From Squalus acanthias (lineage: Eukaryota), in the NCBI GenBank assembly GCA_030390025.1, contig CM059432.1, positions 99,636,001 through 99,700,000 on the forward strand: a stretch of 64,000 nt of DNA. The letters run 5' to 3'. Below, one piece after another: positions 1 to 64,000 of this stretch. Under the pieces are notes generated by a model. It was given only the letters and a program-made list of their open reading frames with translations. It ran no database searches and was not told the DNA's origin. Every line of letters begins with the position of its first letter. The stretch's first letter is position 1. Made by a program: the position numbers and the translations under genes.

Positions 1-1675
1 AGAGGAGCTGCGAGAGGAGCAGCGAGAGGAGCGGTGAGAGGAGCGGCGAGAGGAGCGGCGAGAGGAGCGGCGAGAGGAGCGGCGAGAGGAGCGGCGAGAG
101 GAGGGGCGAGAGGAGCTGCGAGAGGAGCAGCGAGAGGAGCGGCGAGAGGAGCGGCGAGAGGAGCAGCGAGAGGAGCGGCGAGAGGAGCGGCGAGAGGAGG
201 GGCGAGAGGAGCAGCGAGAGGAGCGGCGAGAGGAGGGGCGAGAGGAGCAGCGAGAGGAGCAGCGAGAGGAGCGAGAGGAGCGGCGAGAGGAGCGGCGAGA
301 GGAGCGGCGAGAGGAGGGGCGAGAGGAGCAGCGAGAGGAGCAGCGAGAGGAGCGGCGAGAGGAGCGGCGAGAGGAGCAGCGAGAGGAGCAGCGAGAGGAG
401 CGGCGAGAGGAGGGGCGAGAGGAGCAGCGAGAGGAGCAGCGAGAGGAGCGAGAGGAGCGAGAGGAGGAGCGAGAGGAGCAGCGAGAGGAGCGAGAGGAGC
501 GAGAGGAGGAGCGAGAGGAGCAGCGAGAGGAGCAGCGAGAGGAGCAGCGAGAGGAGCAGCGAGAGGAGCGAGAGGAGCGGCGAGAGGAGCGGCGAGAGGA
601 GGGGCGAGAGGAGCAGCGAGAGGAGCAGCGAGAGGAGCAGCGAGAGGAGCGAGAGGAGCGGCGAGAGGAGGGGCGAGAGGAGCGGCGAGAGGAGCGGCGA
701 GAGGAGCAGCGAGAGGAGCAGCGAGAGGAGCAGCGAGAGGAGCGAGAGGAGCGGCGAGAGGAGCGGCGAGAGGAGCGGCGAGAGGAGGGGCGAGAGGAGC
801 AGCGAGAGGAGCAGCGAGAGGAGCGAGAGGAGCGGCGAGAGGAGTGGCGAGAGGAGTGGCAAGAGGAGCGGCGAGAGGAGTGGCGAGAGGAGTGGCGAGA
901 GGAGTGGCGAGAGGAGCGAGAGGAGCGGCGAGAGGAGCGGCGAGAGGAGTGGCGAGAGGAGCGGCGAGAGGAGTGGCGAGAGGAGCGAGAGGAGCGGCGA
1001 GAGGAGTGGCGAGAGGAGTGGCGAGAGGAGCGGCGAGAGGAGCGGCGAGAGGAGGGGCGAGAGGAGCGGCGAGAGGAGGGGCGAGAGGAGCAGCGAGAGG
1101 AGCGGCGAGAGGAGGGGCGAGAGGAGCGGCGAGAGGAGCGGCGAGAGGAGGGGCGAGAGGAGGGGCGAGAGGAGCGGCGAGAGGAGCGGCGAGAGGAGCG
1201 GCGAGAGGAGCGAGAGAGGAGCGGCGAGAGGAGCAGCGAGAGGAGCAGCGAGAGGAGCAGCGAGAGGAGCAGCGAGAGGAGCGAGAGGAGCGGCGAGAGG
1301 AGCGGCGAGAGGAGTGGCGAGAGGAGCGGCGAGAGGAGGGGCGAGAGGAGCGGCGAGAGGAGCGGCGAGAGGAGCGGCGAGAGGAGCGGCGAGAGGAGCG
1401 GCGAGAGGAGCAGCGAGAGGAGAGCGAGAGGAGGAGCAAGAGGAGCAGCGAGAGGAGCGGCGAGAGGAGTGGCGAGAGGAGCGGTGAGAGGAGCGGCGAG
1501 AGGAGTGGCGAGAGGAGCGGCGAGAGGAGTGGCGAGAGGAGCGGCGAGAGGAGCGGCGAGAGGAGCGGTGAGAGGAGTGGCGAGAGGAGAGTTGAGAGGA
1601 GCGGCGCGAGGAGCGGCGAGAGGAGCGGCGAGAGGAGTGGCGAGAGGAGTGGTGAGAGGAGTGGCGAGAGGAGCA
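1..1675 (+). repeat. Purine-rich minisatellite, 12-bp unit GCGAGAGGAG(CG/CA/TG/GG), runs off the window's left edge
   Basis: Unit visible directly, with occasional 9-bp variants. The 583-aa GAAR 'ORF' results from the 12-bp period. Confidence 0.97.
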
Positions 1676-4020
1676 TCGCTATAAAGAGCGCGAGTGGAAG
1701 AGGAGGCAGTGGACCTGAGCGGGAGCAGAGCGAGAGAGGCAACAACTCAACAGAGGCAGAATCCAAAAGAGTGACGTCAGAGTAGAAAAAGTGACGTTGG
1801 CACAAGGGAAGAAGCTGATTGGTGAGTAGCTGGTGAGTGTTTTTTTTAATTTGAAGTTTATTTCTGTTAAGTTAGTTCTTAGTCTATTAAATAGAGACAT
1901 GGCAGGGCAGCTCAGTCCCATGGAGTGCACATCCTGTGCCATGTGGGAAGTCCTGGTCGCTTCGTGTAGCCAGGACAACCACATGTGCAGGAAGTGTCAC
2001 CAGCTACGGCAGCTCGAGATCCATGTTTCGGAGCTTGAGCGGCAGCTGGCGTCACTGCGGTGCATCCACAAGGCTGAGAGTTACGTGGATAGCACATTTC
2101 TGGAGGTGGTCACCCCGCAGCTTAAGAGTATGCAGGCAGAGAGGGAGTGACCGCCAGACAGAAGAGGAGGACCAAATACAATAAGTTGAGAGGGGAAGTA
2201 AAGATGAAAATAAGATTGGCAAAGAGAGAATATGAGAGTAGAATGGCAGTTAACATAAAAGGGAACCCAAAAATCTTCTACCGGCATGTAAACAGTAGTA
2301 AGAGGCGGGGTGGGGCCTATTAGCGACAAAGAAGGTGATATATGCTTAGACGCACAGGGCAAGGCTAGAATACTCAATGAGTACTTTGTATCCGTGTTTA
2401 CTAAGGAGGTGGAGGATGACAAAATATTGGTAGCAGTGGAAAAGGTAGAAGCAATGGAAGGGGTGAAAATTGATCGAAAAATTGTACTAGAAAGGCTGGG
2501 TATGCTTAGAGTGGTTAAGTCGCCTGGTCCAGATGGCTTTCATTCCAGGTTGCTAATGGAATTGGGGGATGAGATAATGGAAGAGCTTGCCATAATTTTC
2601 CAATCTTCCCTAGATGCGGGGGAAGTGCCTGAGGATTGGAAAGTGGCAAATGTGACACCATTGTTCAAGAAAGGGTGTTAGGACAATCCTAGTAACTACA
2701 GGCCAGTTAGTTTAACATCAGTGGTAGGTAAAATTTTAGAAACAATAATCGAGGAAAAAATTAATGGGCACATGGAGAGATTTAAGCTAATTAAGGAGAG
2801 CCAACACGGATTTGTAAAAGGCAGATCATGTTTGACGAATCTAATTGATTTTTTTGATGAAGTAACAGGCAGGATCGATGAAGGGAATGCATTGGATGTT
2901 GTCTACATGGATTTTAGGAAGGCGTTTGACAAAGTACCACATAGAAGGCTGGTTAACAAAATTGAGGCTCATGGAATAGTTGGGTCAGTGGCAGCTTGGA
3001 TAAGGAATTGGCTTAAGGACAAAAAACAGCGAGTTGTGGTAAATGGCTGTTTTTCAGACTAGAGGAATGGTAGACAGTGGTGTTCCAGAAGGGTCAGTGC
3101 TGGGGCCACTGCTTTTTTTTTATATATATAAATGACCTGGATATTGGAATACAAAGTAGAATTTCTAAATTTGCCGATGACACCAAACTTGGGGGTGTGG
3201 CAAACAGTGAGGATGATACCAATCGACTGCAATAGGACATAGAAAGGCTAGCAGAATGGGCAGACAAGTGGCAGATGGAATTTAATACAGAGAAGTGTGA
3301 GGTGATGCATTTTGGCAGAAGGAACAGGGAGAGGCAATATATACTTAATGGCACAGTTTTAAAGAGTGTGCAGGGACAGAGGGACCTGGGAGTTAATGTG
3401 CATAGGTCCCTGAAGCTGGCGGGACATATTGAGAGAGTGGTTAGGAAAGCATATGGGATCTTGGGCTTCATAAATAGAGGTATTGAGTGTAAAAGTAGAG
3501 AAGTTATGCTGAATCTTTATAAAGCGCTGGTTAGGCCACAACTTGAGTATTGCGTCCAGTTCTGATCACCACTCTTTAGGAAGGACGTGAAGGCCCTTGA
3601 GAGGGTATAGAGATTTGCCAGAATGGTTCCGGGGATGGGGGAATCTTAGCTATAAGGACAGGTTGGAGAAGCTGGATTTGTTTTCATTAGAGCAAAGGAG
3701 TTTGAGGGGTGATTTGATAGAGGTGTACAAGATTATGACAGGTTTGGATAGATTAGACGGGGAAAGTCTGTTCCCACTAGTTGATGGTACAAGGACTAGG
3801 GGACACAGATTTAAGGCTTTGGGCAAGAGATATAGGGGGGATGTGAGGAAAAAAATGTTTACGCAGCGAGTGGTGAGGACCTGGAACTCGCTGCCAATGG
3901 AAGTGGTGGAAGCGGACACACTCAATGTTTGCAAGGGGAGACTGGATAGGCACTTAAGGGAAATAAACTTGCAGGGCTACGGGGATACAGTGGGGTAATG
4001 GGAGTGACTCGATTGCTCTG
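1676..4020 (+). mobile_element. CR1 LINE, internally deleted and degraded (5'UTR, ORF1 N-terminus, then ORF2 RT)
   Basis: ORF1 zinc-finger/leucine-zipper start MAGQLSPMECTSCAMWEV at 1899, homologous to 42578. It jumps at ~2170 into ORF2 (KSPGPDG, ANVTPLFKKG, DFRKAFDKVPH, KFADDTKLGG, FTQRVV) with stops. Confidence 0.93.
2172..3998 (+). pseudogene. CR1 ORF2 reverse transcriptase, disrupted
   Basis: ORF pieces 2310-2681, 2721-3062, 3275-3565 and 3597-3998 carry canonical CR1 RT motifs. Confidence 0.92.
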
Positions 4021-4029
4021 CTCGCACGC

Positions 4030-5470
4030 AGCACTCAAGCTTTGTGCAGGTGGTCAACACTGGAAGAAATGTCCTCTACCCACAGCGAGCCAGGAGGCCC
4101 TCCAGAAAGAAGGATGTGGGACCAGATCACCGATGCCATCACTGTCAGCAGTGTCATCCCCACGACCTGGTTCTAGTGCCCATAGAAGTTTCATGACCTA
4201 TGTCGAGTGGTCAAGGTCAGTGAATGCATCTTGAAAAGCCATCTCCTACCAACTGCACCACTAGCCTCACACACTGCTCAATGCATGACCGTCCGTCCCC
4301 CCCACCCCCCCCCCCCGACCCCATCACTCACCTACCAACAATCTCTATCAAACACAAGGTACACCTCACATTCCTAGCTTCACCGCACCGCCTTGGAGGA
4401 GACACTACTGGCCAACTTTCCCACTAAGCTGCACGGCCGCAGCCCAGAAACAGCTTTTCCAATGGTAAATTTTGAGCATGCGCAAAACTGTGAATGGGCC
4501 ATGTAGCTCCTTAAAGGAGCACCCAATGAAAAAATTAGGGGGAACATTGGTGTTGGCAATTCTGGGCATGGCTGAGCCCTTGGACAGCGGCGGGGCTGAA
4601 AGAATACACGATTCTGGTATCCTCATACGTTATCCTCCTTCTCACATCCCACTTCCCATTCATCCCACAATCTTTTCTGATGTACAAGCTGCACATGGTG
4701 CAAGCATACACCTCTTGCTTTCCTGCCCTCCCCTCACCACAACCCCACCCTTGTCCCTTCCTCCTTTCAGACACCAAGAAATCCAGCCTGCCCCGCAAGT
4801 GGTTGACCAAAAAGAGGGAGAAGAGAGTGAAGAAGAAGAAACAGCTTCACTCAATTTCACATTCCCATTCATCAGCTCCTCAAGGCCGACCAGCAAGGCA
4901 ATCTGCAGTGTTCCCCACTGAAAGTCAGCAGCCTTCCACCAGCCATGCTGCAGCCACTGGGGTAGCACAGTGTTACATAACTCGGATAGGCAAAGGCACC
5001 GCAAGACAGTCACTAAGGAAATGAACAAGTGTGATTAGTTGATTTTTTGATGTAATACTGGATGCATATGTTTACACAGTTGGATTGGAAAGTTTGCTTT
5101 GTGGTGGCTTTTATTTCAGCATTGTGGTCAAGAGGATGCTCTGTGATGGTCAGTAAAAGAGGGAAGGTAAGGTGTGGAACAAATGTTGAAAGGGAAATTG
5201 GGGTTGTGGTCCCTGGTACCACAGGCGGATGTTTCGATCCCGGATATCCCAGCCAGAAAGGGGCTATCTGGGCTGCATTCTTCCTTCCACCTCCTCCACT
5301 TATGCTTCTTCTTCTTCTCTTCTGCATCTTCCTCTTCTGCTTCCTCCTCTTCTGCTTCTTCCTCCTCCCTCTGTGAGCAGCTTGTCCCCTTTTCTGCCTC
5401 TGCTTCATCTCCATGTGATGTTGCAGCCCAAGGGGGACTGCAGCTAGAGCCCCCAAGACTGTGGACAAGT
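4030..5470 (+). mobile_element. Degraded Harbinger-type element remnant (Myb/SANT exon fragment)
   Basis: ~4115-4225 reads WDQITDAITVSSV...W.*CHR.F..VVK|GTCAGT, resembling exon 1 of the Myb/SANT gene at 13126. An acidic EGEESEEEETAS segment lies downstream. Confidence 0.5.
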
Positions 5471-5474
5471 CGGG

Positions 5475-5590
5475 TTTTTTATACTATTCATTCATGGGAT
5501 GTGGGCGTCGCTGGCAAGGCCAGCATTTATTGCCCATCCCTAGTTGCCCTTGAGAAGGTGGTGGTGAGCCGCCTTCTTGAACCGCTGCAG
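5475..5590 (-). mobile_element. 3' end of a CR1-superfamily LINE (same family as 34590-35381 and 36786-37477)
   Basis: ttattcattcatgggatgtgggcgtcgctggcaaggccagcatttattgccc matches the other two copies. Confidence 0.85.
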
Positions 5591-6038
5591 TTAGGATCCC
5601 TCCAAATTAAGTGGACATGCATATTAATGAAGTGGGACCAACCAGGATTGGGGGTCCTAGGCTCGGATTGGATGCTAGAGCACAATGTGATAGTAGACAT
5701 GCACAACGACTGCCTGTGGGGAGGAATGGAGAGTAGCGACAAAGTGGTAGTAATACCTCCAAGACATGGAGAGGCTTGGGTAGTGACTCCGACAGGCCTC
5801 TACGATTTACAAACTTTAATAGCAAAAGTGCCAGAAAGGTACACAGCTGTAGTTAAAGCTACCAAAGAGGTTTTTGCCATGCATAAGCACGATTGTGGGA
5901 GGGTGACAGGGGTAGAAGTCAGGGTAGGAGGAAAGCCCATGCTCCGCCCACAAAAACAATATACCTTCCCCAAAGAAGCAGAGAGGGACTTGGAAAAGGC
6001 TGTAACATCCCTTGTGGAACAAGGAGTCGTGAGACCGT

Positions 6039-6855
6039 TGTAAGATTCTGAAAAGTGTAATAAAACCGCTGCTACCGTGTGGAGATCGAAATTGCGAACG
6101 AATTGTAAGATGATAACGGACGGATTTAAAATGTAAGAAATCAGCAGGTGTTCTTTGTTTGTGAAAACACAAAATGGTGGTCAGTATGTGTTCTTTGTTT
6201 GAGAGGCCACCTGGACAATGATTGACAAGGAAGTCCCGCCCCCCCTACATCTCACAGGAACAGGAACGTGTCATGCGGAAGGAACTCCAATCAGGGAAGT
6301 CTTGGAGTGGGACTGACCTGTCAGAGGGAGGCAGAGTGTGATTTACGATAACCCAGGAGCGGGAGTTTTCAAGTTTTCCGAAGAAAGAACATCAGAGAAC
6401 ACAGAAGAAGAACACCGAAGACAGCGCAGGAGGGAGATGACCCAGAGATGAAGGAGTATGTATGGGAATCAGATATAAGCTTAGATATTGTTAAAGGGGC
6501 ACTTTTATATACTTTGAATTAATAAGTTGCAGGCATATTTATTGCCAAGAGTTCTTTGAATTTATTGCCAAAGTTTCTTCTATGCACACTCGAATTTTAA
6601 ACTATAGTGTGAATAAAGACCAATTTTATTGATCACATCCTTGTCGGTGTTTATATACTGTGAAATATTGTAGATTCCCTCATTGTAACTCTACCTGACG
6701 AAGGGGCAACAGCTCCAAAAGCTTGTAATTTTAAATAAATCTGTTGGACTATAACCAGGTGTTGTGCGACTTCTCATTTTTTACATCCTTGTCTGTCATT
6801 GTTAAGCTAATTCGTAATTACCGAGGTCCGAACAGTAGTAAGAGAAAGTGCTACA
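6039..6855 (+). mobile_element. Solo LTR inserted in the pol RT
   Basis: TGTAAG...CTACA termini; 4-bp TSD CCGT/CCCT; AATAAA at ~6612. Removal restores the frame VRP|LATHVNSP. Confidence 0.85.
6646..6782 (+). mobile_element. Penelope-like terminal-repeat fragment with a decayed hammerhead core, nested in the solo LTR
   Basis: Flanked by an 11-bp direct repeat ACATCCTTGTC (6635-6645, 6783-6793). Similar to 19810-19930 (CTGACGAAGG..GCTCC..AAAGCTTG..AATAAA..GTTGGACTATAACC). Confidence 0.8.
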
Positions 6856-9800
6856 CCCTTGGCTACACACGTGAACTCTCCTGTATGGCCAGTAAAGAAG
6901 CTGGATGGATCCTGGCAAATCGGTTATAGGGTGTTGATCCCTGTTTGTGCCCCTACAGTAGCAGCCGTAGTAGATCTGATTGGTAACATTCCTAGGCACG
7001 CCACGGTATTTACGGTCCTAGACATATCAAATGGGTTTTGGTCCATCCTGTTGCACCCCGAGGATCAGTACAAATTTGCCTTCACCTTTAAAGGACAACA
7101 ATATACATGGACTTGTCTTCCACAAGGATTCCATAACAGCCCCTCTATTTTTCATCAGTGCATGGAAGCATACATAAAGGAGTTCAGTCACCCAGATCGA
7201 CTGATACAGTATGTAGATGGTTTAATATTGTTTTCCGAAAGTGAAGGAGAACATGAGAAACTGTTGGAGGAGTTGTTGGGATTGCTTAAAACAGCTGGAT
7301 TTAAGGTTAATCCCAAGAAGGCACAGATAGGGGAAGAGGAGGTTCAGTTTCTGGGACTCACTATTCGACCAGGGGAACGTATGATAGATGAGGCTAAGCG
7401 TAAGGCGGTGCAGGAGTTACCCCGACCAGGCTCGGTAACTGCTCTCCGATCGTTTTTGGGTCTGACAGGTTACTGTTGGGAATTCATTGAGAACTACGCA
7501 GCTACAGTAGGCCCCTTACTGAGATTATTGAAGAAGGGTGTAGAATGGGAGAGGGACAGGGAATGTGAGGAAGCCTTTGTCCAGTTAAAACGAGACCTAC
7601 AGATAGCTCCGGCTTTGGGAGCTGTCGATCTTGGGAAAAGCTTTTATTTGGAAGTGGCAGCTACAGATGCCAGTCTGAGTGCCATCCTTATGCAGGAAGT
7701 GCACCATCACATGAGACTGGTGGCCTATGCCTCCAGAGTCCTGGTGGAAGTGGAAAGAGGCTATTCCACTTGCGAGCGACATCTGCTAGCTACCTTTTGG
7801 GTGGTAAAACATTTTGCGGTGTTCACAAGAACCCAACCCGTCACTCTAGTAACCCATCACACCCCAACTCGTTTACTCTTAGACAGGAAAATTAAAGAGA
7901 GAACAGTGTCTAGTGTGTGAATAGCTAGATGGACATTACTGTTAGAAGGCATGAATCTTATGGTCGAATCCATTGGAGACCCTAAGTTAGCCTTCAACCT
8001 TAATTACAAGGGAGTTTTAAATCAGGGATACACCCTGAAGGGCGAGACATCTATGTGGATGGCTCGAGTTTCAGTTAAAAGATGTCGTGCTAAGGGCAAT
8101 TACAGTATAAAGGAAAAGGAAGAGGGAAGAGACATAGAGGGACCCTACGGAGCTAGGGATGTAGAAATCAGAAAAGGGATGCTATTTAAGGTGACAAGTG
8201 GGTAGTCCCAGAGGGATACTGGGAGGAATTCATTCAACTAACACATGGAGGTCCAGGGGCGGGACACCCAGGACCCGAAACCACCTGGAAGAGAGTGGAA
8301 GAAGTGACCACACCTTAGGAGAGATGTGGAGGATTTTTGTAAAAACTGCTTGATATGTGCTGCCAATAATCCTGACCCACACAGGAAAAAGGCACCTTTG
8401 GGACATACGCGAAGGGCTGAAGGGCCATGGCAATGTGTCCAGATTGATTTTATTGGACCCTTACCCACTACTAAGAAGGGCAATAAATATTGTCTGGTGT
8501 TAGTGGACAATTTCACTAAATGGGTGGAAGCATTCCCTTGTAAAACAGCCATGGCATTGTGGACTGCAAAAACACTAGTAAAAGAGATGTTCTCTAGATG
8601 GGGACTCCCTCGTGTAGTGGAGTCAGACCAAGGGAGCCATTTCACAGGTCAGGTGATGCAGGCTACTCTTAAACTGTTGGAGATTGAAGGAAAATGGCAT
8701 GTAGCCCACAACCCACAGCCGTCGGGAATGTGGAAAGAATGAACCGTACCCTAAAACTGGCTTTACGTAAAGAACTGAATGAAAGCCCCACCAAGTGGGA
8801 CGAGGTACTGCCTCTAGACAGAGTCAAAGGGAACGTGATATTCTCCGCATGAATTGGTTACAGGGAGACCCATGAGAACCCCAACACACTTGCTGATTCC
8901 TACATTAACAAAGAAACAGATCAAAGAGGTAACCAGGGATAAGTTCCTAAATGACTTGTGGGAAACTCTGAGAGAGTTACACCTGGGAGCTGCCCACAAT
9001 ATCGGAAGGGCTCACCAAGGCAACCGATTACTTCTAGTCCCGAGTAAGCCAGAGGAATGGGAGGTTGGTAGCCAGGTGATGGTTCAAAACTACGCAAGGG
9101 TGGGTGTGTTCGAACCCTTGTACAAGGGACCATACAGTATCGTTGATAAGGCTAGCCCCATGGTGTATGCAGTCCAGCTACCTAAGAGAGTTAAGTGGTT
9201 TCATATTAACCAGATGAAGCTTTTTCAGCCCACAAGCAGGTCAAGGAGACAACAGACCACGATTATGAGCATGATTGGGATGCAGCCGGTTTGCTGGGAT
9301 GATACGGAGGAAATGCCCAACGGCACATCTCACCAGGTACAGTGTGATCCAAGTGAAGCAGGAGCTGTAGAAGCTCCTCGACCCTAGGTCCGGAGTCACC
9401 TTCTATTCACAAACGAGACCTACAAATTCTTACTACCTCACGGCGTAGTAAAAGAAAGAGAATAACACCCCTAAGATTTAGACTTTATTAGTACCAAAAA
9501 CCAAAATGGCTAATGGTAGAGGGAAACTTAAAGTTTTATTGACACAGAAGCTATAGTTTCTGTCCAAAACAAGTAAAACACAGGATTTGCTGAGTGAAAG
9601 GAATCTTAACAGGAATGCTGGAATCTCAGTTTGTGTGAAAGTGTGTGTTAGAAGTGTGGAGGTTTTCTGTCTTTGAAAAAAAGAGTCTGTTGTGTTTGTT
9701 TTAGCTCCACCCACTTTTCTGTACAGCGAGCTAAAAGCTGTTTAACCCTTTGAAGACTTGTCCTGAATGATGGACAAGCATGTGCTGTTTTAAGTTTGTT

Positions 9801-10329
9801 AATTGATTTCAATTTAAATTTGTTAATTGTTTTACAAAAGATAAGCTTCAGCCTTGCAGTTACAGTTGCCAATGTGCCTGGAGGAACAAGGCATGGGTGA
9901 TTGTTTCTTTGTTAATGTGGCTGTGACTTCTTCCTTTCTTTTTCAAGTGATATTGGTTAAAGAAATTGATCTGGATTAAATTGGAGTTATGAGGTTAATT
10001 AACCTATTAAAACCAAACTTTTATTGTGGCCACAGTGAAATTCTGGTTGGTGTAAATTGTGTGCTAGCTTCTAGTTCTGGAAATGAGGAAATCACATCGA
10101 CAATTAGTATTTTTAAGATTTCTGACTAATTTCAACTGTGTGTGACCAGGGGGTAAGAAAGGGAATGCTATTACTGTGTATGGAGTTATTTTGTAGAATG
10201 TTTGTAGTGGTGTTACTAGTGATGTCTGATGTTTTAACTTGCTTTGTGTGTATTGTAAAGATATTGGACATTATTAAATGTAAGTTTATGTTTTCGATGA
10301 AGCCGCGCGAAATGAGGTGTGTATAATGT

Positions 10330-11057
10330 ATGGATCTTGGTTGGTGGAGCAAGCCAGGGAAAACCTATAGTGAATTGCTGAGGCGAGGCTTCCTGCGTGG
10401 GTGACTGATCAACTTTTAAAGGCTATGTCCACCGACCAACTGAATTTGACTATGTGTTGGGTCAGAAAATCGGTGCAAGTATACCCGGTGAAACAGTACT
10501 GCAACTGGCTGAAGCACCATACACCGGGAATACCAGTACGGTAAACTGATCTGTCCTATTGCGACGGGAACATTTTATTTTACTCCAGTCCGACCTGTAC
10601 GGATTGGAGTGTGGGTGTTATTAAATGTATATTTGCATGGCCAACTGACTATTAATAGAAAAGATGAGTTAAAAGAGCGGTTGCACCAATATGTTGCTGG
10701 ATTTGGATACAACATACCACCCCTGCCTGACTACCTGATAGGGCTCATGAAGAGTATTAATCAGTCTCAAAAACATTATTACATTTTGAGCCAGAAGAAT
10801 CATGAGATAAGGATGGAAATACTTAAAGTCGGGGACAATTCGTCTTGAAGGAATATCGGCATGAATATCAAGGTTCATCCTTGGATAAGGATTATTTCCC
10901 ACGCTCTAGTCATCATTCAGTTGATAATTGTGTTCTACCTGTTAACGCTAACGTGTCGTGTCAAGAGACGGCGCAAGCAACAAGAAATAGTCAGGTTACT
11001 GCAGAAAACGCAGGATGTTTTCGTGTAAGTAACTGTAACTCAAAAAAATTTTGGTGA
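10330..11057 (+). pseudogene. env: env remnant of provirus 1 (internal pieces, C-terminal heptad region, TM)
   Basis: YGSWLVEQARENL ~ YGAWLLGEGRSNL; GFGYNIPPLPDYL..SQKHYY ~ FFGYKIPPLPEHL..SQKHFY; PWIRIISHALVIIQL ~ SWIRMASHILVVCQL of the env at 60-62 kb. Confidence 0.8.
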
Positions 11058-11076
11058 CAGTTACTTGAGGGGCTAC

Positions 11077-12499
11077 TGTAGAAAGTATAAACAGACCCTT
11101 AATTTTAATATTTCGTGAAATGCTTTGCTAGGCAAAAAGGTTTTACAAGGTGAAATAAAGTTGGTAAATGTAACAAGCAGTCTTTCACTGATAAGGCAGG
11201 AAACATGGTTGTGACTGCAGGGGGTAATGATAGTCAACAGAGATAAACAAACTCCCTTAGTATTGTAGACATCGGGCTGGATTTTGATACTGGGGCGGGT
11301 TGGGGTCGTGTCATCCACTTTTCGTGTTATCCACCCGACTGCAATTGGATGTGGGAGATTGATGCGATTTTCACCTAATTGGCCAATTGAATTCCAGCAT
11401 GTGGGAACCCATGAACCAATTAGTGTTTTCAGTCTGAAAGTCGCCTCTGATGATGTCATCATTGCTGCTGCATTGAAGGTCTTCAGAGACTGCCTGGCCT
11501 TTGCTGTGAGAGGACCTGGATGCAAAATGAGCAGCAGCTCAGAGAGAGAGAGAGAGATCCAGCCAGCCAAATGTGCTCCCGCCAGGTTTCACAATCGTGG
11601 TTCAGAACAGGCGTGCTTCACGTAGAACAAGGGTTAAAATCACAAAGACCTTTCAAAATGGCATTATAGAGCCAATTTGGTGCTTGTTAAGGGCCTTAAC
11701 AGCCTATCCCGTCTCTTAAAGGAGGGACGCAGTCGGGACCAGCAGACACGATTTCATGAAAATTGCATGGAGGCGGGATGGAGGCGGACTTGTGCCTGCC
11801 CACCAGTTTTCGCTATTTTAACCCCCCACACGCCTCCAAACCCGCCTCCACGGGTCAATGAAAATCCAGCCCATCATGTCTCTGGTGACTTTTCTGAGGT
11901 GAGAAGTCAAACCTTTGAAGTTTTGAAATGCAGAATACGACGTAACTCATGAACTGAACCAAGTGGTTTTCTGCCACCTTTGTAAACTTTAGGAGTGAAT
12001 GAACAATTTTGGGCTGTGATAAGGACAAACTGAATAATAGCCACACAGGATGTGTGAGTGTAAACGTTTGACAACTCAAAACAGCTCAGACCAACATTAA
12101 AGGAACATTTCACTATCTCTGAATGAATGATTTAATACAAAAGACAAGGAAAGCTGTATAAAACACAGGTGGCTAAAGAAAATCAGCACTGCAGTCAGAA
12201 GAAGGTGGCTTGGCCAGTCATCTCGCCTACGAGGATCAAGCTGCAGTTGGAAGGAGGGGCCTGGCCAGTCTTTTCCCTTACGAGGACCTACAATCAACGC
12301 TGGACGAATCATCGGCGGGTGGTTGTATGTATGATTTCTTGTAATATTATTGGTGAACTGCTCGAATTGTGTTTGGGGTTTTGAATCTGTCTTAGGAACA
12401 ATAAAAGGTTAAAGACAGAACCCGTGTCTGGTGTAATTTCTCATAAGTCTCAAGTCCGAACTCTATAACCTGTTGGACGGGGCAAGGGGTAATTCCGCA
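11077..12499 (+). mobile_element. 3' LTR of provirus 1 (contains a MITE)
   Basis: Follows the PPT; TGTAGAA...TTCCGCA imperfect inverted ends; TATAAAA ~12156; AATAAA ~12400. Right end approximate. Confidence 0.65.
11274..11872. mobile_element. PIF/Harbinger-type MITE family A, copy 1
   Basis: TIR GGGCTGGATTTT/AAAATCCAGCCC; 3-bp TSD ATC; inverted homolog at 32784-33456. Confidence 0.9.
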
Positions 12500-13125
12500 T
12501 GTCTTACAAAAGCAAATGCATAGAATTTTTCTACATGGGGAAAGGCAATAAATTATGAAGGCATGCACCATTGCTATATAATCCTTTATAAAATATTGAT
12601 AAAAACCATACAAGGCAAGAGAGTTGAGATGGATTTTTTTAAACAACTACATGGAAAATAAATGTAAATAGACACATAAGTGAAACAGAACCTTGAAGAA
12701 AATGTATATGGTTTTGTATTTCACACAGAGGAAGATAAAAGGCACTTTATTCAAATAGTGATGAAAGCCTTCATTTAAAGGCTAAATTAAAACTGCCACT
12801 TGTTACTCAATCCTACAATTGAAAGATTTATGAATTAATGTGCAGGAACACTTGGGGCTCGATTTTAATTCCCGAGGCGGGTTGGAGTCGGGTTGCGTGG
12901 TGGGCGGGTTCCGGAACCACTTCCGGCGGGATCAGCTGCTGATGTCCGATTTTAATGAAATCAGCTTGTTAAGTTCATTGGGGTGCGTTGGCTGGTCCAA
13001 TGATTGTGATCGGGTCGGCTGGCCGCCTCTGATGACATCATCATAGCAGCTGGTTTTAAATCTACCATTCAGCCTAAGCCTTTCTCTTCTGGATTCTGAT
13101 ACTCAGTGATATTGCTCCAACCACA

Positions 13126-14990
13126 ATGACTTCTTCCAGAGGCAAGGCAGCTCCTCGATTTAATGATGACTCCCTCCATGTTCTTGTCGAAGCTGTAAGA
13201 GGGCGCAGGGAGATTCTCTTCCCTCCTGATGGCCGGAGGAAGCCTCCTCAGCGGACCAAGGCAGCCTGGCTGCGCATTGCTGAGGAGGTCAGCGCCAGGT
13301 CCATTTATGCACGGTCATGGATCCAGTGCCGAAAACGGTTGAATGATCTTGTGCGAACATCAAAAGTGAGTATCCTATCACACTTACCTTCAATCTGCTT
13401 CCCTTCTCTTCTCATCACTGGCACTCTGCATTGTAAGCCTGCTCCTCCACATCCCACCTTACCCTTACTTCCCTTGCACCCATTCCTATCCATCTCTGTC
13501 TCTGCACAGAATCACTTCAGCATCCTGCCTATGCACCCCTTAGACTCGCTCTCACTGTTATGCAATGACAACAACTAACAACTAACAACACACGCCGGGA
13601 GCTAGCTTCCTCTTGGCACCCCATCTTCATCTCACTCAAAGCTTCTATGGTAGGGATTAATCACACTCACTCCATCACTGTGGTTGAAACTCTGCTTGTG
13701 TCCCCCTTTGCAGAAAAGATAGCCCACAATAAGAGGGAGAGAGCACTGACTGGAGGAGGTACACCTACCCTATCAACGTTGACCAGTGCCGAGGAGGCTG
13801 CACACAAAATTGTTGGAGGTGGCGAGGATCTGGAAGTGGGCGATGGAGAGACGGGCACACGAGAGGAAGCTGGTGACATAATAGAGTTTCATCCCTCTCA
13901 TTGACATTTAGTGATTGATTGCAATGGCATATGATGTTCATAGAGAATTGTGTTGTATCATCTGCTCAAAAGGATGTGTCTTCTACATCAATATCAGCTG
14001 TCTAACTCATGCCTTTACTCTCCCACAGGACCATCGAGTGCCCCCCTCCCCACGATCCAGGACGAAGAGCCGGACAACTCCTCAGAGGAACCTAAAGCCT
14101 CTGAGGGAGCAGCGTCACCAGGACTCAGTGCACCCAGCACCAGCGCAGCAATGCACACGTCAGTGATGCCATCGCGAGTTAGAGTAGTGTTGCAACCTGG
14201 TCTATCATAGCGCACAAGTGAGCATCAGCAGATGGTGGAGACAACGACAGCAGTGGAGAGTCCTCGGCGGAGGTCTCAGGACTCTCCTAACTCTGCTGAG
14301 CTGCATGCAGATGCTGTGCCTCTGCAAGGGTTTGCCTCCAGGGTTAGTGCGAGTGTGGATAGAATGGAGTAGTCCATCTCTAACATCAGCACTGCCGTGG
14401 TGGAGGCAATGGTGCATGAACGCACCACCATGGATAGGATGGCAACCTCTGTGGAAAGGCTGGCTACCTCAGTGGAAAGGCTGGCTACCGCCATGGAGGA
14501 AATAAGTCGCCAGAGTCAGGAAAACATGGTGACTGTTCAAAATAGATTGTCATCTCTGAAGGAGCGATGGGCAGCTATTGAGCAGAGAGACCAGAGCTTC
14601 ATGGACATCCTTGTGATGAGGACTGTCAGTGCAGATACAGGTCCTCATGGCCCCCTGATGTGCAGCAAGGTGCTCTCCAGCCACTTGCCAGCACTGAAAT
14701 GCGGCTGACCTATGAGAGGGATGTTGTTGGCAGGACACAAGGAAGTGTGGGATCCTCTCAAAGCGCTCACACGACCATGCCACTGTGGAGCCCTCGGTCA
14801 GAGAACCACTTTGCAGAGACAACTGAGATGGCCGTTTCAGCCCCTGCACAGCCGCAGGAAGAGCAGACTGTTGCAGAACTCTCCCAGGCTCCCAAACCCA
14901 GAGGATGCCCGCCAAAGGCATCTAAGCAGGCGCAGCATCCAAGTCAGCAAGGTGCCTCGACATCTGCTGAAGCCACATGGGAAGCACTGC
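13126..14990 (+). pseudogene. Harbinger Myb/SANT-like DNA-binding protein gene, 3 exons, disrupted
   Basis: Exon 1 13126-13365 (APRFNDDSL..AWLRIAEEV..RSWIQCRKRLNDL) ends at GTGAGT. Exon 2 ~13714-13872 (EKIAHNKRERALTGGG..LTSAEE). Exon 3 starts at ~14029 after cccacag (Ser/acidic region, then coiled coil). Frameshifts and stops are present. Confidence 0.8.
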
Positions 14991-16755
14991 TGTAAGGTTT
15001 CCAAAATTTGCAGATCCCCAAAACCTAAGGAAAAAGGACATTGGAATTACCTCAGAGTGATAAAAATGCATTTGGGCCTAACATAAGGAATTTAAGACCA
15101 AAAACCAAGTTTTGGTATTTTAAAAACATGTCTGGGCCTGTAAAGGGAGAAAAGGCTGTGAAGGAATTTGAGGTCAAAACCTCAATTTTGGACATTTTTC
15201 AGGGTCAGGGATGAAAAGCCCTGAGGAAAAATGACTTTGAATGAAACCCTGCAGTCACAGAAACAATATAGGCTGCGGGGAGCGGGTGGTGAGGCGGTGG
15301 ACAGCTTTTGGCTATTGGGGCCCAGTCAAGCTGTCTGGAAAATGTTTGCACTGCAATCCAAGCAGGAGGAAGAGCCTCATCCAAAACCTCACAAACACAT
15401 CCAAAAATGAATAATCCAAGACCCCTTTTGAAAATCCCCAGGCCCAAACAGGATGCTAGGAGCCTGAAAACAATAAAACATCCAGTACACCCATCACCCC
15501 ATCAAAACCCAATTAGCCAAGTATCTACAGGGACAGATTAACAAGCCCGCCAAAAACCTAAGACAAAGGGGTCGAGATTTGGCGCGTAGATAAAGGCCCT
15601 GCCTAAACGGAAGACATTGGAAGCCATCAGGACAAGTAAACATAAAGTTGAAGCCATCAAAACTTAACGAGCCCGCCAAAACCTAAGACAATGGGCCTGA
15701 AACAGTATAATTGAGGGCCTATTCCCCCAGCACACACAGCAAGCTACTCACAGCTACAGAGGGCCACACGACACGAGCAGGAGGAGGAGAGAAGCAGCAA
15801 GGCCACGAGGCAGACCCGGGGCGAGATCGGAGGCAGGGATAGACAAGGCTAGGCAAGGGCTGGAGCTGAGACCACTGGGAGCGAGTCGGCATCGCTCAGT
15901 ACACGGTCCAGCACTAACAGCCACTAGCCAAGGTCACTGGAGGCTGGGAACGAGTTGGCATCGCTCGACCCACGGTCCAGCCGCAGGAGGTACTGCCCCG
16001 ACAGGCCTCCAACGCAACAAATCGACGACCAGAGCCACCAAGGGCTCCACGAGGTAGACCGCCACTCAAAAGTACCGCGGGGACCAAGGCCCCGCGCAAC
16101 AACCAACCACCAGACAACCACGACCTAAACCAGCCAACCAGGGGAAACCCGAAGAAACGCCAACCCTACAACTACTCCTGGCTTACCCCTAGGTAAGACT
16201 TGCATGCAAAGACTCTAAACCTAAAGCTAAAAGCAAATAAATCGGGTACTTACCTGATAATTCCACAACCGCACCCTACCGCATCTGCGGACTCCACCCG
16301 ACTGAGGAGCCCTCGCAAATTCCACAGACCGGTACCACATGGGGGCAGCTAGGCCCCAAAGGACAAAAAGAGAGAACCCCAAAACGCAATCAACTTACCT
16401 GGTTGGATTTCGAACTGTCAAAACCCCTGTTTGGTGAGCATTATCCCTGATCTCCTGAAATCAAAACTTAGCTAGATAGTGGGATTTTTGGGAGGGATAA
16501 GGTTTTTTTTATATATTGTCTTTCTCCCTCGCCTGCACCGTGTGTTCCCCAACCTGTTTAAGTGTTAAGTGTGTTTTAAGTTTGTTACCTTTTTCTTTTT
16601 ATAAAAGTCAAAACTCTTTCATCCAAACCTGTTGTCTACTGCATCTTTGTTCACAACCACCAAATAAGTCCAAGGCCTAGACCCAGGGGCGTGGGAGCGA
16701 TTCGAACCGCTCACTGAGTCAGAGGTGAGGCTGACCCCTACACACCACCCCCTAC
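14991..16755 (+). mobile_element. Long solo LTR (1765 bp), same family as the 3' LTR of provirus 2
   Basis: TGTAAG...CTACA; perfect 4-bp TSD CTGC; first ~155 bp near-identical to 63075-63230 and last ~95 bp similar to 63300-63395. Confidence 0.93.
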
Positions 16756-17855
16756 ACTGCGTAGAAGCATGCGTAAGAGAAAGATTAAGCACATATAGTC
16801 ACAAGGGGACTCACGTGGGTGTTTTGTCTTTTTTTTCTGACAGTTCTTGGTTTATGATCCTTTTGTCATGTGTAAAAGAAAAATTATGGCCAACAGTTGA
16901 TTGTGTGGCCTATGTGTTCTGGGAAATGGCAAAAGCGCATTGAGGGCTCAGGGCGACTTGCTTTTGTAGTGCTGATGGTGAAAGTGATAGGAAATAACTG
17001 GGTATAGCAGAGATGATGTATGACGTTGGACAAAATGTTGCCTACAATTAAGGAGCCATATGGTAGCCACCTATGGTTGAAGAGTAAGCTGATGCGACTG
17101 TGGCATGGCAGTGTGAATATCCTGCTTGACGGGCAGCAGTGAACTGGAGGGATGCTGCATTGGTCACAACAGGGCACGCAAGGTGCCTCTCATCCTCCTC
17201 CTCTTCCCAGGAAAATCTGCGCTGAGCCACGTGGCTGCTGCTCCTCCGATTATGAGGACCAGGATAAAAGACATAAATTTTCCCCATCCCCTTGCTATAG
17301 ATTTCATTTGAGGCAACAAGCTTGCAAGTGCACAGTCGAAGTGGCCTGAAATTATTCCATTCAGGTCACACTGCAGATGGGTGTCAGATTGTACAGTCAC
17401 AAGGTCAGTAGATGTACAAAATCTTATCCCATACCTACAACAGCAAATTTGTTGCATTTGAATGTTAGCCATGTTTCAGGGGCGCTTTTAAAGTGCTCCA
17501 CCAATTAATATAAATCCTGTCCTCCAGCAACTCGTCTCCTTGAACCTGGCCTATATCTGACAAGATGGGAAACAGGAGCCAGAAGCACAAAAATGGGAAA
17601 CCACTTTCAAAATAGGATTAACAAGGCAGTTAACAGGCTCTTAACTGCCTTAACGACCTGTCCCACGGTTTCAGTCAGGTCAGTTTGGGAGCGGCTGAAC
17701 AGACACTCAGGAAAATCGGATGGGGGCGGGGTGGAGGCAGGTTGGATGTCTGAAGCCATTTTTTCCGATTTTTGCTACAGACCCGACTCCAAACCCGCCT
17801 CCTCAGGGCTATTAAAATTGAGGCCTTTTACTCTGTCACAACCTTTAAAGATCTT

Positions 17856-18222
17856 GCGGTGGAAATTCATTTCAACCTGTTTTCGGGCCTAGATCTCAAA
17901 TCAGAAGCCAAAGGCCTAAGGCTCATCCAAAATTAAGCCTTGGGCTTCTTCAGCATAGGGCTGGTGAGCTGTGGACACCAGAGGCACCTCACCAGTTCCA
18001 CGAGGGCGAAGTTGGGCTGCCTGCCTCCCCAGAAGCTGCCATCAGGTAGGTCCTGGGAGTGGGCAGGAGAACAGGAGGGGGCGCTCCTACTCAAGCGGCC
18101 ACACAGGAAATCAATATGGCGACGGACACATTTCAGACATTCTTGGGGTGCAGCAAAATTGGTAATTTTTGCTCCCGTTTCCTGTCTGGAAAATGGGTAC
18201 AATGAGGATCAATTTCTGCCCC
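17856..18222. mobile_element. Probable degraded Harbinger MITE
   Basis: Imperfect TIR GCGGTGGAAATT / AATTTCTGCCCC. Confidence 0.45.
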
Positions 18223-19514
18223 GTTATGTTTCTAGGCAAAGCTGATCTACAATGCCAGAGAAAAATAGGGAGCAAATATAGCTGCTTCCTTGGGAAGTTA
18301 GACTTGTGCAATTCTTTAGGATGGAGACATTCTATGCTTTGAGTCTCATGAGACAGCCTGGTATTTCCAGCATTAATCTTATGTTCTATGCTAAACTAAT
18401 CATCATCAACCTGTTCATAAATACAGATACTGCATAATTGTGCATTTTATGGTAATAAAGTGCATAAATGCATAAGTGTGCTTATGTACGAATTAATTGC
18501 TGTTTTCTCCTTTTACAGATGAATGGAACGAGTGCATCTCAGGATGCTACAGAACAGTTCCCTTTACAGAGGAAGATGGATGGGTATAACTCACCACAAT
18601 ACTTGTCATCTCTCTCGCTGGCACCAAACACCAGTACAGAGACTAGCAGAGGTACTGATGTAGCAACGTAGAGGAGGAATCTCTGGGTGAAGGACCGAGC
18701 ATATGTGATGGAGAGGTACCGCTGGAGGTTAAGAGGGTCTACGTGGAGGCTTAGGCTGCTGAGTACTTCTTAGTTGCCTCAGGATGCAGACTTTGACTGA
18801 GGATACTGCAACAAGTGATTGCCATTGATAGGCCACTGGTCTCCATACACATGATTTTGCAAGATGATCTGGGCAGTTTGAAGGAGTTCAGCAACCATAT
18901 GGGTACTGTTGTGTATCAATGGTTGTCTACACTGGTCTGGAATAGAGCAGCTGCCAGTAGCTATGGTGACATTCGTTACGTAGATCATGGACACAATAAC
19001 AGTATCTAGTAAGAATGATTGATATTATTGCTAAGAATACTTTGAAGTCTGAACTCCAAGAAGCCGTCCTAGCTGCCTTTAACAGACCTGGAGAAATATT
19101 GCAGACACCCATGAGGGAGGAATTCAAAAACTCATAGATGTCCAGTGTTCTCTGCTTCATCAAATCAGTGGGCATGAGGAGGTTAAGCTCCCCAGCAGTC
19201 ATGTACTTGTGGAATAGTGTAGGAGGTGCCAGCTGGCTTTCACGTCTGTGATACTTTTGTGCCATCACAAATCTGTGCATAAATGACAGTAAACCCTACC
19301 TCAGAAAGTGTTGTGCTTTAAGTGACTACATCACAGCAGAGCTCCAGCACGAATGTAGGTTTATTAAGGTTAGTCGCAGCTAGAAATAAAGGACATTCTG
19401 CATCCCTTGTAGCTCTTTAATGTCATTTTTCAGCCATTTCCTGTGATTTTTGCATTCCTTTTTATCTAAGAAGTCGCACAACACCAGGTTATAGTCCAGC
19501 AGCTTTATTTGAAA

Positions 19515-19551
19515 TCACAAGCTTTCGGAGCGCTGCTCCTTCGTCAGGTGA
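19515..19551 (-). ncRNA. Minimal type I hammerhead ribozyme motif (inverted copy)
   Basis: Exact reverse complement of 19846-19882. Confidence 0.8.
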
Positions 19552-19845
19552 AGTGAAGAGATGCATATAGGCACAGTATATATAGTCAGAGAACACTGCC
19601 AGATGATTACAGTTAATCTTTCCAACTGCCCTTTATCACACCTCGGCAGAGAGATAATCACGGCAATCAAAGGTGTGGATGGTGTCCAACTGTCCTGACT
19701 GACCTGTTTGGACACGATCCACACCTTTGATTGCCGTGATTATCTCTCTGCCGAGGTGTGATAAAGGGCAGTTGGAAAGATTAACTGTAATCATCTGGCA
19801 GTGTTCTCTGACTATATATACTGTGCCTATATGCATCTCTTCACT

Positions 19846-19882
19846 TCACCTGACGAAGGAGCAGCGCTCCGAAAGCTTGTGA
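19846..19882 (+). ncRNA. Minimal type I hammerhead ribozyme motif
   Basis: TCAC-CTGACGA-A-GGAGC(AGC)GCTCC-GAAA-GC-TT-GTGA: conserved core, stems I and II, palindromic AAGCTT stem III. Confidence 0.8.
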
Positions 19883-20375
19883 TTTCAAATAAAGCTGTTG
19901 GACTATAACCTGGTGTTGTGCGACTTCTCACATTTGTCCACCCAAGTCCAACACCGGCATCTCCACATCATGGTTTTTATCTAAGGCTGTTGCATTGATG
20001 CGGATGAATTTTCTAAAAAAAAGTATTGAAAATATAACACCCGTTGAAACAGAGTTCTAATGAAAAAAAGCTGCGTAACAGGGAGCAGTGCAATACAAGG
20101 ACATGTATCACTGAGTGGCATTTGACATTGTATGACTGATTTTACAAGTTTGCATTACGAGCAAGGAGCCTTGCCCACTAGCAGCACATGTCAGGAAATT
20201 GTGGGCATGCTGCGCATGAATGAATGGAAAATCATGGGGGGCTCACCCACGATTTCCCGATACACGTGGCCAGCAGACAAGGATTCTTGTCAGTAGGGCA
20301 AACTTGGAAAATTCTTATAACTCATAAGGGCCCAGTTGCCTTATGTTTCTCCAAACCAGCCATGTTAAATATGTT

Positions 20376-21251
20376 GGGGGAGAAATTCGGTATCGCCCCG
20401 TTTGGGGCGCAATTATCGGCCGGGCACAAAGTTTAGCGCCTGTCGCTAATTATCGCTTCCGACTGCAAACTTGGCTTCTATCACCCCTGGAGGTGATTGG
20501 AGCGCTAAATCAGGCACTACACACCTCTCTTAAGGCGCTAACGCCGAGGAGCGAGGCACTATCTCAGAGCGCTGGCGAAGCTCATGTGATGTCAGTCAGC
20601 AATGGAACACAGACACACTGGCGCTGGCCAGTTCTTAAAGGGGAGGGTCAATCTTGCTCTCCATCCACACCTTGCTCATTGCAGCCTTGAATCTCGGCCT
20701 GGAGAGATCTGTACATCAAATCTGCTGGAAAGAACAATGGAGAAGCCCAGAGAAAGATGTCAGAGTGCAGCCCCCATAGTCTCTTCTAAATTGATGCAAG
20801 AAAGATCAAATCAAAATGAACCTGCAAAGTGCTGCTCAGTACCCAAAACGCCTCAACACAGCGTTGAATATCTCCAGAAGTCTCTCTCACTCAGAATGCG
20901 TGGTGCAAAAATGTCGCCGAACAAAAAGGCAGGAACCAGTCGCCTTTAAATAGCGCTCCCCCAGTCCCTTCCTGACTGCAAAACACTCCCCTCAACCTGT
21001 CGTTGCTAGCGGCAGGCGGTAAGGCAGGGGGCGCCACTCAATATCCGGTCCGGGGCGTTGCACGCTCGACTGACGTCACGATCTGCGGGCACAGGAGATC
21101 GTGGCGGTAGTGTTTAGCACGGCCGCAAAATGTCTGGTCAATTACGCGAGCGCCGCAAACATCGCCGTGCACGGGCGCTAGTTGCTTTGCGCCCCATTAG
21201 CGCCCTCTTAAGGCACTAACGGGAGGCGCAAACCAACCGAATTTTTCCCCC
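20376..21251. mobile_element. PIF/Harbinger-type MITE family B, copy 1
   Basis: TIR GGGGGAGAAATTCGGT/ACCGAATTTTTCCCCC; TSD GTT/ATT; homolog at 24314-25207. Confidence 0.88.
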
Positions 21252-21464
21252 ATTAAGTTTAATAACTCGAGGTTCAGAAAGTAGACTGATGAGTGGCAAA
21301 TGGCCTTAAAGGGGAAATTTTCTGCTTCAGCAGTCCTGGCATAGAACTACGTCCACTGGGAGCGCACATTGTGAAATTGTGCAGTCCCAGCCCATGATTA
21401 ATTTATCATTCATTAAAGTTAATGATCAACTATGCTCAATTTTAGCATTCTTGTTTCTGATTTC

Positions 21465-21830
21465 AGGTTCCACTCCAGGACTTGAGCATATAATCTAGGC
21501 TGACACTTCAGTGCAGTTCTGCATTATCAGAGGTGCTGTCTTTCAGATGAGATTTTAAATTGAGGCACTATCTTCCTGTTCAGATTGAAATGGTAAATCC
21601 CATGGTATTATTCGATGAAGAGCATGGAGCACTCCTGGTGTCCTGGACAACATTCATCCCTCACTTATAAACAGATTAACTCATTATCTCATTCGATGTT
21701 TGCTGCACCATATTTGCCTACGAAACAACAGTGACTATTCCTCAAAAGTAATTAATTGGCAGTAAAGGATTTTAACATGTTCTGGGGATATGAAAGATGC
21801 TGTACAAATGCAAGGCCTTCCTTTCTTTCA
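21465..21830 (+). mobile_element. Deu-domain SINE (SacSINE1/AmnSINE-like)
   Basis: aggctgacacttcagtgcag..gaggtgctgtctttcagatgag..tcctggtgtcctgg..aaatgcaag tail. Confidence 0.75.
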
Positions 21831-22984
21831 ATACGTCCCCCACTAGGCAATTTTCCCTCATAATGTGGGGTCATTAATGTAAGAATATAGGTATGTTTTT
21901 AAATTACTTTTATACAGAACAGGATAGACGCATGTAGATTATTAAATAAATAAGCTAGTTGGATAATATTGAAATTGAGCTAAATTGGTTGTTCGTATTA
22001 AAACAGATAGACTTTTAAAACAAAAGCTTTTGATCACAGCAGGGGAGGGGGAATGTAAGAAAGGAGATTACTGCAATATAAAAAGGCAATAGGTTGCTAT
22101 ACAGCATACATCAAAGGTTAGTACCATAGAGCTATGGCTCGGGAAAAGCAATAAAAGGAAGTAACAGTATGATATGAAAAGATATGAAGCCGCTCATCCC
22201 TATCTGGCAAAGAACTGGGGGGCCATAAAACACCCAATGGTGTTGCATCCAGCAGGAAGTAGAAAATGGCATAAAAAGAGATTCAAATTTTGATTCAGTA
22301 GGAACTTTGCTCTGCCGAGAAGACCAGGGTACGTCAATAGACTTGGATAAGCCATTCTCACGATTTACCCATAGACATTCACTGCACAGATGGTTTCAGA
22401 CCTGGTGCTAGATGTGTACTATTCTGTATGAAATGTTAATTGATGGATGTTTTGAAGCAAGAATAAATGAAATTAATTCTTAGACATATTACTGTCTTTA
22501 GCTTTATGAATCTGTTAAAAAGGATAAGGAAGGAATTATCTCAACAACTAACAGGTCCAGTGAATTTGTTATGGCTATTATGTGAGTAGTTCATTTTAAT
22601 TGTATATTGTATGGCCTTTCACCATCAATTACAATGTCACCTCTAAATTAAAATGGAGGGCTAAATACACTGATGTTATTTGTAAGCATGCAAATTTGAA
22701 AACACTAGACAGTAACTTAGTGAGGTCGATGAGTGAAAATTTTTAGCCTTTCTTCCAGGTACAGATAATTTATATATTATAGTAATACCCACGTCTATTG
22801 ACCTGTTGTCATTTTCTTTAATCTTAGGGAAAGGAAATAAACAGAAGAATATAAATGAAATGGCTCTAAACAATAGAAAATAACATAAGACGGATTTAGG
22901 TTATTGGTGGATAGCTCAATGAAACTGACAGTGCAATAAGGAAACCTAACCCGCTATTGAGAAGATAGACGGAGGGATGAGTAC

Positions 22985-23290
22985 AAACAACAACTACTTG
23001 CACTTCTATAACACCATTAACATAGAATCACATCTCAAGGTGCTTTGCAGAGTCATAATCAGACAGAATGGACACTGAGCAAAAAAAGGAGATAATAGGG
23101 GGATGACCAAAAGTTTGGCGAAAGAGGTGTGTTTTAAGGAGGGCCTTAAAGGAGGAAAGGGATGGGAAGAGGCAGAGGGCTTTAGAGAGGAAATTCCCAA
23201 GTGTGAGGCCTAGGCACTGAAGACGCAGTTGCTAATGGTGAGATGTAGGGAGGGAGAGATGCACTAGAAGCCAGTGTTGGAAGAGTCAAT
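22985..23290 (-). mobile_element. L2-type LINE 3' fragment
   Basis: caacaact..tgca..tata..caaggtgctttgcagag..ttttaaggagggccttaaagg pattern typical of reversed L2 3' ends. Confidence 0.55.
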
Positions 23291-23669
23291 AATGAGTCTC
23301 TACAAAGCACTAGTATGGCCATATTGAGGGTATTGTGTACAATTCTGGTTGTTGTACTATAGTGTGATATCTAGAATTGGAGGCAGTACAGAAAAGGGCA
23401 ACCAAACAATCTTATGCAGCGAGGGACCAGTGGCGTGTGAACAACCTGTAGTGTATAGAGGTTAGCTTCAATAGGACTTCAACCCGAGAGAGAGCTCAGA
23501 CTTGAGGAACAGTTGGCCTGAAATTATATATGAGAGGTTCAGCTGAGAGAAGTACAGTGAATTAATATTTTTTCAGTTGCGATTATAATCTTTATCTGTA
23601 TGGAATGTAAGATGTGGGCCATGGTACCCAGGGAACATTTGTCTGCATCAGGTACCAAAGAATGGAATG

Positions 23670-24095
23670 TAAAAAAAAGAAAGAAAGACTAGAGTTTATA
23701 TAGCGCCTTTCACAACCTCAGGACATCCCAAAGTGCTCTACAGCCAATGAAGTGCTTTTGAAGTGTAATCACTGTTGTACTGTAGGAAATGCAGCAGCCA
23801 ATTTGCACACAGCAAGGTCACACAGACAACAATGAAATAATGACCAGATAATCTGTTTTTAGCACTGTTGATTGAGAGATAAATATTGGCCAAGTCACTG
23901 GGGAGGACTCCACTTTTCTTCTTCAATAGTGCCATGGAATATTTTATGTCCACCTGAGAGGACAGGTCTAAAGCCTCATCCAAAAGACAGCACCTCCGAC
24001 AGTGCAGCTCTCCTTAGTACTACACTGAAGTGTCAGCCAGGATTTTTGAGCTCAGTTCTCTGGAGTGGCACTTGAATTCACAACCTTCTAACTCC
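23670..24095 (-). mobile_element. Deu-domain SINE
   Basis: Reverse-complement homolog of 21465-21830. Confidence 0.78.
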
Positions 24096-24313
24096 AGCTT
24101 AAGATTCCTGAAGTCTCTGCACTCTGCAACATCCAGGAAATTCAGGAATTCTGAAATGCAGGCCCCAGAGAGTGGTCACCCTACAGAGTCAGACAGATAG
24201 TTGAGTGAGAGAGGAGAATTTCAGGAAAGGACAAAAATGGATGACCATCCACAAAGAAATCAAGAAGAAACAGGAGATTCAGGAAACCCCCAGAGAGAGC
24301 AGGAAGAGACAAG

Positions 24314-25207
24314 GGGGGAAAAATTCAGTATCGCCCCATTTGGGGGGCAATTATCGGCCGGGCGCAAAGATTAGCGCCTGGTACTAATTATCGCCTCTGA
24401 CTGCAAACTTGGCTTTTATCGCCCCTGGAGGTGATTGGAGCGCTAAATCAGGCACTTCACACCTGTCTTAAGGCGCAAAGGCCGAGGAGCGAGGCACTAC
24501 CTCAGAGCGCTGGCGAAGCTCATGTGATGTCAGTCAGCAATGGAACACAGACACACTGGCGCCGGCCAGTTCTAAAAGGGGAGGGTTGATCTTGCTCTCC
24601 ATCCACATCCTGCTCATTGCAGCCTTGAATCTCGGCCTGGAGAGACCTGTACATCAAATCTGCTTGAAAGAACAATGGAGAGAAACAGGGAAAGATCACA
24701 GAGTGCAGCCCCCACAGTCTCTTCTAAATCGATACAAGGAAGAGCAAATCAAAATGAACCTGCAAAGTGCTGCTCAGTACCCAAAACTCCTTCACACAGT
24801 GTTGAATCTCACCAGAAGTCTCTCTCTCCCTCTCTCAGAATGCGTGGTGCAAAAATGTCACCAACAAAAAAAGGCAGGAAGCATTCACCTTTAAATAGCG
24901 CTCCCCCAGTCCCTTCCTGACTGCAAAACGCTCCCCTCAACCTGTTGTTGCTAGCGGCAGGCAGTAAGGCAGGGGGCGCCACTCAATATCCGGTCCGGGG
25001 CGCTACCGGGGCATTGCGCACTCGACTGATGTCACGATCTGCCGGTGCAGGAGATTGTGGCGGTAGTGTTTTGCGCCGCCACAAAATGTCTAGTTAATTT
25101 TGTGAGTGGCGCAAACATCGCCGCGCACAGGCACTAGTTGCTTTGCGCCCCATTAGTGCCCTCTTAAGGCGCTAACGGGAGGCGTAAACCAACTGAACTT
25201 TTCCCCC
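24314..25207. mobile_element. PIF/Harbinger-type MITE family B, copy 2
   Basis: TIR GGGGGAAAAATTCAGT/ACTGAACTTTTCCCCC; perfect 3-bp TSD AAG. Confidence 0.9.
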
Positions 25208-25483
25208 AAGGAATGCTGGAAACCCCAAGAGGAAATAGGAACAGATAGGAGGTGCAGGAGAGCTTAGGTTCCTGGACCTGTCTAATAGCTCCATGGTTTT
25301 GGATAGCGATCAGGAGCACAGTAACAGTGAGATGGGCAGAGTAGTACTGATTAACATTGCAACATGTGGTGAAAGGGCTACATAAGGTGTGAAAGGGAAT
25401 GTTGGAAAGGAGAAGCTGAAGGTAGCTATAATAAAGTATTCAATACATTGAGGCATAGATAGCAGACTTTGTAGCCATGCATC

Positions 25484-27183
25484 TGTAAGGGTTTTTTGTC
25501 TCTCAGCCTGTGAGATTCGTGTGGCTCTGTGCAGCCCGGGTGCTAGTGCGGGTTTAGGCCTTGTTGCCTGTTCTGGTCTCCAGCCAGTCTGGGAGCACTA
25601 TACACACCTGTGAGTGGTTCGACCCACTCGCCCTTACGGTTCTAGACACTGGACTTAGATGCGAGAGCAATAATGGAGATGAAACTCAGGTAGACTCGGT
25701 TGAATGGTACGAAATGGAAAATCTTTATTGCATATTATTTAAGATTACGAAATACATGTCATAAGCACAGATTAATGACAGTACAATCTTACACGAAGTT
25801 ATGTAATTAATTTCAGGGAAACGAGGAACGAACGACACACCGTAAATGGGGGCACACATTACAATTATCCTTAATACTTAAAACCCTCCCCTATCAATAT
25901 CTGTCCTAAGCTAGATTCGTAGGATTCGAGACTCATGCTCACCACTCGTGATAACTCGGAGAATTCCGAAAACTCTGATCGGATGTTTTTCACCGCAGCG
26001 CCCACGTGTCGATCAGGGGGTCTCCTGGCCCCACTTGTTTACTCGTTTCTGCTCCGGCTAGCAGGCTGGAACGTCTGCTGTCATGAAGATCTGTGTTGTC
26101 CTCGCAGTTCCGACTCTACTCAAAAAAAGAGTCTTCCTGTGCCCTCGCACTGATGCGATAAAATTCGAAGAAGAGTCTTCCTGGGCAAGGAAAGTGTCTA
26201 TTCGACCTACAGGCGCGGTCGGAGCTTACTGACCGTGGCGATAAGTATGGTCTTCTTCTCTTCTCATCTCATCTCATCTCATCTCATCTCATCTCGGGCC
26301 TTCGGTTCCAACACCGTTTACCGACTTATCGGGATGGTGCGCCCGCTTCAAGGCTTCAGAGCCCAGTTCTACACATGTCTTCGCGACACGACACGAGGTA
26401 GATCCGAGCGGATCGTAAAGTTCAACAGTCTTTTGAAAAGAGACACGAGGCAAGCAGGAACAAGACGGCGAGTCAAGAGCAGCCACGAGGATAAACACCA
26501 GCAAGATAAGAGTCAACCGAATAAGAGTCAAGAGCATAAGAGTCAAGAGAAAGATGGACGGTTTGGAGCTTGTAATTATAGTGCAAAATCTTCCGTTTCC
26601 CGCCCAACCTTAATGTCTTTCCTTTTGTTAGGGTTTGGCGCTCAAATGTCTTGTATAGGGTGATCTTCATTTTAATGGGTTTCGGGGCTACTCGTAATTG
26701 TCTGAGTACCTGTTAATATTTCTCCCATTGTTTAATCGGTCGGTGTTCTCCCTGGAGGGGTTTTGGGGCTACCAAGTGTTTTCTGTAACTACCCGCTAAT
26801 GGCTCTCTCATCGTAGAGTCGTTGGGATTTTACATATTAATGTCTTTGGATGGGTTCTTGATTACTTGGTACAACAGCCCTCATTCGCACCTGGGAGACC
26901 GATTTCAGTATTTATGTGTATACTGTGAACCCATGATGTCTCGTGTATTATCTTCAATGTGCTGAGTCTTAATCGATCTTGCACAAATGTTTACTGGAAC
27001 GCCATCTTGTCTGCCTGTTGAAAAGTCTAGAATGTTCTGCCACGAGGCGCGGCGGCCATTTTACAAGCTGCTTGTGTCCACTTTGAAAACCTGACAGCAT
27101 TCTGCTGAAATAAAAGCTGTTTGAACGAAAACTATGTGTTCTTCTCCTTATTAATAAAATCGCGATATATTGCGAATTCTACA
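25484..27183 (-). mobile_element. Long solo LTR (1700 bp), distant relative of the other long LTRs
   Basis: TGTAAG...CTACA; perfect 4-bp TSD CATC inside CR1 ORF1; minus-strand TATAATT ~26575 and AATAAA ~25724; shared U5 hairpin and promoter motif. Confidence 0.87.
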
Positions 27184-29774
27184 CATCCTGCATGGTTTGT
27201 TGCCTCCCTGGTGCCAAGGTGAGGGATGTCATTTAATGGCTATTTTCTGGGAATGGAATAGGAACAACCAGTGGTAATGGTGCATGCAGGAAATGACAGA
27301 ATAGGAAAGAATAGGTTAGAACTCCTACATTCAGATTTTTAGAAGCTAGTTGCTAGATTAAATTAAAGAAAAAACCTCTATACAGGGTAGGATTAGACAG
27401 GCTAGAAACATAGAGAAAGATTTAAATTTTTAGGGCATTGGGCGAAGGCTTTTGGGATATGGAGAGGGTGTACAAGTGAGGTGATCATCACTTGAACCAT
27501 ACTTACACCAATATATTGGCAGAGACGGTAAATAAATCATAGAATCATTGAATGATACAGCACAAAATGAGGCCATTCAGCCCATAGTGCCTGTGCTGGC
27601 TCTTTGAAAGAGCTATCCAATTAATCTCACTCCCCTGCTCTTTCCCCATTGTCCTGCATTTTCTTTTCCTTTTTATGGATATATCTGGTTCCCTTTTGAA
27701 AGTTACTATTGAATCTGCTTCCACCAGCCTTTAAGGCATTACATTTCAGTTGGGGTGGATTTAAACTAGTATGACAGGGTTGGGTGGATTTAAACTAGTA
27801 TGTAAGGGGGAAGGATATTTAAAGATCAGGAAACAGATCGAGTAGAACTGAATTACACCGTGAGCACGTTGAAAATAAGGACTGAGTGTAGATAGTCATG
27901 AGCAGAGATTAAGATCAGTGAGAATGCTGGGGAGGACTGCATCAAGGAATGGAGGTATGTGTCCTGAAATAATATACACGAATACAAGGAGCATTAAGAA
28001 TAAATTAGGTGATCCAGAGCTACGTGCTGGAGACAAGAATTATGAACCTAGATTTTTTGCCTTTCTGTCATCAGGGTTTCCCTTCCATCCAGCATAGTAG
28101 TGACACAAATGGAGGTAAATATGTCAGAGATTATTTTCCCTAATTTGCATTTAGTTTCAATATATATGCCCATATATTTGGCAGGCATACTGCCTGCAAA
28201 TGGGCCCAGGGAACAGTAAATGGCACAGCAACGGGAGGAGCATGTCCAAAACCAATTTTCCATCCTGCCTGCTGCAGATCCCCATAAAATTGGTAGCGGT
28301 AGGTTAAAAATCCAGCGCCATGATATAGGGATTACGGAGTTGTGGTTAAATAAGGACACAGGGTGGAAGGTACGTCTCATCGGTTATAGATTGATATGTA
28401 TGGATAGAGAAAATTGTGGCGAGCGTGTTGCTTTTAATGTAAAATATAATATAAAGGTAAGAGGAATAATTGAACAAGGATGTAGTACAGACAAGGTAGA
28501 GGCACTATGGATTAAGATAATAAAGAGAAGTTAGTTGCAGGAATCTGTTACAAGTCACTGTGCAAACAGATTAGAGTGGTATCTTTGAGTGTAAATATGA
28601 ATGTCATGGAGGATTTTAGTTTAGGAATTAATGAGGAGAACAATAGTGGGAGCAGGAACGGAGAAATTTACTTCCTGGACATGGTCATGAACTGATTTTT
28701 GACACAGCTATTTAAGGACGTGTCTTTGGATCTAGCTTTATGTATCAAACCAGGGATGATTGAGCAAGTTAAGGTCAGGGAACATCTTGGAAACTGTCCA
28801 TAACATAATTGAGTTTGGTTTCAGACTCACCACTGTAATGTAAAGCACAGACTCTTAATTTTAGAAAGGCAGACTTTTTGGCATAAGGAAAAAACTAATG
28901 GAGTTGAACGGGCATCGATTGTTAGAGAGAAAACAACTTGAGGAGAAATAGTGCATTTTTAAATGCATAATGCAGTAAATACAAAGTCAATTTATACCAC
29001 TGAGCAAGAAACATAATAAGAGAGCCTATGTGGGCAACAAAGGATATAATGCAGGAATAAGAACAAAAAAGAGGATGTTCCTCAAAGATAGATCTTCAGG
29101 TTCAGTGGTAGGCAGACAGGAGTCTAAAGATAGGGTGAAGACTGAAGAAACTGTGTAAACAGCCAAAAATAGACATTGAGATTAGAATTGCAAGGTCATC
29201 GAAAACAATATAAAAGTATAAGTACATCCATCATAAATAGTTTATTTTCATTAGTGTTTATGGAAGAAACTGGAAGTGAGGTTTGATTTTCTGGGAAATG
29301 AGGAGGAAATTTTAAGGATAATAAGAAGTGATAGGTTTGTTGAAAGTACTGAAAGTGGATAAGACCTTAGGGCTGGAAGTCTGCACACAATGACATTTAA
29401 GGAAATGCTGAAAAAGTTGACCTTGTTCTGATGGGAATGTTTAGGGAATCATTAGAATTGGGAGTTGTACAAATGAATTGGAGAAATGGGAACATTGCAC
29501 CTATCTTTAATAAAGGGCAAAAGGAGCATGGACATTATAGGCTGGTAAGCCTGTCAACTGTCATAGGTAAAATGACAAATGCTACCCTGAAAAAGAGTAT
29601 TGTGAAACACCTGAAGCAGTAGGAAGTCATCAGGGCAAGTGAGCATGGCATTATGGGAGAAGATCATACTTGAAAAGCCTGTTAGAATTCTTTCAGGAGT
29701 TATTGGAGGCCAAGGAAAAAGGGAACTTCATGGACATTGTTTATCTGGACTTCAGCAAAGTTATTGATGTAGTA

Positions 29775-30110
29775 AAAAAAAAGGAACTTGCATTTATATA
29801 GCATCTTTCACATCCTACAGATATACCAAAGAAGTGCTGTAATATAGGCAAACATGGCAACAATTTGTACACAGCAAGTTATCATAAACAGCAATGAGAT
29901 AAATTAACAGATAATCTGTTTTTAGTGGTGTTGGTTGAGGGATAAATGTTGGCCAGGACACTGGGAGAACTCCACGACTCATCTTCAAATAGCACCATTT
30001 GATCTTTTACGTCTGCCTGAGAGGGCAGAAGGGGCCTTAGTTTAACATCTCATCTGAAAGATGACACCTCCAACAGTGCAGCACTAGATTAAGCACTCAA
30101 GTCTCTAGAC
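29775..30110 (-). mobile_element. Deu-domain SINE
   Basis: Homologous to 23670-24095. Confidence 0.75.
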
Positions 30111-31349
30111 AAAGGCCCATAGGTAGAAAAGCATGAAATAGGTGGAAAGTTATTGAAGTGGATTGGCAATAGCTGCAGCAAAGGAGACAGGATGGTCAAG
30201 CAAAGAGCTATGTTGGAGTTGCAGGAAGTAACTACTTGAGTGTCCCAAGGACCAGCACTAGGAGCTTTGCTATTTTACATTGTATATCAATGAGTGAAGT
30301 GAGAATAGACTTAAAAAATTGTCAACATTTTCCAATGACAAAAATGTGGGGATGGGGTAGTTGATCAGTTACAGAGGGATCTGGACAGATTGGGAAGCTG
30401 GGATGAGAAATGGCAAATTAAATTCAATGTCAACAAATGAAAGGTCAGGGAAAAATAATAAGCAGTGCACCTGGAATCTCTGTGGGGTGCAACAATGGGA
30501 GATCAATGGGGCGCCTGAAGAAACATAGTAAACAATTGAAAACAGCCATGTATGCTGATTCTCCGGGAGCTGTGCCAATCTGCCATTGAAGTTACAACAG
30601 GAGATCAGGAGAACTCTGCAGAAATTCAGTGCTGGAGCTGTAAACTCAATGCTGTTAGTCTATGAAATACAGCACAGACAAACAATTTTGGGATGTTAGT
30701 GGACAGATCATAAAAACTGATTGCTCAATGTGCAGCAACAGGAAATAAGGCAAATAGGATCTTGGGTTGCACAGCGCATGGAATCATAGGAAATGACTCT
30801 GTGTCTATACAGAGCACTAGTTTGTCCCCATCTGGAATACTGTGTGCAGCTCTGGTCACAAAGACATCATGGCACTGGGGAAAAAAATCAGCATGTGGGT
30901 ACCCATCTTATATGAGATCAAAAAGCTGAGCTGCAAAGAGAAACTCCATTAGTTGAGTTTGTTTGAATTAGAGAAAAGACTGACAACATATCTTATTGAG
31001 ATAATCAAGCTCTTTAAGATAATTGGCAAGTTGAACACTGAGAAACTGTTTAATATGTCCCAGAGAATTACAATGAGGGTACATGGGATTATATTCAGAA
31101 GAGGGAAGGTGAATGGACAGATCAGATATAACTATTTCACAGAAAGAGTGGTGATTGTTTAAAATGGACTGCTCAAGGAAGTGATCAAGGCTGATAACAT
31201 CAGTAATCTTAATAGGGAGTTGGACAGGCTATTAGCAAGAAAATCAATTCAAGGATAAAAGTAATGAACTAAATATATTCTGTTTTTGAACTCTAAACAG
31301 ATGGACCAGGCTGGTCTTTTCCAGTCCTGTATATTTCTATAATAGCTAG

Positions 31350-31740
31350 CTAGCTCTGACCTATGAGGAGTTTAAAGAGGCTGGAATTGTTTATTCTAGA
31401 GAACAGAAGGCTCAGGGGAGATATCATTCAAGTATTCAACATCCTTAAGAAAAGGCATAAATTGAACCTCAATAATATCTTCAAGAGTGCCACAAACTCT
31501 AGAACGAGGAGACAAGGGCTCAAAGTTAGATGAGGGAAATTCACAGCCAGTTTAGATTTAAGTACTTCATGCAGACTATGGTAAACATGTGAAATGGACT
31601 GCCCAGGAAGGCCGTGGAGCCAGATAGTGTGGAAAAATTTAAAGTGAAATTGGGGAACTGAGTGATTGAGGAGGATTAATATTTGGAAAACAGATCAGAT
31701 GGACTGCAAATTGTTTTCCAGTTCTGTGCTTTTCTATGTT
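31350..31740 (+). mobile_element. Old CR1 3' fragment
   Basis: TYEE.L..LELFILENRRLRGD-like end of ORF2. Confidence 0.65.
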
Positions 31741-32499
31741 CCTCTGAGCAACTTGACAAAATCACAAGCAGAGCCACACTAATACATGGGACTGATTTCC
31801 ATATAATGGTGCAATTCAGTTCTTAATGGTTAGATACTGGTGCAAATATCATCAGATTGGTAGTGTGCCAATATGACACAATGGGGATGATTTTCATCTC
31901 ATTATCGCCCTGTTTGCGCTCAAAAAACAAGTGGTAGAAGACCCAAAATTAAGCAGCTTCTAATCCACCCATTTACCATTGTTTTGACATCTATTCCAGT
32001 TTTCAGGCGGACCTGAATCTTGGCTTACATCATTTGGAAAGGCTGAAAAGGCACTTCAACCCATTGGACGTCTTTGCCAAGGCTGAAGGGGTACAGGCTA
32101 AGAAGTGATAGGCAAAGATGAAGGGAAAGGAAAACCAATATTCAGGCGCAAGTCTGCAGGAAACTAATGAGGTAGCCCACCACCTGACTCCCTGTTTTAT
32201 GGCCACTGAGATGGAGGTGGTACTGCATGAATCATTCGTGACGAAGGTGATTCTGTCTGCCATTTCACACCGCCATCCCCATAAGGAGATGGAGGCAGAT
32301 TGAAGGTCACAGTTGATCATTACTGTCACTGGTAGTGCTAATCCTTTACTGTGTGTTAGATGTAGGTGCATTTTCAAGAATACTTAAATGGAGGAAGGCA
32401 AATTTCAGTGGGGTGAGAACAGATCTGGCCCAGGTAAATTGGAATCAAAGATTGGCAGGCAAAACTGTAATCGAACAATGAGCCAGATGATGATGAACC

Positions 32500-32783
32500 A
32501 GACTTAAGGAGATTGGCAAACGAACCAAAGGTGACATGAGGAAAAGCTTTTTTACGCAGTGAGTGGTTAGGATCTGGAATGCACTGCCTGAAAGGGTGGT
32601 GGAGGCAGACTCAATCATATCTTTCAAAAGGGAATTGGATAAGTACCTGAAGGAAAAAAAATTGCAGGGCTACGGGGAAAGGGCGGGGGAGTGGGACTAG
32701 CTGAAGTGCTCTTGCAGTGAGCCGGCATGGGCTCAACGGGCCAATTGGCCTCCTTCTATGCTGTAACCATTCTATGATTCTAT
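32500..32783 (+). mobile_element. CR1 3' end
   Basis: FFTQ.VVRIWNALP; ATTCTATG tail repeats. Confidence 0.85.
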
Positions 32784-33456
32784 GGGCCAGATTTTCATTG
32801 ACCCGTGGAGGTGGGTTTGGAGGCGTGTGGGGGGTTAAAATTGCGAAAACTGGCGGGCGGGCACAAGCTCGCCTCCATCCTGCCTCCACGCAATTTTCAT
32901 TAAATCGTGTCTGCTGGTCCCGACTCCGTCCCGCCTCTAAGAGGCGGGATAGGCTGTTAAGGCCCTTAACAAGCACTAAATTGCCTTTATAATGCCATTT
33001 TGAAAGGCCTTTGTGATTTTAACCCTTTTTCTACGTGAAGCACACCTGTTCTGAACCACAAATGTGAAACCTGGCGGGAGCACATTTGGCTGGCTGGATG
33101 GATGGATGGATGACATATCTGGGAGTGGTGGTGGATGGGAGTCATATCTGGGAGTGGTGGTGCAAAAATATCTGGGAGCAGACTTAGGGCTGCTGTTGCT
33201 CATTTTGCATCCAGGTCCTCTCACAGCAAAGGCCAGGCAGTCTTTGCAGACCTTCAATGCAGCAGCAATGATGACATCATCAGAGGCGACTTTCAGACTG
33301 AAAACACTAATTGGGTCATGGGTTCCCACATGCTGGAACTCAATTGCCCAATTAGGTGAAAATCGCATCAATCTCCCACATCCAATTGCAGTCGAGTAGA
33401 TAACACGAAAAGTGGATGACACGAGCCCAACCCGCCCCAGTATCAAAATCCAGCCC
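32784..33456. mobile_element. PIF/Harbinger-type MITE family A, copy 2
   Basis: TIR GGGCCAGATTTT/AAAATCCAGCCC; perfect TSD TAT. Confidence 0.9.
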
Positions 33457-34589
33457 TATGATTCAGCAAAAAGCACAACTTTGCTTCTCCTCTCCATCAA
33501 CGTGCATACAGTGAAGATAGTTCCTCAAGTTTGATGCCCAGCGGATGCAACTTCATCTGAAGTTGGACCAGTGTTATCTTGTCCAATACAGCCCATTAGG
33601 CTATGCTAGCTGTTGGTTGCCCTGGTTTGTCATCTTTCATGCAGAGCCACTGAAAGCATGACATACTCTTGAGCATTACATTTGGTCAGGCCTTCACATA
33701 TATTGTCTGTATCATCAGGCCTGCTGTCACAGCTTACTTTGACAGGAGGATCCTCCACATGTACCAATAGTCTGGCAAAGTGAGATATATGCAACTGTGA
33801 CCATGAATGTGGTTGTGAGGGTACTAGCAGGTGGGCACGGAATATCTTTGGTGCAGCCTAACCCTGATGACATTCCTCTGCTAGCCTTCCTTCTCATCCT
33901 CCAAAAAGTTCATATCTATGGGAGTTCCCATTGGGAATCTCATTGATGACACTAATAATGCTGTAGGGAAAAACAAGGAACAACAGAGCACTAACCACGT
34001 GGCACCAATGCTCTGTATACCCTTATCTGTAATACTTTCAATATCATGCATTCTGTGCCCAGCCATAATGACTTTTTTTCAGTTCTCCATTTTCAGGTAG
34101 ATCAATTTTTAATTTTTCTTCCCATCAGCAAAGGGCCCCTATTCCTGTTATTTAACTTGAAACAGCAGACTCTGCAGCATTGTCATGAGTTACTCAATAA
34201 CTAAGAACTCCAGTACTGGAGCCTGTTAAAGTTTCCTTGTAGCATTTCTTGCTGAAGTTGTATGCACCAAAGTACAAGGTTCCACTTCTCAGGTCTCAAA
34301 ACAACTTTTAATATTCATGAGAACTTCCAATCATTACACTTGTACTTTCAACTCAGCCACAACTTGCTTACATTTGCAATGTACAAACGCACCAGTCTTC
34401 CATCACTGTCAGTCTGAATAAACATTTTCACATTCCCTAACTTCAACTTCTCATAAATTACCCCCATTATCATTGGTAATATAGTACACTTTTGACTTGG
34501 GGGTAATGTTCAAACTGTAACTTAGAATAATATTAATGTGCCAGGACTAATGCTAGCATTACTTGTTTTAAAGTGAGTATGAGTTATTG

Positions 34590-35381
34590 CTTTTTTTTTA
34601 TTCATTCATGGGGTGTGGGTGCTACTGGCAAGGCCAGCATTTATTGCCCATTCCTAATTGCCCTGGAGAAGGTGGTGGTGAGCCACCTCTTGAACCGCTG
34701 CAGTCCGTGTGGTGAAGATACTCCCATAGTGCTGTTAGGTAGGGAGTTCCAGGATTTAGACCCAGCAACGATGAAGGAATGGTGATATATCTCCAAGTCA
34801 GGATGGTGTGTGACTTGGAGGGGAACTTGCAGTTGGTGGTGTTCCTATGTTCCAGATGCCCTTGTCCTTCTAGATGCTAGAGGTCATGGGTTTGGGAGGT
34901 GCTGTCGAAGAAGCCTTGGTGAGTTGCTGCAGTACATCTTGTAGATGGTACACACTGCAGCCACAGTGCGCCGGTAGTGGAGGGATTGAATGTTTAAGGT
35001 GGTGGATAGGGTGCCAATCAAGTGGGCACTTTTTCCTGGATTGTGTGGAGTTTCTTGAGCGTTGTTGGAGCTACACTCATCCAGACAAGTGGAGAGTATT
35101 CTAACACACTCCAGACTTGTCCCTTGAAGATGGTGGAAAGGCTTTGCGGAGTCAGGAGGTGAGTCACTTGCCACAGAATACCCAGCCTCTGATCTGCTCT
35201 TGTAACCACAGTATTTATGTGGCTGGTCCAGTTAAGTTTCTGGCCAATGGTGACCTCCAGGATGTTGATGGTGGGGGATTTGGTGATGGTAATGCCATTG
35301 AATGTCAAGGGGAGGTGACTAACTCTCTATTGTTGGAGATGGTCATTGCCTGGCACTTGTGTGGCGTGAATGTTACTTGCA
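34590..35381 (-). mobile_element. 5'-truncated CR1-superfamily LINE (second family), RT C-terminus and 3' end
   Basis: KLNWTSHINTV..QVWSVLEYSPLVW..SLHYRRTVAAVCTIYKM. Confidence 0.85.
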
Positions 35382-35879
35382 TGGGAGAAAACAATTCATG
35401 TTACTGAATACTACACAATCTTATAGAACTGTGCAATTCATTAACATTAAAAAATATATATTATTTCAATAGAGAAAATAGAAAACAACACAAGCAGGAA
35501 AGTTTTCTTTTATCTCTGTGTATAACACAACTGTAAACCTGTTTAGGAAGAACAGATATGCCATTTTGTTACACATAAAGCACGGAGGAAATTATCCCCC
35601 AATAAAGGAAATGTGATTGTAATTTGTTGCAGGTAAATTCAACATTGCCCACTTGTGATGACACGTTGCTGATGATAATGTACCATGGAGGTTATTTAAC
35701 AACACAAAGTAAAACAGAATGAGCCACTAATGTTTATGGATTATGTCAATCATGGGCTTTGGCCCATCAGAACATTTTGAATGGATGATAACTTATGCAT
35801 ATCCTACTTCATGTCAATTCCTTCTGTGCAGATTTATTTTAATGACCTGTTCTTTGCTCCAAAAATTGAATTTTAATTG

Positions 35880-36600
35880 GCTATACTTGCCATCGTCTGC
35901 CCCACCCAAACTGCTGCCGTGGCATAATGGCCTTGATCACCAAATCACAAGTCATTCCCCGGCTCTTCTGGTAATTTCTCCTCTTTTAAACACCTCACCT
36001 TGGGTTCCACTCCTCTTAACTTGCCTTCAAAATTCTGGCTCTCTACCACCCCTCAAGCCCCACCCCAAGTTTTACACCAATATATTCTACCTCTTTGCCT
36101 CCCTCATTCTTGTTGCGCTGAACAACTCCTCATTCGTGAAGATTTCAATCTTCATCTCAACTCACCTTGCCCTCTGTCCTCTGATTTCACTGTCTTCTTG
36201 TCCTACCTTAAACTCTTGCTCCATATAAACTCTCCTTCCCATATTCACAGACAGCTCCTCAAACTTGCCAACTCATTATACTCCCATGGTCTTGATCACA
36301 GAGAAGGGATCCTCGACCACTTCTTTGTATCCCTCACCACCCACATCCACCTATCCCCTCAGGCCCATTTCCTTCTGCTTCTACCCCAGGAAAATCACTC
36401 TCCCCCAAATAATTTGCAATCGCATTTTTAAGGTGCCCTTGACACTCCATTCATCTCAATACTTCTGAAGCTGTTGATCATCTCAACCAATCCCTCACCT
36501 TCACCTTTGCTGCTCTCGTCCTCAGAAAAACATTTATTCTCTCTAACCCTGGTCAATCCCTTTGCATGAACACGCAGACAATCTGTGTCCTCGCTGACAA
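35880..36600 (+). mobile_element. L2-type LINE endonuclease fragment
   Basis: C-rich; EDFNLHLN..HINSPSH..LDHFFV are decayed APE motifs (GDFN, SDH). Confidence 0.6.
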
Positions 36601-36785
36601 CTGCTACCATCAAGAAAATAGATCAAAAACTGAATAAACAACTCCTTAAATTTTACAGGACGTATTTAACAAAATACCCAGGAGTGATTTTAAGGTAATA
36701 ATCTATCTCGAGATTCACAAAACAGTTGTAAACTGCCCCCAATTTATGATGTCATTTAAATCCCTCAATTAAATTACTGCTTTAT

Positions 36786-37477
36786 AATCCCCCACCATCA
36801 ACATCCTAGGGGTCACCATTGACCAGAAACCTAACTGGACCAGCCACATAAATACTGTGGCAACAAGAGCAGGTCAGAGGCTAGGTATTCTGCAGCGAGT
36901 GTCTCACCTCCTGACTCCCCAAAGACTTTCCACCACCTACAAGGCACAAGTAAGGAGTGTGATGCAATACTCTCCACTTGCCTGGATGAGTGCAACTCCA
37001 ACAACACTCAAGAAGCTCGACACCATCCAGGACAAGCAGTCCGTTTGATTGGCACCCCATCCACCACCTTAAACATTCACTCCCTCCACCACTGGCGTAC
37101 CGTGGCTGCAGTGTGTGCCATCTACAAGATGCATTGCAGCAACTCGCCAAGGCTTCTTCGGCAGCACCTCCCAAACCCGCGACCTCTTCCACCTAGAAGG
37201 ACAAGGGCAGCAGGTGCATGGGAACACCACCGCCTCCAAGTTCCCCTCCAAGTCACACATCATCCTGACTTAGTAGTATATCGCCGATCCTGCATCGTCG
37301 CTGGGTCAAAATCCTGGAACTCCCTCCCTAACAGCACTGCGGGAGTACCTTCACCACATGGACTGCAGCGGTTCAAGAAGGTGGCTCACCATCACCTTCT
37401 CAAGGGCAATTAGGAATGGGTAATAAATGCTGGTCTTGCCAGCGACGCCCAGATCCCATAAGCGAATTTTTTAAAAA
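36786..37477 (+). mobile_element. 5'-truncated CR1-superfamily LINE (second family)
   Basis: YKAQVRSVMQYSPLAW..SLHHWRTVAAVCAIYKM..KSWNSLP; inverted homolog of 34590-35381. Confidence 0.87.
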
Positions 37478-37597
37478 ATGAATCTATTATTCTAATGAAT
37501 ACCACATAAGGTATTGAATTACATGGTATCAATTTATAAGATAGGTTTGCAAATCTGTAATATAATTAATATGAGATCAATTGATTTAGGAGATAGT

Positions 37598-38338
37598 GGG
37601 GTAGAGTTTCCCCTAGGTTGCTCTGTTTTTCCAGTGCAGTGTGCCCAAAATCGGGCAAACCAGTGTAAAAGGTCGAGGAATTTCAAATGCAAGTTACGTC
37701 CAGCGCATATCGAGTTTCCACAATCTTTTACGCTAGTTTAAAAAACATCGGCTGGAAGCTAGCCCCGCCCACAAAACTAGCCCCCCCCCCCAGATCAAAT
37801 TAATCAGCATGGCTAGTTTCCATTAATTGCACCTGTTTAAGGCCCTTCGAGGAGGCTCTTTAAATTAAGTTTTTTTTAGACACAAAGGCACTAATAGACA
37901 CCTTTTAAATATTAAAAAATATTTAACTTATTAATAAACTGACTACTGTACAACAATGAAACTAGTAAATGGTTCTGCATAGCTTTTTTTAAGTCATTTT
38001 CAGTTATTTGAAATCGGGTTACTCACAGGTGGTGGACTCGACACTCTGAATAAAAATTCTTACTTTTTGTGCTAATTCAGCTGTATTAATAAAAGTGCAC
38101 CAGGTTACCACTCTTAAATACATCACAGAGCATTTTTAATGCAAGGGGGAAAAAATAAACAATTACGTTCTAAAACGATGCCCGATTGCATTGCTTCATG
38201 GCCGATTTTACGTTTGTGATTATGCAAATGAGTTTCAGCGGAAACCTGAACCATAATTTCACTTTGGAAAACTAGCACAATTTTGAGCACAATTTGCGCC
38301 CGGATTGCTGATTGTGCCCAAAGCAGAAACTCTATCCC
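37598..38338. mobile_element. Non-autonomous DNA transposon (MITE)
   Basis: TIR GGGGTAGAGTTTC/GAAACTCTATCCC; TSD not clean. Confidence 0.6.
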
Positions 38339-38548
38339 AAGATAGTAACAGTCAATCCATTCCCACAGGCATTAAGGTTGCAACTTTTTCTTGTTTCCTT
38401 CGGTCAACCATTTCTGATCATTTGCCTCCTCCAGATTCATTGCCACTAATGCTTCAATACTTTACTTCCCAAAACAAGGCTGTCAAGGCCTTGGAGAGGG
38501 TTAAAGGGGTTTTACTAGAATGATACCAGGGATCAGATAAACTTCAGT

Positions 38549-41500
38549 TTAAACTGAAGTGGCAGGGGGTTGGGCACCTGAGCAGGGAGACAGAGGAAAG
38601 CGTGTCAGGAAGGGACAGAAGGTATGGAGTAAAAGGTAAAGTGTTAAAAAAGGAAAAAGCAGGAACTAAGTGTCACAAAACATATTTGAAAGTTCTTTAT
38701 CTGAATGCACGTAGCATTTGTAACAAAATGGACGAGTTAATGGCACAAATAACTACGTATGGGTATGATCTTGTGGCCATTACAGAAACATGGCTGCAGG
38801 GTGACGACGACTGGGAACTAAATATGCCAGGGTATTTAACAATCAGGAAGGACAGGCAGGAAGGAAGGGGAGGTGGGGTGGCTATGTTAATAAAGGAAGG
38901 AATCACTGTAATACAGAGAAATGATATTGGGTCAAAGGATCAGGATAATGAAACAGTTTGGGTGGATAAGGAATAATAAGGGGAAAAAAACACTAGCGCG
39001 AGTAGTATATAGGCCTCCTAATAGTTGCAACTCTGCTGGAAGAAGTATTAATCAGGAAATAGTTGGGGCATGTAATAAGGGAACAGCTATAATTATGGGG
39101 GATTTTAACTATCATATTAACTGGACAAATCAAATTGGGCAGGGTAGCCTTGAGGAAGAGTTTATTGAGTGTATTAGGGATGGATTTCTTGAGCAGTATG
39201 TAACTGATCCTACAAGGGGACAAGCAACCTTGGACCTGGTCCTGTGTAATGAGTCAGGATTAATTAATAATGTCCTAGTTAAGGATCACCTTGGAATAAG
39301 TGACCATAACATGGTTGAATTCCATATCCAATTAGAGGGTGAGAAGGTTGGTTATCAAACAAGTGTACTGAGCTTGAATAAAGGAGACTATGATGGTATG
39401 AGAGCGGAATTGATTAAAGTGGACTGTGAAAATAGATTAAAGGGTAAGACGGTACATGAGCAGTGGTGTTCATTTAAGGAGTTATTTTACAACTTTCAAA
39501 AGAAATATATTCTACTGAGGAAAAAGGGTGTAAAAGAAACGACAGCCATCCGTGGCTAAGTAAAGAAATTAAGGATAGTATCCGACTAAAAACAAGGATG
39601 TATAAGGTAGCCAAACTTAGTGGGAGGATAGAAGATTGGGAAGTCTTCAAAAGACAGCAAAAAGTAACCGAAGGATTGATTAAGAAAGGGAAGATAGATT
39701 ATGAAAATAAATTAGCAAAAAATATAAAAACAGATAGCAAGAGTTTCTATAGTTATATAAAAAGAAAAAGGGTGGCTAAGGCAAACGTAGGTCCCTTAGA
39801 GGATGAGACTGGGAAACTAATGGTGGGAAACATGGAGATGGCAAAAATGCTGAACAAATATTTTGTTTCAGTCTTTACGGTAGAGGACACTAAGAATATC
39901 CCAACACTGGACAAACAGGGGGCTCTAGGGGAGGAGGAGCTAAATACGATTAAAATCACTAAGGAATTGGTACTCAGTAAAATAATGGGACTCAAGGCGG
40001 ATAAATCCCCTGGACCTGATGGCTTACATCCTAGGGTCTTGAGGGAAGTGGCAGTAGGGATTGTGGATGCTTTGGTAATAATTTTCCAAAATTCCCTGGA
40101 CTCAGCAAAGGTCCCGGCAGATTGGAAAACTGCTAATGTAACACCCTTATTTAAAAAGGGTAGTAGGCAGAAGGCTGGAAATTATAGACCAGTTAGCCTA
40201 ACATCTGTGGTGGGTAAAATTTTGGAGTCTATTATTAAGGAGACAGTAACGGAACATTTAGATAAACATAATTTAATAGGACAAAGTCAGCATGGCTTTA
40301 TGAAGGGGAAGTCATGTCTGACAAATTTGCTTGAGTTCTTTGAGGACATAATGTACAGGGTGGATAAAGGGGAACCAGTGGACGTAGTGTATTTAGACTT
40401 CCAGAAGGCATTTGACAAGGTGCCACATAAAAGATTATTGCTCAAGATAAAAATCACTGGATTGGGGGTAATATTCTGGCATGGGTGGAAGATTGGTTAT
40501 CTAACAGGAAGCAGAGAGTTGGGATAAATGGATCATTCTCGGACTGGCAACCAGTAGCCAGTGGTGTTCCGCAGGGGTCGGTGCTGGGTCCCCAACTCTT
40601 TACAATCTATATTAACGATTTGGAGGAGGGGACCGAGTGTAACATATCAAAGTTTGCAGATGATACAAAGATGGGAGGGAAAGTAGAAAGTGAGGAGGAC
40701 ATAAAAAACCTACAAGGGGATATAGACAGGCTGGGTGAGTGGGCGGAGATTTGGCAGATGCAATACAATATTGGAAAATGTGAGGTTATGCACTTTGGCA
40801 GGAAAAATCAGAGAGCAAGTTATTATCTTAATGGCGAGAAACTGGAAAGCACTGCAGTACAAAGGGATCTGGGGGTCCTAGTGCAAGAAAATCAAAAAGT
40901 TAGTATGCAGGTGCAGCAGGTGATCAAGAAGGCCAACAGAATGTTGGCTTTTATTGCTAGGGGGATAGATTATAAAAACAGGGAGGTATTGCTGCAGTTA
41001 TATAAGGTATTGGTGAGACCGCACCTAGAATACTGCGTACAGTTTTGGTATCCATACTTAAGAAAAGACATACTTGCTCTCGAGGCAGTACAAAGAAGGT
41101 TCACTCGGTTTATCCCGGGGATGAGGGGGTGGACATATGAGGAGAGGTTGAGTAGATTGGGACTCTACTCATTGGAGTTCAGAAGAATGAGAGGCGATCT
41201 TATGGAAACATATAAGATTGTGAAGGGGCTTGATCGGGTGGATGCGGTAAGGATGTTCCCAAGGATGGGTGAAGCTAGAACTAGGGGGCATAATCTTAGA
41301 ATAAGGGGCTGCTCTTTCAAAACTGAGATGAGGAGAAACTTCTTCACTCAGAGGGTAGTGGGTCTGTGGAATTTGCTGCCCCAGGAAGCTGTGGAAGCTA
41401 CATCATTAAATAAATTTAAAACAGAAATAGATAGTTTCCTAGAGGTAAAGGGAATTAGGGGTTATGGTGAGCGGGCAGGAAATTGGACAAGAGGCTGAGT

Positions 41501-41693
41501 TCGGATCGGTCAGGGCCCTGTGGGTGGCGGAGCGGACCCAGGGGCTGAGTGGCCGGATCCTGCTCCTACTTCTTGTGTTCTTTAGATTTGAGGTTAGGAT
41601 CAGATCAGCCATGATGTTATTGAATGGCAGAGCAGGCTCGAGGGGCCGATTGGCCTACTCCTGCTCCTATTTCTTATGTTCTTATGTTCTTAT
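38549..41693 (+). mobile_element. Young 5'-truncated CR1 LINE with nearly complete ORF2, inserted in an older CR1
   Basis: 8-bp TSD ACTTCAGT (38541-38548, 41694-41701); TTCTTATG tail repeats. Confidence 0.93.
38602..41498 (+). pseudogene. CR1 ORF2 (APE endonuclease + RT), three frameshifts
   Basis: YLNARS, AITETWL, MGDFN, SDHN, DFQKAFDKVPH, GVPQGSVLGP, KFADDTK. Confidence 0.95.
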
Positions 41694-42577
41694 ACTTCAG
41701 TATGTGGAAAGACTAGAGAAGCTGGGATTGTTCTCCTTAGAGCAGCGAAGATTGAGGGGAGATTTAACAGAGGAGTTCAAAATTATGAAAGGTCGCAGAG
41801 TGCAGAGCAGAACAGAGTGTTAAGCTGCGAGTTTGGTGAGTGAGGGAGTGAATCTTAAAGGTTAATCTCTTTTTTTAATAAAATCTAGTCTTGTGTGCTT
41901 GCAATTAGCATTTAAATTTACTGTTTCAAGTTTTAAGTTTCTTCTAGGCTTGGGCAGGGCTAAGCAAGCTCTGTGCTGGAGAGCAGGTGAGAGTAATTAA
42001 TTAATTAACTGGCCTAATCTGGTTCTGTAACTGCCAGAGAGCTCACTTATTTAAATCTCAGCAGTATAAATAAGGGAGGCTAGAGTGCAGTTTGTCATGG
42101 AGTGCAGATCAGAACAGAGTGTTAAGCTGTGAGTTTGGGGAGGGAGGTGTTCCTTTCTTTTTCTATCTTTGTCAGCTTCCAGGAGAGCAGGAGCTAAAAA
42201 GCTGCACAAGAGGGGACAGAGAAGCCAGTGGGAGTTCGGCTCTGTGACACCCCCCAACTGCATCTGGAGAAAAATAAAAGTGCTGTTTAAACAGATTGTT
42301 GCGTGTTGGCAATTGGTACTTACTTTACACCAAGGAAAGAGTCTGTGGGTGGGAGCAGTCAAACAACAACAACTGTGAAACCGTTAAAGTGATGTCATAA
42401 CCAGGGAAGGAGCTGATTGGTAAGTAGGACCTGGTGAGTATTTCTACAGTCCAGTCGTTAAAGTAAAAGTAAAGTCTCTAGTTTAGAGTAAGTAGTGTTT
42501 AAAGGGAAGTAAGGTCCCGAGTGTATTTAATATTCTTTAATTTAAAGGAAGTAAAGGGAGTAAATTAAGGATAAGAC

Positions 42578-43500
42578 ATGGCAGCTCGGCAGTGTGGAGT
42601 GCTCCTCCTGTGCTATGTGGGAAGTCAGGGAAACTTTCAGTGTCCAGGGTGAACACATGTGCAGGAAGTGTCTCCAGCTGCAGCTACTCGAAATCCATGT
42701 TTTGGAGCTGGAGCTGCTGCTGGAGTCACTGTGGAGCATCCATGAAGCTGAGATCTTCATGGATAGCATGTTTAACAAGGTGGTCACACCACAGGTAAAG
42801 AGTGCACAGGCAGACAGGAAATGGGTGACTGCCAGACAGAGTAAAAGAACTAGGAAGGTAGTGCAGGAGTCCCCTGGGTCCATCTCCCTCTACAACAGAT
42901 TTTCCGTTTTGGATACTGCTGGGGGAGATTGTTTCTCAGGGGAATGCAGCAAGAGCCAAGTCTGTGGCACTACGAGTGGCTCAGCTGCACAAGAGGGGAG
43001 GAAAAAGAGTGGGAGAGCAATAGTGATAGGGGATTCTATCGTAAGGGAAACAGATAGACGTTTCTGTGGCCGCAGACGTGACTCCAGCATGATATGTTTC
43101 CTCCCTGGTGCCAGGGTCAAGGATGTCACTGAATGGCTGCAGGGCATTCTGAAGGGGGAGGGTGATCAGTCAGAGGTTGTGGTTCACATTGGTACCAATG
43201 ACATGGGTAGAAAGAGGGATGAGGTCCTGCAACAAGAATTTAGGGAGCTAGGTAGCAGATTAAAAAGCAGGACCTCAAAGGTTGTAATCTCTGCCACGTG
43301 CTAGTGAGTATAGGAATAGGAGGATAGAGCAGATGAATGTGTAGCTAAAGAGCTGGTGCAGGAGGGAGGGCTTTAGTTTCCTGGATCACTGGGTCTGCTT
43401 CTGGGGAAGGTGGGACCTGTACAAGTCAGACAGGTTGCACCTGAACCGGAACAGGACCAAAATCCTTGCAGGGAGGTCTGCTAGTACTGTTGGGGGGGTT
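42578..43500 (+). pseudogene. CR1 ORF1 (zinc finger/leucine zipper + SGNH esterase)
   Basis: ECSSCAMW..CRKC; IVIGDSIVR; FLPGARV; HIGTND; D.LHLN. Confidence 0.9.
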
Positions 43501-43639
43501 AAACTAACTTGGCAGGGGGATGGGATATGGAGTGGAGCTATAGTAGGGGGTGATGCACAGCCAAATATAGAGGAAAAAACAAGTCAGCCTGGAAGTCAGA
43601 GCAAATATGTAATGGCACAAGGGAGTATGGCAAGGCTGG

Positions 43640-46419
43640 ATGGCATTTATTTTAATGCAAGGAGTCTTGCGAGTAAGGCAGATGAATTGAAGATGTTGAT
43701 GAACACATGGGAGTATGATATTGTTGCTATCACAGAGACATGGTTGAGGGAGGGGCAGGACTGGCAGCTCCATATTCCGGGATATAGAATCTTCAGGTGA
43801 GACAGAGGGGGGTGTAAAAGAGGAGGGGGTGTTGCAATATTAATTAAGGAGTCAATTACTGCTGTAAGGAGGGATGATATCTTAGCAGGTTCCTCTAATT
43901 AGGCCATAAGGGTAGAACTTAAAAACAAAAAGGGGGCAAGCACTTTGCTGGGGGTGTACTATAGGCCCCCAAACAGTCAGGGGGAGATAGAGGAACAGAT
44001 ATGTAGGCAAATCTCAGAAGTGTGGTAATAATAGTGGGGGATTTCAACTTCCCCAATATTAACTGGGATATTCAGAGTGTGAAAGGCTTAGAGGGTGCGG
44101 AATTCTTAAAGTGCATCCAGGAGAGCTTTTTGAGCCAGCATGTAGAAAGTCCTACAAGAGAGGGGGTGGTACTGGACCTAATTCCAGGGAATGTAGCCAG
44201 GCAAGTGGTAGAAGTGTCAGTAGGAGAGCATTTTGGTGACCGTGACCATAATTCGGTGAGATTTAAGGTAGTCCTGGAGAAGGACAAAGATAGACCGGAA
44301 ATAAAGGTTCTAATTTGGGGGAAGGTCGATTCTAATATAAGGCAGGATCTGGCCAAAGTGGACTGGGATCAGCTACTTGTAGGAAAATCCACATCCGAGC
44401 AGTGGGAGTCTTTCAGAAAGGAAATTAAGAGTACAACGCCAACATGTTCTCGTAAAGGTCAAGGGTGGGACCAACAAGCCCAGGGAACCCTGGATGTCAA
44501 GGGATATACAAGAATGGATTAGGAAAAAAGGGAGGCTTTTGGCAGATACAAAGGACTAAAACAGTGGAAGCCCTAGAGGAGTATAGAATGTGAAGGGGAG
44601 TACTTAAAGAAATTAGGAGAGCGAAGAGGGGGCATGAAAAAACACTGGCGGGCAAAATAAAGGAAACTCCCAAGGTGTTTTATAAGCATATTAAGGGCAA
44701 GAGGATAACCAGGGAAAGAGTAGGGCCCATTAGGGACCGAAGTGGCAATCTGTGTGTAGAGCTGGAAGATGTGGGTAAGGTTTTAAATGAATATTTTGCA
44801 TCTGTGTTCACTATGGAGAAGGACGATGTAGGCATAGAAATCAGGCAGGGGGATTGTGATATACTTGAACAAATTAGTATTGAGAGGGAGGAGGTACTAA
44901 TGGTTTTAGCGGGCTTAAAAGTGGGTAAATCCCCAGGCCCAGACGAGATGTATCCCAGGCTGCTGTGTGAGGCAAGGGAGGAGGTTGCAGGGGTCTGACA
45001 CAAATTTTTAGAACCTCTCTGGCCACAGGGGAGGTGCCAGAGGACTGGAGGACAGCTAACATAGTACCATAATTCAAGAAGGGTAGTAAGGATAAACCAG
45101 GGAATAACAGGCCAGTGAGCCTAACATCAGTGGTAGGGAAATTATTGGAAAAAATTCTGAGGGACAGAATTAGTCTCCACTTGGAGAGGCAAGGATTAAT
45201 CAAGGATAGTCAGCATAGCTTTGTCAGAGGGCGATCATGTCTGACCAATTTGATTGAATTTTTCGAGGGGTTGACTGGTGTGTGGATGAGGGGAGTGCAG
45301 TTGATGTAGTCTACATAGACTTCAGTAAGGCTTTTGACAAAGTCTCACATGGGAGACTGGTCAAGAAGGTAAGAGCCCATGGGATCCAGGGCAATTTGGC
45401 ACATTGGATCCAAAATTGGCTTAGTGGCAGGAGGCAGAGGGTGATGGTCAAAGGTTGTTTTTGTGACTGGAAGCGGTGGTGTACCGCTGGGATCGGTGCT
45501 GGGTCCTTTGCTGTTTGTAGTGTACATTCATGATTTAGATATGCATGTAGGAGGTATGATCAGTAAGTTTGCAGATAACACGAAAATTGGTGGAGTGGTA
45601 AATAGCGAGGAGGGAAGCCTCAGGCTACAGGCGATATAGATGGGTTGGTTAGATGGGCAGAACAGTGGCAAATGGAATTTAACCCTGAAAAGTGTGAGGT
45701 GATGCATTTTGGGAGGACTAACAAGGCAAGGGAATACACAATGAATGGTAGGACCCTAGGAAGGACAGAGGATCAGAGGGACCTTGGTGTGCATGTACAT
45801 AGATCCCTGAAGGCAGCAGGACCGGTAGATAAGGTGGTTAAAAAGGCATATGGGATACTTGCCTTCATTAGCTGAGGCATAGAATATAAGAGCAGGGAGG
45901 TTATGATGGAGCTGTACAAAACGCTAGTTAGGCCACAGCTGGAATACTGTGTGCAGTTCTGGTCGCCACACTATAGGAAGGATGTGATTGCATTGGAGAG
46001 GGTGCAGAGGAGATTCACAGGATGTTACCTGGGCTGGAGCGCTTCAGCTATGAAGAGAGACTGGACAGGCTGGGGTTGTTTTCCTTAGAGCAGAGAAGGC
46101 TGAGGGGGGACCTGATTGAGGTGTACAAAATTATGAGGGGCATAGATAGGGTAGATAGAAAGGAACTTTTCCCCTTATTAAGTGGTCAATAACCAGGGGG
46201 TATAGTTTCAAGGTAAGGGGCAGGATGTTTAGAGGGGATTTGAGGAAAAACTTTTTCACCCAGAGGGTGGTTGGAATCTGGAACTCACTGCCTGAAAGGG
46301 TGGTAGAGGCAGGAACCCTCACAACATTCAAGAAGCATTTAGATGAGCACTTGAAACGCCATAGCATACAAGGCTACGGACCAAGTGCTGGAAAATGGAT
46401 TAGAATAGACAGGGCTTGA
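43640..46419 (+). pseudogene. CR1 ORF2 (APE + RT), fragmented
   Basis: YFNARS, AITETWL, VGDFN, DHN, DFSKAFDKV, KFAD(N)TK, FFTQRVV. Confidence 0.92.
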
Positions 46420-46488
46420 TGGCCGGCGCAGACACGATAGGCCGAAGGACCTCTTTCTGTGCTGTATAACTCTATCTATCTATCTATG

Positions 46489-47135
46489 ATCTATTTCCCT
46501 TAGCAGAGGGGTCAAAAACCAGGGGGCAGATTTAAAATAATTGGTGGAAGGTTTAGAGGAGATTTGAGGGGAAATTTCTTCACCCAGAGGGTTGTGGGGG
46601 TCTGGAACTCACTGCCTGAAAGGGTGGTAGAGGCAGGAACCGTAACCACATTTGACAAGTACTTGGATGTGCACTTGGGATGCTCTAACCTGCAGGGCTA
46701 CGGACCAAGAGCTGGGAAGTGGGATTAGGCTGGATAGCTCTTTGTTGGCCGGCACAGACACAATGGGCCGAAATGGCCTCCTTCTGTGCTGTAACTTTCT
46801 ATGATAGAATAAGTAAGGAGAAACTGTTCCACTGGCAGGAGGGTTGGTGATCAAAGGACACAGATTTAAGGTAATTGGCAAAAAAAGAGGGGAGATGAGG
46901 AATATTTTTTACAAAGTGAGTTGTTATGATCTGGAATGCACTACCTGAAAGGGTGGTGGACGCAGAATCAATAGTAACTTTCAAAAGGAATTGGCTATAT
47001 ACTTGAAAAGGAGAAATTTGCAGGGTTATGGGGAAAGATCAGATGAGTGGGACTAATTGGATATCTCTTTCAAAGAGCCGGAATAGGCACGATGGGCTGA
47101 ATGGCACCCTTCTGTGCTATATGATTCTGATTCTA
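46489..47135 (+). mobile_element. Two further stacked CR1 3' ends
   Basis: Repeated FFTQRVV..WN.LP..3'UTR stem-loop..CTATG tail units. Confidence 0.85.
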
Positions 47136-47189
47136 TAACCAGTAGTCTGAAGTTTATTGCACATAATGAAAGTGCACAAGAACACATCT

Positions 47190-47550
47190 TTTACATAGAA
47201 TTTACAGCACAGAAACAGGCCATTCAGCCCAACAGGTCTATGCTGGTGTTTATGCGCCACACGAGCCTTCTGACACCTTATTTCATCTCACCCTTTCAAC
47301 ACAGCCTCCCATTCCTTTATCCCTCATGTACTTTTTGAGCTTTCCCTTAAAGGCATACGCCTCAAGTACTCCATGTCATAGCAAGTGCCACATTCTAATC
47401 ACTCTCTGGGTAAAGAAGTTTCTCCTTAATTCCAATAAGGAATTATTAGTGACTATCTAATATTTATGGCCATATATTTATGACATCTAGTTTTGGACTC
47501 CCCCACAAGTGGAAACATCTTCTCTACGTATATCCTACTACCAATTTCCA
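47190..47550 (-). mobile_element. CR1 3' fragment
   Basis: cactctctgggtaaagaagtttctcc is the reverse complement of RRNFFTQRV. Confidence 0.75.
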
Positions 47551-47595
47551 GCATAACAAGAAATCTTAAGGCTGTAATGTATTTCAGAGGCTTAG

Positions 47596-50500
47596 GGGGT
47601 CATTTTAACCCCCAGGGACTGGTGGGGTGGTCAAAAATAGATAAATTGGAAACCCAACCTGCCTCCAACCCGCTCACCTTCAGTTTTAATGGAGGCAGAT
47701 TGGCAGGCAGCCGACTATCCTGCTCTCTGGAGGCAGGTCCCGAATTTAAATATTTTTACTGCGGCTGTGTGCCTCATGTTAGCTCTGTTTTAAATGTAAC
47801 ACTGGCTAGCCATGTTTCCTGAGCCTCCGGAAACCTGGCAGCTGAAGGGAGGCGAGAATGGCTGGATGAAACAGCTAAGTCCCTTTCCAGCACTGCTTGT
47901 GGGCCAGGAGGAGCAGGAGTGATTTTCTCCGGCCCCTCCCCAAGTCCGACCCACTCCCGATGTCCGACCCCCTCTCAATTGCTGTAGGAGAGCAGATTAT
48001 AGGAGATGATCCAACTGATGCCCTTATTCATTCAGTCTATCAGGTATCCAAAGGCAAAGTAGATGGTTGGGCCCAGATGCTGCATGGCCTCAGTATGAGC
48101 ATCCCTGAGAGATGCTACTAATGGTGCCACAGACACCTGCAGGGTCCAGCTGCAGCATCCACTGAGGTGATCACATACTCCATGGTTGACTCCAGAGTGA
48201 CGATGCCATGCGCCAAAATCCCACATAAGTTGGTAGTGGATCCTCTGTACTTTCTGACATGTAGCAGAAGCTCCCTGGCAGGCAGTCCAATGCATTGAGC
48301 AATTGCTGGTGACTGAAATCATCTTTCTTTTAAAGAATACCCCGTAAAGTCTGGGGATTGAAATTAGTCTTGAGTGGTAGCGCAAAATGGGCAATAGCAA
48401 ATCCACAGTACTTTTCACACCAAACACGATTTTCTTTTGCATTTACGTCAATGGAAAGGAAAGTCGGGCAGAACGTACAATGGGCTGCCAATTCATTATT
48501 GCCCATTTTGCCCCCTGTATTTCTGTCCTCTAGAAAGAGAAAAATAAAGGGAAATCCTCATTTTCTGCTGCACACAGCCTCCAGCCTGGCCATCTCCAAT
48601 GCTCTCTGCAAATGTTGATGGGAGCCTCGTCCATTGCATGTCAGGATGTGAATAGAGGCACAGCCTTCTCCTGTTCACATACACTCCTTTCTGTTGTGTG
48701 CCAGCTTCTCCTGCAAGAAGAATGGAAGTGGTTTAGTCTGTGCCTTGTTGAAGGGTTTTCAAGATGTGTGAGACAGCTCAACGTAGCGTGCATGGTGAGA
48801 GGAAGAAGCAGAAAGTGTGACCAAAAGGGGAAAGTTACTGTGAGGGCACCGCAGATTTTGAGTGTGAGTGCAAGCAGAAGGAGGTGCAGTGAAGTGTCCT
48901 ATTCTGATTTAAGGAAAGGTATAGGAAAAGGAGAGAAAGACTGGTAGTGCTGGGGCTACAGTAGAGTGGTGCAGGGCTGTGGAGGGAGTATGAGATGTGA
49001 AGGGGAGTCTTGTATTGGCAGTCCTTCTGAGGTCATTACATTTTACCTGCACTGCAGCCAGGTCCTCGGAACAATGTGTGTGGCATTTACTTGTTTCACC
49101 ACCTCTTTCAATGCAAATTGTTGTGTATATTTTATTTTTTAAATTACTCTGGTTAAGTAGCACTGCGAGAGAATAGATAAATATTAACATTTTGATACAA
49201 AAATGAAAGCACTAGTACTTGCAGAGATAATGCACTTCACCTTTAAGGGGCTGCAGGCTGCCTTTAAGTAGCAGCCTCCCAAACTGGATTTCCAATTGGC
49301 GAACTGTCTATAGTGAGTGCAACTTACATAGCATATCAGGTCAGCCCTGCCACCCACTTTTTAATACGTTTCAGGAAGAAGAAAATCAGCAGGAACAACT
49401 TACTGAAGAAATGACTAAATAAATTAAGGCAGAGTGAAATTTAGTTAGCCTTTGCCTCCAGCCTGGTGCCACACTGCAAGACAGCATGGTTGGAGAATTA
49501 GCACTACAGTGTTGTAGCTCTATCTAACGCATGATCTCTCTAATCACAGCTCCCTCTGGGAGCCCTGGATCATTACATTTACCCTCAATACAATGCCAGG
49601 TTTTACCAGTAAAATAAAAAATGGAATACTTGTGCATGCAGGAATCTCATTATATTTTGCTTGCACAGTATTCAAAGGATCAATAAAGTCAGTGCAGCAC
49701 AATATTTTCACCACATCCCCAACACTAAAATCATAAAGGTGGTAATGGAATTTCACGAATTGAGAAAATACTTGCCTAATATTTTCCAAAAATATTGGGC
49801 CATATTTTGTTGTAGCAAGTCATCTAATGGTGTCTGCTGTTAGTCAGACTTGCCCTTGCATGTTTAGGTTTTAAGCATTTTTGCATGGCAAGTTGCTGAA
49901 CGTGCGAGCTGATAACAGCGCAGCGAGGGAAACCGGGAATCTCGGACCAGGGCACGCAACTGTGTATCACCTTAACCAATCAGATTGAAGGATTGAAATT
50001 AACAGCATGGGGACTGATGGAACCCAGGCAGGGGGATGGAGTGGAAAGCTTAGCCACTCCTTTCCTACCCCGATATGGCCGAATGCAATTTAAAATTGCA
50101 GGTGGCAAGGACACCAACCCCAAGCTGGCGGGATCCTCTTTAAATATGCAGATCGGGTTCCGATAATGTAATCGGGGTCTGATCTGCAATTTTAATTGGA
50201 TACCTGAGCAGGGGAGCAGTGACGGGTTCCTTGCCAGGCCAAAACCAACCACGAGCTGGGTTGAGCCTTGGAAGAGGCCCATGGCAGTTAAGTGCTTACA
50301 TTTTTTTAGGTTTCTTTGTGGGCCAAGAGGAGAGCTCCTGAGTCCCACAAGGAAACCTTAAGCCTACCTTGCCCCAGGCTTCCCTGCCCCCCCACCCCCG
50401 ACCCCGATCGCGATCACCTCCCTCACTGTCGGGGACCATTCCCACGGGTACCCGGTAGCAACCTCCTGTTGCCCGAATTTCCACTCCCATCCGCCGGGCA

Positions 50501-50640
50501 GTCAGTGTTTTCTGCCGGCTTCGGGCAGGACTCGATGCCTGGACTTGGTCTGGGACTTAAAATCTCTCCGGGCTTCAAAATGTGAGTTTGCCTAGGCCCC
50601 TTCGCATAGAATGATCCTACCCCGTGATAAAATCGGGGGC
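47596..50640. mobile_element. Patchwork of degraded Harbinger/MITE remnants, including a minus-strand Myb/SANT fragment (~49020-49075)
   Basis: TIR-like ends (GGGGGTCATTTTAAC; ATAAAATCGGGGGC); the minus strand reads PRTWLQCR. Confidence 0.4.
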
Positions 50641-51043
50641 AATGTGTTGTGTTGAAATTTTTAGTGTAATTCAGTGAATCATTGGTGAGCAGAATTGGTT
50701 TGGAAAGATCTAAGTTTTAAAAAAAATATAAGAATTCAAGTCAACACCGTGAACAAGGCAGGTTTTAATTACTTTAAAGAATTTTGGAATGAAAGATAGA
50801 AATGTCATAATTACCTCAGGGCCTCCTAGCATTTCATGCCACTATACAAATAATGAGTTCCCAGCCTCTTTAATTATGAGGAAGTGATACAATAAACTCT
50901 GCGGAGTCACTGGGAGGTAGGAGCGGTTAATTCAGTGTTCAGCAGAAATATCAAAGTAAAAAAAATGTAACTACAATCACTTTCAAAGCTTGTACAGGCC
51001 ACTGAATGTGGTAGAACTTGTCAGTAGGTTTTCTCCAGACATA

Positions 51044-51355
51044 GGCAACACGGTGGCATAGTGGTTAGCACTGTTGCATCACAGCGCCAGGGACCCGGGT
51101 TCGAATCCGGCCCACGGGTGACTGTCTGTGTGGAGTTTGCACATTCTCCCCGTGTCTGCATGGGTTTCCTCCGGGTGCTCCGGTTTCCTCCCACAGTCCA
51201 AAGATGTGCGGGTTAGGTTGATTTGGCTATGATAAATTGACCCTTAGTGTTAGGGGGATTAAATATGTGGGGTTACGGGGATAGGGTGGGATATGTGTCA
51301 GTGCAGGCTCGATGGGCTGAAATGGCCTCTATCTGCACTGTGGGGATTCTGTGAT
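51044..51355 (+). mobile_element. tRNA-derived V-SINE (HE1-like) with CR1-type tail
   Basis: A box TGGCATAGTGG, B box GGTTCGAATCC, V domain tgtggagtttgcacattctccccgtgtctgc.tgggtttcctccgggtgctccggtttcctcccaca, tail gatgggctgaaatggcct. Confidence 0.9.
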
Positions 51356-52739
51356 TAAACAAGCTGCAGCACTGCAATCTGTACAATCTATTGACCCAAC
51401 GTGAAATTGTAATAACATTTTAACAGCTGAATGGAATTTTGATTGTGTTTTAAAAATATATTTTTATAACTGACGTTTCACTCACCATGATGATCAAAAG
51501 AAAATAATTGGGGGAAAAAATGAATGAGATATACCTTTCTATTAGGCGAACTGGATATTTGGAGGGAAGAAGCTGTGTGAAGGGAAGAATACATGCTGAC
51601 CATTAATGATTCATGCTGATAGTTAGTGATTCCTATCTCGTGCCAACTTTGTCAGCACAGAATGTAATCTTGCCACATTACGCTGAGGTTTCCCCAGAGT
51701 GCTGCAGAGAAAGTATCCTGCACTCTGTGGTTTTGCATGTGTTCAAGATCCACACCAATCAGGTGACTGTAGCTGCCTAAAGCAAATGGTGCAAATCTGT
51801 AACAGGCTGTTTCCTTAAGGGGTAAATACAGTGTACAGTGCTCGAGTACAAAATCTGATAGTTGATTGCCAAGTTTAAGTTACTGATGTCTTGAGCAATC
51901 ATAGGCTGCATCTTGCATTGTAATAAACAAATGTCTGAGGTCTACTGAACATCTGGCTTGGATTGAGCTCAGTATACTTGCAGTGGATGGACCACAGCCA
52001 ATTGTGCTCAGCAATGTTTTTGAACACTTCTTTTTGAAATAGTTCACGACCATGAATGTGGCAGTGCTGGCTTAGAACACTGATTTACTTAAAGTGAAGA
52101 AATACATATGAAATCCACGGTACATTCAATGCCAGGAACCTGTTATACTTATCAATAGGAATGATTTTAAACCTATCCAGGCAGGCAGTTAAAATTGGTC
52201 CCGGGACTCACCCAGCACCGTCCCACACTGAACCCGCAGACACAGATTTTAACCTGCTCCGAGCAGACGAGAGGCCAGAAAACATAATGGAGGCCCGACT
52301 GCTATTTTACCTGTGGGTCTGAGTGAGGAAGCGACTATGATTGCTCCAGCCAGGTCCCTGAAGATTCTGGGCCAGAAGAGGATCAAAAAGGTACTTTTTA
52401 CAAACTTTTTTGACTTTCCTTATGGGTACCAGTGCTCCTCTTGTCCCTGCAAGGAATCGTTAGACCTCCCATGCCCAGGCTCCTCCTAGCCCGATTGACT
52501 TACCCGGTTGCCGCTTACCTTTGACGTCCTGTGGCAGGCCTCCTACTACCCGACATTGCGCTCCTGGCTGCTGCTTCCTGCCAATATTGGGTGGGAAATT
52601 GGCCGGGGGCATGTAGATGAAGCCCGGGAGTTAAAATCTCCCGGGCCTCATGCTGGTGAGGTCAGGACAGCTTGCCGCCCGCCTACCTGCCTCCTGCTAC
52701 GAGTTCTTATCGGGGCTACTTTTAACATAAGTGAAAAGG

Positions 52740-53750
52740 TATTATGTAAGATAGTCACTAATAAATCCAATAAGGAATTCAGGAGAAACTTCTTTACCTA
52801 GAGAGTGGTTAGAATGTAGAACTCGCTACCAGAAGGAGCAGTTGAGGTGAATAGCGTAGATGCATTTAAAGGGAAGCTAGATAAGTACATGAAGGAGAAA
52901 GGAATATAAGGATACGATGATAGGGTTAGATGAAGTAGGGTGAGTGGAGTATAAACACGGCATAGACCAGTTGGGCCAAATGGCCTGTTTCTGTGATGAA
53001 GGGAAGGTCAATCAAGAGCAGGGAATGGCCAGTGGATAGGCCATTGCAATCCTTTCACCCTTAATGTGTAGAGGTGTGGGGATGCTGAAAGTATTGCCTT
53101 CAGACACTCACAGGGCTCTGGATGGAATGAAAGAATCATAAAAGAAAATCTGAGAACAATTCCCAGAGGGGTGAAACTGCACAGCTTTAATGGTGCATTC
53201 ACAAATTCAAGAACTGTACCAAGACAGTCCATAATGCAACAGTAATCTAGAAAGGAATTAAATAGCATCGATGTATTTAAACGGAAGCTAAGTACATGAG
53301 GGAGATAAGGATATAGTGTTAGGGTGGGTGGAGGCTCGTGTGGAGCATAAAGGGCCGAATAGACTGTTTCTGTGCTGTAAATTCTATGTAATGCTATATA
53401 ATTATCCTAGCCTTGCTTCAGAAGTTTTGCAGAGACTGCAGAATTCTAGAACCAGGGGTCACAGTCTCAGAATAAGGGGTCGGCCATTTAGGACTGAGAT
53501 GAGGAGGAATTTCTTCACTCAGAGGGTGGTGAATCCTTGGAATTCTCTACCCAAGAGGGCTGTGGAGGCTCAGTTGTTGAGTATATTCAAGACAGATCGA
53601 TAGATTTTTGGATATTAAGGGAATCAAGGGATATGGGGATAGTGCAGGAAAGTGGAGTTGAGTTCGAAGATCAGCCATGATCTCATTGAATGGCGGAGCA
53701 GGCTCGAAGGGCCAAATGGCCTACTCCTGCTCCTATTTCTTATGTCCTTA
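52740..53750 (+). mobile_element. Cluster of CR1 3' fragments
   Basis: EFRRNFFT and EMRRNFFTQRVV segments with 3'UTR tails. Confidence 0.8.
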
Positions 53751-55478
53751 TACATGGCAACCATCTGCATTTTACATGGACAGTCCAGAATTTTGGATGT
53801 GAAATGAGCCACAGTGGCTTAATGTGTGACCTCCACAGTGAAAGATAAGTTTAAATCCCTACTAAGTTTCATCTGCAAATGCAGACACATGGACACTGTA
53901 ACTTATCACTGCAAGGTTGATAAGTGAAAACTCCAGCCTTTCTCCTAAGCACAGAGGATATATACATTATAGTAATTCTTTCAATGCTTTCATCAGCCTG
54001 TTGTCATTTCCATGAAAGAAAAAAATGCATGAATATCATACTTCAACCTTCATTATTGATGCACCTGACAAATAAAATATCATTGGATACAGGGTTTCTG
54101 CTAACCTTGCACTTCTAGTGAAATAATGCAATCATGTAATGTAATCATCATGAATTCATGTCATCATCATGGAATTTGCCTTTAATGAAAAACAGAAGAT
54201 TGTTTTTTTCGCACTTAACTAAATCACACCTTGAGAAATCACAATTTCATTAGTGTGCTGTTAATTATGGAGAAAAGGCCTTCTCTATCTTTCTCTCTTT
54301 AAAAGAGAAATTTCAAACCTACAAGGATTACTACATACAAGCTGTTTACATTAGGCAGCCTAAATATAGTTTTATATCCATCTGTAATTGAACACTAGTC
54401 ACGATCAGACCTACTGCTAAGGCTTAAGCTTTGTTAGTCTATTGTCTTTGTATAACACAAACAATTAGCCATTGTTTGAGAAAAGGTAGAAAGTGCTGGT
54501 GCAAAATAAAGTGCTGCCGTGGTAGAAGTAGTCAGTCAGTAACAAATAAGAATGAGTTATCCTTAACAATAATTATTGCTAGCAATGGAAGGTAAGGCAA
54601 AGATCTACTGGTAGACTCTCAATGTTGGTTGACTTTTATTAAGTGTGCTAAGGCAAACTATTTTGGCCTGCACAAAGGAAGTAAACTATTTTCATCACAA
54701 GGGATCCACAGAAAACAAAAGCCTCTCGATCTAACTGTTTAGTGCAGAAAGTTCAAAGCAGCTATAGGAAAACCTCAGCAGTGCCAGCAAATCAATTTCT
54801 CATTACTGAGGTATACTATTAATGGTTCCTCAGAAATCATCATTGATTAAGGTCACACAACAGCTACAATCTTATATTGCATCAACTATTGGGAAAGCAA
54901 TTTAAAACAAACTTAGACTTTACAGAACAACTTGGTTTACATAACAATGCCAATACCAACAATGACCTCCCATGTTACTTATCAGTACTTATTTCTATAC
55001 AATTAAGACAAGGCTGATCAGGGGTGAGCAGACTAATTGCTGTTCAGCTTTAGTAAAGCTCAAGAATCATTAAGCAGTGAATTAATACTGTCACTCTAAA
55101 GTTAAGAAACACATAGTTAAAGCTGCCAAGACACCACAGCAGGAACACCATCATAGTTTCCACAGCCATCAAGAGAAACAGATGGTTAACTACTCAAATA
55201 AACCAGCAATCAATTTGAAAACTGCACTAAAGCATTCAGGTCTCTCCCTATGGTTGAAACAAGTACAAATCAATTCTACTTCAGTTACTTTTCAGATGAA
55301 AGGTTTCCACTTCTCATGTAATGATAAAATTATATCTACAGTACATGCTTTGCGCCTTACTGTATATTTTAGCAGATATGGGTAAATTAAGACATTCAAC
55401 AGAAACTGGTGGTGGGGCAGAGAACACATGAACAGGAGTCGGCCATTCAGTCCCTCAAGCCTGTTCCTCCATTCAATA

Positions 55479-56988
55479 TGTAGGGGGTGGTGGTTTGTGT
55501 CAGCTTCACCTCTGACTTCTGAGCGGTTCGAATCGCTCCCACCCCCTTGGTTCTAGACCTTGGACTTATTTGGGGGTTGTGACAAAGTGCAGCAGCCAAC
55601 TGGTTTTGATGAAAGAACTTTGATCTTTATTCAAGAGAGTAAAACACAACACAAACACTCTTAACACTCTAATAAAATGGGGAACACTTTGGTACAAATG
55701 AGGGAAATAACATTAGAAGAATACTTCAGCCCTCCCAATCCCACTTTACTAGCTAGGTTGGACTCTAGAGGACCAGGGATGATACTCACCAGAATCCTTG
55801 ACAGTTGGGCTGGTTCGCGGTTTTGGGGTTCGCTCTATATGTTGGTTGGTGTCTGCCGTACCCCGTACGCGGTAGAGGACTTCAACTGCGTAGCTGGTCA
55901 GTCTTCGCGAGTCCGCTGATGCGGTAGGGTGCGTATTGGATCTATCAGGTGAGTAGCCACTTTTCTTTGGTTTAGAAGTAGGGTTTAGAGTCTTTTGGGG
56001 AAAATCTTACCCAGGGGTAAGTCAGGAGTAGATTGTAGAGTGGAAACTTTGCGTATCTTCAGTTTTTCTCTGAGTTGGTTTTCTTTGGTCGCGGTGGCCC
56101 AATATTGGTGGTGATGTTCGGTTGGTTGTTTTTCGTGAGGCCTTTGTTGCCGCGAGGTGTCCGATGGTCACTGAGGCGATCGCTCTGGTTTCTTCCACGT
56201 GTCGGCCTACTTCGGGAGCTGTTGGCCTCCTTTGTTGAATGGTCTGATCTTCGAGCTGTCGACCTCCTGGCTGGACACGGAACGTGAACGGTGGTGCTGG
56301 AGAACTGTGTTGCGGTGAATGCCTCCGTGGATGAACTTGTCCTTCTTCCTGCTTCTTCTTCCTTTTTCAGGTTGAGAACGGGCCTTCAATTATACTAATT
56401 GACGCTTCCTTATCTGCACGCCAAATCAGATCCCGGTCATTGTTAGATTTTGGCGGACTCGTTAACAGTAACTTGTTTGTTAATGTGTGAAGTAGTTTCG
56501 GGATGGCTCCATCCTGTCGATTTGCCACTTAATCGTGGTTGATTGTCCCCAAGTTTTGAGTTTCTTGACTAGGCCTGGGATTTCTATAGAGTAGGCCGAA
56601 GTGATCTGTTTTATGCATGTTTTTAATAGGCTCTGTAAATTGGGGTGGAGACTGCTTTTCCTCGGGTTTATTGTAAGGATGTTAATGTCTGATAGGGGCC
56701 GATTTAACTCCCAGCGAGGTCATGCGGTTCCCCAGACAGTTTCCATTAACTCCAATACCCAAACTGTCTTTACAGAGGTTGACCCCACCTTCCTTTACAG
56801 CCTTTTCTCCCTTACAAGTCCAGACATGTCTTTTAAAATACCAAATCTTGGTTTTTGCTCTAAAATGTCCTTCGGTTAGGCCCAATGCATTCCACCACCC
56901 TGTAATAGTTAGAAAAAGAGTCCCAAGTCTTTTTCCTTAGGGTTTGTCTTCGAGTTTTGGGGGATCTGTAAATTTTGAGAATCTTACA
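55479..56988 (-). mobile_element. Long solo LTR (1510 bp), same family as 14991-16755, inserted in a minus-strand CR1 3' end
   Basis: TGTAGGGGG...CTTACA; TSD AATA/AATT; ends are reverse-complement homologs of 14991-16755. Confidence 0.92.
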
Positions 56989-58216
56989 AATTAGATCATG
57001 GCTGATCTATAGCTTAACTCCATTTACCTGCCTTGGTTCTGTAACCCTTAATACCCTTGCCTAACAAAAATCTACCAATCTCAGTTGTGAAATTTTCAAT
57101 TGACCCCCAGCCTCAACAGCTTTTTTGGGGTGAGAGTTCCAGATTTCCACTAAAGGCTTGTATTTCCTTGGATGTAGAAGGTTAAGGGGTGATCTAAGTG
57201 AGGTGTTTAAGTTGATTAAAGGATTTGATAGGGTAGATAGAGGGAAACTATTTCCTTTGCTGGAGGAGTGCAGAACAAGGGGCTAAGCTCTAATCTTAAA
57301 ATTAGAGCTAGGCAGTTTAGGGGTGATGTGAGGAAGCACTTCTTCATACAAGTAAAGGAAAATCCAAAGAGGACAACAAAGGATTAGGTGGATGTGGAGA
57401 CATCATTCCAAATGAAACATTTCAGTTGATGAGCTCAATACCAAAGTGGCCTCTTATCTTCATACAAAAAAAACAGAGTGAAATTGTGATAAGTAATCCA
57501 CAATCCTCATGAACTAGGGCTTGGAGAAGCACCTGATCCCACATGAATGTGGGAAAGAAATGTACTCTATCATGGGTCTCAATAGATAACTAGTGCCCCC
57601 TCCCACCCCTGTCACCCCCACTCTAGAATAAGCAAAGTGAATAGTATCCTGAGGTAAGGCTAGCTGTCAGTACATCTCAGCTGTCAACATTTTCCAATGT
57701 AATGTTCTATATTCAAAAGAATGGGACTATCTCTGTAAATATATGATTCTTTCCTCTGCCCCTGGAGAATTCAATATCATAAGGCAACAACTATAGCTCT
57801 GGACAGTGGTGTTCGTCCTTATTGCTGCATAGCAATTATCATAAATAAATTATAATTACAATCAACAGGACAATTAGCTAGTATAATCAAAAGCTACAAC
57901 CATACAAGCAGAGGCTGCTAGTGCTAAACCCCTTGAAAATGTACTGCAATGCTTAGGAATTCAACATCCTAAACCCCTGAGAGACTATTGTTCGGCTTTG
58001 AAAATGGAAAGTACTTCTTGTAATGTATACAATTTGTTGATGACAGTAAGCAATGTGGTCAGGTGACAAGTATTTAGGGAACTCCATAGCATTTGAAATG
58101 GAGAATTAAATAAGGACAATTTGCTCTGTAAAGACATAGGAAGGGTATGTGCGAACAGGAAAGCTATTTTAATGAAAGACTTCAATAAACCAAATATAAA
58201 CTGCGAAACCTCAAGG

Positions 58217-58540
58217 GGGGGCTAAATTCGGTTCCCTAAGAGGGCGCTAATGGGGCACAAATCAACTAGCGTCTGGGTGTGGCGCCGCTAATACCTCCTG
58301 CGAAATTCAGCGGGAGGTTAGTGGCAGTGCTAACAGTTAGCGCAACGCAGCGCTGCGCCGCCGGTGATGACGTCATTGCCGTGCGCAGCGCCCCGCTCGT
58401 GCCCCGGCTGTAATATTGGGTGTCGCTCCCCGACTTACCGGCGGACACTATGTCCGCCGGGGTCAGGGGGGCCTACTTGCGGCCGGGGTGGCGCTAGTTA
58501 AAGGGGAGGTGGCGGCCGCCCAATTTTGTAGCTTTGGCCC
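58217..58540. mobile_element. Truncated Harbinger MITE end related to family B
   Basis: GGGGGCTAAATTCGGTT..TAAGAGGGCGCTAATGGGGC matches the reverse complement of 21180-21251; abuts the retroviral pol. Confidence 0.65.
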
Positions 58541-60296
58541 CGGACTTAAAGCAGGCCCAAGCCCAGGACACAGTCCTCAAGACTGCCCTGAACAGGCTTG
58601 AAAAGGGGAAGAAAGTAGAGGGCCCGTACGGCGCAGCAGCCATCACCGTAAAGGAAGGCATGCTGTTCAGGGGGGAGCAGTGGGTGGTGCCGCAGCAGCA
58701 CCGAAGGGAATTCCTCCAACTGGCCCATGAGGGTCCAGGAGCGGGGCATCCCGGACCTGAGACCACCTGGCAACGGGTGGAACAGACAGGATGGTGGCCA
58801 GGACTCAGGGAAGATGTCCGAGTTTTGTGCAGGCTGCCTAGTGTGTGCTGCTAACAACCCAGACCCCCAGAAAAGGAAGGTGTCCATGGGACACATCAGG
58901 AGGGTAGAGGGACCATGGTAGTCGATCCAGATCGACTACATCGGGCCCCTACCCAACGCCCAGGGAGGCTTTAAGTACTGCCTAGTCCTGGTGGATGTGT
59001 TCTCAAAGTGGGTAGAAGCATTCCCATGCCGTACGGCTACCGCATTGGGTACGGCTAGGATCCTAGTCAGGGAAGTGTTCTCACGGTGGGGACTACCACA
59101 GTATGTGGAGTCCGACTGGGGGAGTCATTTTACTGGGCAGGTTATGCAAGAGACCCTCAGGGTGCTCGGCATAGAGGGGAAATGGCACGTCGCCCACAAC
59201 CCGCAGTCATCGGGTCCTGTGGAGCGTTTAAACCGTACCATTAAGGAAAGGCTACGGAAGGAAACGGGAGACTCACCCAAAAAGTGGGTAGAACTCTTAC
59301 CATTGGTCTTAATGGGGATCCGAGCCAGCCAGTCAAAAAGCACGGGGTATTCCCCACAAGCTCATGACTGGTAGGGTTATGCGGACCCCCAGCCATGTGC
59401 TAGCCCTGGTGCTCATGGAAGGGCAGCTCAGAGGTGAACCGGGACAGATTCGTCAGGAATCTATTTGAACACCTTAAACAGGTCCACTGGCAGGCTGCGA
59501 GCAGCATGGGAAAACAGCATCGGAGTAACCGATTGCTGCTGAAACCCCGCAAGCACCACGAGTGGGAGGTAGGAGACCAGGTCATGGTTAGGAATTTTGC
59601 CCGGGTGGGGAGTTTCGAACCACTGTACATGGGGCCCTACCACATTGTGGACAAGGCAAGCCCCATGGTCTATGCCATAAAGATGCCCCGCCATACAAAG
59701 TGGTTCCATATCAACCATGCAAGCTGTTTAAACCCGAGAAAAGGGAACAGTCAGCAAAGGTGGACCACACCAAAGTTAGAAATCCCCGGCCAGCAGCTGT
59801 GGCAGACTCACAGGCTGCAGCGGTGGGGACAGTGGCTTGTATCACAGGAGGGTACACTCCACCGATTATGTGGGACTCAGGCACACCCCCAGTGGCCAGA
59901 GTCCTGAAAAGGTCTCCTCACACACCACAGCCTAAACTGCCGTGGTCACCGGTACATCAATGGGTCAGCCCAAAGGGGGCTGCAACCCAAAAAGGAGTGC
60001 CCAAGGCCAGGGAGCGTTCAAAGGTTAGGGATCCCCAGCCTGCAGGGAACCCACAGGACAGGGACTCAGCAGCCACACCAAAGGGGGCAGTGTGCTGTAG
60101 CACAGGAGGGGACACTCCCGGGATTGTCAGGGATTCAGGAAAACCCTCAGTTGCTCTAAGAAGGACTTTCGAGGTCCTGCGGTACAGGCCACCTTACGCC
60201 CAGGCATGGAGGCTGCTCAGAAGCTGCCCAAGGCAGAGGCCATGCAGGGATTTACCTGGCCGTCCGGAGACGGGCGGCAAATGTACAGAGTTTTAA
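58541..60296 (+). pseudogene. pol: pol 3' part: integrase (HHCC, DDE, GPY) with a long Pro-rich C-terminal extension
   Basis: LAHEGPGAGH..CAGCLVC; QIDYIGP; ESDWGSHF; VERLNRT; GPYHIV; closely related to provirus 1 IN. Confidence 0.92.
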
Positions 60297-60426
60297 TTTT
60301 AGGTGTTTTACAATTTTGTAGTTTTAGGATTTTTAAGAATTCTAGTTTTAAGGATTTTAGTAAATAAGTTTAAAAGTTCTCAAGAATCGATCACCTGTCA
60401 AGCCAGAGAACCTTCTCGGGACATGG

Positions 60427-60451
60427 CTGTCTGTTTTGTGTGTCCCTACAG
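60427..60451 (+). promoter_or_regulatory. Putative env splice acceptor
   Basis: ctgtctgttttgtgtgtccctacAG lies 13 nt upstream of the env ATG (60465). Confidence 0.65.
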
Positions 60452-60464
60452 AGAGGAAATCGGC

Positions 60465-62772
60465 ATGACAAGGGTTCTGCTCCTGCTCACCCTGGTAGGG
60501 GTGAGCATCGGTGACCGAGGTGACGTGGAGAACTCCCACATCTGAGTGCTTGGGAGAGAGAGCACCGGTCGTCACCGCAGGAGGTGGCGAACGGGGAGTG
60601 GAGGAGCTCGCCATCTACTTCCACGAGGGAAGCTGGCCAGGGTGGCTGGGGTCCAACTCTACAAGATACTCCAGCCAGACTGGGTTCACGTACCGGGAGG
60701 CCTCCCTCCCATGCCCCACGGTACAGGTCGTTGCCACAAGGGTCAGTGTCACCGAGGGGAAACGTGTGTGCCTTACCTGCAAGGGACGAATTCCCCTGAA
60801 TAGGTGGTGGTGGCTCGGGAAGCTAAGCAGCAACGCAGGGGACCATACAGCCGACTGGGAACGACTAGGGAACGACACCTACCGGACAATCACCGGGACC
60901 CATGGGGGAGTGAGTGTGTGTTGGGATAAGTGGTGGGAGTCGGAACAGGGAGTCTATGTCTGTATGTGGGGGTCAGAGAAAGCCTGCCCCACAGGCATAT
61001 CCATCATCTTCTCCAGACAATGGCAAGACGCCGGGGAGGGGATGGGGTGGGATTCTAGCCTACATGCGTGCGCGCTCCCACACTCCCCGACCCCAGTCAA
61101 TGCCACCGAAATAGTAGCCCGCCCCCGAAAGCCCCTGCCCACGACCACGACCTCACGGACAGTAGTAGAGGTGTCCTACCACCACCAAGGGACCAGAGAA
61201 CGGGCTAGTACTAGTACCGACCGAAAAGATGCTATACCAGGGGGTACACTATGCAGTAGCTTCAGTTATATTAAACCATACCGAGGTACACTTACCTAAA
61301 TGGTGTCCTAAGGAGACAGAACAGCTATACCAGGCCCTGCTAAAGGAAATGTTTAGAAAATTCTATGAATTCGACTTTGCCAACATGGACAAAGCAGAAC
61401 TGTACAGATTACACCCTGGGCGCAGGGAGACAAAGAAGGGGGACCTGGAACGATATTTTCACAACCTACAATACAGGATCCTCTGTAATAAATAGCCTAG
61501 ATGACATAGAGCTACAAACACAGATAAATGGTTTAAAAACCCAGTTGAGGAAGATCCTAAAGGGAGAGAACACAGTGGTAGGCTCAGAGCTACACGAGGA
61601 CCAAGCTACGACGGTCCATCTAAAAGAGATTATTGCTGAGCTAGAGAGACACGCTAAAACAGTGAATGCACTTATACGGGAGGACAGGAATGCTTTGGAT
61701 CAGGCTGCACAGAATGAGGTGTGTGTGCTATACGGGGCATGGTTGCTGGGTGAGGGTCGCAGCAACCTGGAGGATTTAAAACAAGGTTTAGTCCCCTCCT
61801 GGATTAGCAACAAATGCCTCGCAGCCCTCCACCCGTTTAGCAATTCGCTGAGCCCATGTTGGCTCCGCCTAGCCTCTGAAGCCTACCCCTTCCCTGTAGA
61901 TTGTGGGTGTTCCAATCACTCTATCATGGGGATAGTAGTGAGGATGCTGGTCATGGGTGGGACAGCCCGACCCACACTGGTATACAGGGTGGAGAACATT
62001 GGGATCATTCAAGGGGGTGCACGCATCCATTTTGCAGCGGTCCCACCTTATGTCATAAAGTAGGAGCACGCTATGACAGGTACTGACCTCTCTGGGTGCC
62101 GGAGCCGGGGTTCACACATAATACTGTGTCCCCAGCACTTGAACGCCTACTCTAGACCACAGTGCGGGTTTAAAGCTGCTGGTGTACCATGGAGGTAATG
62201 TCACAAAGCCATGTTCCCCCACAGGTAGCATTCATAGGGGGTGGGACATATTGTCACCACAAGTGCGCCCCACTACCAGCATGGACAGCATTTTTGGTGT
62301 CCGGTGAGTGACAGCAGTTTCTGCTTTAAACCCGAGGCAGAAGTTCAAGTGACCCAGGAACGGATTGTCCCCATTCCTGAACCCTCAACTGTTCACCTCA
62401 CTAAGGGAAAACATTACCAACCTGCAAAACTATGTCACCTTCTTCGGCTATAAGATTCCTCCTCTACCCGAACACCTTACCGTCTTACTTAAAGCTGTAC
62501 AGGTATCACAAAAGCATTTCTACACCCTAGAACAAAAGACACTCGAGATAGGGGCTGAGATTTTGGCCATCATGGTTCCACCCTGGTGGGACATTTTTGA
62601 GAATATAGAGGTTCCTTCCTGGATTAGGATGGCCTCCCACATCTTAGTGGTTTGCCAGCTCGGGATAGTCTTGTACTTACTGTGTACAAAATGCAAGGGG
62701 AAGGACAGAATGCTCCATTCCCGGCATGAGAAAGCCTGGGAAAAACATTACAATAAAGTTTATCAAGTATAG
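60465..62772 (+). pseudogene. env: env: signal peptide, Ig-like domain, Thr/Pro stalk, furin site, class I fusion subunit, TM; several frameshifts and a stop
   Basis: MTRVLLLLTLVGVSIG; RQRR|GTWNDIFTTYNTGSSVINSLD at 61428-61439; heptads LQTQINGLKTQLRKIL; Cys-rich region; TM HILVVCQLGIVLYLLC. Confidence 0.87.
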
Positions 62773-63074
62773 AACAAGCCTGAATTGATTCTAAAAGAAA
62801 TAAAGAAGTTTTGTGATCGTGTGTTATTTTTTTTCTAGTTATGTATTTTGTTTTTTTTTCCCAAGTGGTGCAGGGGTGTTGGACCCCCTCTGTGCTTGGA
62901 TGTGTATGTATTATTGATTCTTACCTGTATGTATTGGAACACTACACCAAAAAGGGGAATGTGTGTTTTTGGGTTTTAGTTTAGGTAATACAGGGGAAGG
63001 TTGGCTTTCGAGGATCAGGAAGTTTGTCCACCCAGGACGATACTATAGTGACTTAAAGTATCGAAGGGGGGGAC

Positions 63075-63395
63075 TGTAAGGTTTCCAAAATTTGCAGATC
63101 CCCAAAACCTAAGGAAAAAGGACTTTGGAACTACCTCAGAGTGATAAAAATGCATTTGGGCCTAACCTAAGGAATTTAAGACCAAAAAACAAGTTTTGGC
63201 ATTTTAAAAACATGTCTGGGCCTGTAAAGGGACAAGGAGGTGGGTTCGACCTCTGTAAAAGCAGTTTGGTTATTGCAGTTAATTACACTGTCTGATATAG
63301 TCAAATAAGTCCAAGGTCTAGAACCAAGGGCGTGGGAGCGATTTGAACTGCTCAGAAGTCAGAGATGAAGCTTACACAAAACAGCACCCCCTACA
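63075..63395 (+). mobile_element. 3' LTR of provirus 2, internally deleted (321 bp)
   Basis: Both ends match the long solo LTRs; the middle ~1.2-1.4 kb is missing. Confidence 0.9.
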
Positions 63396-63769
63396 ATAGG
63401 GTAGAATGTGGGAGGCCAGCCAGGAGTATGTTGGAATAGTCAAGTCTAGAAGTAACAAAGAAGGTAAGTAAAACAACTCTAAAGGAATAATTTTGTGTAT
63501 GCAGACTAAATGCATTCCTAATACCAACAAGGTCAGAATAAACAACCATGTTCCTAAATGGATTAACAAAAAAAACTCCACAAATTCTGACATGAGAATA
63601 TTAATGAACATAAGAAAATGTGGAAACACATTAAAAGAGTCAACAGAGGGGGCAAGAGGGACCGAGACAAAAACATGGCAATAGGGGCTAAAAACTGCAG
63701 CAAAAAAAAGCTTCCAGCACTACAACAGCAAGAGGGCAGTCAGACAAGAGGTGAAAGCCATAAAAGATG

Positions 63770-64000
63770 CAAACAGGACTGAGATGAGGAGAAATTTCTT
63801 CACTCAGAGGGTGGTGAATCTTTGGAATTCTCTACCCCAGAGGGCTGTGGATGCTGAGTCATTGAGTATATTCGAGGTTGAGATCGATAGATTTATGGAC
63901 TCTAAGGGAATCAAGAGATATGGGGACTGGGCAGGAAAGTGGAGTTGAGGTAGAAGATCAGCCATGATCTTATTCAATGGTGGAGCAGGCTCGAAGGGCC
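63770..64000 (+). mobile_element. CR1 3' fragment
   Basis: RTEMRRNFFTQRVVNLWNSLP and 3'UTR. Confidence 0.88.

Follow-up and report, generated by a model that had tools for sequence, protein, structure and literature searches.

The 64,000-nucleotide stretch of Squalus acanthias DNA analysed here (the window) carries two related retroviral elements on its forward strand. Judged from its sequence, provirus 1 is a dead, heavily damaged endogenous retrovirus (ERV), the present copy of which is inert. Its 5' half is gone, a solo LTR sits inside the reverse transcriptase (RT), the RNase H is deleted, the integrase (IN) is frameshifted and env is gutted. Provirus 1 lacks gag, the 5' LTR and the active site of the protease. 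The related element, provirus 2 (58537..63406, forward strand), comprises an integrase, a fuller env and a 3' LTR, and its integrase region is 67-70% identical to that of provirus 1 at the DNA level. The 5' half is absent from both proviruses.

Structure of provirus 1 and its envelope

At its 5' break, provirus 1 adjoins a SINE/LINE-tail-like high-copy repeat of presumptive class (5475..5591, forward strand), with 89% copies at 34591-34704 and 37362-37478 within the window; depth in the sequencing runs is very high at position 5591, where loose ends occur as well. The retroviral sequence opens with the C-terminal half of the protease, a linker (KHDCG) and the first RT residues (5592..6038, forward strand), a stop-free segment aligned by tblastn to the intact Pol P0001 with 40% identity over 192 columns (E=8e-39). 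The RT is then split by a nested solo LTR of a different family (6039..6855, forward strand), bounded by TG...CA and a 4-bp target duplication with one mismatch, and containing a 148-bp repeat at ~6635-6782. It gave no blastn match to provirus 1's own LTR, and insert-free contigs are present in 3 of 4 runs. At the other end, a purine-rich tract (11067-11076) precedes the 3' LTR (11077..12508, forward strand; TGTAG...TTACA, AATAAA at 12400). The element had been predicted to end at 12499. The LTR boundaries, the contig break and the depth place the end at 12508, the point where a contig from another insertion ceases to match and beyond which depth drops to the single-copy level. Inside this LTR lies a MITE-like inverted-repeat element (11270..11874) that has a 93-96% copy at 32782-33460 and is missing from one contig in run X2. 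The family of provirus 1 is multi-copy, and the insertion seems to be common to more than one species. No Rfam match was found over 4000-17000.

The RT fingers, palm and thumb (6856..7557, forward strand) match Pfam RVT_1 with E=5.8e-31. The motifs LDISNGFWSI, QYKFAFTF and LPQGFHNSP, to which the original prediction had drawn attention, are read in the frame starting at 6811, and the YxDD motif is YVDG in this copy. Next comes the tether, a gypsy-type RNase H fold without the D, E, D residues (7558..8007, forward strand; Pfam PF17919/PF17917; RT_RNaseH_2 4e-21, RT_RNaseH 1.2e-17), interrupted by a stop codon at 7918. It had been described as lacking its catalytic Asp; the degeneration extends beyond this first Asp, all three acids being lost (A, H, H) at the catalytic columns, which were defined by 5 aligned gypsy rows retaining D/E/D in an alignment that also held rows from lokiretroviruses (Loki) and SnRV. 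The tether is 22% identical to SnRV, 30-41% to Loki and 24-39% to gypsy RNase H, with no blastp match to 9 foamy rows.

The first strand of a second, active-type RNase H (IYVDGSS) follows in a shifted frame (8019..8069, forward strand) and matches residues 619-635 of P0001, where the Pfam RNase_H of that protein (628-770) begins. The real score against P0001 618-635 was equalled by 0 of 2000 shuffles of 7951-8250; for three shorter queries in the same test the counts were 0, 0 and 54 of 2000. The earlier reading of DIYVDGSS at 8046-8069, in another frame and with the remainder deleted, is thereby confirmed. The deletion starts at ~8070-8072 and homology returns at ~8072-8107, with ~170 residues missing (P0001 636-808). 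Depth does not change over the deletion, and contigs of 4 of 4 runs align over 8101, the crossing of 8070 not being visible. P0001, the closest intact relative, has both a tether and a full RNase H in Pfam, and precomputed annotation places PF00075 after the tether in 7 of the 10 best relatives (48-65% identity for the top 8). The predicted dual RNase H is accordingly present, on the evidence of Pfam, alignment and shuffles, as a start in provirus 1 and as a full domain in P0001. SnRV likewise carries a tether and an RNase H, and to our knowledge the dual RNase H is common to all retroviruses; for this reason the arrangement is not diagnostic of lokiretroviruses. The remaining pol sequence (8072..9387, forward strand) encodes, with several frameshifts, a pre-integrase linker and an integrase with HHCC, DDE core and GPY-like C-terminal domain (Pfam rve E=8.5e-17, H2C2 1.4e-4, p58_C/SH3 ~8e-5).

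Where the 5' half of env would be expected, there is an AT-rich stretch (9470..10290, edges approximate) that is partly high-copy repeat, with a depth peak of contigs at 9567-10068, and that has no match to env homologues. Two env remnants lie downstream on the forward strand. One (10293..10541), interrupted by stops, corresponds to the middle of the fusion subunit and is 36% identical to provirus 2 env (E=4e-18) and 35% to sawshark P0313 (E=3e-15). The other (10681..11025) contains one stop and spans the helix of the stalk, the transmembrane segment and the tail; it is 47% identical to skate P0122 (E=1e-21) and 49% to provirus 2. The sole named env homologues come from a sawshark and a skate, which makes an elasmobranch the probable host, in line with the predicted cartilaginous fish. 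The env of provirus 2 has an Ig-like N-terminal arm and a furin site, and its ORF at 61344-62060 is 78% identical to P0313. PF00523 is the first ESM Atlas match of both provirus 2 env (0.94, 202 features) and SnRV Env (0.94, 213 features), with recognition values of 1661 and 1522, under 2300. Pfam Fusion_gly (PF00523) was not matched in the env searches, hhalign to SnRV Env gave a weak E=0.053, BLASTP showed no significant similarity between provirus 2 env and SnRV Env, and a PDB sequence search with P0313 returned nothing. AlphaFold models were too poor for use, both for the F-like part of SnRV Env (pLDDT 38.8) and for the all-beta N-terminal arm of provirus 2 (pLDDT 42). Foldseek with this arm gave 0 matches at E<=0.001, the top rows being mostly antibody V domains (best E=0.017). 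The fusion-type env proposed for provirus 1 is unreadable from its own two or three patches; as a lead leaning on the provirus 2 sequence, the env of the lineage is probably F-type. Foamy Env has been published as F-like.

Phylogenetic position of the reverse transcriptase and integrase

The RT of provirus 1 is 68% identical to P0001, 43% to SnRV and 34-39% to 8 Loki rows; a second comparison gave 42.6% to SnRV, the highest among named viruses, 32.6-37.4% to Loki and 32.5-35.5% to foamy rows. A maximum-likelihood tree was built from 57 rows under LG+G4, with 21 of the 78 aligned rows omitted as redundant or long-branch, and a mixture-model tree from 39 of the 78, 2 short rows having been dropped before alignment. 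The RT trees were computed without ERV-L, Odin, ERV4 and fish foamy-like ERVs, and their Loki rows were picked from databases by motif and host rather than taken from PMC7947760. In the 57-row tree, the Loki clade (100/99) is separate from a canonical side that includes the window element (100/98). The latter belongs to a 19-row group with the Ovex1-like P0193 (95/89), which carries 3 of 3 Ovex1 motifs quoted in PMC2717909. A branch uniting SnRV, foamy and orthoretroviral rows (97/97) excludes the window element, which also lies outside the clade of foamy rows (100/100); the gypsy rows are cut off at 100/99. The mixture-model tree recovers Loki (100/100), the canonical side (98/98) and the SnRV, foamy and orthoretroviral branch (98/98), with the 19-row group becoming a polytomy. 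The grouping with frog and coelacanth 'NYNRIN-like' Pols has support of 94/96 in the 57-row tree and 89/86 under the mixture model. A search of viral contigs with the window RT gave no match, and a pattern scan for an ERV-L-type RT gave 0.

In AU tests on RT, union of the window clade with Loki is rejected (p=0.0036), as is that of the wider 19-row group with Loki (p=0.0044). The unions left standing join the window clade to SnRV (p=0.39) or to foamy viruses (p=0.17), or form one Huo-like clade (p=0.079). The predicted basal retrovirus lineage distinct from Ty3/gypsy is borne out by the RT trees, the loss of D/E/D and the second RNase H, the RT lying inside neither Ty3/gypsy nor the foamy clade. 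The predicted lokiretrovirus membership is not upheld: the RT falls outside Loki in three trees as well as in the AU tests.

In the integrase the predicted Loki affinity may hold. It is 76% identical to P0001, 51% to the Ovex1-like P0193, 41-44% to Loki and 36% to SnRV, and the P0001 integrase scores 130 bits to SnRV versus 207-218 to full-length Loki rows. In the IN maximum-likelihood tree, from which 3 rows had been dropped beforehand and CGIN1/NYNRIN itself was absent, proviruses 1 and 2 share one clade (100/100) and 4 Loki rows are nested among the window-clade rows at 87/91, a value below the strong-support threshold in a tree with an arbitrary root. On this tree the AU test does not reject the SnRV alternative (p=0.085).

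Placement of the lineage and its alternatives

We consider it fairly probable that provirus 1 is an ERV of an unclassified, early-branching lineage lying, with respect to the Loki/canonical split, on the canonical side. The NYNRIN-like Pols of frog and coelacanth would be related to it, as would turtle ERVs and chicken Ovex1. From what is known of the family, the active ancestor would have followed a normal retroviral cycle, with a polymerase kit of RT, catalytically inactive tether, second RNase H and Loki/CGIN1-type integrase. As a lead, its Env may have been a class I fusogen of the paramyxovirus-F type, cleaved by furin and bearing an Ig-like arm at the N terminus. The Loki-like look would most likely reflect ancestral features retained in both lineages. 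More than one exact position near the base of the canonical side is compatible with the data: the AU tests leave the SnRV, Huo-like and foamy unions standing, and the 19-row group dissolves under the mixture model.

The NYNRIN-like Pols (P0002, P0004, P0006, P0007, P0126) are 48-52% identical to provirus 1 over RT and tether and share its domain order, and P0002 has an Ig-like segment after pol (Ig_3 E=0.012). They bear automatic database labels rather than the name of a described virus family, and several are intact whereas provirus 1 is broken. Ovex1/SpeV-like unclassified ERVs share the RT group under LG+G4, the tether and RNase H, and the 51% integrase piece, but RT identity between Ovex1 and provirus 1 is ~34%. 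In birds Ovex1 is present as a single copy; its RT is inactive and, according to PMC2717909, its third ORF is related in part to a class I ERV. The provirus 1 family, in contrast, is multi-copy in a fish and has a probable F-type env. ERV4, a crocodilian/turtle RT clade described in PMC4299795 as having no GPY/F motif and a 5-bp TSD, differs in this motif from provirus 1, which has a GPY-like one after IN. Odin retrotransposons have a dual RNase H, no env and an RT sister to Loki, unlike provirus 1 with its env remnant and canonical-side RT. The outcomes that the original prediction had named as counting against it passed over a real alternative, an unclassified Ovex1/SnRV-grade retrovirus.

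It is unlikely, though worth weighing, that the element falls within the clade of SnRV itself (clade Huo, PMC6001957, which takes in elephant-shark CmiERV lineage I) and owes its basal placement to a rooting artefact. The RT identity and the standing AU results (p=0.39 and 0.079) would agree with this, as would LDISNGFWSI, the core of which, ISNGFWS, appears 3 times in the supplement on Loki (PMC7947760), at least two of them in SnRV rows. SnRV-like ERVs are published for the elephant shark (PMC4422223), and the env layout, a long N-terminal arm and then GPxxG, resembles SnRV Env by eye, with the same first Atlas match. Both maximum-likelihood trees nevertheless place the 97/97 or 98/98 branch between the two, the tether and integrase are far less alike than those of Loki, and SnRV has an RNase H-IN insert and a 3' ORF, neither seen in provirus 1. 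The discordance of the trees, with Loki sister to all canonical rows in RT but nested in the window clade in IN, could also mark an old recombinant, combining a canonical-type RT with a Loki-derived integrase, or a Loki integrase taken from the window lineage. Swapping of RNase H and IN domains is argued in PMC7947760, but the modest IN support and arbitrary root, the flat RNase H identities (25-30% to Loki, SnRV and gamma alike) and the fact that a slowly evolving integrase of shared ancestry yields the same pattern make this quite doubtful.

We regard it as very improbable that provirus 1 is a genuine member of Loki and would be the first from a cartilaginous fish. Dual RNase H and a Loki-like tether are shared, as probably are the integrase type and an F-type env with a GPxxG motif opening its F-like part, and the find would be new, Loki being present in 0 of 6 chondrichthyan genomes in PMC7947760. 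Against this stands the RT, which lacks the PFGY(A/S)NSP and PLSRWPM signatures; the Loki supplement (PMC7947760) has PFGYANSP 31 times and PQGFHNSP 0 times. In 8 Loki Env rows the GP motif directly follows the signal peptide (or the row is partial), whereas provirus 2 has ~200 more residues, an extra N-terminal arm, and other sequence past the furin site. Of two further Loki features, a gag with CA fold and an optional smc gene, neither can be seen in the window, where both copies lack the 5' half. A Ty3/gypsy element with a captured env, or a foamy-like ERV, is hardly credible, even though the tether is equally like gypsy RNase H and Loki and the AU test allows grouping with mammalian foamy viruses. 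The gypsy rows sit behind the 100/99 branch and keep D/E/D, which is lost here, and a second RNase H is present; a gypsy identity is refuted on these grounds. The tether's want of a blastp match among the foamy rows argues against the foamy variant.

Implications for the earliest retroviruses

Tether, RNase H and F-like env are not Loki-specific, so shark elements need an RT tree before they are given a Loki label. Tentatively, the shark, frog and coelacanth lineage together with Ovex1 might be the earliest canonical branch outside SnRV, foamy viruses and orthoretroviruses, retaining a Loki/CGIN1-type integrase, a gypsy-like tether and an F-type Env. Should this hold, and given an F-like Env in SnRV and foamy viruses as well, the ancestor of all retroviruses would already have had an F-type Env, which orthoretroviruses alone replaced or remodelled. 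The integrase of mammalian NYNRIN might then also have been donated by this lineage. Papers on Loki and Odin contrast the F-like Loki Env with canonical Env and leave open one or two env gains, and PMC9040795 lists a scenario of independent origins, against which an ancestral F-type Env runs. A canonical-side RT combined with a Loki-type integrase and a probable F-type Env, plus the weak F-signal of SnRV, would favour a single F-type origin. What this broken ERV offers is phylogenetic, in that it bears on the form of the first retroviruses.

Anatomy and decay of provirus 1

Provirus 1 occupies 5592-12508 (+) and is truncated at 5591 by a high-copy repeat; it has no gag, no 5' LTR and no protease active site. 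All motifs quoted in the original prediction are present in the sequence, and Pfam recognizes an RT followed by a gypsy-type RNase H-like domain. In the alignment, this domain has A, H and H at the columns where five gypsy rows keep D, E and D, and close relatives share these residues at two or three of the same columns. Judged from these residues, the domain is a dead tether. The start of a second RNase H, DIYVDGSS (8046-8069), lies in a frame other than that of the preceding pol. It is the counterpart by position of the RNase H start in P0001, the closest intact Pol (1145 aa, 65% identity over RT-tether), and its match score to P0001 was reached by 0 of 2000 shuffles. About 170 residues are absent directly after it.

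The catalytic motif of the RT is YVDG. A solo LTR from a different family, 817 bp long (6039-6855), splits the RT, and the integrase is frameshifted. Only two env patches survive (10293-10541 and 10681-11025), and an AT-rich, in part high-copy stretch (9470-10290) stands in place of the 5' half of env. The 3' LTR (11077-12508) contains a MITE-like insert. Domain order, dead tether and lesions can all be read directly from the element. In an active retrovirus of this kind, the genome would be copied by RT together with the second RNase H and inserted by integrase, and entry would rely on a class I fusogen cleaved by furin; provirus 1 is incapable of copying, integration or entry.

Other repeats are found in the window. 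Two related ORF remnants, 4000-4250 and 13078-13578, lie at a distance on either side of provirus 1 and presumably resemble the Myb/SANT protein of PIF/Harbinger transposons. Positions 1 to ~1800 hold a long tandem array that is G-rich and repeats every 12 bp. Two segments ~3.9 kb apart, 20376-21252 and 24314-25208, are 87-96% identical and are possibly LTRs or a local duplication.

Affinities of the RT, tether and integrase

The RT tree (LG+G4) rests on 247 columns and on 57 rows out of the 78 aligned. Snakehead retrovirus (SnRV) was represented by P0241 and L018, which are 99% identical and agree in motifs with the SnRV rows of the supplement to the lokiretrovirus (Loki) paper. The eight Loki references are database proteins from Labeo, Synaphobranchus, Nothobranchius, Oryzias, Latimeria or unnamed hosts, seven of them with PFGY(A/S)NSP in the aligned RT. 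Pattern scans of IMG/VR supplied the foamy, gamma, delta and alpha/beta references, which took their labels from their motifs and their position in the tree. WEHV1 was a named sequence, and the Ovex1-like P0193 contains 3/3 quoted Ovex1 motifs. Gypsy rows were included; Odin, ERV-L, ERV4, CmiERVs, fish foamy-like ERVs and NYNRIN are absent from the trees.

Loki forms a clade (100/99) sister to every other retrovirus row (100/98). Provirus 1 clusters with Pols from frogs, coelacanth and unnamed sources in 14 rows (94/96); with the Ovex1-like and turtle rows this becomes a 19-row group (95/89), which lies outside SnRV, foamy and orthoretroviruses (97/97). A mixture model on 39 rows retains the three deep branches (100/100, 98/98 and 98/98) and collapses the early rows of the canonical side into a polytomy. 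In AU tests, a union of the provirus 1 lineage with Loki is rejected (p=0.0036 and 0.0044), but not one with SnRV (0.39) or with foamy (0.17), nor a single Huo-like clade (0.079). In the RT, the identity of provirus 1 with SnRV is 42.6%, compared with 32.6-37.4% for Loki, 32.5-35.5% for foamy and 27.6-35.7% for gypsy. From the trees and AU results, it is well supported that the RT is not Loki, and a position of the lineage as the earliest canonical branch is favoured rather than proven.

For the tether, identity is 22% with SnRV, against 30-41% with Loki and 24-39% with gypsy. In the 45-row integrase tree, four Loki rows are nested among provirus 1-clade rows (87/91; alternative with SnRV grouping, p=0.085), and the integrases of provirus 1 and the related provirus 2 group with P0001 (100/100). 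The RNase H comparison is uninformative for affinity. The Loki-like tether and integrase account for the original prediction of a lokiretrovirus-type element with tether, second RNase H and fusion-type env. What it observed is confirmed; its interpretation is supported in part, membership being contradicted by the RT trees and AU tests.

In the literature as accessible, Loki was reported in 0/6 chondrichthyan genomes by the paper that defines it (PMC7947760), SnRV-like ERVs in the elephant shark (PMC4422223) and clade Huo in all vertebrate groups (PMC6001957). Clade III comprises most cartilaginous-fish ERV RTs (10.1101/2023.10.17.562709), and relatives of Ovex1/SnRV were left unclassified (PMC4299795, PMC2717909). 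An RT/integrase mosaic of this lineage was not found in the accessible literature; subscription papers, Repbase or the supplements of PMC6001957 and PMC4422223 may already have it.

The envelope

Provirus 2 (58537-63406, +) keeps most of env, whose named homologues come only from Pristiophorus japonicus and Rhinoraja longicauda, which makes an elasmobranch the likely host. Its env and the elasmobranch homologues begin with an arm of ~200 residues (60538-61146, +, in provirus 2) whose similarity to Ig domains is weak (Pfam Ig_3, E=0.0027 in the comparison protein P0311 and 0.53 in the window). The low-confidence model of the arm is all-beta, with top Foldseek rows mainly antibody V domains; the arm may be the receptor binder. 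In P0002, a relative from a frog, an Ig-like segment lies downstream of pol. A GPxxG motif, furin site, long helical region and transmembrane segment follow the arm. Loki Env rows, unlike provirus 2 env, have no such arm.

ESM Atlas ranks PF00523 first (0.94) both for provirus 2 env and for SnRV Env (L018 6131-9535), which scores as paramyxovirus-F-like, with recognition below threshold in each case. A profile alignment of the two is collinear over 238 columns and not significant (E=0.053). Foamy Env is F-like in structure (PMC11468914, whose abstract and searched terms mention neither SnRV nor Loki). An F-type Env is therefore probable in the provirus 1/2 lineage and is not Loki-specific. SnRV Env as F-like was not found in the accessible literature; subscription papers or Repbase may already have it. 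In their accessible text, one paper covers gamma- and beta-type Env only (10.1101/2021.11.23.469661), and PMC9040795 describes Odin elements and scenarios for env origin.

By eye, SnRV Env has an Ig-like C-W-YxC pattern close to its N-terminus. In P0121, a 'Niban 1-like' gene model of Pristiophorus japonicus, residues 1-250 are env of the provirus 1/2 family; this is either an error of gene prediction or a host gene to which an env exon has been joined. A 72-bp imperfect duplication (59825-59896 and 60083-60154) lies in the long proline-rich tail after the provirus 2 integrase. The LTR family of provirus 2 has further members (72-96% identity) at 14990-15151, 16117-16766 and 55479-56988 (-), which are longer than the 3' LTR of provirus 2 (63074-63406).

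Copies, age and placement of the lineage

The provirus 1 pol stretch was found in part in 20 public runs from 8 studies under seven coded organism labels. In the four runs examined, 30/30 bins are covered by many different contigs, some without the nested inserts, so the family is multi-copy. At 12508, the junction of LTR and flank is crossed by contigs from organisms A and D of a single study, which include 47 and 39 LTR letters and differ from the window at 25/339 and 21/331 places. If they are orthologous, the insertion is older than those species splits, and its age would come to ~15 million years if a mammalian rate applies, or to ~150 million years under the shark rate that PMC4422223 assumes. 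The cluster of the frog Pol P0126 (Aquarana, Lithobates) has 24 members, 11 of the 15 listed being 1207-1218 aa Pols of the provirus 1 lineage, which suggests recent activity in ranid frogs.

We think rather unlikely, taken as a whole, the scenario in which the lineage with Ovex1 is the earliest canonical branch, kept an ancestral Loki/CGIN1-type integrase and gypsy-like tether, and bears an F-type Env ancestral to all retroviruses. Provirus 1 is read as the decayed copy of an ERV whose lineage is unclassified, branches early and lies close to Ovex1 and SnRV. Its Loki-like parts are probably retained ancestral features; it is no lokiretrovirus, though it would work like a retrovirus that has such parts.
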